DNA of 61,278 nt, counting the filler, from Stramenopiles sp. TOSAG23-6 (Eukaryota): the NCBI GenBank assembly GCA_900128565.1. It is 19 parts of 19 records of this genome, joined end to end, with 100 filler letters (N's around TTAATTAATTAA, not from the genome) between each part and the next. Parts side by side here need not be neighbours in the genome. Positions count along the whole stretch, not along the records: positions 25,960 to 29,096 come from LT637644.1; 18 more parts are not named here. One strand, written 5' to 3'. The notes under the pieces are model-generated. The model was not told the DNA's origin, ran no database searches, and saw only the letters and a list, made by a program, of their open reading frames with translations. Shown here one piece after another: positions 1 through 61,278 of this stretch (positions are counted from its first letter, which is position 1; every line of letters starts with the position of its first letter). Made by a program: the position numbers and the translations under genes.

Positions 1-32
1 AATAAATTAATAAATTCATGATGAAAACGTAC

Positions 33-765
33 ATGGTTAAATAAAATACCATTCACAGCAAACATATCATACGCTTCACGGTACTGTAGTATAGAAACAT
101 ATGAAAAACATATTTTGAAAATTGAATGAGTAAACACTTTTCTTTTAGATTTTTAGATTTTTAGATGTTTAGGTTTTTAGGTTTTTAGGTTTTTAGGTTT
201 TTAGGTATACAATTTTGTATGGAAAAAAAAAAAAACTTACATTCACACACATCCAATACGCAAATTGTTTTGCAACAGCATATGGAGAACGTGGATAAAA
301 TGGCGTCGTCTCTTTTTGTGGTATTTCTTGAACTTTACCATATAATTCTGAAGTTGATGCTTGATAAAATCTGGTTTTTGAAGTTAAACCACAAGTATTG
401 ATAGCATTGAGCAGTCTCAAAGTGCCAAGAGCGTCTGCATCAGATGTGTATTCACTCATATCAAATGACACACCAACATGACTTTGAGCAGCCAAATTGT
501 ACACTTCATCAGGTTTCGTCTTGTTCATAATTTTACAGAGATTTGCCGAGTCTGTCATATCACCATAATGAAGAAATAAACGAACATTTTTGTTATGTGG
601 GTCCTTATACAAATGGTCAATTCGTCCAGTATTGAATGTCGATGCACGTCGAATGATGCCGTGTACAATATAGCCTTTCTTTAAGAGGAGTTCTGTTAAA
701 TACGAGCCATCTTGACCGGTGATTCCTGTCACAAGAGCTATCTTTTGTACAGGGTATGTTGTCAT
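33..765 (-). CDS. GMDS: GDP-mannose 4,6-dehydratase, 5' part (exons 765-241, 83-33; runs off the window)
   Basis: [34 protein letters not shown] and PRSPYAVAK motifs. GT-AG intron 84-240 restores [19 protein letters not shown]. Confidence 0.95.
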
Positions 766-1109
766 TGTAAATAAATCAGAGACTTTTGATGAGAAGTAGG
801 TGATTCAAGTCAACTACGTAGTACTACAGTGTCAAGTAAACTGGTCACAAGGAACTCAAAAATTGAGTCAGTCAATCCAAATCCAATATAGCAGGTTTGT
901 GATTTTCGAAAGCCCTAACCCTAGTAGTACTATATTGTTTGTACCATTTTTTTGTACTAAAATTTTTTTTTTGTTTGTTTTTTGTAACGGTAGAACTAAA
1001 AGTTGATTTTTTTGTAGATTTCGACATTTTCACAACAACTTACAAAAAGTTAAGGATATTTTTTTTTCTTGTTTCCATTGTATTCCACTACGAAATACAA
1101 TACAAAAAT

Positions 1110-1577
1110 ATGTCAGGTATATGCAATCATAAGAATTCATATAGTACGGGTGTTAAAGTAGGCAACTGGAATGAAGACACGATTGGAGGAGAAATTGCAG
1201 CTGGGAAACGATCGTCTAATTTTTCAAGTCAAAATCAACAGTCGGAAAGTCACTCTCAGTTTAAAGACTTTTCTAAACATCCAGAGTATAAATATGATAC
1301 TACACCGACATCCAGTAGAGACTCTGGGATGTCTTATGTGCAATTATTTGGACACCGTGGAGCTCAAAAATCTAAGGAGAGATTTCAGACGACTAATCAA
1401 GTCATGAATAAATCCTTATCACAGGGGCGTCATTTGGCCAATGAACGGACTCGAACGAGGAATAAGAAACTTGCAAAGGAAAAGAATACACATCATTTTA
1501 CAACAACAAACAAAGCACAACAAAATGATATTTCTGTTTTAAATGCAAAGAAAAAGAGATTAGCACAAGAAAAATAA
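1110..1577 (+). CDS. Probable ciliary microtubule inner protein with NWE motif (CFAP68/95/107-like)
   Basis: N-terminal YSTGVKVGNWNED followed by short F/Y-x-T-T repeats. ATG at 1110; the upstream ORF extension is AT-rich promoter. Confidence 0.55.
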   Translation: MSGICNHKNSYSTGVKVGNWNEDTIGGEIAAGKRSSNFSSQNQQSESHSQFKDFSKHPEYKYDTTPTSSRDSGMSYVQLFGHRGAQKSKERFQTTNQVMNKSLSQGRHLANERTRTRNKKLAKEKNTHHFTTTNKAQQNDISVLNAKKKRLAQEK

Positions 1578-1741
1578 GATAATATTAATAAAACTAAAAA
1601 TGTATAAAAATTCACAAATTTGCAAAATGTTTTTTTTTTTTTTTTTCAAATAAAAAAGGTAACAAAAAATAGTATACCCTTTACACATATACAAATTTAT
1701 ACATTCGTATAAACATTCGTATAAACATTCGTACAATACAA

Positions 1742-3063
1742 TTAATAAATAGACTGTCCAGGATGAAATGATCCACCAACTAATAGCATATTGTATTTAC
1801 TAAATTGGAGATTTCTGTACTTGTGAAAAAAAAAAAAAAAAAAAATTGTTAGGTNNNNNNNNNNNNNNNNNNNNNNNNNNNNNNNNNNNNNNNNNNNNNN
1901 NNNNNNNNNNNNNNNNNNNNNNNNNNNNNNNNNNNNNNNNNNNNNNNNNNNNNNNNNNNNNNNNNNNNNNNNNNNNNNNNNNNNNNNNNNNNNNNNNNNN
2001 NNNNNNNNNNNNNNNNNNNNNNNNNNNNNNNNNNNNNNNNNNNNNNNNNNNNNNNNNNNNNNNNNNNNNNNNNNNNNNAAATTAAATTCGAAATTTGTTA
2101 GGTACAAAATTTCGTACGAAAAAAAAAACAATTTTAAATTCATTCTGAAAACGTACAATCTTGAGACCCCGAAGCAAGAATTTCAGCGTCTTGACTAAAA
2201 CATAAAGAATTTATTTTTGCCGAATGTCCTTTGCATACTGTATTGTCAAGAAATAATTTGGAAAAAGAAAAAAAATTAGGATTTTTTTTAGGATTTTTAA
2301 AAAATTTAAAATTTTTTTTTTTTAATTTTTTTAGGAATAAAAAAAAAATTAGGATTTTTTTTTTAAATGGTTAGGTATGAAATTTTGTATGTTTTGTATC
2401 CAAAGAAAAAAAAAAATAAAAACGTACATATAGAATGATGAACATTTCGAACATCCCAAATTTTACAATTATAACCATGTCCTGAAGATGCGATTTGATT
2501 CCCATTAGGAGAAATTGCAATTACATCAACTTCAGAAGTAAAACCTGAAATAGTTGTAATTTCCTCAGCACATCGAATATCCCACATTTTGATTGTTTTA
2601 TCACTTGAACCTGTAACAATTGATGTTCCATTTGGATGAAATGATATGGAACTAACATCGCTAGTGTGACCTATAAAAACACGAAATGCACGTTTTCTAA
2701 GTGTTGACCATAACCGAGCAGTTCTGTCCAGAGATGCAGTAGCAAAAAAATGGCCTTTATATTGTCCACTTGAACAAAAATCAACATCAAACACTGCACT
2801 AGCATGACCATTCTATAATGTAGTATGATGAAATTTCAACATTTAATCTTTGTTAAAAAATTTTGGAATTTTTTTTTGAAATTTTTTTTGGAAAAAATAA
2901 TATTTCAACCACATAAAACATACATAATTTGAAATGAGACAACCACAACAATCATCTCTTTCAACTTGTTCAAAATGTTCCCCATTATTTCTTTGGTTTG
3001 AATGTTCAGAATGTCGAGAATTTTCAAATGTCTCACGAAAAAAAACTGAATCAGTAATGTTCC
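1742..3063 (-). CDS. TAF5: WD40 protein, TAF5-like C-terminal part (at least 4 exons, internal N gap)
   Basis: CLISNY|NGHASAVFDVDF, FATASLDRTARLWS, RVFIGHTSDVSSISFHPNG. GT-AG introns 2813-2923 and 2238-2427. Confidence 0.7.
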
Positions 3064-3196
3064 CTGTATTTTAAAAAAATATTTCAAAAAAAATCTAAAA
3101 AAAATCGTTAGGTACAAAATTTACTATAAAAAAAAAAAAAATTTCAAATTAANNNNNNNNNNNNNNNNNNNNNNNNNNNNNNNNNNNNNNNNNNNN

Positions 3197-3208
3197 TTAA
3201 TTAATTAA
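3197..3208. other. Artificial contig linker TTAATTAATTAA between N runs (recurs about 18 times)
   Basis: Identical six-frame stop spacer flanked by N runs. Genes on either side are not physically linked. Confidence 0.97.
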
Positions 3209-3309
3209 NNNNNNNNNNNNNNNNNNNNNNNNNNNNNNNNNNNNNNNNNNNNAAATGTCGTACGAAAAAAAAAATCGATTTTTTTGTTAAAAAAAAAAAT
3301 AAAACATAC

Positions 3310-4732
3310 ACCCTTCTCTTTTCTACCAGTCTCTTTGATCCCACAACCACCACATAAAACCAAAGCAACCGCAAGTTTAACCATTAGCATACCACAAATT
3401 TGAGGACATAAACTTTTTAATATGTGATTCCTTCCTGCAATTGGACGACTTTCGTTTGATTTTTGCTTTTGAATTTCAATCCAAAAGTGCCAAAAATCAG
3501 CAAATTCATCGCGCATTTCATCGGTTAAAAAGACACCCCCAGATTCAGAAGAGTTGCTTACGTATTGTGAAAAAATATTTTTTTTTCGTAAAAAAATCGT
3601 TAGGTACAAAATTTTTATAAAAAAAAAAACCGAAATTGAAAAAAAATGAAACATACACTCTGACACTATTAGCTAAGATGACCAACTCGACTTGGCAACG
3701 ATCTTTTTTCTTTAGAGGAAGCCAGGTATTGTAAAATAATATGTCAAAAAAATAAAATGCGTTAGATTTTTTTTTGTACATAAAAAGTTTTAATTTTAAA
3801 ATGATTTTTTCTTGAAATAAATGTGGGAGACGGATTTAAAAAAAAAAAAAAATATTTCATACGAAATTTTGTACCTAACAAAAAAAAAAACATCGTCTCA
3901 TCACCATTCCTGTTACAATGACGTCATCGCCAGCTTTACATGTGTCCACCATATCATTTTGCATTAATACAGTTACTTGTCTAGGTATCATACCAACACT
4001 AAGACTACTACACCTCTCTTGGATGCGGATTTCTTGGTAATCGCAGCAAATGCGAGATCCTTCCACAAAGTCAAATTTCCCAGATTTGCACTTACGACTT
4101 CCTGGAGCGTTTACACCATCATTAGAAGGACAAGTTTTTGGCATATCAATCACTCCACCCTGAGCTAGATCAGCAGTTACTGTAAAGGAATACCCACAGC
4201 GAGAGCTCGAGCATTTATACACCTTTGACTGCTCAAGCATTTTAACCACTCCAGTTCTAATGACTGTACCTGGAAGCTCGAGGAAGGAACCATAATCTGA
4301 AGAGCGCACTGCACTTACATTTTTTCTAGTGAAACCTGGTGGTAGATATGCTATGCGAACATGACAAAATGGCTTTAATGTTAGGTCTCGTTTTTCCATA
4401 GAAAGCGAATAATTCCGTGATTCGTTGAGTTGTGACTGTTGAGAGGTGTATGATGCAACGAATCTTCGTTGTGCTTCTAATAGAGCACGATCAAATACAG
4501 GTAGTATTCTATCTGCATAAAACAAAGTTAAAGTGCCAACACGTTGAAAATCCTCTAGTAACCACTTTGCACACACAGTAATACCAAAGTGATCTCTGGA
4601 GTCGCCTTCTGTCACAAGAGCTTCAACTTCATCTATATACCGGTTTTCCAAAAATGTAACAAAGTTTTCCTGAAAAACTTCTTCTTCTATTCCGTCGAGA
4701 CTATAGATACAATTATTTGTGGACCCATTCAT
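3310..4732 (-). CDS. MCM9: MCM9 helicase, 5' part (exons 4732-3892, 3723-3657, 3559-3310)
   Basis: GTVIRTG, zinc-finger cysteines, DYQEIRIQE, IPR, DMVDTCKAGDDV, RW..RCQVELVILAN, RNHILKSLCPQICGMLMVKLAVALVL. Confidence 0.88.
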
Positions 4733-5074
4733 CAGTGCGACAAATCAAATTATTACCACACGTCTATCAGTGGCTAGCTAGACTCATTGAAAGATTAATA
4801 ACCTAAGTCTAGAAGATGAGAGAGAGAGAGAGAAAAAACATCAATGAGAATTGACCAGCAAGGCAAGAATACCAAACGCAAAAACCAAAAATGATTTTTT
4901 TTTATCAGAAAATCAACGGTTACTCCTTTTTTTTGCATAATACTACGTTGACGACGTACCCTACCTTACCGGTTTGCTTACCTGTAGCTTTTCTTACACT
5001 GTCAAATACATGTATAAGCATTAGAACATCTTTAAAGAAGAATAATTTAGTCGTTAGTATATGCATGTACAATA

Positions 5075-6350
5075 ATGAATTATCAAGACGATCATTCTAT
5101 AGAAAGTAGTCAAATTCGTGCAGACGCAGTGAGAGAGAAGATACAAAGATCTACTACACTTAGATCCGAAGAGGAAAAGCACCGACGTCGACATCAGGAG
5201 AAGCAAAGGAAACGATTGAAAAAAGAAAAAAATCGGAAAAAACGAGAGGAGGAATCAAAGAATAACAGTGGTCCGGAGGTGGATACTACATCTATAGATA
5301 CTTCTTCGTATTCAGATAATACTTCTACAGATACAAAGAGCAGTGAATTACCTTCAGAAACAACAGAACTCCCCCAGATTGTCAAGGAAAATAAAGACAT
5401 AAATTTGTTATTAGAGCCACCGCGATTTCGCACAATACACCTTATTATCCATTTAATTGGAATTACAGTTGTTATCATTGGCGGAGGGTATGTGTTTAGT
5501 GCACTCGAACTCAAAAACGAGAAAGTGAGAGCAGAAAGATTTTGGACTCAACAAAATTTAGTGGATGAGTACCTACGTCAATCGAACGCACAATATAAGA
5601 AACTCATTTCTGGAAATTATAATGAAAAAGACTCATTACTTAGTATTCATTCTCCTGATAGCACAATACAAGAAGTAGTTGGACTTGTACCAACTTACCT
5701 TTATGAAAAATTACTACGTATTGGCAAGGGAATACAGAACTCTCCTACCAAAGATTTAAACGATGAAAGAAAGGATGAAAAAATTGTTCCAATTCCTCAA
5801 ATCAAATCTGATCAACCAAAATGGAGTTTCCCTCAATCTGTGTTTTTCATGTTTTCCGTATTTTCGACGCTAGGATACGGTGGTGGTACTTGGGCACCGG
5901 CGACTGCCGCTGGTAGAGCCTGGATTGTACGTTTTCAAAATGAATTTCGTTTTTTTTTACTATGAAAATTTTGTACCTAATAATTTTTTTGACTATAATA
6001 TTTTTCACAATACTTGCGCTTTGTGCAACATTTGGAATTCTTTATTTTCTCATAACACTAAGTTATATGGCAGAAAGGTTACTAACAGCCGTACGAAGAA
6101 AGTTCCCAAAGTTTAGACCAAGCCTGCCACTTGCTGTATTGATGTTCATTTATTTTTTTCTCTTTACATTTGTAGCAGGTTTGTTGTCCAATTGGACGTT
6201 TCTGCAATCCGTATTTTTTACAGTCATGTCATTGACTACGGTTGGTATTGGGGAGTCTCCTCGTTTTCAGACGGATAAAGTTAAAGGAATTTTAGCATAT
6301 GGTGTATATAGTATGCTTGTCGTATTTGGTCTGACTATAGTAATTGCTAT
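5075..6350 (+). CDS. Two-pore-domain (K2P-like) potassium channel (exons 5075-5926, 6016-6350; 3' end missing)
   Basis: GGYVFSALE, WSFPQSVFF..STLGYG..PAT.AGR and a second pore WTFLQSVFF..LTTVGIG. Joined by intron 5927-6015. Confidence 0.85.
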
Positions 6351-6558
6351 GTATGTTTTATTTTTTTTTAACAAAAAAATCGATTTTTTTTTTCGTACGA
6401 AATNNNNNNNNNNNNNNNNNNNNNNNNNNNNNNNNNNNNNNNNNNNNTTAATTAATTAANNNNNNNNNNNNNNNNNNNNNNNNNNNNNNNNNNNNNNNNN
6501 NNNCGTACGAAATTTTATACCTAACGATTTTTTTTTGAAATATTTTTCCAAAATACAT

Positions 6559-7116
6559 GAATTCCAAACTGGAATGTCCAAGTTAGGAGTAAAACTTTCA
6601 CCTGAGGATGCACTTAAAGAATTTCAAACTATGGATTTGAATGGTGGGGGTCAAATACTGTTTGATGAATTTTGTGTATATTATGGTCGATTGGCATCAG
6701 GTAAGAGACCAAAATCAAAATACAAAATGAATGGAAATAAAAATGGACCAAATGTTCCAAACCTTGGTTTAGTTTTATTGAGTAGGAGAAGTAAAGCAGA
6801 ACGACCTAAAACAAGTATGGAAGCAGCAACAGCCGCAGCAAACAGACGTAGTGCTAGGTTAAATGGACGGAAGACATCATCCAGACCTCAAACAGGGTAT
6901 CAAAGATATGGTACAAAGAAGAAAAACGTAGCATCTAAGAATCGACCGTATCAACGTAGACTTCGACCTAATCATCACAGATTATATACGCAAAAGTTAA
7001 GGAATATTCGGGCTTCTGACAGACATACAAAAATTCGACGTTACGGAAAGTCAGGTAAGGAGCTTATTGACTATCATGGCCCATTGATTGTAACTATAAG
7101 TGCCGCAGCAAGGTAA
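6559..7116 (+). CDS. Last exon of an EF-hand protein with a basic tail
   Basis: EF-hand loop DLNGGGQILFDEF, preceded by the family intron 3' end CCAAAATACAT. Confidence 0.7.
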   Translation, partial: EFQTGMSKLGVKLSPEDALKEFQTMDLNGGGQILFDEFCVYYGRLASGKRPKSKYKMNGNKNGPNVPNLGLVLLSRRSKAERPKTSMEAATAAANRRSARLNGRKTSSRPQTGYQRYGTKKKNVASKNRPYQRRLRPNHHRLYTQKLRNIRASDRHTKIRRYGKSGKELIDYHGPLIVTISAAAR

Positions 7117-7673
7117 TGAAGTATTGGATGTATGCATTGTTTTTACACGAAAACTCACAAATTGATTTAACAAATAAATTGGTAACTCTTTCAAAACAAT
7201 ACTTTTTTTACATACTTTGCTTCTTAGCAATACTTTAATATGCCTTTTCGAATTAGCTTTATATATATATATATATATATATAATAAGCATGTAGGAGTT
7301 GTATCATATACTATGCTTGTGTCGTCAATAGACCATCGAAACCTGAAGAGGCATGAAAGATTAAGAAAAATATTTCAAAAACTTTGAAATAATGTTTTGT
7401 TAGGTACAAAATTTCGTATGAAAAAAAAAAGGTGTAAAGAAGAAAAAAGTTTATTATTCATAAAACTCTTCTACATTTTTTAAAATGAAAAAATCAAACA
7501 CAGATCACTCATACACTACACACTTATAACTACATGTATACACACACTCACTCATAACGACATTTATACACTATACTCACAGACACTCACAGAAGAACTT
7601 CATTAGGGTTAGGGTTAGTAGGGGGATTGAATACTCCTCTACACACTCAAACACTTATAGAATGAATTTCTTA

Positions 7674-8561
7674 TTATTTACAGCAATCATCGGTACACTT
7701 TGGAAATGGACGACTTGCCAAATCAACTTTTAATAGAAGTCGATTCATCACTGGTTCGCCGTTGCTATCCCTTTCCACATTAGGGGATTTATGTGTTAGA
7801 CCCTTGTGATCATGAACACCAGTGATACCAGGCCAATTGTTTCCTTTCATAAGAAGAATTGAATTAGTCGGAGTCTGGTGAACTTTTTCGAAACATGGAA
7901 TAATCAAGGGATCACTTACATTGGATGGTTCCATCATTGTCTTTTTGAACTGGTCGTATGCCACAGAATCATCATCTGCACACCAAGTTCCGGGTCCAGA
8001 ATACGTAACTATCATCCGACCAACGTAATTATCTTGGTGCCATCGAGAACAACCATACTTACCTATGACCTCCATAGACATTCGAAGAAAAGGAGCAGTA
8101 GGGCATAATTCTCTTAGAATTTTAGCCATGAAATATGCATCTTCTTTCAGCACATCACGAATCGTAGCGGGAAGAGAAGCAACGACTTTTGAAGCTACCT
8201 GTTCGATGTCTTTTTTCTTAGCAGAGCGCAAGGAGACACTCGAATACTGTCCAAAGCCTTCACTTGATTGGTCAACTAGCCACGATGAAATTGATGATTC
8301 CAAGGCGTGTGGTCCTCGAGGTAAATATACACCTTTTACGGCAGGNACTTTTGCAGCATCCATAAGAAGAGAGGCGGTAGTGACAGACTTTACAATTCCA
8401 TTTTTGTTGGTGGTAGTGTTTGCATCAGAGAGAGGAACACGTAAGCTTTTATCAAGCGCAGCTGATAAAGATGTATCAGAGTCCTCAGACGTGGCTCTTA
8501 CATTTGGTCGAGTGACTTTCGTAATTGCGTCACTGATTAACGCAGGCGAGAATAAAGGCAT
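7674..8561 (-). CDS. DUF1826-family protein, intronless
   Basis: CSRWHQD..RMIVTYSGPGT, LLMKG, GLTHKSP and RLLLKVD match the DUF1826 pattern as I recall it. First ATG at 8561. Confidence 0.75.
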   Translation of the reverse strand: MPLFSPALISDAITKVTRPNVRATSEDSDTSLSAALDKSLRVPLSDANTTTNKNGIVKSVTTASLLMDAAKXPAVKGVYLPRGPHALESSISSWLVDQSSEGFGQYSSVSLRSAKKKDIEQVASKVVASLPATIRDVLKEDAYFMAKILRELCPTAPFLRMSMEVIGKYGCSRWHQDNYVGRMIVTYSGPGTWCADDDSVAYDQFKKTMMEPSNVSDPLIIPCFEKVHQTPTNSILLMKGNNWPGITGVHDHKGLTHKSPNVERDSNGEPVMNRLLLKVDLASRPFPKCTDDCCK

Positions 8562-8664
8562 TGTTGAAAAAAACACTAAATTACGAGGTAATGCAAGGCA
8601 AGGAAGGAGTGAAGAAAAATAATACGATTCGAGGTACCATACAAAAGCCGCAGATCAAGGCCAC

Positions 8665-9648
8665 ATGAACGCACACTATTTACGTGGTGTATCTTATTTG
8701 CAAGGTGATTTAGACATTAAAAGTTATAAAAATGCTGTAAAATGGTTTACAAAAGCTGCAAATCAAGGCCACGTGAACGCACAGTATAATCTTGGTGTAT
8801 TTCATGAGGAGGGTAATGGCGTCATGAAATGTTATAAAACTGCTGCTGAATGGTATACAAAAGCTGCAAATCGAGGCTACATGTATGCACAGTATAATAT
8901 GGGTGCATGTTATTATAATGGTAAGGGTGTCACAAAATGTTATAAAACTTCTGTAAAATGGTATACAAAAGCTGCAAATCAAGGCTGCATGAAAGCACAG
9001 TATAATCTTGGTAACAGTTATTCGTATGGTAGAGGCGTCACAAAATGTGATAAAACTGCTGCTGAATGGTTTACAAAAGCTGCAAATCAAGGCCACATGA
9101 AAGCACAGTATAATCTTGGTGTATTTCATGAGAATGGTACTGGTGTCACTAAATGTTATAAAACTGCTGCTGAATGGTTTACAAAAGCTGCAAAACAAGG
9201 CCACGTGAATGCACAGTTTAATCTTGGTTCATGTTATTATTATAATGGTTATGGTGTGACTAAATGTTATAAAACTGCTGCTGAATGGTATACAAAAGCT
9301 GCAAATCAAGGCGACATGAAAGCACAGCGTAGTCTTGGTACATGTTATTATAATGGTACTGGCGTCATGAAATGTTATAAAACTGCTGTAAAATGGTTTA
9401 CAAAAGCTGCAAATCAAGGCAACATGAATGCACAGTATAATCTTAGTGTATGTTATTTCGAGGGTAAGGGTGTCAATAAATGTTATAAAACAGGGGCAAA
9501 GTTGATCAAGAAAGCAAAAAAGCAGATAACAGATACAACAGATGAGAAACTAAAAAACTTAATAATAGAACGAGACAACTCAGAATGTGTAAGTTGTGGT
9601 AAAGTTGACAATAATAGTAAATTATTCTTTTGTACTGGGTGTAAATGT
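8665..9648 (+). CDS. Sel1-like repeat protein with C-terminal MYND-type zinc finger (truncated at contig end)
   Basis: About 8 tandem 36-aa repeats AQYNLG..Y..G.GV.K....A..W.TKAA.QG, then CVSCGK..CTGCK. Confidence 0.9.
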
Positions 9649-9781
9649 NNNNNNNNNNNNNNNNNNNNNNNNNNNNNNNNNNNNNNNNNNNNTTAATTAA
9701 TTAANNNNNNNNNNNNNNNNNNNNNNNNNNNNNNNNNNNNNNNNNNNNGGTGACAATTGTATCCACTTCTATACCTCCATC

Positions 9782-11120
9782 AGTTGATGAATTTCGACAT
9801 CAATCGCAGGAGTATAACCAGATAAAATAACGGCGGAATATAGAGCTGATGTATTGTGAAAACATATTTCAAAATGATTTTGTTAGGTAATTTCATACTA
9901 AAAATATTTTCAAAATGGTTTTTTGTTAGGTACAAAATTTCGTACGAAAAATATGTTTTTGATAAAAACGTACATAATCGTACAAGTTGCTCACAAATAT
10001 GTTTTGGTGGTGGTTCAAGAGTTGGCATTTTTTCATTTATTTTATTTGGAAAATTCGATTCTTTTGAATTTGGCAATTTAGTTGTCAATCTAACTGATGG
10101 AGGTATAGAAGTGGATACAATTGTCACCGAATTTACTTGGTAAATTTGGGGTGCTTTTTTTCTATGAGTTGAATTTGAAGTCGAACTCGACGTACTACTA
10201 CTTTTGGATGTTTTCGATATGGTAGATGTATTGTGAAAAAAAAATGTTTTTGGTAGAAAAAATTCGTTAGGTATAAAATTTCGTATGAAAAAAAATAAAT
10301 TTGAAATTCAATGATGAAAACGTACATGCATTCAATTTATTCGACCCGACTGAATCATTATCTGAATCAAGGTCAAAACGGCGAATTGTTAAACTATTTT
10401 CATCTGTTGATATTTTGAGCTGTTTTAGTGAGTTTGAAACGCTTTCTACACGATGTATTATGAAAAAAAAAATTTTTTTTGTTGAAATTCGTTAGGTACG
10501 AAATTTGGTACAAAATATTTTTTTGAAATGAATGATGAAAAACGAACTTGCTTCTGAGGCGTGACAAGAGCAGCCTCTAGGAGATCTGTATGCGCTACTC
10601 CAACCAATTTTGAAGGACCTGAGCATGAAAATGTTGGATTTTTGCTTAATGACTTTGTTGACGGATCAACGTGTGTCGTGGTAATTCGTCTTCCATTTTT
10701 TACACGTTGTCTATTTCGAGAGTTTCCGAGATTTGATTCACAAGGCAAAACCTGAACACTCTGAATCATATTGATGGGTTGACATTTTTGTGAAATCAAA
10801 GGTCTATTACTAGACGTATCGATTGAGGCCACTATTGATCGATCTTGACAATTACTCGGTTCAGTTGCAGCATTTAAAATTCTATTCGAGTGCTTACGGA
10901 CAAAGTTTAGAATAAGGCAAGCCAACTTTGATGGAGGGAGATCCATTTTTTTTTTATTCGCCATTACATCTTCTCGAAAATCACTGCTTGGATTTGGAAG
11001 ACGATTCATAAATGATTGAGGAGCGCTTTTCCATATATGAAGTACTGAGTCACGGAGGGAGGCTTTTCCAGATACAACTAGTGATATAGTGTCTTGGGAA
11101 TCACTGTCCATTTTGGACAT
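9782..11120 (-). CDS. Codanin-1-like protein, 5' part (exons 11120-10548, 10452-10326, 10225-9974, 9848-about 9782)
   Basis: LILNFVRKHSNRIL, RRITTT and spliced RLSALYSAVILSGYTPAIDVEI resemble conserved codanin-1 blocks. Three GT-AT introns keep one open frame. Confidence 0.55.
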
Positions 11121-11540
11121 GGCTTTTTCAAATAATGTCTGACGTTAAGACATTAAGACATTTTCATGATCCTACAACAATTATTCAAAAACTAGACTAC
11201 ACAATCAATAACAACAAGAGCCAAATGATTATGATATAAATACTGTAGACTTGCACAGCAATGCTTTGTAAGTATGCGAAGACTTGAAGTTTTTTCGTCG
11301 TGTGTAGTCCTACAAGTTGTTGAATTGAAAGACATCGGTCAAAAAATATTTCGAATTTTTAATTTAGCTAAATATTAGGAATCACGAAATGCTGAAAAAA
11401 AATTGAAGAAAAATCAAACGGTAACTTTTGTTGTCAACCCTGTGCCGGCTCTCGGGAGCGGAGTTCAAAATTATATCCATTGAGAGATTCTCTAAATCGT
11501 TCTTGCTAAGCAAAAAGACTTGCTTGCCTAAGATACCAAG

Positions 11541-12380
11541 ATGGCTGATCTTTTCCCTGTTTCAGCCACAAGTATCAGCGTGAAAAAGTCTCTCAATGCG
11601 AGAGATTCTTTCAAAAGAAAAGACAAAGCTGCATCAAAGTTGTATCATGATAACAAAAATAGCGCAAACGAAGCAAAAGAGGAACACACTAAGGGAGGGG
11701 AGTTCATTAAGTCGTTTGTTTTGGGTGGTTTGGATGGTATTATCACAACATTTGCAATTGTAGCCGCTGTTGAAGGCGGTAAGTTGAGTCGTGAGACGGC
11801 TATTTTGATGGGTTTAGCAAATCTGGTAGCAGATGCCATGTCTATGGGCTTTGGAGACTTTCTATCAGAACACGCTGAGCAAGCATTTATTAAAATGGAA
11901 CAGGCGCGAGAGGAATGGGAAGTAGAAAATCACATAGAGGGTGAGATTAGAGAAATGATTGAAATATATGAAGGAAAGGGTTTCACAAAAGAACATGCCA
12001 AGGAATATATTAAAATTCTCTCTAAGTATCCCCAAGCTTTCGTTGAAACGATGATGGTAAACGAGTTAGGTTTGATGCCCATTACAGATGAATATGATGA
12101 GTGGGAATGCCATAAGAAGGGGTTGATTACATTTGCCAGCTTTATCTGCTTTGGAAGTATTCCATTAGTATCGTACCTCTTATTATTTAATTTGAGCTCA
12201 TGGCGTTTTATTTTGGCAACTATTGCAACAATCACGACATTATTTTTACTAGGTATGTTCAAGTCAAAGTTTACAAGTCAGAATATGTTTACGAGTGGGG
12301 CATTGATGAGCTTGAATGGAAGTTTGGCCGCATCCGCTGCCTATGGCCTCGGAGTTTTATGTGAACATTTGACGAAATAA
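11541..12380 (+). CDS. VIT1/CCC1-family vacuolar iron/manganese transporter, intronless
   Basis: VLGGLDGIITTFAIV, GLANLVADAMSMGFGDFLS, MMVNELG, F..FGSIPL. Confidence 0.95.
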   Translation: MADLFPVSATSISVKKSLNARDSFKRKDKAASKLYHDNKNSANEAKEEHTKGGEFIKSFVLGGLDGIITTFAIVAAVEGGKLSRETAILMGLANLVADAMSMGFGDFLSEHAEQAFIKMEQAREEWEVENHIEGEIREMIEIYEGKGFTKEHAKEYIKILSKYPQAFVETMMVNELGLMPITDEYDEWECHKKGLITFASFICFGSIPLVSYLLLFNLSSWRFILATIATITTLFLLGMFKSKFTSQNMFTSGALMSLNGSLAASAAYGLGVLCEHLTK

Positions 12381-12479
12381 AAAAAAAGAAAAGTTGAAGT
12401 TTGTTATTTTATTGTTATTCCAAAGATTATCTCATTTACTCTAATATCCGGCTAATATCACCAGTAAAATTTAATGATT

Positions 12480-12835
12480 TTACTTAACTACAGTATCTAT
12501 ACCACTCGTATATAGCGCGAGCTGTACTGAATGTGCTGATGCATGAGATGCTACAGGATTAGACCGTGTGACAGCCATACCCGATTCGATCTTTTCGCCT
12601 TTTTTCTTTTCCTTTTCTTTTTCCGAATTTTCTGATTTTTTCTTTTGTCTTTCTTTTACACCCTCCGTCTCATCATCCATTTGTTTTACCCCAGCCACTT
12701 TGCGGTGACAATGGTGGCAAGAACTACAAATACAACAATATAAAAAGCTGCAGACAATAGCTACTGAAACCCCAGCGCCAATCCCAAAGAAAAAACTGTC
12801 AAAATGAAGCCATGCATTACAAATGGAATTCTCGC
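12480..12835 (-). CDS. Last exon of a single-pass membrane protein
   Basis: Open frame from a family acceptor (CATAATCCAT) through FFFGIGAGVSVAIVCSFLYCCIC to the stop at 12480. Confidence 0.55.
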
Positions 12836-13034
12836 ATGGATTATGAAAAAATATTTCAAAAAAAAAAACTAAAATTTGTTAGGTACAAAATTTNNNNNNN
12901 NNNNNNNNNNNNNNNNNNNNNNNNNNNNNNNNNNNNNTTAATTAATTAANNNNNNNNNNNNNNNNNNNNNNNNNNNNNNNNNNNNNNNNNNNNTTTTTTT
13001 TTTTTTTTGGTAAAAACAATTTTTTACCTAACGA

Positions 13035-13065
<31 letters not shown>

Positions 13066-13082
13066 TATTTTTCACAATACTT

Positions 13083-15409
13083 TGGAGAAGTTTGGTTTGG
13101 AAAATGGAATCGTGTTGATGTTGCTATAAAACGTTTTTTTCGTCCAAATGATTTTATTGATGATGAAAATTTACTTTTTGAAGAAAAGACTAGTTTTGAT
13201 GATGAAGAAATCTCAGTTTTTATGAAAACATCAAGACATAAAAGAATTGTATGTTTTTATGGTGCTGGCATTGATTCAGAAGGAAGAGAATTTATGTATG
13301 TTTTATTATTTTTCAATTTCGAATTTTTTTTTTCGTACGAAATTTTGTACCTAACGATTTTTTTTTGAAATATTTTTCTACAATACATGGTGTCTGAATT
13401 TATGGAAGGTGGGGCATTGTCGGATTTATTATGGGCAGAACCAAAAACAGTGATACCATGGGAAATGAAATTAATGTACTGTCGTGATATTGCAGAAGGA
13501 ATGGGTACGTTTTCATCATGAATTTTAATTTTGTTTTGATTTATTTCATACGAAATTTAAAATTTTGTACGTAATATAATTTTTATTTTTTTTTATTCGT
13601 ACCTAACAAATTTCAAATTTTTTTAAATATTTTTCACAAAACATCTTATTTACATAGAAATGGAGTGTTGCATAGAGACCTAAAGACCCCTAATATTCTT
13701 CTTGATATGAATGGAAATTGTAAAGTTGCTGATTTTGGTTTATCTAAAGTATTTGATAAAACTCTGGCAAGAAGAAAAAGTATAGGTTCAATACATAAAA
13801 ATAGTGAAATAGTATGTAATGATGTATTGCTTGAAAAAGAAGAAAAAAGAGACAATTGGTTTTCATCGCTTCGGAATCGAATCAAAACAATATGTAGTTT
13901 TTCTCAAAGTAATAAAAACAATACAAATGATAAAATTGTATCGTTTGATTCAAACCAAAAACAGCAAATAGATCAAAATAAAAATGTAACCAAAATCATA
14001 CCTCATGAAAAATGTATTGTACACAAAAATAATACTAAAACATCATTAAAAACTGAAATATCTAAAAATAATACTAAAAAATCATTAAAAACTGAAATAT
14101 CTAAAAAAAAGAGACCTGACGAAAATGATATAAAGGAAACAAAAGAATCGAATTTTTCAATTAGTAGTAGTATTTCAACACCCACAGTAGTGTTTCATCG
14201 AAGAAAAAAACATTTAAATAATGTATGTTTTCAAAATTGAATTTTTTAATCCATATTTTTTTTCATACGAAATTTTGTACCTAACAAGTTTTTTTTGTAG
14301 AAAAACAAAATATTTTTCACAAGACATGAAACTGCAAGTATAAGAAGAAGTAGTCGTTCGAATGATTCAAATGATTTCAATGATTCAGAAGATTGGAAAG
14401 ATTTTGAACAAACAATGACAACTGGAGTTGGGACTCCTTCTTGGATTCCACCTGAATTACAATCTTCAAACTCAAANTATGTACATTTTCATTTCAATTT
14501 CGAATTTATTTTCTTTTTCATAAAAAATTTCGTACCTGAAAAAATAAAAAATTTTAATATTTCTTCACAAATTATACTCGCTATGGTCACTATATTGATG
14601 TGTATGCATATGGAATTATTATGTGGGAAATTATGACTCAGGAACTACCTTGGCAGGAATATGTACATTTTCATCATTAATTTCAATATTTTTTTTTACT
14701 ATGAAAATTTTGTATCTAACTAAAAAATCAAATTTTTGAAATATTTTCCTAAAAATACAGAATCATTGGGCAGATATTCGGAGAGCTGTGAATAAAGGTC
14801 AACGACCAAAATCAGATAAAGAAGCAAAAATACGATTGAGTGCACCTGTTGGGTATTGTGAACTGATGGAAGAATGTTGGGATGTACGTTTTCATTATGA
14901 ATTTCAAATTTATTTTTTTTAGAAAAAATTTTACCTAATGTTTTTTTTTTAGATAATACTATTTTTTATCATGAATTTCAATTTTTTTTTTTTTCTAAAA
15001 AAAATATTTACCTAATCAATTTCAACATTTGACAACATATTTTTCACACTATATCAAGATCCTTTGAAAAGACCAGATTTTGAAAATATTTTCGACCGTG
15101 TATCAAGAATGTACGTTTTAATTATGAATTTCAAATTAATTTTTTTTTCGTACCAAATTTTGTACCTAACGATTTTCTTTTTTAAATATTTTTTCACAAT
15201 ATATGACTATACGGAATTCAGCGACATCACAAAAAGACAATTTTGCTTTGGATATGATTGATGAAACATCTGAAACTAATAGCTCAAATAATTCTAATAA
15301 TAACAACTCTATTGTGATTAATGTGATAGACACGAAATCTCAATCACNTATTGATGTTCTTTGTGGTAGTAATTGTAGTGATTCATTGATTGCTGACGAT
15401 GTGATGTAG
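13083..15409 (+). CDS. TKL-family protein kinase, catalytic domain and tail (8 exons; 5' end missing)
   Basis: [59 protein letters not shown]. Introns 13296-13388, 13505-13644, 14223-14327, 14481-14575, 14663-14760, 14884-15054, 15111-15204. Confidence 0.92.
13296..13388 (+). mobile_element. Representative introner-like intron (GT-AT); more than 45 full or partial family members in the window
   Basis: GTATGTTTT...TTTCGTACGAAATTTTGTACCTAAC...GAAATATTTTTCTACAATACAT, preceded by exon AT. Confidence 0.75.
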
Positions 15410-15597
15410 ATTTTGTTGATTCCATATTGACCAGATGTGTGAAAAATATTATACAATTGAATTGTAAAGAAAAAGAAAAAATATTTGTGATTTTTCTTAT
15501 ATCTATATGAAGCATTTTGCAGTGGCTTAATTATTGTAGTAATTAATAGTATGTAAAAAACAATAATAATTTATATTAATAGATAGGACAAATAAAT

Positions 15598-16134
15598 TCA
15601 AAAATCATCATCAAGCATTTCTTGTGCATCAGAATCACCAGCATTAGCCGATTTAGTCAACCACTTTTTAGCTTCTTCTTTGTCTTCAGCAACACCTTTA
15701 CCATAAAAATAACAATAACCAAGATTGTATTGTCCAACACTATTGCCAGCATTAGCAGATTTAGTATACCAGTGGAAAGCTTCTTTATAATCTTCAGCAA
15801 CACCTTGACCATAAAAATAACAATAACCAAGACTGTATTGCGCCGAATTATTTCCGGCATTAGCTGATTTAGTAAACCACTTGAAAGCTTCTTTTTCATC
15901 TTCAGCAACACCATGACCATAATAATAGCAATCGCCAAGATTACTTTGTCCACGACTATCGCCAGCATTAGCAGATTTAGTAAACCACTTGAAAGCTTCT
16001 TTTTTGTCTTCAGCGACACCATTACCATAATAACGGCAATTGCCAAGATTATTTTGTCCACGACTATTGCCAGCTTTAGCAGATTTAGTATACCACTTGA
16101 AAGCTTCTTTTTTGTCTTCAGCAACACCATGACC
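15598..16134 (-). CDS. Sel1-like repeat protein, 3' part (frame absent from the ORF track)
   Basis: Frame GHGVAEDKKEAFKWYTKSAKAGNSRGQNNLGNC with 108-bp repeats, ending DAQEMLDDDF-TGA. Confidence 0.88.
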   Translation of the reverse strand, partial: GHGVAEDKKEAFKWYTKSAKAGNSRGQNNLGNCRYYGNGVAEDKKEAFKWFTKSANAGDSRGQSNLGDCYYYGHGVAEDEKEAFKWFTKSANAGNNSAQYSLGYCYFYGQGVAEDYKEAFHWYTKSANAGNSVGQYNLGYCYFYGKGVAEDKEEAKKWLTKSANAGDSDAQEMLDDDF

Positions 16135-16236
16135 ATNNNNNNNNNNNNNNNNNNNNNNNNNNNNNNNNNNNNNNNNNNNNTTAATTAATTAANNNNNNNN
16201 NNNNNNNNNNNNNNNNNNNNNNNNNNNNNNNNNNNN

Positions 16237-17016
16237 ACATTGTGTTTACAATATCTCGATGAATCAAAAGGGTTTCTGTAGAGTTACACGCAGCTGGATA
16301 TGTTGTTTTTGCGTCAATCAAAACTCGAATTGCTTTTTTGACATTTGCATAAGCGTCAATATATATAGAACAAATTCCATCAGCATGTCCCAGAACAGGT
16401 ATTCTAGTTGTTTCCTTTATAGTTCTTACCAATTTGTTAGATCCACGTGGAATCACTAAATCAATCAGCTTATCCTGAGAAAGTAAATTAGCAACTTCTC
16501 CACGTTCGTGCACTAGCTGAACTGCGTTGACAGGTATTGCTGTTTCTGCGTCAAGTAATGCAGCTCGTATCATATCTACAAATATCTGGTTGGAATGGCG
16601 CGCTTCGCGGCCTCCTTTTAAAATTACCGCATTACCAGATTTGATAGCAAGTGATGTTATTTGAACAACAGCTTCCGGGCGAGCCTCAAAAATGACACAC
16701 AAGACACCTATAGGGCAACTTACACGGGTGAGCTCTAGATCACTATCAAGTAAGCGACGCATGGACACCTTACCAACAGGATCATCTAATTGTATTACCT
16801 GATTGATACCTTCTAAAAGTCCATCATATTTGGTGCCACCAAGTTCTAGGCGTTTATAGAGTTGCGGAGAAATCTTTTCTGAATTTGCAGACTTGTCTCG
16901 TTGATTTGCCTCAAGCACAACTTTCTTCGTATTTAAGTCCGCAAGTTTTGAGCAGATATACTCACCATATTCAGAGATGCGTCACGTGCTGCTTGGGCAA
17001 CTGCGGGAATGTCCAT
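16237..17016 (-). CDS. proA: Gamma-glutamyl phosphate reductase, 5' part (copy 1, frame break near codon 22)
   Basis: PIGVLCVIFEARP, KSGNAVILKGG, IDLVIPRGS, PVLGHADGIC, YPAACNSTETLL. Confidence 0.92.
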
Positions 17017-17291
17017 TTTAAAAATAAATTTCGTCTTCAATCGAAATATATGTTTAACATTAAACAAGACAAGAGAGTTTCTTTCTTCTTCTTTGTTGTT
17101 GACTCTTTCTTTGAAAACAAAAACCTTTTTTTTTGACTGGCCACGTGGCACGTGTTTGTTGACAACTTGACAATATTACCTACAATAATTATTATTGATG
17201 TTGACATCATTGTTCAGCCATTGTTCATTAGCTGCAGCTCTCCATTAATTAATATAGGATTACAATCTACTATTTCATCTGCGCCAAAATA

Positions 17292-17574
17292 ATGACAACA
17301 TCAAAAAATTGGTTAGAAGGCATCAAATTTGCGGAGCAGGCCATACAATTTGAAGAGGAAGGGAGTTTACAAGCAAGCAACGCAACTTTCATTAAAGCTC
17401 TTGACTTACTAGTGAAAGGATACACCGCCTCGAAAGAAAAGGAAAAGGCCATAATGATGGATACACTTTCTTCTTATATGAAACAAGCGGAGGCGGTAAA
17501 AACACGGCTTACGTCTACTTGTGTAAGTGTTAACGATGGAGCTTTACGTTTCTCAGGTCCGATAGACGAATCAT
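17292..17574 (+). CDS. MIT-domain protein, exon 1 (mirror copy 18042-18324). A second MIT exon lies scrambled at about 17686-17930.
   Basis: GIKFAEQAIQFEEEG..ATFIKALDLL..YMKQAE and GIKCVKRAIEVDGEG..LYVKACDFF fit MIT three-helix domains. Confidence 0.7.
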
Positions 17575-18599
17575 GTATGGGGCAAAATAATTTTTTTTAG
17601 TAAAAAAAATTGTTAGGTACATAATTTTATATGAAAAAAAATAAATTTGAAATTAAATTGGTAAAAAATTAAAATGAAAACGTACATGCTGAAGAGCAGA
17701 AACAAAAAAATCACAAGCTTTCACATACAAATTCATGGCGAGTGCTGTTTTGCCTTCACCATCAACTTCTATTGCACGCTTCACACATTTTATACCGGTT
17801 TCATAACTAGTATGAAGTTTACTACTAGAACATTCAGCGTGCAATAGAAGTTGATGGTGAAGGCAAAACAGCACTCGCCATGAATTTGTATGTGAAAGCT
17901 TGTGATTTTTTTGTTTCTGCTCTTCAGCATGTACGTTTTCATTTTAATTTTTTACCAATTTAATTTCAAATTTATTTTTTTTCATATAAAATTATGTACC
18001 TAACAATTTTTTTTACTAAAAAAAATTATTTTGCCCCATACATGATTCGTCTATCGGACCTGAGAAACGTAAAGCTCCATCGTTAACACTTACACAAGTA
18101 GACGTAAGCCGTGTTTTTACCGCCTCCGCTTGTTTCATATAAGAAGAAAGTGTATCCATCATTATGGCCTTTTCCTTTTCTTTCGAGGCGGTGTATCCTT
18201 TCACTAGTAAGTCAAGAGCTTTAATGAAAGTTGCGTTGCTTGCTTGTAAACTCCCTTCCTCTTCAAATTGTATGGCCTGCTCCGCAAATTTGATGCCTTC
18301 TAACCAATTTTTTGATGTTGTCATTATTTTGGCGCAGATGAAATAGTAGATTGTAATCCTATATTAATTAATGGAGAGCTGCAGCTAATGAACAATGGCT
18401 GAACAATGATGTCAACATCAATAATAATTATTGTAGGTAATATTGTCAAGTTGTCAACAAACACGTGCCACGTGGCCAGTCAAAAAAAAAGGTTTTTGTT
18501 TTCAAAGAAAGAGTCAACAACAAAGAAGAAGAAAGAAACTCTCTTGTCTTGTTTAATGTTAAACATATATTTCGATTGAAGACGAAATTTATTTTTAAA

Positions 18600-19379
18600 A
18601 TGGACATTCCCGCAGTTGCCCAAGCAGCACGTGACGCATCTCTGAATATGGTGAGTATATCTGCTTATGAAAGAAATAGGGCGCTTGAGGGAAAGTTGTG
18701 CTTGAGGCAAATCAACGAGACAAGTCTGCAAATTCAGAAAAGATTTCTCCGCAACTCTATAAACGCCTAGAACTTGGTGGCACCAAATATGATGGACTTT
18801 TAGAAGGTATCAATCAGGTAATACAATTAGATGATCCTGTTGGTAAGGTGTCCATGCGTCGCTTACTTGATAGTGATCTAGAGCTCACCCGTGTAAGTTG
18901 CCCTATAGGTGTCTTGTGTGTCATTTTTGAGGCTCGCCCGGAAGCTGTTGTTCAAATAACATCACTTGCTATCAAATCTGGTAATGCGGTAATTTTAAAA
19001 GGAGGCCGCGAAGCGCGCCATTCCAACCAGATATTTGTAGATATGATACGAGCTGCATTACTTGACGCAGAAACAGCAATACCTGTCAACGCAGTTCAGC
19101 TAGTGCACGAACGTGGAGAAGTTGCTAATTTACTTTCTCAGGATAAGCTGATTGATTTAGTGATTCCACGTGGATCTAACAAATTGGTAAGAACTATAAA
19201 GGAAACAACTAGAATACCTGTTCTGGGACATGCTGATGGAATTTGTTCTATATATATTGACGCTTATGCAAATGTCAAAAAAGCAATTCGAGTTTTGATT
19301 GACGCAAAAACAACATATCCAGCTGCGTGTAACTCTACAGAAACCCTTTTGATTCATCGAGATATTGTAAACACAATGT
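18600..19379 (+). CDS. proA: Gamma-glutamyl phosphate reductase, 5' part (inverted copy 2, frame break near codon 30)
   Basis: Mirror image of 16237-17016 except for about 25 nt. Confidence 0.9.
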
Positions 19380-19799
19380 NNNNNNNNNNNNNNNNNNNNN
19401 NNNNNNNNNNNNNNNNNNNNNNNTTAATTAATTAANNNNNNNNNNNNNNNNNNNNNNNNNNNNNNNNNNNNNNNNNNNNGTTTTGAAATATTGCTACGAA
19501 GTGTGCCAATAATAGCAACCCTTGGTTATATTAAATCGAAGCTATAGAACACTTGCTAACTACTGTAGCACTCGACTAAAGCTTACGTACCGGTACGTAA
19601 CTGCCTTCCTTGTTTTGACAGCAAAAGATGAGATGTCATGACAGAAACAGCTATATATAGTACTAGCTAGAACTGGTACGTACCCACGTAGTTGCGACTA
19701 CAGTAGCCAGTGGCGGTACTAGTGCAGCAACCGAAACACCCATTTTCCCACACAAATCTGATACATGTAAATAATTAATAAAGACATGTCTAGAATATA

Positions 19800-21039
19800 A
19801 TGAATAGTCTACCCCCACTGCCAGAAGCTCTTCGAAAACATGCGACTGTCGCTGCAACGCGAGTGTGGCAGTCACTTTTACCTGCACGGACCAAAGCTTC
19901 TTGGGCTCTTTGTAGAATCCCTCCTTGGATAGGTTTTGTACGGCATCATCCAGTATCCGAACCTTGTAGGATGGTATTTCTTGCGCTTAAAATTAGTGAT
20001 TGGGAATTAAAAATACTGCATCGTGTTTTTCTCATGATTGACGAAGACAAGAGTGGTTTAGTTAGTTTACATGAGTTCTACAAGTTTTTCAAATTTTTTC
20101 AAGTGACTACAATGGTATCTTATAGTTTTTAGAAAACATACTGTAGCAGCACTATTATTTTTCATAATTATCCTTATTTATTTCATTATGATGTATTCAT
20201 TACACACAAAACATGGATGCCGAATATTTCATTTTTTTGATGCAAATGGAAAGCGAGAATTAGATTTTCATTCTTTTGTAGTTTGTGCTTGGTGCTTCTG
20301 CTATAATGATGAAGAAGATATTCTTGCATTTATCTTTGACTTATACGACGAAGATAACAGTGGTGGTATGGATTATCATGAATTAAAAGAATTCTTCACA
20401 CAAGTAAATGGTACCGCAAAAAAGATACCTTTCAATACCACTGAACTTCTTGAATTATATTATGGAACAGAGGACGTCTTGTCCAAAGAAAATTTCATAG
20501 ATTGGGTCATGCAACATAAATGTAGCTTTACTCCTATATTTTCACTACGAAAGGCCATGCGAGTTCGTATATTTGGATCTGTGGTATGGTCGCCTAAATA
20601 TAGACCCCCACCGAGATTTTTGACAAATACTTATTTAAAGCAGTGTTTAGCAAAAGACAAAAATCTAAAATCTGTACCAAATATTGAAGAAGATGACTTT
20701 GATTGGAAACAAACCACATTTGATAATGTGAGTCATAATAGTCTGACTAATTGTATTGGTGGTCGAGAGAGATGGAAAGCGAATTATGAAATGAAACTGT
20801 GGAGAATGAAAAGAGATAAGTACGGAAGAGAATTTTGGTACAACACAAAAACAAAAAAAGTCCAATGGGAAAAACCAGATTTTAGGCCTGAAAAATGGCA
20901 GCAACCAGAATATAAACAATGGAAACTGAGAATGTGGAAAAAAAGGAGGAAAAAACAAGCTTTGATTAGAAGATTAAATATGTTAAGTAAACAAGCATCA
21001 TTTGAAGAAGAAGATTTGTTGCTTGACGAAGATTTATAG
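19800..21039 (+). CDS. EF-hand (calcineurin-B/recoverin-like) protein with WW domain (exons 19800-20114, 20215-21039)
   Basis: DEDKSGLVSLHE, DANGKRELDFHS, DEDNSGGMDYHE; WW domain WRMKRDKYGREFWYNTKTKKVQWEKP. Confidence 0.85.
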
Positions 21040-21130
21040 GGGAAACACTGGCGTTTTATAAATAAACATGATAATTATACTATTCAAATCACAACTATGC
21101 GAATAATTTCCATGCCACTGTCAAGTAGAA

Positions 21131-21619
21131 TTATGATTTAACACACCAGCAACAAGGCGTAGCAGTTTCTGATACTGACATGCAAGGCCCTGATTGGTAG
21201 CATGCCCATGTTCCTCGTTCGGCATCAACCAATACAAGTTGGAATTCAGTTCCACTGTTATCTCTTCCTTGCCAACTTTCGTTTGTGGGTTTGTTGCACC
21301 AACACTCACACAAGGGCCCCAATATTAGAAGATTGACGCAACAGAAATCGAACATAGGAGACCATAGGCAACCTTTCTTGCCACAAAAATAACACCACTT
21401 AGAGTATCCAACTGGGTTACCTGGGCAACTTGCACAATGCACTTTATACCAACCAGGCTCTTTTGTTTGATTATTAATTGATGCTGAATATCGACTTGCT
21501 TCCCCAAAAGTGACAGGTTTAAATTGCCTTGCCCTTCCCGGAACTGAGTTATCATCATTTCTTTGCATATCCACTTTCGTTTTTGGCATGCTGCCTGAAT
21601 TTGAGACGACGACTGACAT
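21131..21619 (-). CDS. Cys/Trp-rich hypothetical protein
   Basis: Intact ORF from ATG 21619, head-to-head with the GBP gene. No family recognised. Confidence 0.6.
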   Translation of the reverse strand: MSVVVSNSGSMPKTKVDMQRNDDNSVPGRARQFKPVTFGEASRYSASINNQTKEPGWYKVHCASCPGNPVGYSKWCYFCGKKGCLWSPMFDFCCVNLLILGPLCECWCNKPTNESWQGRDNSGTEFQLVLVDAERGTWACYQSGPCMSVSETATPCCWCVKS

Positions 21620-21875
21620 TTTTGCTCGATTTTTGGACGGTGCAGATATTGCAGGCAGGTACAGAGAAGGATCCACATTTCACGGCTTTGTAAAGTATCT
21701 TTTTCAAACTTCAAAAATCTTCAAAAAAATTTGCTATTATAGTGGCTAGGTTATTATTTATTAGGGTTAGGGTATTAAATTTTGCCATCATCAATGACCG
21801 AATGTGACCGAATCATCATTTCATCCTTAGAATTGTTTTCACAAGCTCATAGTTTTATATATTTGGATTAATAAT

Positions 21876-22620
21876 ATGGCCATGTCTGGTTCAGTTGCAT
21901 CCCTTCTTGATGTCAACGCCGACAATAGCTTATGTATTAACGAGAATGCAGCAGCATTAATATCCGCTATTGATATTCCAATCGCTGTCGTTGTGCTCGC
22001 TGGTCCATATCGATCAGGTAAGAGCTTCCTTCTTAGTTCTTTATCCGGTACTACTACTGATGGTGTGAAGCCTTTGGCAAAATTCCAAGTGGGTCATAGC
22101 ATCAAGTCTTGCACAAAGGGCATTTGGTGCTATACGCGACCCATTAAAGGTGTCTTCCAATCTGGTAAAGAAAAAGAAGCTGTTTTACTATTAGATACAG
22201 AAGGCTTAGGTGCTACTGATACCGCCAAAGGACATGATAATAGAATATTCACTTTATCTGCTTTAATTGCAACTAAAATGGTATATAATAGTGTGGGATC
22301 TATTGATGAAAAAAGTATTACAAAACTGTCATTTGTAACTGAATTATCCAAACTGGTTTCTGCCCAGGGCGACTCTCCTCTTCAAAATTTCTTTCCATCA
22401 TTTACGTGGATTTTGCGTGATTTCTCGCTTTCTTTGCGCGATGCAACGGGGAAGAATATCTCTCCCAATCAATATATGGAAAATAATTTAAAGAAACTAT
22501 CTGGTTTCAGTAAAGAAATTATGAGACGAAATAAAGTTTGTGGAATGTTGAAAACGTTTTTTCCTGAAAGGGACTGTGTCACTTTAGTACGACCTGCAGA
22601 AGATGAAAATGTATTACAAG
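21876..22620 (+). CDS. Guanylate-binding protein (GBP/atlastin GTPase family), N-terminal part
   Basis: GPYRSGKSFLL, SCTKGIW, LLDTEG, FPSFTWILRDF, FFPERDC.TLVRP. Confidence 0.93.
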
Positions 22621-22721
22621 NNNNNNNNNNNNNNNNNNNNNNNNNNNNNNNNNNNNNNNNNNNNTTAATTAATTAANNNNNNNNNNNNNNNNNNNNNNNN
22701 NNNNNNNNNNNNNNNNNNNNT

Positions 22722-23456
22722 TGTACTAATGGTTTTCTTAATGCAGATAATGATGCCAGTAATGGTTGTGAAAAATCATGCACCAACAGGGCAAATTCAA
22801 CGTGTACTAAATGCACTTCAAATGACAAATGTACTGCTTTAACTTGTACTAATGGTTTTCTTAATGCAGATAATGATGCCAGTAATGGTTGTGAAAAATC
22901 ATGCACCAACAGGGCAAATTCAACGTGTACTAAATGCACTTCAAATGACAAATGTACTGCTTTAACTTGCAAAAATGGATGGTCTAATAATGATGGGAAG
23001 ATTACAAATGGTTGTGAAGTGAAAAACCTTGTTGTAAAGGATAACTCAGGGAGCAATAACACTGAGACGAAAACGAATAAAAACAAAAATGAGACCCAAA
23101 ACTATAAAAATACAAAAAACAAAGTTAATGATACCGATGATGGGACATCCATAGGTCTTATTATTGGCTTGGTCCTCGGTGGTTTATCCTGTTTCATTTG
23201 TTGTGTGTTTTTAGCGCTATTACGCAAAAGGCGGAATAGAGACAAAGATGAGTCTGTAACTATGAGTACACCTGCAAATTTCATTCAACCTGAAAATGTT
23301 GCAGATAATTCAAAACTTCAAGTTACTGTTCGTGTGAATGATAAAAATATGGCAAGCGCAGAAATTAGTAGTAGTGATGAGCAGGGTGAAGATGATGCCC
23401 CACAAGAAAAAGTAGGACCATCTACTCCTTTACTTTCAAAAAAGTCTTTAATGTAA
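22722..23456 (+). CDS. Type I membrane protein, 3' part: Cys-rich 41-aa repeats, spacer, transmembrane helix, cytosolic tail
   Basis: CTNGFLNADNDASNGCEKSCTNRANSTCTKCTSNDKCTALT twice (123-bp direct repeat), then IGLIIGLVLGGLSCFICCVFLALL-RKRR. Confidence 0.8.
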   Translation, partial: CTNGFLNADNDASNGCEKSCTNRANSTCTKCTSNDKCTALTCTNGFLNADNDASNGCEKSCTNRANSTCTKCTSNDKCTALTCKNGWSNNDGKITNGCEVKNLVVKDNSGSNNTETKTNKNKNETQNYKNTKNKVNDTDDGTSIGLIIGLVLGGLSCFICCVFLALLRKRRNRDKDESVTMSTPANFIQPENVADNSKLQVTVRVNDKNMASAEISSSDEQGEDDAPQEKVGPSTPLLSKKSLM

Positions 23457-23887
23457 TGACGATTTGTACAGAGGTAATAGTGGTTTTTGACACCAACTCG
23501 TCTTTTGGAAGATATTTTATTATAAGATATCTATGAAAATAATATCTCTTTATAAAACAATGTTTCAAAATATATTATTTTTTCTAAAATGTAGAGTAAA
23601 CAATCATTGGCCAAAATTGGGAAAAATAAAAAACAAAANTNAGNAAAANGAAAAAAANAGATGTGAATATGGATGGAAGTAATTAACCAATGAAGAAATT
23701 TCATTGCTGATACTTGCACTCGCTCGAGGTCAAAAAAAATAAAAAAATATTGCCGTTACGCACGTGACTTGAGAGTGACTTGCGTGGCTCTTTGTTCGTT
23801 GTGTTGATATCTTTGCCATACCGAGTTTTTTTTAGATATTCATTCAGAATCATAATCAAAAAGCCACAACAAAATATTGAGAAAGTA

Positions 23888-24616
23888 ATGAAAGTTTTCA
23901 ACAATGTAATAGAGTCAACTGATCGTAAGATAAAAGCAATGCCTCAAACTTGTGCGTCGTGGGTGCGTCCCTATTCCCCAACACTTGCAAAATACATGGA
24001 CGTAGTTTTCGTGGATAGTCCAGTGACAACTTTATTCATATTCGCCTGTTTCATTGTCCAGTTTCTAAATTCAGTACCCGGAATTAATTTTGCAGTAAAC
24101 CTGTTTGCAGTACCATCACTCGATCATTTTAATGTTTTCTCTCCTCTATCATGGTTTAAGCTTCTCTTTGGACATGCAGTTGCTCACGCAAATTGGGCTC
24201 ACTTTAATGGTAACGTTGTGAATCTATTGTTAGTTATGCCAGCATGTGAGCGAGCATTTGGCGCTTCCAATATGATCCAGTTACTATTTATTGTTACATT
24301 TTCGTCAGGCTTAACCCATATGTTCTTAGGGCCAAAGAATACAGCTCAGCTTGGAGCTTCAGGAGTTGTATTTGCCATGATTTTGCTGAACTCTCTGATT
24401 GAGGTAAATAAGGATGATGGCGTTGGTGGTTCTAAACGTGGACAAATTCCTCTGACATTTGTCTGTCAATTTCTTTTCTGGATAAATAATGAAATTATTT
24501 GTCAGCTATGGTCCGAAGGGAAACACATTTCACATTTAGCTCATTTAACAGGAGCTTTTGTTGGGGTTTTTGCAGGTTACAATATGAAGCGTAAAAATGA
24601 TAAATATAATTTATAA
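23888..24616 (+). CDS. Rhomboid-family intramembrane serine protease, intronless
   Basis: H..W.HF.GN motif, catalytic LGASG, SHLAHLTG. Confidence 0.9.
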   Translation: MKVFNNVIESTDRKIKAMPQTCASWVRPYSPTLAKYMDVVFVDSPVTTLFIFACFIVQFLNSVPGINFAVNLFAVPSLDHFNVFSPLSWFKLLFGHAVAHANWAHFNGNVVNLLLVMPACERAFGASNMIQLLFIVTFSSGLTHMFLGPKNTAQLGASGVVFAMILLNSLIEVNKDDGVGGSKRGQIPLTFVCQFLFWINNEIICQLWSEGKHISHLAHLTGAFVGVFAGYNMKRKNDKYNL

Positions 24617-25026
24617 GAAGAATAAATTGAATTGAAAGTTCTACCATTACCCTATTTCATTTTTTCCGAACTCGAACTGTTTATTAAGTGTAATTTATTT
24701 TCTAAACTGTTTTTCTTTGTTACAGAATGAAATTTTTATTCATTTTAAAATTTTTTATTTCCTCTTTTGTTTTTGATTTACCCCTAACCCTAGCTAATGC
24801 ACCCAATTCGGAATTAATTGCTGAGAAATTTTTGTTTGTTTTGTTTTTCCTTCTAATTTTTATTGTGTCTTCCCTCTCATTATTATTCTATTATTACTTT
24901 GCGTGAGATTAGAATCTTAATATTGGGATACTTTCCCATATTACATACACTAGACATTGTATAATAAAACACAAAAGACTGTCCAATACAAAAGCTCATC
25001 TTCGACCCCCATTTTAGTTTTTCACA

Positions 25027-25797
25027 ATGTCTTCGTCTAGTTCGTCACCGGGTGCAAATCATTGTGAAAAGTTGCGCGTTTTATTACGAGCCAACGGTGG
25101 TTTGTTAGCTCGTTTACATTTTTTGCGACGCAATGTTGATACTGCAGATAATACTCCAAAATGTATGGTGTCAAAGGAATATAAGCCAATTGTGTCGTTT
25201 TTGGATAAAAAATTCCCCGCAATTGACGTGGAGGTGCAGTGTGCGAAACATTACCCAGTGTTTTTAAATAATGCTCAAACAATTATGGAAGAATTGGAGA
25301 CACATTATCGAACTTTATTGGATGTGATGGATTTTGGTTATGCTGCATTGAAATTCCTTCGTGAAATTTTCGACTCTCTTTGGCTTTTAAATTTTAGGTG
25401 CAACAGGCGCCTGACAGCGGATGCACTCGACCTTATGGTCGGATATTCTTCTATCCACATCTTACTTTCAGACTTAAAGCGTGCCAAATTATTAGTTTCT
25501 TTATATGGTGCCGCATATCAAGCTGTTCATAAGCAAGAAGAAAAAGAATACAGAAGTATTTGTGCATACATTAAAGAATTCACGAGACCCATTCAAAAAA
25601 TTCGTGTATGTTTTCATTTCAATGTCCAATATATTTTTTTGTACGAAATTTTGTACCTAACGATTTTTTTTACACCAAAAAAAAAAAAAATATATCTTCA
25701 CAATATATGAACAATTAAAACCTGGAGCTCATGTTTTAGGTATCGCTTTAGCAGAACTCGCTGCACCTTTGTCGGTCTGTACAGATTTTGCAAGAAT
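25027..25797 (+). CDS. NCKAP1: NCK-associated protein 1 (Nap1/Hem, WAVE complex), 5' part
   Basis: EKLRVL..GLLARL, KKFP, YRTLLDVMDF, N..LT...LDL. Intron 25606-25708 gives KIR|EQLKP. Confidence 0.85.
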
Positions 25798-25959
25798 GCA
25801 CGTTTTCATTATGAATTTCAAATTTATTTTTTTTTCGTACGAAATTTTGTACCTAACAANNNNNNNNNNNNNNNNNNNNNNNNNNNNNNNNNNNNNNNNN
25901 NNNTTAATTAATTAANNNNNNNNNNNNNNNNNNNNNNNNNNNNNNNNNNNNNNNNNNNN

Positions 25960-26029
25960 GATTTGAACCCACGCCTCTGACGAGACCACGACCTTAACGT
26001 GGCGCCTTAGACCACTCGGCCATGACTGA
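25960..26029 (-). tRNA. trnL-AAG: tRNA-Leu (anticodon AAG), 3' end cut by the contig edge
   Basis: TGGCCGAGTGGTCTAAGGC D-arm, CCACG-TTAAGGT-CGTGG anticodon arm, long variable arm, GTGGGTTCAAATC T-arm. Confidence 0.92.
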
Positions 26030-26204
26030 TATATTCGAGTTGGCAGTGTAGAATTTTATAAAGAAAGTAGATAAAAATTGACTGAATATAGAATTTACTT
26101 TTTTAAAAATTTTTTTTTTAAAATAATGTATTTGAAAAACAAAAACAAAAAAATTGAGATTCAATTTCAATGGTTTATTTAAAAAATTCTGTGATATAGT
26201 ATGA

Positions 26205-28114
26205 TTATTCTGTGATTTCAGTGGATTTTGATCCAGCAGCAAGTTGTTGATCTTCCATTTTTGTATTTACTGGAACTTCTGTGCCTGTGCCTACTTGGCA
26301 CTTGCTCAGTTTACAATTATCATTAATAACAACATTATGACAAATGATAGATTTTTGTAAGACACATCCTTCAGCAATTTTTACATTATCCATTATAATA
26401 CAATTTAGTATTTGACACTTTGATCCAACTATAATATTTTTCCCTGCAACACTATCCTTTAAAACAGATTTCTGTCCCAGATGAATATTTTCACCAACAA
26501 ATGAAGCACGAACATTTTTACTCCGACTCTGGTCATTCTCTTGATATTTTTTGGGTAATAAGTGAAACCATGAACATTCATGACTCTCCATAGGTGGAGT
26601 GAAATCAACAAATCCAAAATTTAAATCAGAGTAATGCTCAATACTATCAGCACGAGCACAGAAATACTTGGACGATGGCATTAATGTATTGTGAAAAAAT
26701 ATTTCAAAAAAAAAAAATCGTTAGGTACAAAATTTCGTATGAAAAAAATATTAAATTAGAAATTCATATAAACATACATATAGAATAACATCGAATAGGT
26801 TGATGATTAAAATTAGTCACCATGGATGAACCACTCACAAAATTTGCTGCTTCACAGGATCCAGTCACTAAAGATATATATTGGAAAATATTATAGAAAA
26901 AAAATTGTTAGGTACGGAATTTTCATACAAAAACAAAAATAATTTGAAATTGTGTAGAAAAAAAATCAATTTGAAATTGACCCTAACCCTAATGAAAACA
27001 TACATGCCGTATTAAATTTCATATATGATTGAACTACCTTAGATGGTGTAAACTGCGAACAATGTCCAGATATAGAAGAATTATTTTCAACTCTCATTCT
27101 TTCAATGAATTCTTCTGGAAGAGCTTTTATGTATTGTGAAAAAATATATTTTTTTTTTCAACAAATATTTGTCAGGTACAAAATTTTCATACAAAAAAAA
27201 ATAAAAAAAATGATGAAAACATACAAACCCCTAAATTGACGATGAACGAGATAGGGAACAAATTCCTCCTTCAACAAACGAATCTGTGGTAAATACTCAA
27301 GAAGACGGAGAGTCCAGTGTGCAAACACGTACAAATGCATATCCTCGACATCTGAGTGTATAGTCATTGAAGGCATACGTCTTAAAAGTGACTTTGGCAG
27401 CGCAAATTTTGCTTCTCTTCCGGGATCTTCAATGACACACAAAACACGACGTACGTCGTACACATCCAAATTTGAAGTCTTGCTTGTTTCTATTCCAGCT
27501 AAACCAACTATTTCGTGTACTTTCTTTTTCTTTACAGGTACAGGTGTTGCCTTTCTACCTTTCATTTTGCCTGCTGCTGCTTCACTATAGACTTTGTGCA
27601 TCATTGTCACTGCAGCACTTTGAAGTCGGTGCGCATCTACTAGCCTACATAAAACATCTTCACACACCAAATCACCAGCCATTACACAGAAATCTCCACG
27701 AATTTGATCTTTCAAAAAACGCAATACGTCGGCGGAACCTTGTGAAGCATCAACACCAATAACTTCAACCTTCAACTGGAAACAAAGAGATGTTGTATCC
27801 CTATTCGGACTATTTGTATTTTTTGCTACAGAAGTAGTAGAAATCGTCGTTGACCAAGATGAAGAATGTTGCTCAACATATGCTTGTACCGCTTTTGCGT
27901 GTGCAAACTCGACAGCAACCATAACATCTCTGAAACCTGCGCGCTCAAGGTTAGCTAGTTGATATGCTAAGAGTGGCTGATTACACACAGGTAAAAGTAC
28001 ATTTGGAATTGTTTCACTCAAAGGAGATAATACGTTTCCAATTCCAGCAGACATTAATATCGCTTGCAACGGCATCGGTCTACATGATGATAAAGTAGGC
28101 AATACAGATGTCAT
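26205..28114 (-). CDS. EIF2B3: Translation initiation factor eIF2B gamma subunit, complete (4 exons)
   Basis: LQAILMSAG..LLPVCNQPL, GSADVLR, DMHLYVF, PYLV.RQF, IRCYS, C-terminal hexapeptide beta-helix. GT-AT introns 27129-27224, 26874-27003, 26684-26777. Confidence 0.88.
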
Positions 28115-28507
28115 CACTAAGTACCTTGTCGTAGAATGGATAAGTTGACTTTGCGCTTTTTACGAATCTACTTTACTACTTGTATCTAGCTAGAGGGACT
28201 GGACTTGTTTTAGGTTTTAGACTGGTTAATTAATATCAAAGCGGTCAAAACAAGACACGTGTCAAAAAATCAATATTTTATTGTAAAAAATTGCGGATCG
28301 CGTCTCTCGAAAAAACAAAAAGAAGAATATAAATACTCTTTCCTCTGTTAAACTGAACCCGTTGTAAAACCGTGTCTGGGGAACAATACAAAAGAAATAT
28401 AAAATTACATTTGGAAGAAATATGTTATTGTCAGGACATTTTGTCTTTTATGCACTCGTAATATCTGTGTTTCCTGTTTCTTACAATATTAGACTTTTCC
28501 GATAACC

Positions 28508-29096
28508 ATGAACTCAATCGACACAAGTGGCGCTGCTGCAACAGTAAAATCCAAAATATATCCATGTTTCACGCACAGCACTGTACTTGCGCAATCAATA
28601 TGGGGAACAAGCGATTCGTCAGAGTTTATGCGCATAACACAAACTGAATGCTCTATTCATAGAAATTTTCGTATTGTTGAAATCAAAAAATGCTTGCGAA
28701 AACTACAAGAAATCTTGCCATATCATAGTATTAGCCTTCAAGGAAACAAAGTGGAGCTTGTACGCCGTCTATACTCTTTTCTCCATAATAGAAATTCAGC
28801 GTGTTCTCCAGAACCCCTGGCTAACTATCAAATATGCCCAAAGTGTAACAATACTTGTTATTATCCAGTAGGCATGTGCTCAGCTCTTCGCTGTTTTTCC
28901 TGTGGAAGTTTGATTAAAACGTTTCAAATGACTACCGTTCAAAGTAATGTACAAGCTAAAACCATTATTGTGTTGGATACAGAGACTTCGCCTTTGCCAC
29001 CGCCTTCTAAAAAACCTCGAATGGAATTTTCATGTAATTTGAAATCAAATTCTTCTAATAACCCTAACCCTTCTACAAAACCTCGAATAGAACTTT
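28508..29096 (+). CDS. Hypothetical protein with SAP-like motif and LSD1-like C4 zinc finger (truncated)
   Basis: ISLQGNKVELVRRL; CPKC....YPVG....RCFSC. Confidence 0.55.
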
Positions 29097-29216
29097 NNNN
29101 NNNNNNNNNNNNNNNNNNNNNNNNNNNNNNNNNNNNNNNNTTAATTAATTAANNNNNNNNNNNNNNNNNNNNNNNNNNNNNNNNNNNNNNNNNNNNTTTG
29201 ACGTTTTACTGCACTA

Positions 29217-30119
29217 TTAGACATTGATGAACTTGATTTTCGTTTTTTTTCCACTACTAGTACTAGTACTAGTACTACTACTACTACTGCTACTGCTNCT
29301 NCTACTACTACTACTACTATCGGATGCCATAGGTGGTACATTATCATCATCATAAATATCAAATTTTTTTAAAGCAGCAGATAGACTTGTCTCCTTTTCT
29401 TTATATAATTTTGTTAATGCTTTTAAACCACTCAAACGATTAGTTTCTTTTTTAGCATTTTTCATATTCTTTTTGATCTTTTCCACAGTCTTTTTTGCAG
29501 CTTCAACTTGTTTCCTCGCTTCCCCTAATTTTACCTTTGCTTCAATCAAATCAACCTCTAATTTGTTTAATTTATTTTCTTCTTCAATCTTTTTTTGTAA
29601 AACACCAACCGAATATTCATTGACTTTTCTCATTTGTTTTATTGTAGAAAATTCTAATGCCTTTTTATCATATTTATCTTTACATACAGTTGATAATGTA
29701 TCCAACGCATATTGTACTTTTTTGGTGACCATGCCTACAGGTATTAATGTTTTAAGACGTGACATCTGAAGAATGCATTCGTCGGATTGTGTGACCAAAT
29801 CACTCATTCGTGCAATGGCTTTAATAAGATCTGAAGGTTTCTCTGCTTGAAAGCATTTAAAATACAAAGGTTTTATATCATTTTTTTTGTCAGATTGGTT
29901 TTGTTTCCAATCGATACAATCGGTTTTCATACTATTATTCGGGTAAAGTTTTTTATCAGGCAATACTGCGTTTGTTAAAGGTGATGTATTTTTTGTCTGA
30001 AAATGTTCCTCAATAGCAGCTCGTTCATAAGTGAAACCGTCCGCTGCAACCACTGGATCTTTGTAGAGATCTCGTGTAATTGAACACATTAAGTTTTCTG
30101 GGATATCATCCATTGACAT
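29217..30119 (-). CDS. U-box E3 ligase with coiled coil and Ser-rich tail (identical copy 37877-38779, + strand)
   Basis: IPENLMCSITRDLYKDPVVAADGFTYERAAIEEH..TSPLTN..LYPN. Confidence 0.92.
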   Translation of the reverse strand: MSMDDIPENLMCSITRDLYKDPVVAADGFTYERAAIEEHFQTKNTSPLTNAVLPDKKLYPNNSMKTDCIDWKQNQSDKKNDIKPLYFKCFQAEKPSDLIKAIARMSDLVTQSDECILQMSRLKTLIPVGMVTKKVQYALDTLSTVCKDKYDKKALEFSTIKQMRKVNEYSVGVLQKKIEEENKLNKLEVDLIEAKVKLGEARKQVEAAKKTVEKIKKNMKNAKKETNRLSGLKALTKLYKEKETSLSAALKKFDIYDDDNVPPMASDSSSSSXXSSSSSSSSTSTSTSSGKKTKIKFINV

Positions 30120-30494
30120 GATCAAAAGAAAGAAAATTGATTCAATTGAATACTAGAAAAATAAATGTACTAGTCACAGTGTTCTGAGTTGGATTCTAAA
30201 AAAAGTAAAGATATATATACTACAAAAATGTGACAGTTACGTTTTTTCTTCCGTTTCGGAGATGTCAAAAGTGTTTTCGAGTGTTTGAGTCTTTTCCACT
30301 CTTTATGAAGTTTGGTACATTTTCTCACATGTCGCATTGTATTTAAATGTCTCAAAGAGTACACATCTTTCTCTATGTAATGATATCTTTATTATATTTC
30401 AAAGCATAGCATACTTTTATATTTTGAAAGAAGATAATAGAGTAATAGAGATATTCATTACAACTTGATTTCGTTTCATTATAGTCTAACCGAT

Positions 30495-32333
30495 ATGCCA
30501 CGTAAAGTAATGACACACTCACGAGGTGCTGTTATTCTTCAAAGTATGTGGCGTGGTTGGGCGACACGAAATATTGCGCTTGATGTAGTAGAGTGTGTTG
30601 ATGCGAATGGTAGAGTTATATTATTAGAAACAGATTTCTCTGCTAACAAAAACTCAAGCGATGAAGCAGTAGAGATTTTAGCGTATGAAGCAGATCCACC
30701 GTATGGTGTTCTAGGGCTTTACAACCCTCTTAGTAATCTAGTAGTGCCTATTGATGAAACATCAGTGAATATAGATGTTACTATAGAAACAAAAGAAAAA
30801 GAAAAATTAGATTTGAAAAAGTCATTCAAGAATACGTTAGAATTGAATAATGAAACAAAAAAAAATAATGAATTGAATAATGAAACAAAAAAAAATAATG
30901 AATTGAATAATGAAACGAATACAGATATATCTATTATTGGTATTATTGATAAAAGTGTATATAACAATACTATAGAAATGCCTATAGGTAAAAACATGTT
31001 GAATGATGGAAAACATACAAATTACATACAAGAAAAATACAATGAAACAAAGGAGCAATTAGGGTTAAGGTTACAGGACCAATTTGGATTGGATGAAACA
31101 AATGAAACAAATGAATTAATAGACCAATTGACCGCAGTGGAACAATCATCATTAGGGTTAGGGTCAAATTCATTTCTAGATAATTTGTTACAAGATAATG
31201 AAATTAGAGATTTGCATGAGAATCCTCAAAACTCTGCAACTATAGAAATAGAATCAAAAAAATACGTTTTTTTTTTTTCAAAATTTTTTTTTTTTTAATT
31301 TTTTTTTCAAATTTTTTTTCATACAAATTTTTATATCTAACAATTATTTGTACAACTACGAATATTTTCTCACAATATATTGTAATAATGGATGAAACAT
31401 CAACCGTATCACAAGATAGAACATCAAAAGTAGAAAAAAAAACAAAAACAATAAACAATGAAAAAACAAAAGAATTAAAAAAATCAAAATTAACAAAATT
31501 AACAAAAGATGAGAAAAAACAAATCAAATCAAAAGTCATGACAGAAACATTTCATGTTTTAGAATCAGTTTTGAATGATATTTTATTGTCTCCACGTAAA
31601 CCTGATATTGTTGAACATTTTCCTCTACCTACAACAGTACAAGAATATCGTAATGACAAAGCAAATGCTTTACTCAATGTTCAAAATAACCCTAACCCTA
31701 GACAAAATAATCAAAATAATCAAAATAATCAAAATTCAGAATTATCTCCAATCAACAAAATTGATACATTTGATGATGATAGGGTTAGGGTTTCTAATGA
31801 AATATTATCACCAATAGATCGAAAAAGTATTGATCAAAAATGTAATGAATTACTCAAAAAACATAGAAATGCATTGTATGTATGTTTTATTTTTTTTTTT
31901 GAGCCTTAAAAAAAAATCGAATTTTTTTTTTTTTTAGTTTCATACGAAATTTTGTACCTAACAAATTTTCAAAATTTTTTTTTGAAATATTTTTCCAAAA
32001 TCCAGAATGATTCTGCTATTTTTTTGCAACATAGAAATATTTTATATAATATTGATCATAAAAAAGAAATGTACAATCCTAACCCTAACCCTAGAAGAAG
32101 ACGTCGAAAACGCACGAAACCTTCAACAATTAGATTACAAATGGAAAGAAATAATAATGAACTTCAAAAAAGTTTACGTATGAAATTTGATACAAATTCT
32201 ACAAATTCAAGACAATATAACCCTAACCCTAATGAATCTAGAGAATATTATATTTCAGATAGGCAAAACAGTCATGATAGACAATATAACCCTAACCCTA
32301 ATGAATCTAGAGAATATTATATTTCAGATAGGC
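30495..32333 (+). CDS. IQ-motif low-complexity protein (exons 30495-31261, 31381-31879, 32006-; copy on - strand from 37501)
   Basis: IQ motif AVILQSMWRGWATR; frames are joined by two family introns. Confidence 0.7.
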
Positions 32334-32503
32334 NNNNNNNNNNNNNNNNNNNNNNNNNNNNNNNNNNNNNNNNNNNNTTAATTAATTAANNNNNNNNNNN
32401 NNNNNNNNNNNNNNNNNNNNNNNNNNNNNNNNNTCGAAATTTGTTAGGTACAAAATTTCGTACGAAAAAATAAATAAATTTGAAATTCATAATGAAAACG
32501 TAC

Positions 32504-34740
32504 AGGCAGTTGAAAGTAAATTTTCCACAGTATCCGTATTTCTGCATGGTGTCATAATGATTTCATTGTTCAAACGAAATTCGACACAAAGTTTAATTTG
32601 TGAATTTGGCGGTTTGGCTATTTTTCTATCAGCATAAGACACGGATGATATTTCATTTTGTTTTTTTCTATCAGCATAAGACACGGATGATATTTCATTT
32701 TGTTTTTGTTTTTGATTTTGATAAAACTTCAATGTTGAATGTTTAGTTATTCTATTTTTGTTTCCATTCGTTTTGTTGTTCATCATAGAACTTGACTGGT
32801 ATTTTGATGTATGGTTATTTGTGGTGAAAAAATATGTGTTGTAGTAAAAAAAATCATTAGACTCAAAAATTAGGTACAAAAATATTTTTACGAAAAAAAA
32901 ATTAAAAAAAAAAAAAAAATTCAATTCAATTCAATTTTGAAAACGTATTGTTTCCAGTTGCTTTGACTTTTCAATACTATCTCGCGGCAGAACACGTTTT
33001 CTTACTAAATGTGATCGAATATTGTAACATATTGCATTATCTTTTCTACATCGCACAGTACACATTTTTTTATTAGAACTCCAACGTAAAATTTTACATG
33101 CTTCCCATGTGTTGTAAAAAATATTTTGATTTATTTCGTTAGGTACAAAATTCACTATGAAAAATAATATTTTGATTTATTTTGTTAGATACAAAATTCA
33201 CTATGAAAAAAAAATAAAATCGAAATCAATGATAAAAACGCACATAATCCATCCCAAATCCCAATATAATCAGAATTACAGGTTGCGATTTCATCTGGCC
33301 AACTTTTTCTATGTATTTTGGAAAAATATTTCAAAAAAAAAATGTTTTGTTAAGTACAAAATTTCGTACGAAAAAAAATCGAATTTGAAAAAAAATAAAA
33401 CATACATCGTTTTCTAAAGCACTGATGGCAGAATACCGTTTCATATTATTTCTTTCAATATTATTATTATGCTTTATTTTTGGCAAAATAGGGCACTCAT
33501 CCTCACTATCAGTACTACTTATAATAATGTTTCGATTTGGTTTTTGCTTTTTTTTCAATTTTTGGAATTTTGTATTTTTTTGCGTTTCGATGTCCTTCAT
33601 CAATTGGATAATTTGTCCTCGAAGTAAAAGTTCGTCTGACGTGTTCGTTCCATAATTAGAATCATTAGAAATACCATTTGCTGATACTACTCCACTGGTC
33701 TTACTTCGATTTATTCTATCCATCGCAATTTGTAAAGTTTTTAAACTTTTTTCAAAATTACCCATATTTTTCAAAATTTTACCTTGGTGATAACGTAACC
33801 GAGATTCATCTAATCGAGATTTCCGCCAATCAAACAAAAATTCAGATTGTAGTCGTACTGCATTTCGACTCTGATAATCTAAATTTAAACGGTGCGCAAC
33901 GAAACATTCATCAAATTGTGCTAATGTGTTATGAAAAAATATTTCAAAAAAATTGTTAGGTACAAAATTACGTACGAAAAATAAATTCGAAATTGAAAAA
34001 AAATTAAACGTACATGCTTCACTAGAAAAACCTAATTTATATAATACTTCACCAAGCGCGGCACAACAACGCAGAAGATAACAACATCGGATTTCATACA
34101 GAGTTGCAGCCATGACATCTGATTGTATATCGCAATCCAGTTTTATCAAAAGTGCTTTAGATAGTTCGAGAGCGTTACGAGCTTTAGAATATTGCCCAGC
34201 GTTAACAAGAATGTAGCCTAAATTCAACTCTGACTGACCTGGAATACAATCAACCATAGGCTTTTCACCCATATGTAGTTTCTCTGCAAGTCGAACACTC
34301 TTTTCAGCTAATAGTTGGGCATTGGTGTGTTTGCCATAATCACTTAAAGATAAGCCGTGGTTTGTCCATAACCGCCACTGTTCCAACTGATCGCTCTGTT
34401 TCAGTTTACCAGATACTCTTTGAAAGTGTTTCCCAGCTAGATCATAATTTTCCAGCGATGAAGTGCGTTGATTTAACGACTTCTGGGCATCTGCCAAACA
34501 ACGATAAGCTCTTGCGAAATCGAGAAGCCTTAAATTTTTTTTACTTTCACTTTTGGCATGTTGAAGAGATACTTTAAGAAGCGATACTTCTTTTTGATGA
34601 TAGTTTTCAGCCTTTTTGAAGATACCCTTGTCAAAGTAAACACGACCAAGTGAATTCAAGCAATCACACTCTTTACCAATGTCGTTTTCTCGCCTGGCTT
34701 GGGAAATTTTACTCTTGAGAAAGAGAATCTTATCATCCAT
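32504..34740 (-). CDS. TONSL: Tonsoku-like (TONSL) protein: N-terminal TPRs, Tudor-like segment, UBL-like segment; 3' end missing
   Basis: ECDCLNSLG..YHQKE..ARAYRCLAD TPR start; IKLCVEFRLNNEIIMTPC..TVENL. Introns 33924-34013, 33311-33405, 33107-33243, 32817-32948. Confidence 0.65.
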
Positions 34741-34969
34741 TGGTTTCTCTTTAATTCTGTTTGTTTAATGATAAAGACAAAGGTTTTTACTTTTTAGTCG
34801 AGATCTGACAGTGTTGTTGACATGATCACACGAAACCTGACTAACCGTTGTTTTCATCCGTTAAATACTACTAGGCGGTTGTATAAAAAGAAATTCAGGC
34901 TTTTGAACAAGAGTAAAGTTTAACCAGCATTCAATCAGTACTAGTAGTCTACACAAAATTGAAAAATAA

Positions 34970-35486
34970 ATGGCATCTACCATTTCCTTAAATGGTATAT
35001 CAATAGAACCCATACTCACTGGAAATTCCATCAATGTGCATTGTCGTTGTAAACCAACTTCTAACTACAATACTAATGATGGAGCATTCCAAGTTCTTAA
35101 GCAATCTGGAGAAGACGCCAAAACAGTTCACTTTTGTGTTGATCCCACCAGCATCAAAGAAACGAAGACGTTTAAATTCAATTCATATCTTCCTCCAAAT
35201 GTAACTGAAAATAAAGTATATAACGTCGTTGCATCTGATATAATCCGGGGTGTTTTAGATGGATATAATGGTACAATCTGTGCGTATGGACAAAGTGATT
35301 CAGGGAAAAGTTATACGTTGTTAGGGAAAGACTTCGAGTCTAGTTTTAGAGGAATTATACCTCGTTCTTTAGAGGCTATATTTGCATATATTGATGAGGC
35401 AGCAGTGGATAACTGGGAGTACAAGACAACTTGCTCATACATTCAAATTTATAATGAAACCTTGTACGATTTATTGCAACCTGAAT
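34970..35486 (+). CDS. Kinesin motor domain, exon 1
   Basis: INVHCRCKP, GYNGTICAYGQSDSGKSYT, RGIIPR, SYIQIYNETLYDLL. Confidence 0.92.
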
Positions 35487-35994
35487 GTATGTTTTACTTT
35501 TTTTCAAATTCGATTTTTTTTCGTACGAAATTTTGTACCTAACAAATTTTAGTTTTTTTTTTTTGAAANNNNNNNNNNNNNNNNNNNNNNNNNNNNNNNN
35601 NNNNNNNNNNNNTTAATTAATTAANNNNNNNNNNNNNNNNNNNNNNNNNNNNNNNNNNNNNNNNNNNNCGGGTGACAACGTACATTGTAATTATCATTTT
35701 TATTATCATTTTTATTTTTTTTTGTTAGGTCTGAAATTGTTTTTTTTTTACAAAAAAAAAAAAAAAAATTTCAAAAAAATTTTAAAAAAAAATTTTAAAA
35801 AAATTTTAAAAATTTGAAATTTTTTTTGTAAAACATGTACAATATAAAATGTACATAAAATCATCAATATTACCTAAAGTTTGTTTCAGTATAGGAAAAT
35901 CTAATGATACAGTATATTCTTTCAAGTTTTCATCAGTCACAATAATATCAATGCCTTGCCACGTATGCATCTCTCGAACTTTTTTCGTGTATAT

Positions 35995-38799
35995 ATTTTG
36001 GAAAAATATTTCAAAAAAAAATTTTGAAAATTTGTTAGGTACAAAATTTCGTATGAAACTAAAAAAAAAAAAAATTCGATTTTTTTTTAAGGCTCAAAAA
36101 AAAAAATAAAACATACATACAATGCATTTCTATGTTTTTTGAGTAATTCATTACATTTTTGATCAATACTTTTTCGATCTATTGGTGATAATATTTCATT
36201 AGAAACCCTAACCCTATCATCATCAAATGTATCAATTTTGTTGATTGGAGATAATTCTGAATTTTGATTATTTTGATTATTTTGATTATTTTGTCTAGGG
36301 TTAGGGTTATTTTGAACATTGAGTAAAGCATTTGCTTTGTCATTACGATATTCTTGTACTGTTGTAGGTAGAGGAAAATGTTCAACAATATCAGGTTTAC
36401 GTGGAGACAATAAAATATCATTCAAAACTGATTCTAAAACATGAAATGTTTCTGTCATGACTTTTGATTTGATTTGTTTTTTCTCATCTTTTGTTAATTT
36501 TGTTAATTTTGATTTTTTTAATTCTTTTGTTTTTTCATTGTTTATTGTTTTTGTTTTTTTTTCTACTTTTGATGTTCTATCTTGTGATACGGTTGATGTT
36601 TCATCCATTATTACAATATATTGTGAGAAAATATTCGTAGTTGTACAAATAATTGTTAGATATAAAAATTTGTATGAAAAAAAATTTGAAAAAAAAATTA
36701 AAAAAAAAAAAATTTTGAAAAAAAAAAAACGTATTTTTTTGATTCTATTTCTATAGTTGCAGAGTTTTGAGGATTCTCATGCAAATCTCTAATTTCATTA
36801 TCTTGTAACAAATTATCTAGAAATGAATTTGACCCTAACCCTAATGATGATTGTTCCACTGCGGTCAATTGGTCTATTAATTCATTTGTTTCATTTGTTT
36901 CATCCAATCCAAATTGGTCCTGTAACCTTAACCCTAATTGCTCCTTTGTTTCATTGTATTTTTCTTGTATGTAATTTGTATGTTTTCCATCATTCAACAT
37001 GTTTTTACCTATAGGCATTTCTATAGTATTGTTATATACACTTTTATCAATAATACCAATAATAGATATATCTGTATTCGTTTCATTATTCAATTCATTA
37101 TTTTTTTTTGTTTCATTATTCAATTCATTATTTTTTTTTGTTTCATTATTCAATTCTAACGTATTCTTGAATGACTTTTTCAAATCTAATTTTTCTTTTT
37201 CTTTTGTTTCTATAGTAACATCTATATTCACTGATGTTTCATCAATAGGCACTACTAGATTACTAAGAGGGTTGTAAAGCCCTAGAACACCATACGGTGG
37301 ATCTGCTTCATACGCTAAAATCTCTACTGCTTCATCGCTTGAGTTTTTGTTAGCAGAGAAATCTGTTTCTAATAATATAACTCTACCATTCGCATCAACA
37401 CACTCTACTACATCAAGCGCAATATTTCGTGTCGCCCAACCACGCCACATACTTTGAAGAATAACAGCACCTCGTGAGTGTGTCATTACTTTACGTGGCA
37501 TATCGGTTAGACTATAATGAAACGAAATCAAGTTGTAATGAATATCTCTATTACTCTATTATCTTCTTTCAAAATATAAAAGTATGCTATGCTTTGAAAT
37601 ATAATAAAGATATCATTACATAGAGAAAGATGTGTACTCTTTGAGACATTTAAATACAATGCGACATGTGAGAAAATGTACCAAACTTCATAAAGAGTGG
37701 AAAAGACTCAAACACTCGAAAACACTTTTGACATCTCCGAAACGGAAGAAAAAACGTAACTGTCACATTTTTGTAGTATATATATCTTTACTTTTTTTAG
37801 AATCCAACTCAGAACACTGTGACTAGTACATTTATTTTTCTAGTATTCAATTGAATCAATTTTCTTTCTTTTGATCATGTCAATGGATGATATCCCAGAA
37901 AACTTAATGTGTTCAATTACACGAGATCTCTACAAAGATCCAGTGGTTGCAGCGGACGGTTTCACTTATGAACGAGCTGCTATTGAGGAACATTTTCAGA
38001 CAAAAAATACATCACCTTTAACAAACGCAGTATTGCCTGATAAAAAACTTTACCCGAATAATAGTATGAAAACCGATTGTATCGATTGGAAACAAAACCA
38101 ATCTGACAAAAAAAATGATATAAAACCTTTGTATTTTAAATGCTTTCAAGCAGAGAAACCTTCAGATCTTATTAAAGCCATTGCACGAATGAGTGATTTG
38201 GTCACACAATCCGACGAATGCATTCTTCAGATGTCACGTCTTAAAACATTAATACCTGTAGGCATGGTCACCAAAAAAGTACAATATGCGTTGGATACAT
38301 TATCAACTGTATGTAAAGATAAATATGATAAAAAGGCATTAGAATTTTCTACAATAAAACAAATGAGAAAAGTCAATGAATATTCGGTTGGTGTTTTACA
38401 AAAAAAGATTGAAGAAGAAAATAAATTAAACAAATTAGAGGTTGATTTGATTGAAGCAAAGGTAAAATTAGGGGAAGCGAGGAAACAAGTTGAAGCTGCA
38501 AAAAAGACTGTGGAAAAGATCAAAAAGAATATGAAAAATGCTAAAAAAGAAACTAATCGTTTGAGTGGTTTAAAAGCATTAACAAAATTATATAAAGAAA
38601 AGGAGACAAGTCTATCTGCTGCTTTAAAAAAATTTGATATTTATGATGATGATAATGTACCACCTATGGCATCCGATAGTAGTAGTAGTAGTAGNAGNAG
38701 CAGTAGCAGTAGTAGTAGTAGTACTAGTACTAGTACTAGTAGTGGAAAAAAAACGAAAATCAAGTTCATCAATGTCTAATAGTGCAGTAAAACGTCAAA
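35995..38799 (-). repeat. Inverted duplicate of 29197-32001 on a separate contig
   Basis: Identical ORFs and identical isolated N positions in the Ser repeat, which indicates a redundant assembly. Confidence 0.9.
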
Positions 38800-38950
38800 N
38801 NNNNNNNNNNNNNNNNNNNNNNNNNNNNNNNNNNNNNNNNNNNTTAATTAATTAANNNNNNNNNNNNNNNNNNNNNNNNNNNNNNNNNNNNNNNNNNNNT
38901 CGTACGAAAAATAAATTCGATTTTTTTGTAAAAAAAAAAATAAAACATAC

Positions 38951-40971
38951 ATGCTTTTAGCAGCATGGACAAGACGTTTCGCACTTGTTTCATGATGGAG
39001 AGGGTTAATTGAAGGTATTCTAGATTTTGTTTTCTTTACAGAATTTTCGTCTTCCGCAGAGCTTGAATAGTTTTTCGCTTGATTGCGTCTTTGTCTTCGA
39101 GAACGACGGCCAGGCTTGGTAGTCTTCGTGTCAAAAGGATTTTTGTTCATCAAACTATTGAATATGGTTTTCTTCTTTGAATGAAAATATATAATAGCAG
39201 CAAGTAACGCGAGCATTAATCCACACGAAATTGCGCTGATACCAACTATAAATGAGAGTTTCCAATAATGATGCATAAAATATGCCATGCCAGTAAGTTG
39301 TGCAAGAAAACGAATATTTGCCGATTTAACACGAATTCTTTGATTTGATAACTGAGCTGTGATCATTCCCGTTGGGAAATCCATTTTTTCTCTATAACCA
39401 TCAAAAACAACAATACTTACAACATCTTCATCTTTAAAAAAGCCAAATAATAATGGAACTACAAGACAAAAATGTCGAATTTGTTGAATCATCCAAGGGG
39501 AATACGATAGAAGGAGAGGTCGTATTGAACGTGCCAAAACAACTCCTAACTGATCACGAAATTGTGTAGCATGACTGACATTTGATGTTTCACCATCAGG
39601 GTTAGGATTTTCATTACTTTTGTCAGGATTTGAATATAATTCAGAGAGTAACACAAGATTTCTGTAGTTAATGCCCATGCTACTGCGCGAAGCTGCATGT
39701 GTCATGTATTGTGAATTTTTTTTATTTTTTATTTTTTTATTGTTAGGTACGCAATTTCGTATGAAAAAAAAAACGAAATTGAAAAAAAATGAAACATACA
39801 TATCCGCTTCAGCTCTCATTGTTGATAAAATATATTGACTATCTGCCTCAGGGTTCGTGCTAAAATTTTGTAATAAAGCTTTCTTTGTATCATTCCGCTC
39901 TTTTTCATTCATTGTTTCTGTTTTTTCTTTACTAAAAAAATTGAAATGATCTTCATGTTTTTGTTGTTTTTGTTGTCTTTGTTGTTTTTCATTATTTTCA
40001 TTATTTTCTGGTGTAGAATCGTCCGTCACATCACATAGCTCTTCATCCAAATTACAGTTAGAACCTTCTTTCGGAACAGAACTGTTGTTAATACTACTTG
40101 TATTGTCCCACCCAAGCATATTCTTCAAATTTTCCCAACAATATTGGATCCCTAACTTTCCATAAAGTATAGGATACGACAACGCAGTAGAAAGATTATC
40201 AAGCATTTTCTGTTCTTGGGTTGTTGACGAACTGTCGTTCACATCGAGCATATGCTTTGGAGATATATTGACATTTTGAGCACTTGCCTGTAAAGCAGCC
40301 TCTAGTGGAGATAGTCGGAGCTCTGTAGTGAGCATACTTACACCAAGATCGGCATTCTGTGCAGTCCTTGGTAACACGAAATCAATAGTAACAGTGTAAC
40401 GGTAACCTGGAGCAAGTGTTCTTAAATGAGACGTTCGCTCTTCTTCCTTTAATAATTCGAAATATTTCCTTTGTGTGTTCAACGTTTCCTCTGTCAAGTC
40501 CATCGACTGTGAGTCCATATTATACAAATTCACCATTTCGTGGTTTATTTCCCAATGATTGAACTTTCTCACTAAATCAACAGTGGCTGAGGGATGCTCT
40601 TGAGTATAATCAAAATACAAAGGTCTTTCAATGCGCATTTTTGGTACAAGATGCCTATAAGTTCTAATGTATAATAGTATTGATAGACTACCAATAAAGA
40701 TAACGGTGAAAAAAAGGCCAATCCCCTTGAAAGCAACAAACATTAACCAATAACCCCACTTTTCCGCACGTTTAAGTTCCTTTTCAGTACGCTTCTCAGA
40801 AGGTAATATGCGTGATATTAAAGCCGATACGAAGTGAAACCAAACTCTTAAGGGAAAAGAAACTACTGATATACATCCTGAAAGTAGCGCAGCTATAAAC
40901 GAAGGAATTGGAAATTTGCCCAAAGCCTGTGCAAGATTGTAAGCCTTCGATCTATGTAAGTCTTTTGGCAT
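38951..40971 (-). CDS. Seipin (lipid droplet biogenesis) with a long luminal insertion
   Basis: Transmembrane helix, PLYFDY, Y.VTIDFVLP....N.DLG, A.IRF.A.LTG..Y.M..Y, second transmembrane helix. Frame-preserving intron 39704-39799. Confidence 0.85.
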
Positions 40972-41437
40972 TTCACAAAGAAAGTAACTTACAACTCCGT
41001 TCTTCTTTTGGATTATTCCTCACAACTAAAGTAAGAAAAACTATATCGTATCTATATTCTATGTGACACGGTAATACTGCTAAAAATGCGTGAAAATATT
41101 GACCGTGATCTGGTAGGTGCAAACAATTTTGTTGTACTTATTTTTTATCGATCTGATCAGAATCAGAATTTGATAGCCGACAGCCACAAATGGCAAGAAA
41201 TTTTGTACGAAATTTCGTACCTAAAGAAATAATGATAACTTCCAGATCTCTCAGAATCTCAGATACTATGTATAGTGGTACCACCACTGGGTACTAAACT
41301 ATTGCTGTTTGTTTTATATTGCCTACTAGGACTTCGTAGCTAGCTACAGGATTTACTAATATACAATCTATGATTCATTATATCATAGTAAGTAACTTCC
41401 AAGAGTAGTGAAACAAGTATCTCACCTATAGTTGAAA

Positions 41438-41886
41438 ATGTCAGAAAGAGAAACTAGGGATAAAATGTTATCCCGACGTGCGACAGAAGCCTCACGTGCA
41501 AGTGCAGCCCGAAGGGCTTATGGTGAAATACACAGTCGAAATTGTGATACAGCAAATACTGAACTCTCCGATAGTAACGCTGATAGTAGTGATAATGGAG
41601 ATTCTTCCTGTCCAAGAAGTACTCCTTTCCATACTGCCAATTATGCACCAAAGGACTATGTTAATCTAGAAGAAGAAGTCAGAAAAATAAGGGCACGACG
41701 TAGTGGAACAAATATAGAAAGTAGCCATACGGACTTAGATGTCCTCACGGATGAAGAATTGGGGGATAGTTTACCAGTTCCTCCTCGTTTTCATGAAGCT
41801 TTTGAAGTATTTCCCTTTCTTGAAAATATATTTACCCCGGAAGCATTTGAAATTCTTGTAGAGGAAATGAAAAAAGCAACTAACTG
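41438..41886 (+). CDS. Hypothetical protein, exon 1
   Basis: Coding-like ORF from ATG 41438 to a GTACGT donor at 41887. Confidence 0.55.
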
Positions 41887-42223
41887 GTACGTTTCAACTC
41901 GTTCATTTTCGTGTGTTTATTTAAATATTTTTGTATGTGTTTTCAAAGTAACATGTATTTAGATGTGTCTTTTCCGTTATCATGTAAATTTCATTAAATT
42001 TTACAAAAAATATTTTTTCATAATTCATNNNNNNNNNNNNNNNNNNNNNNNNNNNNNNNNNNNNNNNNNNNNTTAATTAATTAANNNNNNNNNNNNNNNN
42101 NNNNNNNNNNNNNNNNNNNNNNNNNNNNTGGAAAAATATTTCAAAAAAAATCTAAAAAAAATTGTTAGGTACAAAATTTCGTATGAAAAACAAATCAAAA
42201 TTGAAAAAAAAAATAAAACATAC

Positions 42224-45200
42224 ATCTGTAACTTTTGCTTTGCGCCATTCACTTTCACCCTCCCAGTCCCATTTAGCGTCAACAATGTCGCCTTCTTTTA
42301 CTGTGATTGGCCAAGGTTTATTCACTTTATCAGGTTTTTCCCACTGAGTTTCTCCAGTTTCTGTATTAAAATAGTATATGTTACCCTCATTGTCGACACA
42401 TCGAACCCATAATCCATCAATCCAATTATCGTCATACCAATAGGGATCGTTTTCATAGTTGTATTCTTCATTGTTAAAGTATTCGAAGTATCCATCCTTG
42501 CTAAAGCTTTCTACGTATTCTTCATTGTCATAGTACTCTTGATTATCATAGCCTTCTTCATTATTACAAACTTTATTGTCGTGTTCAAATACGTTAACTT
42601 CATTGTTTTTAATTGTTTCAGGCTTATCGTCCAATAGATCACTTGGAAGCCATCCACATTCTTGTATCCCTAATTCTTTATCATATGAAAGTACAAGAGA
42701 CCAACCATTGCTTAGTTCATCTATGACCAATATTTCATCACCCTTTTTTATTGTTAGAATGTCCTCAGCAAAATAGCCTGTAAAAATGTTATCATCAAGA
42801 GTATCTATTTCGGTTATAATATCATGATCTTTATTAGTGAAGTCAGTATTTTTCACTGCGTTCCGTTTGGCGGAGGCGGCTGCTGCGATACTTGTTATTG
42901 AACGAACAACGATTTTTTGTTTACACTTTGTAATAGCATTAGCATCATCAGAAGTCTCATTAATATCTGATAAATCATCTTCCTTTTTGGTATTAATATC
43001 ACGTTTTTGAATCTTTCGGCCAAGTTTTTTCTGAATACTTTTGCATATTACTTGATTAGATTGATCATAATTCGTCCAGTGTACATTGTTTACAGCATCG
43101 ACAGATTCCGGATCGTTCATGTCAACATTATACCAGTTATAAAAAGCATAGTCATAATCATATTTTGAGTAGTCATATTTTTCATCTTCATTCTCGATAT
43201 ATTCACCATCTTCATTATAGTAACCTCCATATATATCAAAGGTGCCATCATAACCATCGCCATATATACCATAATAGAGACCAAAATCATCGAAAGCATT
43301 TTGGTATTCATATTTCGACGTATATAAATAACCATCTTCTGCAATATATCCAGGGTAATAATCTTCTTCATCCATATTTAATAGCGCACTATTTGCAAGT
43401 GATGTTTTAGCCCGCATGTACCAAGCTTCAATAACAAGATCAGCACCGCCAGGATAGTTCCACTTTTCTTTTGGTAACACATTGTCATTTATTTCGCTGC
43501 GGTTGCTGAGAGCACTAAGTGCAAATCCATGTAGAAAAGCAACTGCATCATCATCATCATCACTAATAACATTATCTATACGGTCTTTGTCATTACTATT
43601 ATTCGTTTTATTTATATCCTTTTCCTGTGAAATTGAAGCAAAACGACTTCCTTGTACTCGAACGTCACAAACAGCCATATCGCTTTGTGAATTATCAGAA
43701 GACCAAGCAACTGTTACAAAACCATCTTTTAGAGGGGTTACAAGTGTGACATCCATCCATTCACCCATCCACATTGCTTCAAGTTTATCACCAATTTTCC
43801 AGTCCCGTGCTGTGCCTTTGTTTTGATTATTTACCTGATTTAACTTTTTATGACTTGTAAATTCTTCATCAACTTCATCGCCTTTTTTAATACTCATTGC
43901 TCGGTTTTGTCTTTGTAAAGCACTTCTTTCTGCTGCACGCTTTAACACAGCTTGTCGAACAGCTTTTGAAGCAAGATCACCAGCCATTCTTAGACCAGAA
44001 TCTCTACTTATTTCTATTACATTTGATTTTAATTTGCTTTTACTCTTTTTATATTTAGATTTCTTAGATTTTTTAGATTTTTTAGATTTTTTAGATTTTT
44101 TAGATTTTCTTTTCATCTGTATTTCAGGTAACAAGCAAGCAATTTCAGTTTTATCTAATTTAACAGATCCTACAGGATAAAGAGGTGCAAGTGTATGACT
44201 ACGACGGAATGATCGAGACGGCGATATAGGTGGAATGACACTGTCATCGCCTCTAGTAATAGATGATATCAAATTTCGACCAATTGAGGATAATCCATCA
44301 TTTAATGTCGGTCCTCCTGATTTCCTACCAGACATACTCAACCTAACTGAATCTATTCTATTATTTTTAATATTCGCTATAATGTTATCACTTTTTGAAC
44401 TTGCACCAAATGCAGAAACTCTGCTATCTGAGTGCTCCATCTTTTGACTACTATTTATATCTATATCGCGATTATCTTCTCCTCCATCTTCTTCTTCGCT
44501 ACTCGAATCTGTCCCACTATCTAAAAGGTTCACATTACTAGGATATTTCCCTCTAAATGTATCAACTTCTTTATTTTGTGTAGTCGCGTGGAATGTATGG
44601 CTAGCACTAACTTTACTAACTGTCTCATCATTTTTCTGTCCTTCTTTCATTGGATCTCCTAATGCAGCTAGAAATAGTTGCTGTGCTCTAGGTCTATTCT
44701 TTTCAGTAGCAACTTTTGATGTGACTGGTGAATTTAGCCCCGAAAATCCACCTTTGGGTGTAATAAGTTGAGTAACATCTCCAGTATCGAGCCAGCTCAA
44801 AGTACTACCACCAATTCCAGTATTTGAACGCGCTTTCAAAACTCTATCATTGTCTTTGATGTTGTGTTTATTATNNNNNNNNNNNNNNNNNNNNNNNNNN
44901 NNNNNNNNNNNNNNNNNNNNNNNNNNNNNNNNNNNNNNNNNNNNNNNNNNNNNNNNNNNNNNNNNNNNNNNNNNNNNNNNNNNNNNNNNNNNNNNCCATT
45001 GGACGTCGAATTTTGTTGGGAGGATTTCTGCCATAAAATATTCGTTCCTCCAGTCCCAGATACTTGATTCATATTTCTTGTTATTACTAGGGGTAAATGA
45101 TTTTGAAGTGAAGGGAGCTCAGTAGAAGAAGGTATTGTATTCAATACATTTCCTAATTGAGAATTAGAAGAAATTCCAAAGTCAATAAATGGGTTAGAAT

Positions 45201-45253
45201 TCTTTCCTATACCTACTTCTTTAACAAAGTACTTAGGGTTAGGGTTAGAATTC
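42224..45253 (-). CDS. Large scaffold fragment with Tudor/Agenet-like, SH3 and WW domains
   Basis: WKIGDKLEAMW.GEW; LTIKKGDEI..NGW..GWLP; W....DNEGNIYYFNTETGETQWEKP; VKEGDIVDAKW. An N gap shifts the apparent frame. Confidence 0.8.
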
Positions 45254-45385
45254 NNNNNNNNNNNNNNNNNNNNNNNNNNNNNNNNNNNNNNNNNNNNTTA
45301 ATTAATTAANNNNNNNNNNNNNNNNNNNNNNNNNNNNNNNNNNNNNNNNNNNNAAATTCGAAATTGAAACAAAAATAAAACATAC

Positions 45386-46180
45386 ATTAATGCAGGATAA
45401 CAACCTTGTGGTAATTCAATGGATGTGAGTTCAGATTGCTTATCTAAATGCCACCAAGGGAAAATTCTAAGGGTGCAAATTCCATTTAAAATAGCGGATG
45501 TTGAACCAGTGTTTTCTTCATGTTTCTTAAAATCTGAGACATCAGCGATAATAATTGCTTTACCATCATCTCCGAGCCAGCATAATCCACCACAGATGAT
45601 CGATTGTTCTTGATAGACATATATAGTGAAAAATATATATTTTTTTTTTGTTAGGTACAAAATACTAAAAAAAAAATAAATTTAAAAAAAAAATTCATAA
45701 TGAAAATGTACATCCCCAAAAAGACGCCATTTATTTTGACGGGATGACCAAAGAGCTGCACCACAACCACCAGACACAGCAATGCGAAGTGAGTCATTGC
45801 TTACTGCAACATGGTACAGTGGCCAGACATTGTTACTCGTAAGATACGTCGGGGTTACCGGGATACGGGATAGTTTCAAAGTCTTTAATCCACCTTTCAG
45901 TAAAAAAACTGCATCATCTGCAAGTAACGATACTGGGGCACGCGACGATCCACATGAACCACCCACTGCTTTTTGTCTCATGAAACGAAACGAAGTTAAA
46001 ATTGTTCGAGCAGGTTTGATTTTGTTCCTATTTCCCAGTGTTGAAGGTGATGATCCGATGCCAGAAGGTGATCGATCACCGCTATTACTACAACTATTAC
46101 CTACAGCAAATAATGTATATCCATGTTTACCCCATGTTATACAATTCTTTGAAATTCCTTTATGTAGTGGTTCGCCAGAT
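45386..46180 (-). CDS. RIC1: RIC1 (RAB6 GEF subunit), internal exons
   Basis: WGKHGYTL, YL..N.WP, IAVSG..G, KWRLFGD|VYQEQ..GGLCW. Intron 45619-45711. Confidence 0.8.
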
Positions 46181-46281
46181 CTTGTATTTTGGAAAAATAT
46201 TTCAAAAAAAAAAACTAAAATTTGTTAGGTACGAAATTTCGTAGTAAAAAAAAACGAATTTGAAAAAAAATTAAAACATAC

Positions 46282-47384
46282 ATGCAGTCGTTGCGAAGAT
46301 TGGCTGACAAGAGTTGTTTCCCACCTTGGATGATTGTTTTTTGATAGCCCTCCAAAACGCCGAGGCGGCCATCGGCGGACCTTTTCTGTGGCATGCCATT
46401 TGGTAGCTGAGGTGTGATTGAAGCAGTTGTGTTGGCACGGTCCTTACCAAGTTGAATCGAAAAGTTCACAGAGGGAAACATTCCACCAGTAAAATACCAG
46501 TCCACACCTCGGGAAAAAGCCTCTAGCTCCGCGTTGGTAGGAAGCTTATCAGATAAAGAGTAAGTTGGGCGCACAGCTGGAACGAATTGTATGTCGGGGT
46601 AGTAGGAGGCACTTCCACTACTTTGTGTATTGTTGTTTATCGGGACTGTGAGATATTGTACGATATGGTCAATAACCGCCTTCCAAGCAACTTTGGGTGC
46701 AAAACGGTTTGTGATAAACCGCGACAGCGGTGACGATGTGATCATGAGTGACCCCCCTGCCATTGTCGTAGTACGGAGCAGCAATGGGTGCACTGATGTG
46801 TTGTTTAACCCATATGCTGCCGTGTCGAAGCCTGCAACTGTGGCAAGAACGAGGTCCACTTCATCGACATTGTAGACTGGCAACTCTGTATATTTGACGG
46901 AATGCATTGTAAGTAACCGTAAAGGCGCAAGTGGGCGTTGTGGGGATTCAACCAATGCCGAACCAAAGGGCACAACCACCCGTTCAAACTTTGTAGTTTT
47001 TACTTCTGGGTTTGTTGTGGGTGAGCGAGTTACGTATTCGATGAAGAGTCGCTGTTGCTTACTTGCTGCCATCTTTATAGCTATTTCCTCCGCGTTCAGA
47101 AAAAGTGGGGTCTCAGACTCCGTACGTAGTGACATCAAGGATGCACCCACTGGAGCAGCAATTGTAGCAGCACTCAAATCCATAAAATCGCATTCAGTTG
47201 TAGAGGAGTCCATCGGCAATACATTATTCAACTTGAGTATTGTGATTAAGTCATTCGGTTGTTGGGAAGGTTCACAGACTGTATAAATATTCATCATTGA
47301 ATACTTTTCTTTCATTGATGAAGTCACTGTGTTGAATTGGAAAAACAAGAAGACTAGTGACACATACACTGTGTGTCGGTGCAT
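46282..47384 (-). CDS. Secreted hypothetical protein, exon 1, visibly more GC-rich than its neighbours
   Basis: Signal-like VYVSLVFLFFQF after ATG 47384; long open frame ending at a family donor. Confidence 0.7.
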
Positions 47385-47668
47385 CTTACTGTAACTTTTC
47401 GAATAAGAGTATTGTAGCAAGTAAGTAATAGTAAAGATAATATCATAAATGTATTACAAGGTATTACAATGAGCAATTTCAAATCCAATACTGATGTTGC
47501 AATCAAGTCAAAGTAAAATAAGTGTGTGTTACAAACCTGCTCGCTCGCGTAACTGACGTCGACACACGTCGTTCGAAAAAAATGGACTGAAATTTTTTCT
47601 ACTACTGCTACGACAACTACTAAAAGTTTGTTACTGTAAATACCTTTTTCTTTTTCTACGCTCAAACA

Positions 47669-48379
47669 ATGTCTCCAGAAGATGCTTTAGCCAACACAAT
47701 GTGTGGAGGATTTTTGTTGTGTTTAGATTTTCCTCCGGGGGGAGAATTCAGTATTAATACTCATGCATGGACTTTAGGAAAGTCTTTCGGTGGTCTCAAA
47801 ATGATCCCTACTACTGGTGCTCCACATTTAGTTACTATGACTGCTGGTCCGCGTGCTCCTTCCCGGACTGGTATATTTTTAACTTTCAAGAAAGGAGAAG
47901 TCCGTATACTCCGTTGGGATGCATCAGAAGAAGTTGCTCGTTGTGTCGAATCTACAGATAAAGATTATGATAGATTAGTAAATGGTGTTCTTCGTTTTGA
48001 GTATGACGCTACACTTGCACCCTTCCCGGGTGCGTCGTTGAATAAGTGTGACGCAAATTGGCAACTTTTACTCGGATTAGTTGATACAAATACATTACAA
48101 CGGTGTAATATTCCCATAGGATTTTCAATTGTCCCCGGTGAATCTGTTAGTGAAACTGAAGATTCAAAGTTTCAATTTTTAGATTTAGATTACTTTCAAA
48201 AAAAAGCATTGAGCGTTATACAGAAAAATTCTGAAAACATTTCTGGCTCATATTTGACAAATATTCACATGGATGGTTCGAAGACACTAGATCAATTTTT
48301 TAGTTCAATGAAATCTGTGCAAGAGGGAGAGAACCATATACTTGCAGAGTTACAATTGTCCTTTGTACTCTTTGTGTAC
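47669..48379 (+). CDS. AAR2: AAR2 (U5 snRNP assembly factor), exon 1
   Basis: LLCLDFPPGGEF.I....W..G..F.GLKMIP..HL, D..LAPFP, D.S..L, ILAELQLSFV.F. Confidence 0.85.
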
Positions 48380-48565
48380 GTATGTTTTATTTTTTTTCAA
48401 ATTCCAATTGTTTTTTTTTCGTACGAAATTTTGTACCTAACAAATTTAAGTTTTTTTTTTGAAATNNNNNNNNNNNNNNNNNNNNNNNNNNNNNNNNNNN
48501 NNNNNNNNNTTAATTAATTAANNNNNNNNNNNNNNNNNNNNNNNNNNNNNNNNNNNNNNNNNNNN

Positions 48566-51500
48566 TTTTTTTTTTTTTTTTTTTTTGTTAGGTATGAAAT
48601 TTCGTATGAAAAAAAAAATTTCAAAAAAATTTCAAAAAAAAAAAAAAAATTGATGTTGAAAACGTACATGAGTTTGTTTACATCTATACAGAAATCGACC
48701 ACAAGATTCTAATAAAGTACAACAGAGAATAATATTATGATTTTTAAAATCAAATAATAAAAATTTAAGAAATGAAAATGTCATCGAAGGAGGACAAATT
48801 CCAAATTTAGTTAATTGACTGATATACCGAATATTTTTACATTTTGATTCTAATCGTGTTCCTACAAATTTCTTATTTAAATAATAAAATTCTTTTTTCA
48901 ATGCAGCGACTAAGTATTATGAAAAAATATTTCAAAAAAAAAAAAACTAAAATATGTTAGGTACGAAATTTCGTATGAAAACCAAAAAAAAAAAAATTAA
49001 ATTAGAAATTCATATAAAACATACAATGGAGGAACAATATCTGTAAATATTGGATTTAGAATTGCAGCAAGACGAGAATAATAAGGTAGTAATTCTGTCT
49101 GATTTCGTGATACTCTGAAAATAGCTTGGACTAATCTACATGTATTGTGAAAAAAATATTTTTTTTTTATAAAATTTGTTAGGTACAAAAAAAAAATTTC
49201 AAAAAAAATTCTAAAAAAATTGTTAGGTACAACATTTCGTACGAAAAAAAAAAATCGATTTTTTCTGAAAAAAAAAAATAAAAACATACGTCTTGCACTT
49301 CTCGAATTTAGATAACAAAAATCCACTGCAAATTTATCTATACTTCTTTTGGTACAACATTTTGGCAACTCTAATAAAAGCTCTTCTAGAGCTAAAGATG
49401 GTCTTTCTAATGTGACGTCATCAAATAAGGATTTCATACCAAAATTATCATCATCATCATCATCATCAACATCATCTTCATCTTCTGTCTCTTGTTTTTT
49501 ATTTGTAGTTGTTATAGGTATCGTTTTATTACTTTTTTTTACTGAATTTGAACTAGAAAATTGCGATAATGCATATATTGAGAAAACATATTTCAAAAAA
49601 AAAATAAATTTTGTTAGGTACAACATTTCGTATGAAAAAATATTTTGATAAAAATCATAAAAATCATAAAAATGATAAAAATCATAAAAATCATAAAAAT
49701 CATAAAAATCATAAAAATGATAAAAATGATAAAAATGATAAAAATCATAAAAATCATAAAAATCATAAAAATGATAAAAACATACATCATCTAGAGTACC
49801 TGCTTTAAATGATACTTCTGGATTTTCTTTAGGATTATTGCTTATCGATGATGCTCTTAACTTTCGTGCGTTTTCACGATCTTTTTTCTTACCATCATGC
49901 TCCTGTAACAAAATGTCTGGTACTTGTTCAGTAATATCAGCAATTTCTGTATAAAAACTTAATTCATCACCATCAGCAAATGGACCATCTACTGTATTGT
50001 GAAAAAATATTTCAAAATTTTTTTACCTAAAAAAAAAAATTGTTAGGTATAAAATTTACTATAAAAAAAAAAAAAAAAAAAAAAATTGATTTTTTTTGAA
50101 AAAAAAATTTGATTTTTTTTTAAAAAAAAATCAAATTTTTTTTTCAAAAAAAATCAATTTTTTTTTTTTTTTTTTTTTTTATAGTAAATTTTATACCTAA
50201 CAATTTTTTTTTTTAGGTAAAAAAATTTTGAAATATTTTTTCACAATACAGTAGATGGTCCATTTGCTGATGGTGATGAATTAAGTTTTTATACAGAAAT
50301 TGCTGATATTACTGAACAAGTACCAGACATTTTGTTACAGGAGCATGATGGTAAGAAAAAAGATCGTGAAAACGCACGAAAGTTAAGAGCATCATCGATA
50401 AGCAATAATCCTAAAGAAAATCCAGAAGTATCATTTAAAGCAGGTACTCTAGATGATGTATGTTTTTATCATTTTTATGATTTTTATGATTTTTATGATT
50501 TTTATCATTTTTATCATTTTTATCATTTTTATGATTTTTATGATTTTTATGATTTTTATGATTTTTATCATTTTTATGATTTTTATGATTTTTATCAAAA
50601 TATTTTTTCATACGAAATGTTGTACCTAACAAAATTTATTTTTTTTTTGAAATATGTTTTCTCAATATATGCATTATCGCAATTTTCTAGTTCAAATTCA
50701 GTAAAAAAAAGTAATAAAACGATACCTATAACAACTACAAATAAAAAACAAGAGACAGAAGATGAAGATGATGTTGATGATGATGATGATGATGATAATT
50801 TTGGTATGAAATCCTTATTTGATGACGTCACATTAGAAAGACCATCTTTAGCTCTAGAAGAGCTTTTATTAGAGTTGCCAAAATGTTGTACCAAAAGAAG
50901 TATAGATAAATTTGCAGTGGATTTTTGTTATCTAAATTCGAGAAGTGCAAGACGTATGTTTTTATTTTTTTTTTTCAGAAAAAATCGATTTTTTTTTTTC
51001 GTACGAAATGTTGTACCTAACAATTTTTTTAGAATTTTTTTTGAAATTTTTTTTTTGTACCTAACAAATTTTATAAAAAAAAAATATTTTTTTCACAATA
51101 CATGTAGATTAGTCCAAGCTATTTTCAGAGTATCACGAAATCAGACAGAATTACTACCTTATTATTCTCGTCTTGCTGCAATTCTAAATCCAATATTTAC
51201 AGATATTGTTCCTCCATTGTATGTTTTATATGAATTTCTAATTTAATTTTTTTTTTTTTGGTTTTCATACGAAATTTCGTACCTAACATATTTTAGTTTT
51301 TTTTTTTTTGAAATATTTTTTCATAATACTTAGTCGCTGCATTGAAAAAAGAATTTTATTATTTAAATAAGAAATTTGTAGGAACACGATTAGAATCAAA
51401 ATGTAAAAATATTCGGTATATCAGTCAATTAACTAAATTTGGAATTTGTCCTCCTTCGATGACATTTTCATTTCTTAAATTTTTATTATTTGATTTTAAA

Positions 51501-51677
51501 AATCATAATATTATTCTCTGTTGTACTTTATTAGAATCTTGTGGTCGATTTCTGTATAGATGTAAACAAACTCATGTACGTTTTCAACATCAATTTTTTT
51601 TTTTTTTTTGAAATTTTTTTGAAATTTTTTTTTTCATACGAAATTTCATACCTAACAAAAAAAAAAAAAAAAAAAAA
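48566..51677. repeat. Whole-contig fold-back palindrome (centre 50121/50122)
   Basis: Mirror ORFs; the centre lies in the poly-T/A tract of an intron. Confidence 0.92.
50252..51575 (+). CDS. UPF2: UPF2 nonsense-mediated decay factor, internal MIF4G exons (mirror copy 48668-49991)
   Basis: FY..I.D....VP, LP.C.....ID..A.DF, LLPYYSRL.A.L, K.KNIRYI..LTKF, C.LLESCGRFLYR. Introns 50458-50670, 50954-51103, 51219-51331. Confidence 0.9.
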
Positions 51678-51832
51678 NNNNNNNNNNNNNNNNNNNNNNN
51701 NNNNNNNNNNNNNNNNNNNNNTTAATTAATTAANNNNNNNNNNNNNNNNNNNNNNNNNNNNNNNNNNNNNNNNNNNNAAAAAATTTTGTACCTAACAATT
51801 TTTTTTTTTTTAAATATTTTTCCGCAAAATAT

Positions 51833-52377
51833 CCATCAGAGTTATCAAATCGCAATGAAATTTCTGTAGATTTATTTGTGAAACAACTTGGATTGATTGG
51901 TGTTAATTCAAATATAAAGGAACGTGTTGCGCTTGCCCATGTACGTTTTAATCATACATTTTTTTTTTTTTTTTTTTTTCATAGAAAATTTTTTTTTTTT
52001 GGAAAATATTTTTTTTACAATACATTCTCAAAACAAACGACTTCGTTATCTTGCAGATATACATATCAGTAAAGATAATAATGTTTCGATTGATGTTGGC
52101 TTGAAAATGGTTGATGAAAAATCATCTCTTGGAAGCCTTCAAGGCACACAAAATATGTAGGTTTTTTTCATCATGAATTTTTAATTTTTTTTTCGTACGA
52201 AATTTCGTACCTAACAATTTTTTTTGAAATATTTTTTCACAATATAGGATTGATTTTCAGACTGAATTGTATCCAAATGGTTTGACCATTTCTGGTGCCG
52301 GTGCTGGTAGAGAATGTACAGCTAGTGGTGTATTGGCAGATGTTATTGAAATCATTAGAAGAACAGCATCAGAATAG
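51833..52377 (+). CDS. Homoserine dehydrogenase domain, last three exons
   Basis: RLRYLA, SLQGTQNM|IDFQTELY, L.ISGAGAG...TASGVLAD. Introns 51941-52025 (GT-AT) and 52157-52247 (GT-AG). Confidence 0.9.
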
Positions 52378-52535
52378 TTATTTTTTAAAATGTTAAAAAA
52401 AATCAAAAATCAAGAAAGAGTGTAAAAATATTTTTTTTTGTACCAAATTTTTGAACCAATTGTAATTTTAGTTAGGGTTATAAAAAATCGTATACATTTT
52501 ATTCATTTAATTTTGATACCATATAGTTTACTACG

Positions 52536-54020
52536 TCACTGATCAAAACCCCAGGATGATACAATATCATCTTCGATAGTCTGTAAACAACTATTACAAA
52601 TAATAGACTTATGGTCAAGTACACCACAATCATTTATAGTACATGAGTATTGTGAAAAATATTTCTTTTTTCTAGAATTGTTTTTTGTTAAGTATGAAAT
52701 TTACTATGAAAAAAAAAATTAAATTTGAAATTGAAATGAATGATAAAAACGTATTCATCGCAAACATATTTCTTGCATTGAGTGCATGTATTTTTTGTAG
52801 ATCGAAATAATCCAAATATGGCGCCACAGCATTCGCATCTATTTTTTTCATCGCCATCAATTTTCTTCGAAGCTTCATCATCTGATACATTTGATACACT
52901 TCCATCGAATATTTTTCCTTTTGATTTTGAAATTGCTGAATGTAAAGCGTTTATCCATGATTTTGTATCTAAATGCTTTTATCATCATTCGACTGACTAT
53001 ATAAAAATATTGTGAAATCCTTTCTTCGTAATGGAACAATACTTACTGATTTGATTTCACTAACTAGAATTGAACTTGGAGATTTGGCTGTAAACATATG
53101 AGTGTAAATTAATTCTCTCGGTAATAACCAAAATTTTCGATTTCCCCATTTTCCATGAAGTGCATCTCTCTTCTCAAGTGTTCCTGATAAAAGTAGTGCA
53201 TTCTTTGATGCAGTAACGCAACTTTGAATTGCATTTGCCCAATCAGACAGAGAAGATTGATTACTATCTCTCATAATGTATTGCGAACCACAACTAGAAA
53301 TTTCCAGTGTTGTACCATGTATTGTGAAAAAACAAATTACTTAAGAAAAATCGTTAGGTACGAAATTTCGTATGAAAAAAAAATTAAATTAGAAATTCAT
53401 ACAAAACGTACACCAGATGCTCCATTCAATATATTTAAAGTGAGATCAGCCACAATAAAAAGAGTATTAAATCCCTGACGATCTTCTCTTTGGTAACGGA
53501 ATGTTCGTGTTGTTAATATACACTCCCGCTTGGAAAAAATGCGTGTAAATTTACCCTTTTTTTCTAATATTCCACGTTTTACCTCTCTTGCAACGTGAGG
53601 CATTGAAGTATCTACACTCACACCTCTCGTTGCTGACATGCATTTATCACAAGATCTCTGCAAGGTATTTGCTCCCTCTATATCTAATTTATGTTGACTA
53701 CATTCAGCACATACGACGATTCCACAAGCTCTACAGTGGTGTCGTCGGCAACGTGTAGAAAATTGAACTTTGCAAAGACAACAACTTGGACTTGAGATAT
53801 CTGCTTGCCAGTCAACACCTAAATGTCTTGAAGAAATTGACCTTCGCTCTGCCTGCTTTTGGTCACCTTTAAACTTTATCTTTAGCTTCTCTTTTGCAGC
53901 CTGAATGCGTTTGTACATGACTGGCGAATTGATTGTCGTTTCGAAAATGTATTCAGTAACAAAATTTTCTATATTCTTCTGAGATCTTCGCACAATAAAA
54001 GTATCAATTGTCGTGTTCAT
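52536..54020 (-). CDS. FYVE-PH-PH-FYVE-like protein with an apparent frameshift near 52975
   Basis: WQAD..C..C..F..RRHHCRACG.VC..C, two PH domains, CECC..F..CTQCKKYVCDEC..CNSC. Introns 53317-53411 and 52645-52754. Confidence 0.85.
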
Positions 54021-54272
54021 GTTGATGATGCCATCGTGACGTCATCGATGGTCATCGTGTCAAAAATGCCTGCATCAAGTCAGCGTCACAGCGTCAGTCC
54101 ATTCTTAAATTCGTCAGGTTGCTCTAGCTAGCTAGGAATACCGATACCGATAGTTCCGGGTCAACGTGGCGTCAACTGGTACCGCTAGTAACAATCATTT
54201 GTCTCCCATTTGTGCGAGTCGTTGAATTATTACTTCGCATTTGATTTCACAGCCACATTTTCAATCATAAAA

Positions 54273-54816
54273 ATGAAGTTTCTTCAATACATGTTATTCG
54301 CAGTTTCACTGGGAGGGGTATTTTCCGCGAATCCCTCTAACCCTAGTAGTAGTCCTAGTTACATAGATGCAGGACCATTGAAAAAAACAACAATAACTAA
54401 ACCATCTAAAGTTCAAAATGAAAGACAAAGGCAAAAGATGGCGCAAAAGNNNNNNNNNNNNNNNNNNNNNNNNNNNNNNNNNNNNNNNNNNNNNNNNNNN
54501 NNNNNNNNNNNNNNNNNNNNNNNNNNNNNNNNNNNNNNNNNNNNNNNNNNNNNNNNNNNNNNNNNNNNNNNNNNNNNNNNNNNNNNNNNNNNNCCCTCAA
54601 CCCCAACCTGAAGTTACTGACATGTTTGCTAAATTAGTCCAAGATAGTCAAGGCGATAACGGTAGTGAAAAAGAAAAAGATATTCGTGAAGAATTTAATG
54701 AAGCTGCCTTTGGTGTGGATGATATTCCGAGAACACGGACTAGAACGTATTCCCCATATTCTCCTGAGAGTATGGGTGATATATTCGATGTAATTGATCG
54801 TACGAGTCCAATTTGA
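54273..54816 (+). CDS. Small secreted hypothetical protein (internal N gap)
   Basis: Signal peptide MKFLQYMLFAVSLGGVFS; PQPQPE after the gap. Confidence 0.55.
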
Positions 54817-55066
54817 TTTCTATGATGAAGAGTTACATGTATTTTGGAAAAATATTTAAAAAAAAAACTTAAATTTGTTNNNNNNNNNNNNNNNNNNNNN
54901 NNNNNNNNNNNNNNNNNNNNNNNTTAATTAATTAANNNNNNNNNNNNNNNNNNNNNNNNNNNNNNNNNNNNNNNNNNNNAATATTATTTTTTTTATTATA
55001 AAAAATTCGTTAGGTACAATTTTTTTTTCGGGGAAAAAAAATTGAAATTCCATTTTCAAAACTCAC

Positions 55067-56032
55067 CATCAGGGTTAGGATTATCCTCCAAATACCAACC
55101 TCGCCAATTGAAACCTCGTGGCATATTATTTACAATCACAAGAACATCTTTACCATCAACACGAGCAATTCGTTGAACAGATGGTGTATGTGCTCAAGGA
55201 AAATATCTAAAAAAAAAAAAAATAGGTACAAAATTTGGTATGAAAAAAACGATAAAAAAATTCAATTTTGAAAAACGTACAGAGTAATTCTGAAAGTATA
55301 CATCTATTGCTAGTCCATCTGTATCTAAATAATCATTCACTTTTGAAATATCAAGTTTCATATTTGGATTTTCTGTTTCGCCGTATTTACGCCACGAACC
55401 TTCAATTTTTTCCATTGAAGGCTCGAAAAGAGTATATATTTTGAGAAAATATTTTAAAATAAATTGTTAGGTACACATATTTTTTTACGGAAAAAAAATT
55501 AAATTTTTGAAATGTGAAAACAAACATGTTTCAGATGAGCACCTTGATCAGGTTCATCCATTAGTAATTCATATAAAGTTCGTAAGCCTGCAGAAAGCCA
55601 CATTTCATGAAGATATATTGTAAAAAAATATTTCAAAAATTTCATTTTGTTTTCTTAAGTAAATATATTCGTATGAAAAAAAATATTTGAAATTTAATTT
55701 TGAAAACGTACATAATCGAATGAAGAGTCAATATTAATTATACTATTTTTCAAATAAACTTCTAATTCATTTGGAGTAATTATTATGTTTATTGGATTAG
55801 TTTTTGTATCAAATTCTGTACCTAAAGAAATTTCTCTAACTTTTTCGATTTCCTTTGTAAAAGCATCTTTAATCTCCTTTTTAAAGTATTCAATAGTTAT
55901 GCCATTTTTAATATCTGTATTACATACTAAAATTCTTATTCTTGGTCGAAATGTAGGAGATAATCCAACTCTTCTTGCAATGGCAGGAATCTCATCACTC
56001 ATTAAACATGAGTTTTTAAATTCCCGTCCTTC
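55067..56032 (-). CDS. Four internal exons of an unidentified protein
   Basis: GT-AT introns 55613-55711, 55434-55525 and 55188-55280 give one continuous open frame. Confidence 0.65.
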
Positions 56033-56056
56033 ATGTGTAGTGAAAAAAAATTTTTT

Positions 56057-57091
56057 TTAGTAAACATTTTTTTGTGAGCGTATAGTCTCTCTATCTTCAA
56101 TAGTCCTATATATTGTCATATATATTTCATCTGCATATTTGCTATTTATAGATTCTACAAATCCTCTTGAAAGTATTTTCCAATCACGAATTAAATCGTC
56201 CTCTGAAATTTTTAATCTAGCTATATCTGGATGTTTCATCATTAAGCAAAAAAACGAATTGTGCTGTTGATCGGTTGCAAGAGTTTTATCGCCAATCTTG
56301 TACGCAAAAGTTCCATTATCTGATAGGTAACTTACAAATTTTTGTAAATATCGTTTATGATGTCTCGACGCAGCTGTCACTCTTTTAGGGTCTTTATCAA
56401 AACCTGTCCATAATACCATTGCAACATTTTCAACTCTATTAAAACAACCACCCCTATGATCAAAACACCAAGGAATGATTCTATCTAAGTATACAGTAGG
56501 TATTCTCCAATCAATTGGAACGTCTTTTGATTTTTCAATCAAATCCTTCACCAGTTTTTCACCTGAAGCGTCTCGAACAGGTCTGAAGAATCCTTGAATC
56601 CATGGAGGAAAGACCAAAGGTATTTTAGCATTGATTTTCGTCCCAATATGACTCAATTTTGATTCTTTTTTTTCTTTTGAAGATAGAATATATTGCCAAT
56701 CGTCTTTGATACTATCTTGTAAAAGCTGTGAATCCGGGTCAAAAGGAAATTCTTCTGCAGTGAAACCGTATTCTTCTGGATCAGCTTTATACACTTTATA
56801 AAAAATTTTTGACTGTTCCACTACCATGTTGAATAAAATATCTCGTGCTCTTTCAATATTTTCAAGATGTTCAGCAGATTCCGCAAGCTCAGGGAAGGGC
56901 TCAGGCTCAGGCTCAGATAGCAGCTCAACTTGAGGCGATGATAAATCAGTGAGTCCGATTGCTCCACCTCGCAGTCTTGATATTGTCGAGTTTTTGGAAC
57001 AGAGAACACGTAAATATCGAACGATGACGGGACTTACACAAAGTAAAAGTAGTGATACTACAATTGCAAGTAATGTACGTAGATTCAGCAT
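56057..57091 (-). CDS. Hypothetical protein with N-terminal signal/anchor
   Basis: 344-aa ORF with hydrophobic N-terminus followed by RLRGG; link to the downstream exons is uncertain. Confidence 0.7.
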   Translation of the reverse strand: MLNLRTLLAIVVSLLLLCVSPVIVRYLRVLCSKNSTISRLRGGAIGLTDLSSPQVELLSEPEPEPFPELAESAEHLENIERARDILFNMVVEQSKIFYKVYKADPEEYGFTAEEFPFDPDSQLLQDSIKDDWQYILSSKEKKESKLSHIGTKINAKIPLVFPPWIQGFFRPVRDASGEKLVKDLIEKSKDVPIDWRIPTVYLDRIIPWCFDHRGGCFNRVENVAMVLWTGFDKDPKRVTAASRHHKRYLQKFVSYLSDNGTFAYKIGDKTLATDQQHNSFFCLMMKHPDIARLKISEDDLIRDWKILSRGFVESINSKYADEIYMTIYRTIEDRETIRSQKNVY

Positions 57092-57406
57092 CTTTAATGG
57101 TTCTTTAGTTCAACGAAAAAATGCTCTACGAGTGATGCAAAATAAATGGTACCCGAGTGAATGGTTAGCAAAGTAGCTACAAACTGACTGGACGAACACT
57201 GTCAAAAATTAAAACCCTTAATTAATTTAATTGAAAATGAATTCGCGACCGACAACGACAGGTTTGTCGGTTTAAAAATTTGAAAACTTGATTTTTCGAT
57301 TTTTTCAAACACGAACAATAACGACAATAACAACAAAAAAATATAAAAAAACAAAAAATACTTTTTTAATTTTGTAGAGTAAATTCAAATAGAACGGACT
57401 TATAAT

Positions 57407-58079
57407 ATGTTTTCACGAAAAAATTGGTTACTTTCAAAGTCTGAAATGGGCACCATCTGGGCGGAGGCCTTAGGAAGTCTTGTGTATTGCTTCATCGCAT
57501 CAGCAGTCGTTGCTAGTACTAACTTAGCTGGAGCGAGTAATGCCGTACGTAAAATTAGAAAACTTTGATAAGCGTTCTTTGTTTCACTTTATCCATAGAC
57601 TATATTCTAGATTTTTCAACTCACTCTTTCTACAATTTTCCTATTATTCCCACTAATAGCCCGCAACAATGACACCAACCCGCCTTGTGACAATTGCTCT
57701 TGCACATGGTTTTGCATATACAGTTGGAATCTTCTTTACTGCACGAACTACTAGGGCAGGTTTGGGTTACTTAAACCCTGCAATAACGTTTGCAATGGTT
57801 TGCATAAATCCTGTGTCGAATAGCTACACATGGTATGACTCGCGCTATCCTGGCTTAGTTCGTGGCCTTTTTCTTGCATTTGCTCAGCTTGGTGGGTCTG
57901 TTCTTGGCACATTTCTAGTAATTGTTGTTATTCCATTAGCTGGCAGAACTCCAGCTTCGATAGGTGTACCAGTAATGAATCATGGTATGACATCTTCAAG
58001 TTCATTCATGCTTGAAGTTTTGGGTACATTTTTTCTTACATTTGTGATTCTAGCTTGCGAATGTCGAAGCCCAAGAAAT
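57407..58079 (+). CDS. Aquaporin/MIP channel, 5' part (exons 57407-57544, 57660-)
   Basis: AEALGS, GYLNPAITF, AQLGG, EVLGTFFL. Conventional GT-AG intron with CTAAT next to the acceptor. Confidence 0.9.
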
Positions 58080-59399
58080 NNNNNNNNNNNNNNNNNNNNN
58101 NNNNNNNNNNNNNNNNNNNNNNNTTAATTAATTAANNNNNNNNNNNNNNNNNNNNNNNNNNNNNNNNNNNNNNNNNNNNCTAGCTAAAGCCCTAGCTAAA
58201 GCCCTGGCTATATTTTGCATAAAAACAGGGGAACGAAAATGTTTTGCATTAAAAGAGGGGAACAAAAATGTTTTGCACAGTTTCCCCTAACCCTAACCCT
58301 AACTCTCAAAAAGGTTCCCCTTGCATTAAAGATGTAATAATGGCATTAGAATGACATATTGAAGACCCACAAGAGTCTATACACATGTATTTTATCATCA
58401 ATTGTACTAAGTTGGTTCATTGCTTTATTCCTTTAATGTGAAAATGATGGTTCCCCTGTTTTCTATGGGGTGGTCCAAAAATAACATCCCTCCGTCATCT
58501 ACTTTTCCTTAAAAATAAACATCCCGTCAAGTTCTACTTATGATCCCGGTAACATCAAAAAATTAAATATGAAAAAAAATGAAAAAAAAAATAAAAAAAA
58601 ATACACACAGGGGATTGAAACGACATCCTCAAGGAACAAAAAAAAAACAGGACACATAAACTCAATCGGTAAGTGAAGTCCTCGCTCAGCGGTGTCCCCA
58701 AATGGCGTTATCACTTTTTATCAAAACAATATATATATACCATGAATTCAAAATTATAATATCATTATTAGGGTCATGTAATACATCTTTTGGTGAAACA
58801 AAACTATTACATTCAACTATGTAACAATGACAATATATGCATACAAACAATGTCATTGATGAGAGATTCTAGCATGAATCTCCAACAAGTTTAATTTAAA
58901 ATGTAATGTTAAATAAAACAAAAACACTTGTAAACTTCTATGTATTTTATTAAGAAAAAACAAACAGAAACAAGCGCACACAAACCCATTTTGCACAAAC
59001 TTACTGACTCTTTACACTTGCAGAATTCTGGCAAGATTAAAACACAACAATTCATGCACTGGCTAGCAATTCAAACTACAATTTGAGCGACACCATAACA
59101 CTCTCAGTGCACAAGATACTTTCTCTTTCACATGTATCTTGTAACCACTAAGGTAGTTACTCTTTGTTTGCTCGTTGCAAAACGGCCTGTCAAATTTTGA
59201 TGGGTCGAACCCCAACCCTCACTAATGTCCTATATCCGGATTTTAAAGATCCGGATACCCAAAATTCTACAATTCTCCATTTCCAATTATTTTTCCCCAA
59301 CATCATGTATATGGTAATGTAAAGCAAGAATTAATGGAGTTGATGAATCATTCAATTGAAATGAAATGATTCATATATAATATATTTACTTTTGAAAAC

Positions 59400-60135
59400 A
59401 AAACATGCTGCAGTTGGTGCTGCAGTTGGTGCTGGTGATGCAGTTGTTGGTGTGGCTGTTGGTGCTGCAGTTGATGTTGCTGTTGTTGCTGGTGATGCAG
59501 TTGTTGGTGCAGCTATTGGTGCTGGTGATGCAGTTGTTGGTGCAGTTGTTGGTGCTACAGTTAGTGCTGGTGATGCAGTTGTTGGTGCAGTTGTTGGTGC
59601 AGCTGTTGGTGTTGCAGTTAGTGCTGGTGGTTGTTGGTGCGGATGTTGGTGTTGCCGTTGGTGATGCAGTTGTTGGTGCTGCAGTTAGTGCTGGTGATGC
59701 AGTTGTTGGTGCNGCTGTTGGTGCTGCAGTTGTTGTTGCCATTGGTGCTGGTGCTGCAGTTGTTGGTGCTGCAGTTGGTGTTGCCATTGGTTCTGGTGTT
59801 GCCGTTGGTGGTGCAGTTGTTAGCGCTGCAGTTGGTGTTGCCGTTGGTGTTGGTGTTCTAGGTTGTTGGTGCGGCTGTTGGTGATGTAGTTGTTAGCGGT
59901 GCAGTTGGTGATGCAGTTGTTGGCGCAGTTGTTGGTGCNGCTGTTGGTGATGCATTTGGTGCTGCCGTTGGTGGTGATGCAGTTGTTGGTGCTGGTGATG
60001 CAGTTGTTGGTGCGGCCGTTGGTGTTGCCGTTGGTGATGCAGTTGTTGGTGCTGCAGTTAGTGTTGGTGATGCAGTTGTTGGTGCGGCTGTTAGTGATGC
60101 AGTTGGTGCTGGTGATGCAGTTGTTGGTGTGGCTA
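59400..60135 (-). CDS. Mucin-like Thr/Ala/Pro repeat exon (PTTAAPT), frameshifted in the assembly
   Basis: Degenerate ACCAACAACTGCAGC tandem repeats encoding APTTASP/AAPT, bounded by AT-rich sequence. Confidence 0.6.
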
Positions 60136-60189
60136 TTATAGTATTATTATATATTATACAATCATGAAACCAAAAAAAACAAAAAACTG

Positions 60190-60780
60190 TACAATGATGT
60201 CAACAATATATCAATTATAATATAAAACAAATGAATAATATAAATTTGAATAGTAGTAGTATCAATTGTAATATATAAAATATGTACAATAATGTCAACA
60301 GTATATCAATTATAATATAAAACAAATGAATAATATGAAGAATAATATAAATTTGAATAGTAGTAGTATCATGTAATATTCTATTGTACATATTATAATA
60401 ATATTCTATTGTAGATATTATAAATACAATAATATTCTATTGCAATAATATTATATTGTACATATTATAATAATATTCTATTGTAGAATTATAAATACAA
60501 TAATATTCTATTGCAATAATATTCTATTGTACATATTATAATAATATTCTATTGTACATATTATAATAATATTCTATTGTAGATATATTATGTAATATTC
60601 TATTGTAGATATTAATGTCAACAATATATCAATTATAATATAAAACAAATGAATAATATAAAGAATAATATAAATTTGAATAGTAGTAGTATCAATTATA
60701 ATATATAAAATATGTACAATAATGTCAACAATATATCAATTATAATATAAAACAAATGTAATATGAAGAATAATATTGAT
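60190..60780. repeat. AT-rich nested tandem repeats
   Basis: Recurring TAATATTCTATTGTACATATTA and ATCAATTATAATATAAAACAAATG units. Confidence 0.8.
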
Positions 60781-61278
60781 TTGAAATCCAGTATCATAAC
60801 AATTTGTATAAACTCAACTTAACACAACAACAACTACAATGTGTTTTGACTCTACATAACTGGATTGAATAAATGGGAATAATTTGTAATAATTTGTTTT
60901 TTACACTTTTATCAATATACATTCATATTATTGTATCTTTTGAAGTAATTGAGCTATTGTAAAACTTTTGACATTTTTAAAAACACAATAAGTAGACGTT
61001 TCTATATAATATACAACATCAATACTGCGGTATGTATGTACATCAATAGATACAATACAAACCATGTATGAAATAATTTGTAATGTAATGTAAAAATAAT
61101 GTAAAATGTAATAATTTGTAATAATTGGGAATAATTTGAAATAATTCATGATGTAATGTAATTTAAAATGTAGTGTAAATATGTAGTGTGAAGTTTTGTT
61201 GTGTTTAGTAATGTTTATTTTCCTGTATTTTTTTATGTTGTTTTTCAAAATCAAAATGGACAGTTACAGGTATGTGAT

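Follow-up and report, generated by a model that had tools for sequence, protein, structure and literature searches.

The window analysed here, by which we mean the whole stretch of 61,278 nucleotides, derives from an AT-rich marine microbe and comprises some 19 small contigs, each roughly 3.1 kb long, that are joined by linkers of the form N44-TTAATTAATTAA-N44. A kinase gene (13083–15409) occupies the contig at 12994–16136, which begins within an intron upstream of the first kinase exon listed in Table 1, and intron-bearing genes related to MCM, K+ channel, NCKAP1, eIF2B-gamma, seipin, and RIC1 proteins are found on other contigs. Long reading frames are open under the standard code; when the kinase exons are joined at the borders described below, they form a single open frame of 509 codons. 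Some contigs of the assembly are palindromic or chimeric, at least one homopolymer frameshift is probable, and many contigs terminate within a copy of the intron family that is the subject of this report; contigs break at repeated introns. Neither Rfam nor a tRNA scan gave a match in the window, and a protein-atlas search returned broad AAR2 clusters only.

We catalogued 36 unique complete introns in the window, with frame and flank statistics being computed on a subset of 34. Intron-like stretches at 3309, 6351, 42223, and 51576, which cross N linkers, and the one at 41933, which enters an N run at a contig end, were dropped before counting, and two further candidates were excluded from the counts: 32948, where the 3′ exon is a short tail with two possible readings, and 20115–20139, which could be either a 25-nt intron or a frameshift. 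We set aside the duplicate-contig version of the intron at 31880 (36116/36120): the contig at 35669–38799 diverges within the 3′ block of that intron and is out of frame there, and is therefore probably a chimeric join.

Table 1. Features of the window; "intron" denotes a member of the repeated family, and the caret marks a border, with the last two exon bases to its left and the intron ends to its right.
Feature	Coordinates	Strand	Observations
Intron GT^GT..GT, MCM-like gene	3560..3656	-	GT/GT flanks; MCM_OB in upstream exon; in-frame AG 3 nt downstream
Intron TT^GT..TT, K+ channel-like gene	5927..6015	+	TT/TT flanks; without in-frame AT or AG nearby
Intron AT^GT..AT	9849..9973	-	frame; in-frame AG 3 nt downstream
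Intron AT^GT..AT	10226..10325	-	frame
Intron AA^GTTCGT..AT	10453..10547	-	frame
Kinase exon	13084..13295	+	PK_Tyr_Ser-Thr profile 13-72; open in joined model; partial gene
Intron AT^GT..AT, kinase, 93 nt	13296..13388	+	in frame; EF-M^VSEF
Intron GG^GT..AT, kinase, 140 nt	13505..13644	+	profile 115/junction codon/117; without in-frame AG; AT in X3 and X5 contigs
Intron AT^GT..AT, kinase, 105 nt	14223..14327	+	in frame; AG 4 nt upstream out of frame
Intron AT^GT..AT, kinase, 95 nt	14481..14575	+	family borders, frame
Intron AT^GT..AG, kinase, 98 nt	14663..14760	+	AG at family-aligned position; both borders 2 nt left gives TAG stop
Intron AT^GT..AT, kinase, 171 nt, internal partial duplication	14884..15054	+	CWD^QDP retains CW-xx-DP-xx-RP spacing
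Intron AT^GT..AT, kinase, 94 nt	15111..15204	+	in frame; AT covered by X4 record 15
Intron AT^GT..AT	17573..17685	-	frame; mirror copy 17927-18045, palindromic contig
Intron GT^GT..AT, NCKAP1	25606..25708	+	Nckap1 profile 6-184 in upstream exon; downstream frames tie, 50 codons
Intron AT^GT..AT, eIF2B-gamma-like	26684..26777	-	joined model aligns to P0002, no gap at junction
Intron AT^GT..AT	26874..27003	-	frame; in-frame AG 6 nt downstream
Intron TT^GT..AT	27129..27224	-	frame
Intron AA^AT..AT, donor ATACGT, 119 nt	31262..31380	+	in frame at these borders only
Intron AT^GT..AG	31880..32005	+	frame
Intron AT^GTGCGT..AT	33107..33243	-	frame
Intron AT^GT..AT	33311..33405	-	frame; AG 2 nt downstream out of frame
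Intron AT^GT..AT	33924..34013	-	frame; in-frame AG 3 nt downstream
Intron AT^GT..AT, seipin, 96 nt, open in frame	39704..39799	-	frame; Seipin domain found
Intron AT^GT..AT, RIC1	45619..45711	-	RIC1 profile 78 at exon end, 81 at residue 3 of next exon
Intron AT^GT..AAG, RIC1	46181..46281	-	sole in-frame AG 1 nt past family position
Intron AT^GT..AT, internal tandem repeat	50458..50670	+	frame; mirror copy on palindromic contig
Intron AC^GT..AT	50954..51103	+	frame
Intron TT^GT..TT	51219..51331	+	frame; AG 2 nt downstream out of frame
Intron AT^GT..AT	51941..52025	+	frame
Intron AT^GTAGGT..AG	52157..52247	+	frame
Intron GA^AT..TC, donor ATACGT (equivalent AC..AT)	52645..52754	-	restores CDE^CTINDCG, zinc-finger-like stretch
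Intron GT^GT..AT	53317..53411	-	frame
Intron CT^GT..AT	55188..55280	-	frame
Intron AT^GTTTGT..AT	55434..55525	-	frame
Intron AT^GT..AT	55613..55711	-	frame
Mini-intron AT^GTTTAC..AT, 33 nt, TACTAA and in-frame TAA	56033..56065	-	removal joins open frames of 350 and 120 codons

The introns constitute a single high-copy family of approximately 90–170 nt, whose members open with GTAYGTTTT, continue with TACCTAAC, and close with AAATATTTTTCACAATAY plus two further nucleotides. Twenty-four introns were aligned into conserved blocks, copies from different genes are 80–87% identical across about 100 nt, and nhmmer yields 67 family hits in the 61-kb window, of which 42 are in the sense orientation relative to the coding strand, 23 are unclear, and only 2 are antisense, these being one 27-nt partial hit and one palindrome mirror. 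The copy number is also visible in read depth, with intron bins reaching a summed depth of about 2,000–80,000 in all four of the four seawater runs and most exon stretches lying at roughly 0–5. The signals within the family are those of an ordinary intron at one end: among the 34 introns, the 5′ site has G at position 1 in 33, T at positions 2 and 6 in all 34, and A at position 3 and G at position 5 in 31 each, which fits U2-type GTRNGT (the kinase donors fit GTAYRT), and a CYTRAY-type branch motif, mostly GTACCTAAC, lies 32–48 nt from the 3′ end in 29/31. A T-run follows at −16 to −11, and the acceptor context has a pyrimidine at −3 in 33/34 (C in 23/34) and A at −2 in 30/34, with the position of the acceptor following a fixed local block, TTTTTCACAATAY, and not a fixed distance from the branch site. 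Folding energies range from −3 to −30 kcal/mol, end-to-end pairing is not predicted (mean 1.3 expected pairs versus 0.9 in the control), and by eye the terminal inverted repeat is weak (GTATGT versus GTATTGT). No transposase or autonomous element was seen within the window. A strict scan of metagenome contigs for the family pattern gave 0 matches and a looser one gave 34 loci, none of which fits the family model at E 0.001 and which look like chance; the viral contigs scanned gave 0, and a literature motif search with TACCTAAC retrieved unrelated primers only.

It is at the other end that the family departs from expectation, the last two bases of the 36 introns being AT in 28, AG in 4, TT in 2, GT in 1, and TC in 1. 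An earlier note on this DNA had counted 26 AT and 8 AG among about 41 introns; the AT majority stands, with the figures revised to those given here for unique introns, and the larger earlier total probably included mirror copies on palindromic contigs together with introns cut by contig ends. The family-aligned acceptor falls in the longest downstream frame in 32/34 cases, with chance being about 1/3; one further case (25606) is a tie at 50 codons each, and the exception is the intron at 46281, which is in frame solely with the AG that lies 1 nt past the family position. In the kinase gene, six introns end in AT and restore the frame and the kinase motifs, and the seventh has AG at the corresponding family-aligned position, as the earlier note had described. 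Its assertion that the frame is restored only if the introns end in AT is too strong, because an alternative AG that is in frame and stop-free lies within −30 to +12 nt in 9/30 non-AG introns; kinase intron 3 (14223–14327) is one of these, with an in-frame GTAG 27 nt upstream that would add 9 codons. The AG 4 nt upstream in that same intron is out of frame, and so is the AG 2 nt downstream of the intron at 33311–33405. Continuity at the level of residues is provided by a profile or homologue for kinase intron 2, the RIC1 intron at 45711, and the eIF2B-gamma intron at 26777: in the kinase, the Pfam PK_Tyr_Ser-Thr match stops at profile position 115 in exon 2 and resumes at 117 in exon 3, and therefore leaves exactly the junction codon at the intron 13505–13644. 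Taken together, the sequence data support the view that most introns in the window are not GT-AG, if the genes are intact.

The AT is present in the genome and is not an assembly error. The DNA contig X3 record 6 (13635–13870), which differs from the window solely at 13766, and the RNA-library contig X5 record 23 (13636–13786) both carry AT at 13643–13644, contig X4 record 15 covers the AT at 15203–15204, and the contigs of independent runs over 12994–15630 list no alternative letter at any acceptor; the earlier note had considered that reads might show AG where the assembly has AT, and the independent contigs confirm the AT. As to RNA, no spliced junction of these introns was seen, and the kinase introns are absent among the 15 joints listed (there are 360 more), which join separate intron copies and reflect the repetitiveness of the family; RNA-library depth cannot show expression here. 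Two RNA-library contigs, X5 record 17 (across the donor at 13296) and X5 record 23, which begins 9 nt inside kinase intron 2, are unspliced at depth 2 and may be pre-mRNA or carried-over DNA. A third, X6 record 25, matches the genome only from 13080 on, with its first 10 letters unlike the intron. The start of this match lies at most 3 nt from the non-AG acceptor that we predict, and the nearest AG is 8 nt downstream of it; the contig is possibly one candidate junction, with a strain variant in the T-run as an alternative. Protein searches with the eIF2B-gamma exon and kinase exons 1 and 3 found no junction-spanning product: the eIF2B-gamma exon had 4 matches, of which the sole one from the same organism (P0001) is unspliced and reads into the intron, and the two kinase exons had 0 matches each.

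A probable origin of the terminal AT emerges when the flanks are compared. In 22/34 introns the exon dinucleotide just before the GT is repeated as the final pair of intron bases, against a mean of 17.8 in shuffles (P 0.007); 19 of the introns are flanked by AT on both sides, and the non-AT matches, TT/TT twice and GT/GT once, have P 0.0005 versus shuffles in what is a small sample. We take the matching flanks to be a 2-bp target-site duplication, such that the terminal AT would be its second copy and not a free-standing splice signal. The family appears to be introner-like, because it combines high copy number with such a duplication: it would itself supply the 5′ and branch sites, and its 3′ cut would lie at the end of the duplicated target. 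We infer transposition solely from the duplication and the copy number. The mismatched introns are also informative. Seven still end in AT, with AA, GG, GT, GT, TT, AC, and CT on the exon side, and wherever the 3′ dinucleotide was altered with the AT flank intact, the intron ended in AG (4/4).

For introns flanked by AT, borders at GT-AT, TG-CA, or AT-AC yield identical mRNA, and for perfect duplications GT-AT is thus indistinguishable from AT-AC by sequence. It could accordingly be argued that both cuts lie 2 bases earlier and that these are AT-AC (generally NN-AC) introns, with the element's constant AC as the 3′ terminus; the 19 AT/AT introns give the same mRNA either way, the element ends in a constant A-Y (C at −3 in 23/34), and the pairing of A1 with C(−1) is an established rule of AT-AC introns. 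The AG members and the pattern of decay nevertheless favour GT-AT, because the introns at 14663 and 31880 gain a TAG stop when both borders are shifted 2 nt to the left (at 31880 this was worked out by hand from the sequence). The mismatched flanks of the intron 13505–13644 make the register testable there: GT-AT borders predict ...GGAATGG^CTTATT..., whereas the shifted ones predict ...GGAAT^ATCTTATT... and would turn the G-M of G-M-x-Y-L-H, which we take to be the kinase consensus, into G-I. A shift would also move the conserved GTAYGT to +3 to +8, off the usual contacts of the 5′ site with U1 and U6, would make the 5′ dinucleotide intronic even though it varies, and would leave the AC end out of frame for the intron at 5927, and we consider it improbable. 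Splicing by the minor (U12-type) spliceosome, with GT-AT as a minority class, the 3′ end set by the distance from the branch site, and several dinucleotides tolerated, has in its favour that GT-AT is found among those U12-type introns of human and mouse that are non-canonical, in the portion of the source cited (PMC1557818), and that, on visual comparison, two positions distinguish GTATGTTTT from GTATCCTTT and CCTAAC is similar to CCTTAAC. At +5 and +6, however, the introns have G in 31/34 and T in 34/34 and not the CC of RTATCCTT, the branch-like motif lies 32–48 nt from the 3′ end in 29/31 introns instead of the 10–20 nt of TCCTTRAY, and there are no Rfam matches in the window, all of which makes this explanation very unlikely.

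Two further explanations dispense with the unusual acceptor altogether. The insertions might not be spliced, being either gene-disrupting transposons or sequences eliminated from DNA in another nucleus or life stage, with the assembly representing the uncut form; the two unspliced RNA-library contigs and the protein record that runs into the intron would fit, as would the fact that eliminated sequences of ciliates are dinucleotide-bounded and lie between short direct repeats, one of which remains after excision. Against this, no complete copy lacks a 5′ splice site or a branch sequence, the excess of sense copies (42 versus 2 artefactual antisense ones) is a bias that neither DNA excision nor random disruption needs, the frame is restored exactly in 33/34, long frames are open under the standard code, and about one insertion per 1.5 kb of conserved genes is incompatible with function unless the insertions are removed, so that we regard it as an outside chance. 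That these are ordinary GT-AG introns mis-modelled by us, which use nearby AGs and whose frames stem from assembly errors or wrong donors, is the reading to which the 9/30 alternative AGs and the existence of frameshift-like assembly errors lend themselves; yet 21 of the 30 non-AG introns have no such AG, a profile or homologue places the junctions of kinase intron 2, RIC1 45711, and eIF2B-gamma 26777 with residue precision, and independent contigs have the same AT, which renders it highly improbable.

The explanation that we prefer, with a probability of roughly 0.6, is that the introns are copies of one short non-autonomous introner-like mobile element that uses AT, or another duplicated target, as its acceptor. 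The element would span GTAYGTTTT to ...AATAY, with a canonical U2-type 5′ site, and would bring with it the yeast-like branch sequence TACCTAAC, 32–48 nt from the 3′ end. On insertion into genes it would generate a 2-bp duplication of the target, mostly AT; the pre-mRNA would then be cleaved just 5′ of the G of GTAYGT and again where the second copy of the duplicated dinucleotide ends, such that excision would remove the element and one target copy and the original frame would be regained. The last two bases of the intron would simply be the target, AT in about three-quarters of cases and sometimes TT or GT, and the AG-ending members would have arisen by later mutation of the T of AT to G. The second step of the spliceosome most likely takes YAT as well as YAG, with the site being positioned by the TTTTTCACAATAY block. 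An AG-independent acceptor system, as the earlier note had proposed, is partly supported, in that most acceptors would be non-AG and stand in a Y-A-T context, whereas the AT itself would now be a target-duplication copy belonging to a mobile family.

A stronger version, to which we give somewhat less than even odds, holds that the major spliceosome of this organism has YAT instead of YAG as its default 3′ site, co-evolved with an AT-duplicating introner in thousands of genes. The first base G would in that case meet a final U, and not a G, in the second catalytic step. Judging by the TT, GT, and TC ends and by three members that start with AT, the terminal bases may be almost unconstrained, and the cut would then be set by a block internal to the intron. 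A default of YAT, if true, would be a natural uncoupling of acceptor choice from AG, with the 5′ and branch sites remaining canonical. To our knowledge, few signals in eukaryotic genes are as constant as the AG that ends U2-type introns, and the mass exceptions on record alter the 5′ end or depend on hairpins; for marine diplonemid single cells, the primary report is said to be that of Gawryluk et al. 2016. Should the introns described here be spliced in the way that the frames imply, the donor and branch site remain those of the textbook and only the last base is replaced, which would single out the problem of acceptor recognition and acceptance in the second step. It would also mean that an introner can spread without making AG, that more types of transposon are able to become introns, and that nearly all genes of such genomes would be missed or misannotated wherever gene finders and introner surveys presuppose GY-AG.

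If the AT is the second copy of a target duplication, the phenomenon falls among introners in which the duplication is recruited to provide a splice site, and judged from the DNA the family appears to be a new variation on this known theme. The literature passages searched held no report of pervasive GT-AT introns. Introners that carry their own 5′ splice site and take the 3′ site from the target duplication are exemplified, in the excerpts cited from Gozashti et al. 2022 (PMC9860276), by a Chrysochromulina family, and like these the present elements are short, high-copy, sense-oriented insertions in the genes of a marine protist, in which the element gives the donor, the duplicated target gives the acceptor, and the mRNA length is unchanged. 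The published families, as those excerpts present them, came from annotated introns, unlike the one here, and their duplications are of 3–9 bp, in contrast to the 2 bp and the AT (sometimes TT or GT) acceptor seen here; a later survey, in the part cited, named AG and AC as the 3′ sites to be expected, and families whose sites were unfamiliar were either curated or dropped (PMC12130899). At the level of border dinucleotides, the nearest relatives are the rare GT-AT introns, which Sheth et al. 2006 (PMC1557818) describe, in the section cited, as U12-type and very rarely U2-type: these likewise have a 5′ GT and a 3′ AT and are spliced productively, but number a handful per genome, whereas here GT-AT is the majority class and U12-type signals are lacking.

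The earlier note had also stated that the known mass exceptions differ in consensus, and this agrees with what the cited portions of the literature describe for Fritillaria, Amoebophrya, and the euglenids and diplonemids, all of which differ from the present family. Fritillaria borealis (Henriet et al. 2019, as summarized in PMC11282704) has AG-AC and AG-AT introns that are MITE-derived and, by that summary, spliced by an adapted U2 spliceosome; it shares with our window a non-GT-AG majority and transposon insertions with target duplications, but its introns have a non-canonical 5′ end and inverted-repeat ends, whereas here the 5′ and branch sites are canonical and only the last base deviates. 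In Amoebophrya, according to the passages cited from Farhat et al. 2021 (PMC7789003), non-canonical introns make up more than 60% of the total, lack a clear dinucleotide signature, and have hairpins; this too is a marine protist with repeated intron families, whose borders bear direct repeats of 3–5 nt, yet its inverted repeats of 8–20 nt form hairpins, U1 was undetected, and the genome is GC-richer, in contrast to the U1-like 5′ site and the absence of predicted end-to-end pairing in the present family. The structured nonconventional introns of euglenids and of marine/hemistasiid diplonemids (PMC6221363, PMC12621601) resemble ours, in the parts of those accounts cited, in that many are non-GT-AG, that they were predicted from single-cell assemblies without transcripts, and that a transposon origin was proposed; by description, they have no U1-complementary 5′ end and their ends pair, whereas the introns reported here combine GTAYGT with TACCTAAC and are predicted to do without such pairing.

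The AT-ending introns of the window are probably copies of an introner that duplicates a 2-bp target and co-opts YAT as its acceptor, in a marine protist; both their splicing and their register are predicted. This recasts the earlier note, which had read them as an AG-independent acceptor belonging to a possibly undescribed splicing system; the AT endings themselves are a real observation, well above chance. In the kinase gene (13083-15409) all seven complete introns start with GTAYRT, and joining the exons at the acceptors that keep both frame and family alignment (see table) gives a single open frame of 509 codons, which bears out six AT endings and an AG at the family-aligned position of the seventh. 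The further claim that the frame is kept only by AT holds for intron 2, which is without any in-frame AG option and is fixed to the codon because exon 2 ends at Pfam profile position 115 and exon 3 begins at 117, but not for intron 3, where an in-frame GTAG lies 27 nt upstream of the AT and its use would add nine codons within a low-complexity loop. That raw reads might show AG where the assembly has AT is no longer a possible refutation, since independent contigs carry the genomic AT.

Kinase acceptors, repeats and motif sites (positions along the whole stretch)
Feature	Positions	3' end	Remarks
Kinase acceptors keeping frame and family alignment	13388, 13644, 14327, 14575, 15054, 15204	AT	donors at GTAYRT
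Kinase acceptor keeping frame and family alignment	14760	AG	donor at GTAYRT
Kinase-contig bins recruiting RNA-library contigs	13258-13433, 14226-14313, 14842-14929, 15106-15193		
Intron with internal array	50458-50670		mirror 49573-49785
Tandem arrays	8640-9491, 15638-16136, 59406-60133, 60181-60785		period ~108 nt, 76-85% identity
Whole-contig palindromes	16237-19379, 48566-51677		
Duplicated stretch	35995-38799		exact reverse complement of 29197-32001
Telomere-like TAGGGTTAGGG sites	913, 7603, 21761, 24782, 26981, 31059, 31152, 31690, 31779, 32077-32094, 32221, 32290, 45233, 58285-58302		further copies on 35669-38799

Across the window, 24 clear introns were aligned into a profile that gave 67 matches and, after curation, 36 unique complete introns, whose last two bases are AT in 28, AG in four, TT in two, and GT and TC in one each. 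Acceptors were assigned by lining each intron up with the conserved 3' block. Of the 34 introns given the frame test, 32 have this acceptor in phase with the longest downstream frame and one (25606) shows a tie between frames; in intron 46281 the AG used lies one base beyond the family position. Two junctions are checked independently and to the residue: the RIC1 junction joins an exon ending at Pfam profile position 78 to one whose third residue is 81, and the joined eIF2B-gamma model aligns without a gap across intron 26777 to a 45%-identical full-length relative. Of the 30 non-AG introns, nine have another in-frame AG somewhere between -30 and +12 nt and 21 have none. Elsewhere, an EF-hand exon and the membrane-helix exon that follows come into one frame when 25 nt at 20115-20139 (GTATCT...AAAACAT), where no AG is in frame, are removed; the stretch may be a frameshift error or the remnant of a tiny AT-ending intron.

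The introns are copies of one repeat, built in order from GTAYGTTTTCA, TYATGAATTTC, a T-run, TTTTCRTACGAAATTTTGTACCTAAC, a second T-run, and AAATATTTTTYCACAATAY plus two bases, with 80-87% identity between copies in different genes. In longer members part of the intron is duplicated internally or a tandem repeat is present, and a 33-nt mini-version keeps the ends and a TACTAA and nothing else; one intron holds, between donor and branch block, an array of a ~9-10-nt unit (TTTTTATGA / TTTTTATCA). In four seawater runs the summed depth on the kinase contig (12994-16136) is ~2,000-80,000 on intron bins against about 0-5 on most exon stretches, and 6,308 contigs of one metagenome match it, which makes the family a very high-copy repeat in these waters. 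Thousands of contigs from RNA libraries, as from DNA runs, are recruited to four bins, and these contigs could stem from RNA not yet spliced, from introns already excised or from DNA carryover.

The exon dinucleotide that precedes the donor is identical to the final dinucleotide of the intron in 22 of 34 cases. Most of these matches are AT/AT, which by themselves could reflect mere site preference; yet the only introns ending in TT (5927, 51219) both have TT before the donor, and the sole GT-ending one (3656) has GT there, at least three non-AT matches having a probability of 0.0005 when 3' dinucleotides are shuffled among introns. Such a locus-specific match is the criterion for target-site duplication as set out in the introner literature (PMC9860276), and it argues that the element proper is GTAYGT...AATAY and the terminal AT the second copy of the target. 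Because a perfect duplication yields the same mRNA from GT..AT, TG..CA and AT..AC borders, sequence cannot decide among these for the 19 AT/AT introns.

Three observations favour the predicted GT..NN register over one shifted two bases left. A TAG arises in the AG members 14663 and 31880 when both borders are so moved (31880 worked out by hand). The duplication decays asymmetrically, which fits splicing constraint on the 3' copy and coding constraint on the 5' copy: where the 3' AT is kept in seven introns the exon side reads AA, GG, GT, GT, TT, AC and CT, and where the 3' side changed while the flank stayed AT it became AG in four of four. At kinase intron 2 the protein reads G-M-A-Y-L-H with GT-AT borders and G-I-S-Y-L-H with shifted ones, G-M being the usual form in kinase subdomain VIa. 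Three members start with ATACGT in place of GTACGT: the frame fits only AT..AT in 31262 and AT..TC or AC..AT in 52754, and in 32948 the 3' exon is a short tail with two possible readings, leaving the border undecidable.

The donor counts are G1 33/34, T2 34/34, A3 31/34, G5 31/34 and T6-T8 34/34. In 29 of 31 introns a branch motif of CYTRAY type, GTACCTAAC in most, is found 32-48 nt upstream of the 3' end. The acceptor context runs T-run, C, A, C, A, A, T, A, Y, A, T; position -3 is Y in 33 of 34, position -2 is A in 30 of 34, and position -1 is T in 29 and G in 4. Since the local block is constant and the distance from branch to 3' end spans a range of 16 nt, the cut would be set by the block and not measured off from the branch; nor is the first YAT the rule, since by eye a TAT within the conserved AAATATTTTT block is passed over. 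End-to-end pairing of family introns was looked for and none was seen. The 5' and branch signals are a poor match to U12-type introns.

That the introns are removed from RNA we infer from four points: frames are restored exactly, every copy has splice signals, copies occur about once per 1.5 kb in conserved genes, and their orientation is sense in 42, antisense in two and unclear in 23, both antisense copies being artefacts (a 27-nt partial match and a palindrome mirror). Direct RNA evidence is thin. Two 151-nt RNA-library contigs are unspliced at depth 2, and such libraries can contain DNA. Another seawater RNA-library contig (X6 record 25; 158 nt, 0 differences over 148 nt) begins to match the genome at 13080, after ten unmatched letters; this start is at most 3 nt from the TT or AC acceptor predicted ahead of the first kinase exon, the nearest AG being 8 nt farther downstream, and is only a hint of a junction there.

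The genes are eukaryotic, with Pfam matches to protein kinase, NCKAP1, an eIF2B-gamma-like protein, RIC1, seipin, AAR2, MCM, kinesin, GDP-mannose dehydratase, guanylate-binding protein, VIT1, rhomboid, FYVE and U-box. The kinase contig occurs in two small public DNA runs of one organism, two seawater/marine metagenomes and two seawater metatranscriptome runs from one sample, which makes the organism marine. The 61,278 bases of the window comprise about 19 contigs, each near 3.1 kb and ordered from longest to shortest, with N44-TTAATTAATTAA-N44 linkers between them and GC of 21-41%. Its two palindromic contigs and its reverse-complement stretch, the copies of which part ways within an intron's conserved 3' block, resemble chimeras formed at the repeat during amplification or assembly, and together with contig ends inside repeated introns they indicate a fragmented, amplification-type assembly. 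On the minus strand at 16960-17000 an aldehyde-dehydrogenase-family gene shifts frame near its start, at an A-run (...SISAQ / KLADLNTKK...); this looks like an error in homopolymer length rather than an intron, and a similar change occurs at about 52960. One ~108-nt array lies inside the long open frame 8623-9648 and another downstream of the kinase. The TAGGGTTAGGG motif occurs 20 times (at most one mismatch) against 0.06 expected, on both strands, in coding frames (read NPNP or LGLG), one intron and intergenic sequence, and could represent interstitial telomeric insertions or a regulatory word.

GT-AT is described as a rare U12-type border pair and as very rare among U2-type introns (PMC1557818; bioRxiv 10.1101/2020.10.12.336362), and the literature searched held no report of a genome with GT-AT as its main class; a prior description is possible. 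Mass non-canonical introns of transposon origin are described from Fritillaria, with AG-AC and AG-AT ends (PMC11282704), from Amoebophrya, with no common ends, hairpins and no U1 found (PMC7789003), and from euglenids and diplonemids, with paired ends and a 5' end not U1-like (PMC6221363, PMC12621601). Introners that supply one splice site themselves and obtain the other from the target duplication have been described, detected among annotated introns (PMC9860276, PMC11282704), and a later survey expected AG and AC 3' sites, families at unfamiliar sites being curated or discarded (PMC12130899).

Follow-up and report, generated by a model that had tools for sequence, protein, structure and literature searches.

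No source of new introns is better supported than introners, and those of marine algae are reportedly the subject of Huff et al. 2016. Introners of Micromonas, Aureococcus, Chrysochromulina and Symbiodinium have GY-AG ends, target-site duplications (TSDs) of 3-9 bp and terminal inverted repeats (TIRs) that are often at least 6 nt long, as described in passages of Gozashti et al. 2022 (PMC9860276). Such elements of marine algae and protists are short, non-autonomous and enriched in genes, where they form many near-identical introns; some bring one splice site and gain the other from the target duplication, and their removal restores the reading frame (passages of PMC9860276). Ascomycete introner-like elements are likewise short and strongly biased toward genes, lack both TSD and TIR, and have canonical GT-AG ends (same passages).

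Three further systems have unusual intron borders. In the larvacean Fritillaria, introns most often end in a 3' AT (44% of them in F. pellucida, 34% in F. borealis). Their 5' site is preceded by a YAY triplet, which also makes up the last three intron bases, and a U2-type spliceosome processes these introns, whose main classes start with AG (passages of PMC13326754). The marine protist Amoebophrya has repeated non-canonical introner elements with many end dinucleotides, short direct repeats over the borders and inverted repeats of 8-20 nt that form a hairpin (PMC7789003, in part). The nonconventional introns known from euglenids and from some diplonemids have borders other than GT-AG, carry short direct repeats where exon and intron meet, and are suspected to derive from MITEs; they lack a 5' site complementary to U1 and rely on pairing of the intron ends (PMC6221363 and PMC12621601, in the passages concerned).

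We analysed a window of 61,278 nucleotides from Stramenopiles sp. TOSAG23-6, consisting of 19 short contigs of this marine eukaryote with linkers between them. After removal of palindromic and duplicated contigs, it holds about 56 non-redundant copies of one intron template of about 95 bases, 38 of them complete and 18 cut at contig ends (Table 1). With a single non-family intron, the complete introns number 39. A profile search of the window with nhmmer returned 58 matches to the family, and the family core GTACCTRAC occurs 43 times where shuffled sequence predicts 0.31. The template runs from GTAYGTTT through a conserved block ending TACCTAAC and a T-run to a CACAATAC box followed by two final bases. 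The block, C(G/A)TACGAAATTTTGTACCTAAC, is about 22 nt long, and its end, some 40 nt short of the intron's 3' end, resembles a branch site.

Table 1. Introns and family copies in the window, by position. A slash marks the exon-intron border; paired dinucleotides joined by dots are the exon end and the intron end.
Position	Strand	Feature	Remark
1-32	-	copy 5' part, AT/GTACGT	cut by window start
84-240	-	family intron, AT/GTAAGT...CTACAG, internal CCTAAAAA repeat	GDP-mannose dehydratase
2079-2156	-	copy 5' part, TT/GTACGT	cut by N gap; WD40 gene
2238-2427	-	family intron, 190 nt, AT/GTACGT...GACAATAC-AG	WD40 gene
3064-3152	-	copy 3' part, ...AAAATAC-AG	contig-end cut
3253-3309	-	copy 5' part, GT/GTATGT	contig-end cut; MCM9
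3560-3656	-	family intron, GT/GTATGT...CACAATAC-GT	MCM9; alignment favours in-frame AG at 3557 as acceptor
3724-3891	-	composite intron, AT/GTTTTT...TACAATAC-CT	MCM9; border from R247/W248
3855-3881		antisense core fragment	inside composite MCM9 intron 3724-3891
5927-6015	+	family intron, 89 nt, TT/GTACGT...CACAATAC-TT	two-pore K+ channel gene
6351-6403	+	copy 5' part, AT/GTATGT	contig-end cut
6504-6558	+	copy 3' part, ...CCAAAATAC-AT	at contig start; EF-hand gene
9849-9973	-	family intron, 125 nt, AT..AT, core duplicated	
10226-10325	-	family intron, 100 nt, AT..AT	
10453-10547	-	family intron, 95 nt, AA/GTTCGT...CATAATAC-AT	mismatch
12836-12893	-	copy 3' part, ...CATAATCC-AT	contig-end cut
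13296-13388	+	family intron, 93 nt, AT..AT	kinase gene
13505-13644	+	family intron, 140 nt, GG/GTACGT...CACAAAAC-AT	border from kinase ...GM/A/YLH...
14223-14327	+	family intron, 105 nt, AT..AT	kinase gene
14481-14575	+	family intron, 95 nt, AT/GTACAT...CACAAATT-AT	N in flank
14663-14760	+	family intron, 98 nt, AT/GTACAT...AAAATAC-AG	
14884-15054	+	family intron, 171 nt, AT..AT, two partial copies in tandem	
15111-15204	+	family intron, 94 nt, AT..AT	
17573-17685	-	family intron, 113 nt, AT..AT	aldehyde dehydrogenase gene; mirror copy in other palindrome arm of contig
20103-20214	+	core-less (non-family) intron, AA/GTGACT...CACAAAAC-AT	family-like 3' end
25606-25708	+	family intron, 103 nt, GT/GTATGT...CACAATAT-AT	mismatch; Nckap1 gene
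25798-25859	+	copy 5' part, GC donor, AT/GCACGT	contig-end cut
26684-26777, 26874-27003, 27129-27224	-	eIF2B-gamma gene, three introns	PDB match E 1e-20
26684-26777	-	complete family intron, 94 nt, AT/GTATGT...CACAATAC-AT	eIF2B-gamma; only +2 frame class open
26874-27003	-	family intron, about 130 nt, AT/GTATGT..., contains TTAGGGTTAGGG	eIF2B-gamma; 3' border ambiguous, ATATAT/ at 26874 or in-frame AG six bases on
27129-27224	-	complete family intron, 96 nt, TT/GTATGT...CACAATAC-AT	eIF2B-gamma; mismatch
31262-31380	+	copy with ATACGT start	borders uncertain
31880-32005	+	family intron, 126 nt, AT..AG	duplicate 35991-36116 has different 3' part (chimeric join)
32434-32503	-	copy 5' part, CT/GTACGT	contig-end cut
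32838-32948	-	copy with ATACGT start, end ...CTACAAC (AT-AC)	end placed by frame
33107-33243	-	family intron, 137 nt, AT/GTGCGT...ACAACAC-AT, duplicated core	TPR gene
33311-33405	-	family intron, 95 nt, AT..AT	
33924-34013	-	family intron, 90 nt, AT..AT	
35487-35568	+	copy 5' part, AT/GTATGT	contig-end cut; kinesin gene
38900-38950	-	copy 5' part, AT/GTATGT	contig-end cut; seipin gene
39704-39799	-	family intron, 96 nt, AT..AT	seipin gene
41887-42028	+	longer intron, TG/GTACGT...CATAATTC-AT	stops at contig end
42129-42223	-	copy 5' part, AT/GTATGT	contig-end cut; WW-domain gene
45354-45385	-	copy 5' part, AT/GTATGT	contig-end cut
45619-45711	-	family intron, 93 nt, AT/GTACAT...CACTATAT-AT	RIC1-like gene
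46181-46281	-	family intron, 101 nt, AT/GTATGT...AAAATAC-AAG	frame rules out +2 cut, permits AG at +3
48376-48465	+	copy 5' part	contig-end cut; AAR2 gene
48566-48667	-	copy 5' part, AT/GTACGT	contig-end cut
48912-49024	-	family intron, 113 nt, TT/GTATGT...CATAATAC-TT	MIF4G gene; mirror copy at 51219
49140-49289	-	family intron, 150 nt, AC/GTATGT...CACAATAC-AT, duplicated core	mismatch
49573-49785	-	family intron, 213 nt, AT..AT, internal TTTTTATGA/TTTTTATCA minisatellite	
51778-51829	+	copy 3' part	at contig start; end ambiguous
52157-52247	+	family intron, 91 nt, AT/GTAGGT...CACAATAT-AG	
52645-52754	-	copy with ATACGT start, ...CACAATAC-TC end (A first, C last)	FYVE/PH gene
53317-53411	-	family intron, 95 nt, GT/GTACGT...CACAATAC-AT	mismatch though near-consensus
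54980-55066	-	copy 5' part, TG/GTGAGT	contig-end cut
55188-55280	-	family intron, 93 nt, CT/GTACGT...GAGCAC-AT	mismatch
55434-55525	-	family intron, 92 nt, AT/GTTTGT...CAAAATAT-AT	
55613-55711	-	family intron, 99 nt, AT..AT	

The copies descend from one template. Across 32 copies, each of at most 140 nt, pairwise identity has a median of 70%; it reaches 92% over 90 nt for copies in unrelated genes (13296-13388 against 33311-33405), and subfamilies are visible. The end-to-end similarity of introns in unrelated genes by which Gozashti et al. 2022 recognise introners is thus present, and it begins and ends at the intron-exon borders, with unrelated flanks. Wherever a Pfam or PDB match fixes the strand of a gene, the copies within it lie in sense orientation (41 of 41), so that the earlier picture of dozens of introns in unrelated genes built on one sense-oriented template of about 95 nt holds. 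The window contains no full-length antisense copy and no full-length intergenic one, and none is clearly intergenic; antisense or non-genic material is confined to fragments at 3855-3881 (antisense), 7365-7429 and 41201-41228.

The family also has a very high copy number. We mapped one seawater DNA run and three RNA runs against the 3.1-kb stretch at 25960-29096, and 2,973 contigs of the DNA run match it. Word depth in that run is 99,310 in the intron bin and 7.4 in the exon bins, a hint of copy number rather than a count. Other copies in the run diverge from the stretch at 26683/26684, the 3' border, where 21 loose ends were found. Joints in this mapping were considered as excisions and rejected, being cross-matches between family copies, and no empty site (intron-free allele) was found among them. 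A 19-nt core gave three unrelated chance matches in metagenome_contigs, and a 17-nt core gave six single matches in viral_contigs that we take as chance. Literature searches over the main text of articles returned no earlier description of a GT-AT introner family or of the motif strings.

With the donor set at /GTAYGT, 29-30 of 34 introns keep an open frame when the acceptor is put two bases past the box, against 11-15 for the other acceptor classes, and this is the only open class in 12 of the 14 introns where a single class is open. Placed in this way, 26 of the 36 GT-donor introns end in AT. The last two bases are AT in about two-thirds of the copies, and most copies are therefore GT-AT introns, as had been claimed; a real introner-like family with non-canonical GT-AT ends is confirmed. 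The preceding exon also mostly ends in AT, in agreement with the earlier observation (25/36, against 9.5% AT in coding sequence), and this is a pattern common across the introns rather than specific to one locus. Of the 39 complete introns, 31 have T as their last base, 6 have G and 2 have C. In five copies AG takes the place of AT in the same register, and in a sixth (46181-46281) it is shifted one base downstream. Two of the three copies that start with A end in C, as in AT-AC introns.

The remaining signals are those of U2-type introns. By position counts the family has a GT(A/G)(N)GT 5' site, a branch motif and a pyrimidine run; at the 5' end G1 is found in 36, T2 in 39, G5 in 34 and T6 in 39 of the 39 complete introns. 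A branch-like motif occurs in 33 of them, at a median of 40 nt before the 3' end, and takes the form of CTAAC 33-49 nt upstream of that end in 32 of the 33. The U2-type feature missing from most of them is the terminal AG, 31 of the 39 ending in T and 6 in G. Introns of the U12 type are marked by an (A/G)TATCCTT 5' site, and their branch site lies 10-15 nt before the 3' end. A minor-class assignment was rejected on the GTAYGTTT 5' site and the distance of the branch-like motif. An Rfam search of the window found no snRNA and no other family. Part of the similarity between introns reflects splice-signal constraint, since all 39, even the one without the core, share the end motifs.

Two borders are fixed by homology. 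The kinase exons read ...GM before and YLH... after the intron at 13505-13644, with one split codon between them as in LIMK2 and ITK, so that GG is exonic and AT intronic. In MCM9, R247 and W248 are adjacent, and the codon of W248 is split T/GG across 3891..3724; this alignment makes the intron GT...CT. The Nckap1 junction alignment (R against human M) does not inform the border, and Pfam profile coordinates do not place the TT..TT borders with codon precision. A homologue search gave no match among longer proteins. Among proteins of near-equal length it gave a relative, P0003 (51% identical), which diverges after ...HRQFRG and hence does not decide the junction at 27224. RNA contigs from the three runs cover exon pieces only (26164-26414, 28386-28615 and 28763-29056), and none bridges an intron. 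The borders given here, including a 3' cut two bases after the box, are thus those predicted from frames and homology, and on the same grounds the copies would be spliced in vivo with AT as an acceptor.

Claims specific to a transposon, namely its ends and a 2-nt target duplication, are weak. The proposed transposon-style ends GTAT..ATAC shrink to an inverted repeat of 3-4 bases: only the GTA/TAC pairs are general, short of the roughly 6 nt of a TIR, and the fourth pair is present in 12 of 22 copies, since roughly half of all copies open with GTAC. No measure of pairing or covariation exceeds shuffles. A model of hairpin or end pairing was rejected, there being no conserved hairpin and no covariation of the ends. 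DNA transposons and MITEs are expected in both orientations and outside genes, a distribution that the family does not show in the window. The suggested search for a transposase came back empty, with neither a transposase nor a reverse transcriptase in the 48 ORFs scanned in the window.

The duplication was evaluated on the 36 GT-donor introns by comparing exon(-2,-1) with the intron end against a shuffled null, and in a stricter reading that does not count GT..GT at 3656. Position -2 matches in 30/36 introns against 25.2 in shuffles (P 0.002; stricter 29/36, P 0.013), whereas the whole dinucleotide matches in 21/36 against 18.3 (P 0.07; stricter 20/36, P 0.18), and exon and intron do not match beyond 2 nt. 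Four introns have rare ends: TT..TT at 5927 and at 49024, GT..GT at 3656 and AT..CT at 3891/3724. The statement that three of the four repeat the exon dinucleotide stands (P 0.001), except that the case cited at 51219 is the 49024 intron again, duplicated within a palindromic contig. GT..GT at 3656 is present as described; it probably uses AG three bases further on, since MCM9 alignments favour the in-frame AG three bases beyond 3560, and without it the count is 2/3 (P 0.0095). Any locus-specific signal of duplication comes from two or three introns. The counter-examples already named, GG..AT at 13505 and TT..AT at 27224, exist and belong to a larger set: of the 26 introns ending in AT, 8 come after an exon that ends otherwise (in AA or GT twice each, and in GG, TT, AC or CT once each). 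Since the reverse complement of AT is again AT, an AT..AT pair looks the same whether it stems from a duplication, an extended inverted repeat or a consensus, and across introns it is compatible alike with a duplication, an insertion-site consensus and a splice-site consensus. The same ambiguity is described for AGgy..xyag by Gozashti et al. (PMC9860276, in the passage concerned).

Set beside the known systems, the family resembles marine algal and protist introners in being short, non-autonomous and repeated in unrelated genes (PMC9860276, in part). It differs from them in its AT 3' end, in that any duplication would be 2 nt, and in an inverted repeat of only 3-4 nt. The profile of ascomycete elements in the same passages is close, although their ends are canonical and their lineage is another. 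Fritillaria offers a parallel to (Y)AT/...CAT/ in its YAY triplets, but its introns mainly start with AG, its host is an animal, and the passages of PMC13326754 describe no single 95-nt template. Unlike Amoebophrya, the family has zero predicted pairs, hence no hairpin, and a canonical 5' site. An assignment to euglenid-type introns was likewise rejected: there are no consensus pairs, the ends lack covariation, and GTAYGT and a branch motif are present.

We consider it probable that these are spliceosomal introns that all go back to a single introner, a short, non-autonomous mobile template of about 90-100 nt, and we infer that the family is mobile. The template would bring its own signals, that is the GTAYGTTT 5' splice site, the block of about 22 nt with its branch-like end, the T-run and the CACAATAC box, and the 3' cut would fall exactly two bases past the box, on AT in about two-thirds of copies and otherwise on AG, TT or CT. 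The GT-AT copies would be removed by a U2-type spliceosome for which the last intron base may be either T or G. Such a template could have spread by inserting into AT/NT targets and duplicating two bases, one of the duplicates becoming the intron end, or as an element ending in its own AT that prefers to land after AT, possibly via RNA; both routes are quite conceivable and neither reaches the level of probable. In its strongest form, which we regard as unlikely, one AT-targeting element made nearly the whole intron complement (about 10^3-10^4 introns), and the spliceosome cuts by position two bases past the box whatever the bases (AT, TT, CT or AG), so that AT/...AT/ replaces the canonical AG/...AG/ symmetry. 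With the 3' cut set by position, a 2-base target duplication would directly serve as the intron end.

A cut-and-paste, MITE-like DNA transposon with GTAT..ATAC ends, inserting at AT and duplicating two bases of which the second copy forms the last two of the intron, is possible if somewhat doubtful. Two of the three secure ends other than AT and AG repeat the exon dinucleotide (5927/6015 and 49024/48912), position -2 matches in excess, and known introner families co-opt a 3' splice site from the TSD (passages of PMC9860276). Copies with mismatches are also slightly more diverged from the consensus (identity 0.756 against 0.807), though not significantly (P 0.10). Against this stand the AT-ended introns after non-AT exons, including the near-consensus copy at 53317-53411, the total match close to the null and confined to 2 nt, the short repeat without covariation, the uninformative AT..AT, and a window without transposase, full antisense copy or full intergenic copy. 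The uniform sense orientation, the lack of intergenic copies and of real TIRs or a hairpin, and an exon end AT/ (25/36) followed by G (15/39) that resembles a splice-junction consensus would instead suit an RNA-mediated introner, in which a spliced intron re-enters transcripts at AT/G sites like those of ligated exons and is copied into DNA with its own AT end and no duplication. Ascomycete introners of the same profile are read in this way (PMC9860276, in the passages concerned). This route is nonetheless somewhat unlikely: the two TT..TT introns would then be coincidences (P about 0.01), no reverse transcriptase is encoded in the window, a sense bias also arises when antisense insertions that cannot be spliced are selected against, and an antisense core fragment exists at 3855-3881.

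Old, ordinary introns that resemble one another because the spliceosome demands long, unusual end and branch signals would account for the end motifs shared by all complete introns, including the core-less one at 20103-20214, and for the 5' site, branch block and 3' box being the best-kept parts of the alignment. We hold this to be very improbable, given that similarity extends through non-signal parts with subfamilies (the pair at 92% identity), that the assembly breaks within the element, and that environmental DNA holds thousands of near-identical contigs. Scarcely credible is the idea that the copies are not introns but IES-like segments removed from a somatic genome, or otherwise unspliced, even though no spliced RNA contig was seen for 25960-29096 in the three RNA runs and short direct repeats flank many copies. 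It was rejected on the U2-type anatomy of GTAYGT, branch-like CTAAC and T-run; moreover AG substitutes for AT at or next to the same place, two of the three A-start copies end in C in AT-AC fashion, the genetic code is standard and the window shows no ciliate signs.

Surveys of introners start from annotated introns, set aside families with unfamiliar main splice sites unless supported by transcripts, and accept only AG and AC as 3' ends (PMC12130899, in the passages concerned); a family with T for G as its last base could therefore escape them. Should RNA confirm the introner reading, the family would join Fritillaria as another, independent example of a U2-type spliceosome that works mainly with a 3' AT. 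It would also provide a natural series of AT, AG, TT and CT at a fixed position for the study of 3' site choice, and its copies, in their thousands, would allow a direct test of target duplication as the origin of a non-canonical splice site. Gene finders restricted to GT-AG will annotate nearly all of this organism's genes wrongly, and the repeat breaks short-read assemblies, with 17 of the 36 internal contig ends falling inside a family copy. The window also carries VIT1 and DUF1826 genes, which are probably rare in animals.

The window holds 19 contigs of ~3.1 kb each, ordered by falling length to a total of 61,278 bases, with a GC content of ~31%. Its genes are eukaryotic by type, and the long ORFs read through with the standard genetic code. 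The contigs at 16237-19379 and 48566-51677 each form a palindrome over their full length (98% and 100% self reverse-complementary), and 29197-32001 is the reverse complement of 35995-38799, the two versions parting inside an intron copy. These look like products of amplification or assembly chimeras joined at a repeat, and copies in such palindromic or reverse-duplicated stretches were counted once each. The contig with the eIF2B-gamma gene (25960-29096) is nearly complete in two small DNA runs from one sample, possibly its source, and 0.30-0.72 of its sampled words are present in three metagenome runs on seawater from another study.

Genes, introns and repeats in the window
Feature	Position	Strand	Remark
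eIF2B-gamma		minus	gene of the next three introns
eIF2B-gamma intron	26684-26777	minus
eIF2B-gamma intron	26874-27003	minus
eIF2B-gamma intron	27129-27224	minus
MCM9			gene
TKL-type kinase			gene
GDP-mannose dehydratase, WD40, kinesin, RIC1, MIF4G			genes
Nckap1, FYVE/PH, aldehyde dehydrogenase			genes
seipin, Sel1, TPR, WW			genes
VIT1, rhomboid, GBP, U-box, AAR2			genes
Telomere-like TTAGGGTTAGGG	26975-26990		in second eIF2B-gamma intron
CCTAAAAA run	100-200		in GDP-mannose dehydratase intron
TTTTTATGA/TTTTTATCA minisatellite	49640-49770		in 213-nt intron
Linkers between contigs			N44-TTAATTAATTAA-N44

A search of the window with a profile built on a single copy matched 58 places, and donor-only fragments at contig ends add further copies beyond these matches. 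The non-redundant catalogue comprises 39 complete introns, plus 18 copies truncated at a contig end or an N gap. The family core, GTACCTRAC, is present 43 times where shuffles predict 0.31, and it lies in sense in 37 of the 39 complete introns. The minus-strand MCM9 intron 3724-3891 instead combines the family 3' end with an antisense core fragment, and 20103-20214 is without the core, with a 3' end of the same kind. All 41 copies in genes with independent strand evidence are in sense, which upholds the earlier note's view that dozens of introns in unrelated genes share one template, almost always in that orientation.

Median intron length is 101 nt; lengths of 89-101 nt account for 20 of the 39 complete ones. 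Their 5' end is well conserved (n=39: G1 36, T2 39, A3 34, Y4 36, G5 34, T6-T8 38-39). Next comes a variable stretch of 25-40 nt that defines subfamilies, three of which are visible in the 5' third, followed by the conserved block TTTTTC(G/A)TACGAAATTTTGTACCTAAC, a T-run and often GAAATATTTTT. The 3' end consensus is C-10 A-9 C-8 A-7 A-6 T-5 A-4 C/T-3 A-2 T-1, with a branch-like motif at a median of 40 nt from the end (33-49 nt in 32/33 cases).

Borders were examined by fixing the donor at /GTAYGT and sliding the acceptor, requiring an open frame through 60 nt on each side. With the acceptor placed two bases past the A(T/C)A(C/T) box near the 3' end, the frame is open in 29-30 of 34 introns, versus 11-15 for the other two classes; where only one class is open (14 introns), it is this one in 12. 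The exceptions can be explained: 35991-36116 is a chimeric duplicate, 46181 has its AG shifted on by one base, the AT run at 26874 is longer by one base, 32838-32948 is an AT-AC-like copy, and one intron has an N in its flank. Homology fixed two junctions, both at loci where exon end and intron end differ. The kinase exon preceding 13505 has ...DIAEGM as its last residues, which align with ...GIASGM of LIMK2 and ...VCEGM of ITK, and a single split codon (G/CT) separates ...GM from the start of the next exon; this assigns the GG ahead of GTACGT to the exon and the AT ahead of CTT to the intron. For MCM9, the exon end ...GDDVIVTGMVMRR aligns with residue 247. Translation that begins at the final intron base opens with W-LPLKKKDRCQVELVILANSV, which matches residues 248-268 of that chain (E 1.1 taken alone, yet the sole match and contiguous in numbering). 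The W codon is split T/GG across 3891..3724, giving a GT...CT intron.

Some copies depart from the AT end. Six of 39 introns end in G, with AG in the register of AT in five copies and one base further in a sixth. Three copies start ATACGT rather than GTACGT (31262-31380, 32838-32948 and 52645-52754), and the frame gives C as the last base (AC or TC) in the latter two, reminiscent of the way first and last bases go together in AT-AC introns. For 31262-31380 the borders are uncertain, and a GC donor occurs in another copy (25798). From frames and homology, we conclude that the copies are putative U2-type introns with a last base that is mostly T. None of the RNA contigs on the 3.1-kb eIF2B-gamma stretch bridges a junction, so splicing itself is something we infer.

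Could the shared sequence reflect no more than shared splice signals? The end motifs are common to all 39 introns, the core-less one included, and therefore double as splicing signals. However, identity between copies from unrelated genes reaches 92% over ~90 nt (as for 13296-13388 of the kinase gene against 33311-33405 of the TPR gene), and the sequences flanking copies are unrelated to one another. In addition, 17 of the 36 internal contig ends lie within copies, a pattern that a high-copy repeat should produce in assembly. In an independent seawater DNA run, 2,973 contigs match the 3.1-kb stretch, nearly all on intron bins, and word depth reaches 99,310 in an intron bin versus 7.4 on exons, a depth that is not a copy number and is taken as "thousands" only. 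Other copies in that run diverge at 26683/26684, the 3' border (21 loose ends). On this sequence evidence, the similarity is due to common descent and not to mere convergence. Contigs from RNA libraries (runs X6-X8) also carry copies joined to other exons, for instance in X7 with a loose end at 26684; in X6 the intron bin reaches a depth of 17,410; these may be unspliced RNA or DNA carryover, between which the contigs cannot tell.

The transposon-style ends that the earlier note proposed from a GTAT/ATAC inverted repeat find little support. Only G1-C(-3), T2-A(-4) and A3-T(-5) pair regularly; a fourth pair is present in 12 of 22 copies, since roughly half begin GTAC. No measure of end covariation exceeds shuffles (245-281 of 500 as high), RNAalifold predicts no consensus pair in the family alignment, and none of the 48 window ORFs scanned encodes a transposase, as the note had suggested seeking, or a reverse transcriptase. 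The family is probably an introner-like element that would itself supply the 5' site, the branch block and the 3' box, and would be cut two bases after the box. Spread through RNA would account for copies lying strictly in sense, but so does selection against antisense insertions that cannot be spliced. The sole antisense piece is the 27-nt core fragment in the MCM9 intron (3855-3881 (+)), an intron with a weak GTTTTT donor, and 20103-20214 has a GTATGTTTTC motif on its antisense strand; both could be remnants of antisense insertions.

As had been noted earlier, the exon usually ends in AT: it does so before 25 of the 36 introns with a GT donor, where the frequency of AT in coding sequence is 9.5% (P 5e-18), and before 8 of 14 truncated copies. 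The match holds across the introns generally, like AG/gt..ag/ in ordinary introns, a type of match called ambiguous by Gozashti et al. (PMC9860276), and AT is its own reverse complement. Whether the last two intron bases are a target site duplication or the element ends in its own AT, with exon AT as a target or junction preference, is the alternative to be weighed. Against a shuffled null, the comparison that the earlier note called for, the full dinucleotide matches in 21/36 versus 18.3 (P 0.07) and position -2 in 30/36 versus 25.2 (P 0.002), with no match beyond 2 nt. Introns with ends other than AT or AG repeat the exon dinucleotide in 3/4 (P 0.001), as claimed before; two TT..TT borders stand on frame evidence, and the GT..GT case is doubtful because MCM9 residues 268-271 align ungapped only with the in-frame AG at 3557 as acceptor. 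With that acceptor the values become 20/36 (P 0.18), 29/36 (P 0.013) and 2/3 (P 0.0095). The TT..TT border of 5927-6015 also fits what we take to be the spacing from K+ channel filter to hinge glycine.

The counter-examples mentioned earlier are real, more numerous than the two listed, and weigh against a duplication: for 8 of the 26 introns ending in AT, the preceding exon ends in AA (twice), GT (twice), GG, TT, AC or CT. Against it too, mismatching copies are only slightly more diverged (identity to the consensus 0.756 versus 0.807, P 0.10). In every mismatch but one the intron ends in AT or AG and the exon differs. Selection would fit duplication here, with the intron end pulled towards A(T/G) and the exon held by coding. 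We nevertheless regard a target duplication as less likely than not to be the origin of the last two bases, and the present data cannot separate it from an AT end of the element's own with an AT target or junction preference.

The known introners span 201 species and 1,093 families, and the accepted 3' ends listed in that source are AG and AC, in contrast to the mostly AT ends here (PMC12130899). Some are described as taking the 3' site from a target site duplication (PMC9860276). In Fritillaria (PMC13326754), AT is likewise the commonest 3' intron end and YAY both precedes the 5' site and forms the last three intron bases, whereas 5' ends are mostly AG there and GT here. Non-canonical introns of Amoebophrya, euglenids and hemistasiids are described as relying on paired ends (PMC7789003, PMC6221363, PMC12621601), unlike this family. 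The full texts searched yielded no description of a GT-AT introner, and we rate the family as an apparent variant of introners not found described there.

Outside clear introns, the only pieces are 7365-7429 and a 26-nt palindromic core fragment (TTTTGTACGAAATTTCGTACCTAA) at 41201-41228, between two divergently oriented genes and away from any intron. The former (minus strand) has core and T-run, whereas a GTAYGT donor cannot be recognised; it is situated immediately upstream of ORF 7054-7374, ends near CTTCAG and could represent either an intron of the 5'-UTR or a copy that has decayed. A frame shift within an A-run of the FYVE/PH gene, about 52950-52980 (-) (...DDKSI* / KHLDTKSW...), is probably a one-base assembly error, not an intron. 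Long intron-free genes at 8623-9648 (+), 11532-12377 (+) and 7677-8654 (-) (Sel1 repeats, VIT1, DUF1826) adjoin intron-rich genes, and the 906-codon WW-domain ORF 42155-44872 has a copy at its end only.

Follow-up and report, generated by a model that had tools for sequence, protein, structure and literature searches.

AT-starting copies of an introner-like intron family with mostly non-AG 3′ ends in the marine protist Stramenopiles sp. TOSAG23-6

The window, that is, the whole stretch of 61,278 nt that was analysed, is AT-rich (about 21–41% GC per 2 kb) and consists of contigs of about 3 kb linked by 100-nt N spacers with a TTAATTAATTAA core. Its genes are eukaryotic and comprise, according to Pfam, FYVE, PH-like, kinase, MCM, kinesin, NCKAP1 and seipin genes; an MCM exon shares at most 48% identity with its protein relatives, and placement with a protein atlas went no further than Eukaryota. 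The contigs frequently end inside one and the same repeated intron. Contig 29197–32001 recurs at 38799–35995 as an inverted duplicate with 100% identity, and two pairs of identical intron contexts on opposite strands, one at 17.7/17.9 kb and one at 49.8/50.5 kb, point to palindromic contigs. The assembly and metagenome contigs diverge by about 1%. DNA of the window is also present in seawater metagenomes and metatranscriptomes.

The gene of main interest encodes a FYVE/PH-like protein on the minus strand at positions 52536–54041 (Pfam). Its upstream exon (53412..54041) contains a FYVE domain (PF01363, 54.6 bits, over the cut-off) and the beginning of a PH-like domain. A following exon segment (52755..52978) encodes the last part of the PH-like helix and then cysteines one to five of a second, FYVE-type finger (CxxC-x13-CxxC-x4-C); an A-run near 52975 carries a frameshift. 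This exon could be aligned with the rabphilin-3A finger (1zbd_B, E 2.7e-4), and its Pfam FYVE_2 match of 22–23 bits lies under the curated cut-off of 27.2. At the point matching the junction at 52754, rabphilin goes on with a CxxC. A search of the protein collection with exon 52757–52978 returned no candidates for protein fragments spanning this junction. The terminal exon (52536..52644, 35 codons) carries the last three cysteines (xxC ... CxxC) and ends with the stop codon at 52536–52538. The convergent gene contains an intron on the plus strand (52157..52247, GTAGGTTTT...CACAATATAG) that is a true GT-AG intron; the exon downstream of it matches homoserine dehydrogenase (7m92_A, E 2.1e-8), and the exon upstream alone had no PDB match.

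The earlier note had pointed to an insert at 52645–52754 that begins with AT, and this observation is confirmed: on the minus strand, the 110 nt start with ATACGTTTT at 52754 and end with CACAATACTC at 52645. Without splicing, the frame through the insert reads ...CTQCKKYVCDEYVF... (...KKYVCDEYVF...) and then reaches a stop. When the insert is taken out, the sequence becomes ...CECCGAIFGLFRSTKNTCTQCKKYVCD|ECTINDCGVLDHKSIICNSCLQ... (...CTQCKKYVCD|ECTINDCGVLDHKSIICNSCLQ...), and the two frames merge as VCDEC, as had been claimed. An intron is required at this position, and no GT-AG pair in the region preserves the frame. The finger obtained after removal has four CxxC pairs and eight cysteines at FYVE-type spacing (CxxC-x13-CxxC-x4-CxxC-x14-CxxC); the eight cysteines are complete only with the 110 nt out, and the profile support for this second finger is weak, with FYVE_2 under its cut-off.

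The finger had also been taken to set the cut, and this stands for the length and the frame of the intron. As the exon after 52645 starts with AT, the cuts AT..TC, TA..CA and AC..AT all give an identical mRNA (an ambiguity of at most 2 nt). Furthermore, moving both cuts upstream by 2 nt yields VCDSC, which is likewise a CxxC. Because of this alternative and the three equivalent cuts, the finger fixes the length and the frame of the intron and not the exact cut. In the register described below, the intron (52645..52754, minus strand; identified by sequence, frame join and profile) runs from AT to TC. Its donor motif ATACGTTTT (52746..52754) is preceded by an A at exon position −1 and corresponds to GTAYGTTTT in the consensus of related introns. 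A branch-site-like motif TACTTAAC (52687..52694; consensus TACCTAAC) is 42 nt away from the 3′ end. At the 3′ border (52645..52657), motif TTTCACAATA plus C is followed by the terminal TC, and the tail after the branch motif contains two AG dinucleotides that would both be bypassed, in line with a cut that does not depend on AG.

This insert belongs to a family of introns of about 90–130 nt for which a profile of 27 aligned copies found 66 matches in 61 kb; 36 unique complete copies were curated in the window. The family consensus is AT|GTAYGTTTT ... CRTACGAAATTTYGTACCTAAC ... TTTTCACAATAY plus 2 nt, and its parts are AT|GTAYGTTTT, then TTTTCRTACGAAATTTYGTACCTAAC after an A/T-rich stretch, then (GA)AATATTTTTCACAATAY after a T-rich stretch, and finally 2 nt. 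RTAYGTTTT occurs 57 times in the window, with 7.5 occurrences expected, and TTTCACAATA 16 times, with 0.7 expected. The branch-like TACCTAAC was located in 33 copies; its distance from the 3′ end is 31–52 nt in 32 of them and 132 nt in the remaining one, and the alignments place a T-rich tract and then CACAATAY after it. The family interrupts unrelated genes, among them those for a kinase, the FYVE protein, an eIF2B-like protein, NCKAP1, an MIT-domain protein and homoserine dehydrogenase. In the GDP-mannose dehydratase gene near the window start, the family cut falls exactly at ...CVN|YREAY..., which is presumably the right position as judged against bacterial GMD.

Both termini vary among the 36 copies, as the earlier note had it. 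The 5′ end is GT in 33 copies and AT in 3, and the 3′ end is AT in 27, AG in 4, TT in 2, and GT, TC and AA in one each. The AA end, at copy 46281, is ambiguous, and copy 14481, whose donor is GTACATTTT, was tallied among the GT starts. The AG-ending copies (52157, 14663, 31880 and 2427) share the register of the rest of the family. When the acceptor is placed 2 nt past the 3′ motif, 22/29 introns connect reading frames that stay open over 40 codons to either side, against 2–4/29 for the other two phases. With flanks of 25 codons, 32/36 copies join an open frame, including all three AT-start copies; the misses are 46281, 36116, 27003 and the row 14480, which is one base off donor 14481. This test reads the intron length modulo 3 only, so that the exact cuts of the two other AT-start copies, at 31262 and 32948, are not fixed by it. 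AG is absent from the tails of 27/33 copies; this depletion, like the conservation of the motifs, may reflect shared descent of recent relatives and not function.

Several further single-base donor variants occur in open frames, namely GTTCG (10547), GTGCG (33243), GTTTG (55525), GTACA (14481, 14663 and 45711) and GTAGG (52157). The GCACGTTTT donor (GCACG) that had been noticed at 25798 is also real and starts a family intron on the plus strand (25798..25859) that is interrupted by the contig end. Since donor variants are found at several positions, +1 is not visibly better protected than +3 or +5.

Transcript evidence comes from the neighbouring family intron in the FYVE gene (53317..53411, minus strand; GTACGTTTT...CACAATACAT, GT..AT), which is removed in RNA. 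A contig of 151 nt and depth 2 from a polyA metatranscriptome (run X13, record 5) lies on 53517..53411 and then on 53315..53272. It joins 53411/53412 to 53315/53316 with no additional letters at the junction (mRNA ...TCTGGT|GGTACA...), so that the intron is GT..AT or, one base along, TA..TG. Two strain variants at 53438/53439 are common to this contig, DNA run X3 and RNA run X7. The intron is present in DNA, because record 14 of DNA run X3 continues through the donor at 53411. Although a single contig of low depth, it directly demonstrates the use of a non-AG acceptor at 53317–53411. It is this RNA contig on the neighbouring intron, and not the zinc finger, that fixes the family register. An alternative offset of 2 nt, in which AT|GTA...ATAC| would be an AT-AC intron, is suggested by the AT that flanks both ends; it is excluded for 53317–53411 by the same contig. 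No contig over 52645–52754 was found among the matches listed when 51778–54879 was compared with DNA run X3 and RNA runs X7, X12 and X13, a lack that is uninformative for or against splicing.

As had also been noticed, two more ATACGTTTT donors join frames in the family register. One starts an AT..AT intron of 119 nt on the plus strand (31262..31380), and its inverted duplicate (36616–36734, minus strand), which lies on the contig of 100% identity, is not counted separately. The other starts an AT..AT intron of 132 nt on the minus strand (32817..32948), the most diverged of the three. At both loci, the frames joined in this register remain open for more than 50 codons upstream and downstream; the frames downstream are low-complexity and lysine-rich. 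With a profile built from 24 GT-start copies only, the three AT-start elements scored 33.2 bits (52754; E 1.3e-9), 18.2 bits (31262; 5.7e-5) and 16.9 bits (32948; 1.4e-4). Among the 27 full-length matches of this profile, 22 scored 38.1–64.7 bits and the five lowest, including the 16.9, scored 13.8–29.4. The AT-start copies match over nearly the full length with every module aligned. As judged from these matches and from the other donor variants of the family, they are genuine, comparatively diverged copies of the GT-start family and not a separate intron class. All three are in the correct phase.

The AT-start copies differ from the others at one more position. Exon base −1 is A in 3/3 AT-start copies compared with 1/32 GT-start copies, where T is found in 29/32 (Fisher p = 0.0006). 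An origin of AATACG through a 2-nt deletion or a slid element fits the 52754 copy (AT flanks ACG...TC on both sides) and fails at 31262, where the resulting 117 nt would be out of frame. Pairing of the donor with an internal CGTAC/CATAC or ATAC showed no consistent covariation in the copies inspected.

The A at +1, like the proposed splicing of the AT-start copies, is derived from one low-quality assembly, and no independent DNA contig over an AT-start intron was among the matches listed. It could in principle be an amplification, sequencing or assembly error, with true donors reading GTACGTTTT. Such an error would fit a low-quality draft with apparent indel errors that is about 1% off three other runs at shared positions. 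It would also fit the count of the 9-mer ATACGTTTT, which by itself is within chance: there are 4 matches, one of them the inverted duplicate, against 1.2 expected, and 3/100 shuffles reach 4. Against this, the same change is seen at three independent loci, where a rate of about 1% per base over 36 copies would give about 0.4, and the non-consensus A at exon −1 requires a second, adjacent error at each locus. Because all three copies also deviate from the consensus at exon −1, a simple base-call error is unlikely, and we consider an artefact of any of these kinds highly improbable.

It is more difficult to set aside the possibility that the AT-start copies are no longer, or only poorly, spliced. 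Here, G1>A would have hit three old copies whose host genes are recent pseudogenes, shortened forms or minor alleles, and the joined frames would predate the decay. The AT-start copies are indeed among the most diverged family members, the FYVE gene without its last exon would still encode the N-terminal FYVE and PH-like parts, and the same gene carries the frameshift near 52975. In addition, no RNA contig covers the AT-start junctions among the matches listed, and the frames downstream of 31262 and 32948 are of low complexity. Nevertheless, the phase is kept in 3/3 copies, for which the chance is about 1 in 27, and the terminal exon of 35 codons retains all three cysteines at FYVE-type spacing. 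In an environmental polyA library, transcripts of the gene occur with its other intron spliced out. Moreover, the family tolerates many more terminal and donor variants in open frames. Taken together, we regard the loss of splicing as an unlikely explanation, although one with some substance.

In U12-type introns, the 5′ splice site consensus is RTATCCTT, and the branch site TCCTTRAY, with no pyrimidine tract after it, is about 10–26 nt away from the 3′ end. U12-type introns and U2-type AT-AC introns are said to have been treated by Dietrich, Incorvaia and Padgett in 1997 and by Parker and Siliciano in 1993. The present family resembles both in the A at +1, the relaxed 3′ dinucleotides, the long rigid motifs and, in the 52754 copy, the combination of A1 with a last C. 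The earlier note had stated that the donors lack RTATCCTT, which is borne out: the three AT-start donors read ATACGTTT and match it at 5/8 positions. An expanded, co-evolved minor-type (U12-like) spliceosome, from which A or G at +1 and the free 3′ dinucleotide would be inherited traits, can claim that RTAYGTTTT agrees with the U12 consensus RTATCCTTT at 6/9 positions, that TACTTAAC of the 52754 copy agrees with the U12 branch motif TCCTTAAC at 7/8, as it does with TCCTTRAY, and that the donor and branch motifs are rigid. Non-AG 3′ ends, including GT-AT and AT-AT types, also occur among U12 introns. In contrast, +5/+6 is GT in all 36 copies and never CC, and the branch motif is 31–52 nt from the 3′ end in 32/33 copies (42 nt in the 52754 copy) and followed by a T-rich tract, a U2-like arrangement with too long a distance for U12. 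GTAYGT and TAC(C)TAAC are equally near the yeast-type U2 consensus. A search for snRNAs gave 0 Rfam matches within the window, and thus no minor snRNA there. The repurposed minor spliceosome that had been suggested has no positive evidence in its favour, and we consider a U12-like machinery improbable.

The suggested covariation of the first and the last base as A and C is not supported by the counts. The last base is C in 1/3 AT-start copies compared with 0/32 GT-start copies (p = 0.086), and the other two AT-start copies end in T, so that the A1–C pairing is not general in the way of AT-AC introns. In known spliceosomes, G1>A stops the second step unless the last base changes too. Two of the three AT-start copies keep a terminal T like the rest of the family, which speaks against their being spliced.

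Structured nonconventional introns, whose ends pair and which need no spliceosome, were weighed as another alternative. The nonconventional introns of euglenids and diplonemids, as described in the available parts of the sources, have extensively pairing ends and no U1-complementary donors (PMC12621601; PMC6221363). The likeness lies in the mostly non-AG 3′ ends and the short border repeats: in 21/36 copies of the present family, the upstream exon ends with the same two bases as the intron, and direct repeats at the borders are described in the part of PMC12621601 available to us. Unlike those introns, this family has no predicted pairing between its ends and possesses a strongly conserved, donor-like 5′ border. 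For 20 copies taken with 6-nt flanks, RNAalifold predicted no conserved pair, and the copies contain a branch-site-like motif as well as a T-rich tract. We hold this explanation to be highly improbable.

The GT-AG or GC-AG termini of U2-type introns are not a property of this family, with AG in 4/36 copies and AT..TC in the 52754 copy; the U2-type GTAYGT donor, the TACTAAC-like branch and the pyrimidine-rich tail are all present, and removal is seen for the neighbouring GT..AT intron. The family signals look like those of yeast-type U2 introns in which the acceptor rule has changed. Our best guess is that the major spliceosome is modified, which has also been argued for Fritillaria (PMC13326754); we infer this to be likelier than a repurposed minor one. 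Thus, the interpretation in the earlier note is supported in part, for AT-start introns in register and relaxed termini, and not for the A..C covariation or the minor spliceosome.

We propose the following scheme. An introner-like spliceosomal intron family would interrupt most genes of this AT-rich marine protist and bring its own signals: an extended yeast-like donor GTAYGTTTT, a branch-like TACCTAAC, a T-rich tract and CACAATAY. The 3′ cut would be made 2 nt past CACAATAY whatever the two bases are, which is AT in three quarters of the copies and sometimes AG, TT, GT or TC. Three copies that are old and diverged have A as their first base. If the register of the long internal motifs places the cuts, the AT-start copies would most likely be removed at unchanged positions, presumably by the modified major spliceosome, and removal of 52645–52754 would restore the VCDEC zinc finger. 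On balance, we favour the view that the AT-start copies are introner-like, U2-like family members that are still removed at the family positions by register, with somewhat better than even confidence; the G1>A changes in old copies are probably rare, tolerated variants, one of several donor deviations. Family membership and the correct phase of the three AT-start copies, as well as the non-AG removal of one GT..AT copy, can be read from the data; the splicing of the AT-start copies themselves, a modified major spliceosome as its agent and the setting of the cuts by motif register are inferred. A further-reaching version, which we offer only tentatively and consider more likely wrong than right, is that the spliceosome of this lineage ignores the terminal dinucleotides. 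In that version, the register would be given by UAYGUUUU and by CACAAUAY plus 2 nt, with GU..AU as the default; A(+1) and a last C would be tolerated, and A(−1)A(+1) would represent a distinct docking.

The 5′ ends of introns in Fritillaria are reportedly mostly non-GT, according to work ascribed to Henriet in 2019. Unlike this, the 5′ end is GT in 33/36 copies here, and the deviation is mainly at the 3′ end. Gawryluk et al. are said to have described noncanonical introns in marine single-cell genomes in 2016, without transcript support. In Fritillaria borealis, the available part of the source attributes non-canonical introns to a modified U2-type spliceosome and demonstrates changes in U2AF and snRNAs (PMC13326754). 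The shared features, within that same part, are that the core major spliceosome is thought to handle introns that break the GT/AG rule across the genome and that the recognition of the 3′ end is altered (PMC13326754).

In terms of spread, the nearest parallel is given by introners, transposon-like intron families described, in the parts of the sources available to us, from Micromonas, Aureococcus, dinoflagellates and others (PMC12130899; bioRxiv 2022.06.06.494994; PMC7789003). Many similar copies in unrelated genes, a mark of introners, are found here (66 matches, 36 complete copies). Compared with what these partial sources describe, the family shares the many near-identical short introns in unrelated genes, the own splice signals, the short direct repeat at the border and the contigs that break inside the repeat. 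It differs in that three quarters of the copies end in AT and not AG, that the direct repeat is 2 nt long and intact in 21/36 copies, and that no clear inverted terminal repeat in the family copies and no transposase within the window were seen. The 21 copies include TT/TT twice and GT/GT once, so that the TT and GT acceptors each lie within an intact 2-nt border repeat. Contrary to such a repeat, the exon ends in something other than AT in six GT-start copies whose intron ends in AT; the border repeat resembles, on the letters, a target duplication and introner-like spread, with these six copies against it. The introner elements of Amoebophrya, in the excerpts at hand, are likewise repeated introns of a marine protist with non-GT/AG ends and direct repeats across the borders (PMC7789003). 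There, inverted repeats of 8–20 nt form hairpins and no clear terminal signature is described (PMC7789003), unlike the present family with its rigid GTAYGTTTT donor and branch motif and no predicted structure.

Searches of public metagenome contigs for more family copies, with the AT-start pattern and a 20-nt core motif, gave 0 stretches. Literature searches for the TACCTAAC motif returned unrelated papers only, and those on GT-AT introns in protists, single amplified genomes and stramenopile single-cell genomes returned no description of the family in the main texts. The family is likewise not described in the available portions of PMC5269757, PMC3998028 and PMC5778133. Within the literature searched, as far as the sources were available, none of the introns of Amoebophrya, euglenids, diplonemids or Fritillaria combines these motifs or has GT..AT as its default. 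At the family level, some of these features may already have been published.

For the genome of this organism, gene predictors that assume GT-AG would miss or mis-frame most genes, and the repeated intron breaks short-read assemblies. If the boundaries hold, an uncultured marine eukaryote has kept textbook donor and branch signals and has mostly abandoned the AG acceptor and sometimes even the G at +1. If true, the family would be a case of introns spread by a repeated element, and it would constitute a natural experiment on which contacts in the catalytic centre of the spliceosome are indispensable.

At the exon position directly upstream of the donor (−1), the two donor classes of the repeated intron family differ. 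All three introns beginning with AT rather than GT are preceded by A (donors at 52754, 31262 and 32948), whereas 29 of the 32 GT-start donors are preceded by T (Fisher p = 0.0006). An AT-start intron at 36616–36734 is not counted as an independent copy, since the contig at 29197–32001 has an inverted second occurrence at 38799–35995 with 100% identity. The regions at ~16.2–19.4 kb and 48.6–51.7 kb are also doubled inverted contigs, or palindromic. Such contigs look like amplification or assembly chimeras.

At the acceptor side, the intron at 46182–46281 (−) has an AA terminus in the family register, where the cut is placed 2 nt after the 3′ motif CACAATAY, and joining then yields a TGA in one candidate frame. 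A candidate alternative cut 3 nt downstream (...AAGAT|) would give an AT terminus.

The PH-like exon of the FYVE gene that hosts the AT-start intron 52645–52754 shows a frame shift within a four-A run at ~52970–52980 (−), from ...NDDKSI* to KHLDTKSWINAL..., which is probably a one-base homopolymer error of the assembly. Thousands of metagenome contigs match the intron core, and 4112 pieces of the DNA run X3 were placed on 51778–54879. In the comparison with this region, polyA RNA libraries were found to also contain unspliced family copies of other loci. At shared positions, the window and the other runs differ, for example at 53438/53439 and 53864.

The window (1–61278) is a series of short contigs, and the 100-nt spacers between them consist of N around a TTAATTAATTAA core. 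The assembly often breaks off within the repeated intron, where many of the contigs end, and adjacent contigs are therefore not necessarily neighbours in the genome. Short TTAGGG/CCCTAA dimers or trimers were observed at contig-internal positions 7603, 21761, 26981, 31152, 32221, 32290, 45233 and 58285, while the site at 36833 belongs to the duplicate contig. One such repeat lies within the intron 26876–27003, and that at 45233–45244 adjoins a contig end. CCTAAAAA-like repeats occur within the intron near 85–240 (−).

The family copy at 50458–50670 carries TTTTTATSA-like units in a tandem array. A second TACCTAAC module is present in the copies at 9849–9973, 13505–13644 and 50954–51103, in which the branch region is internally duplicated.
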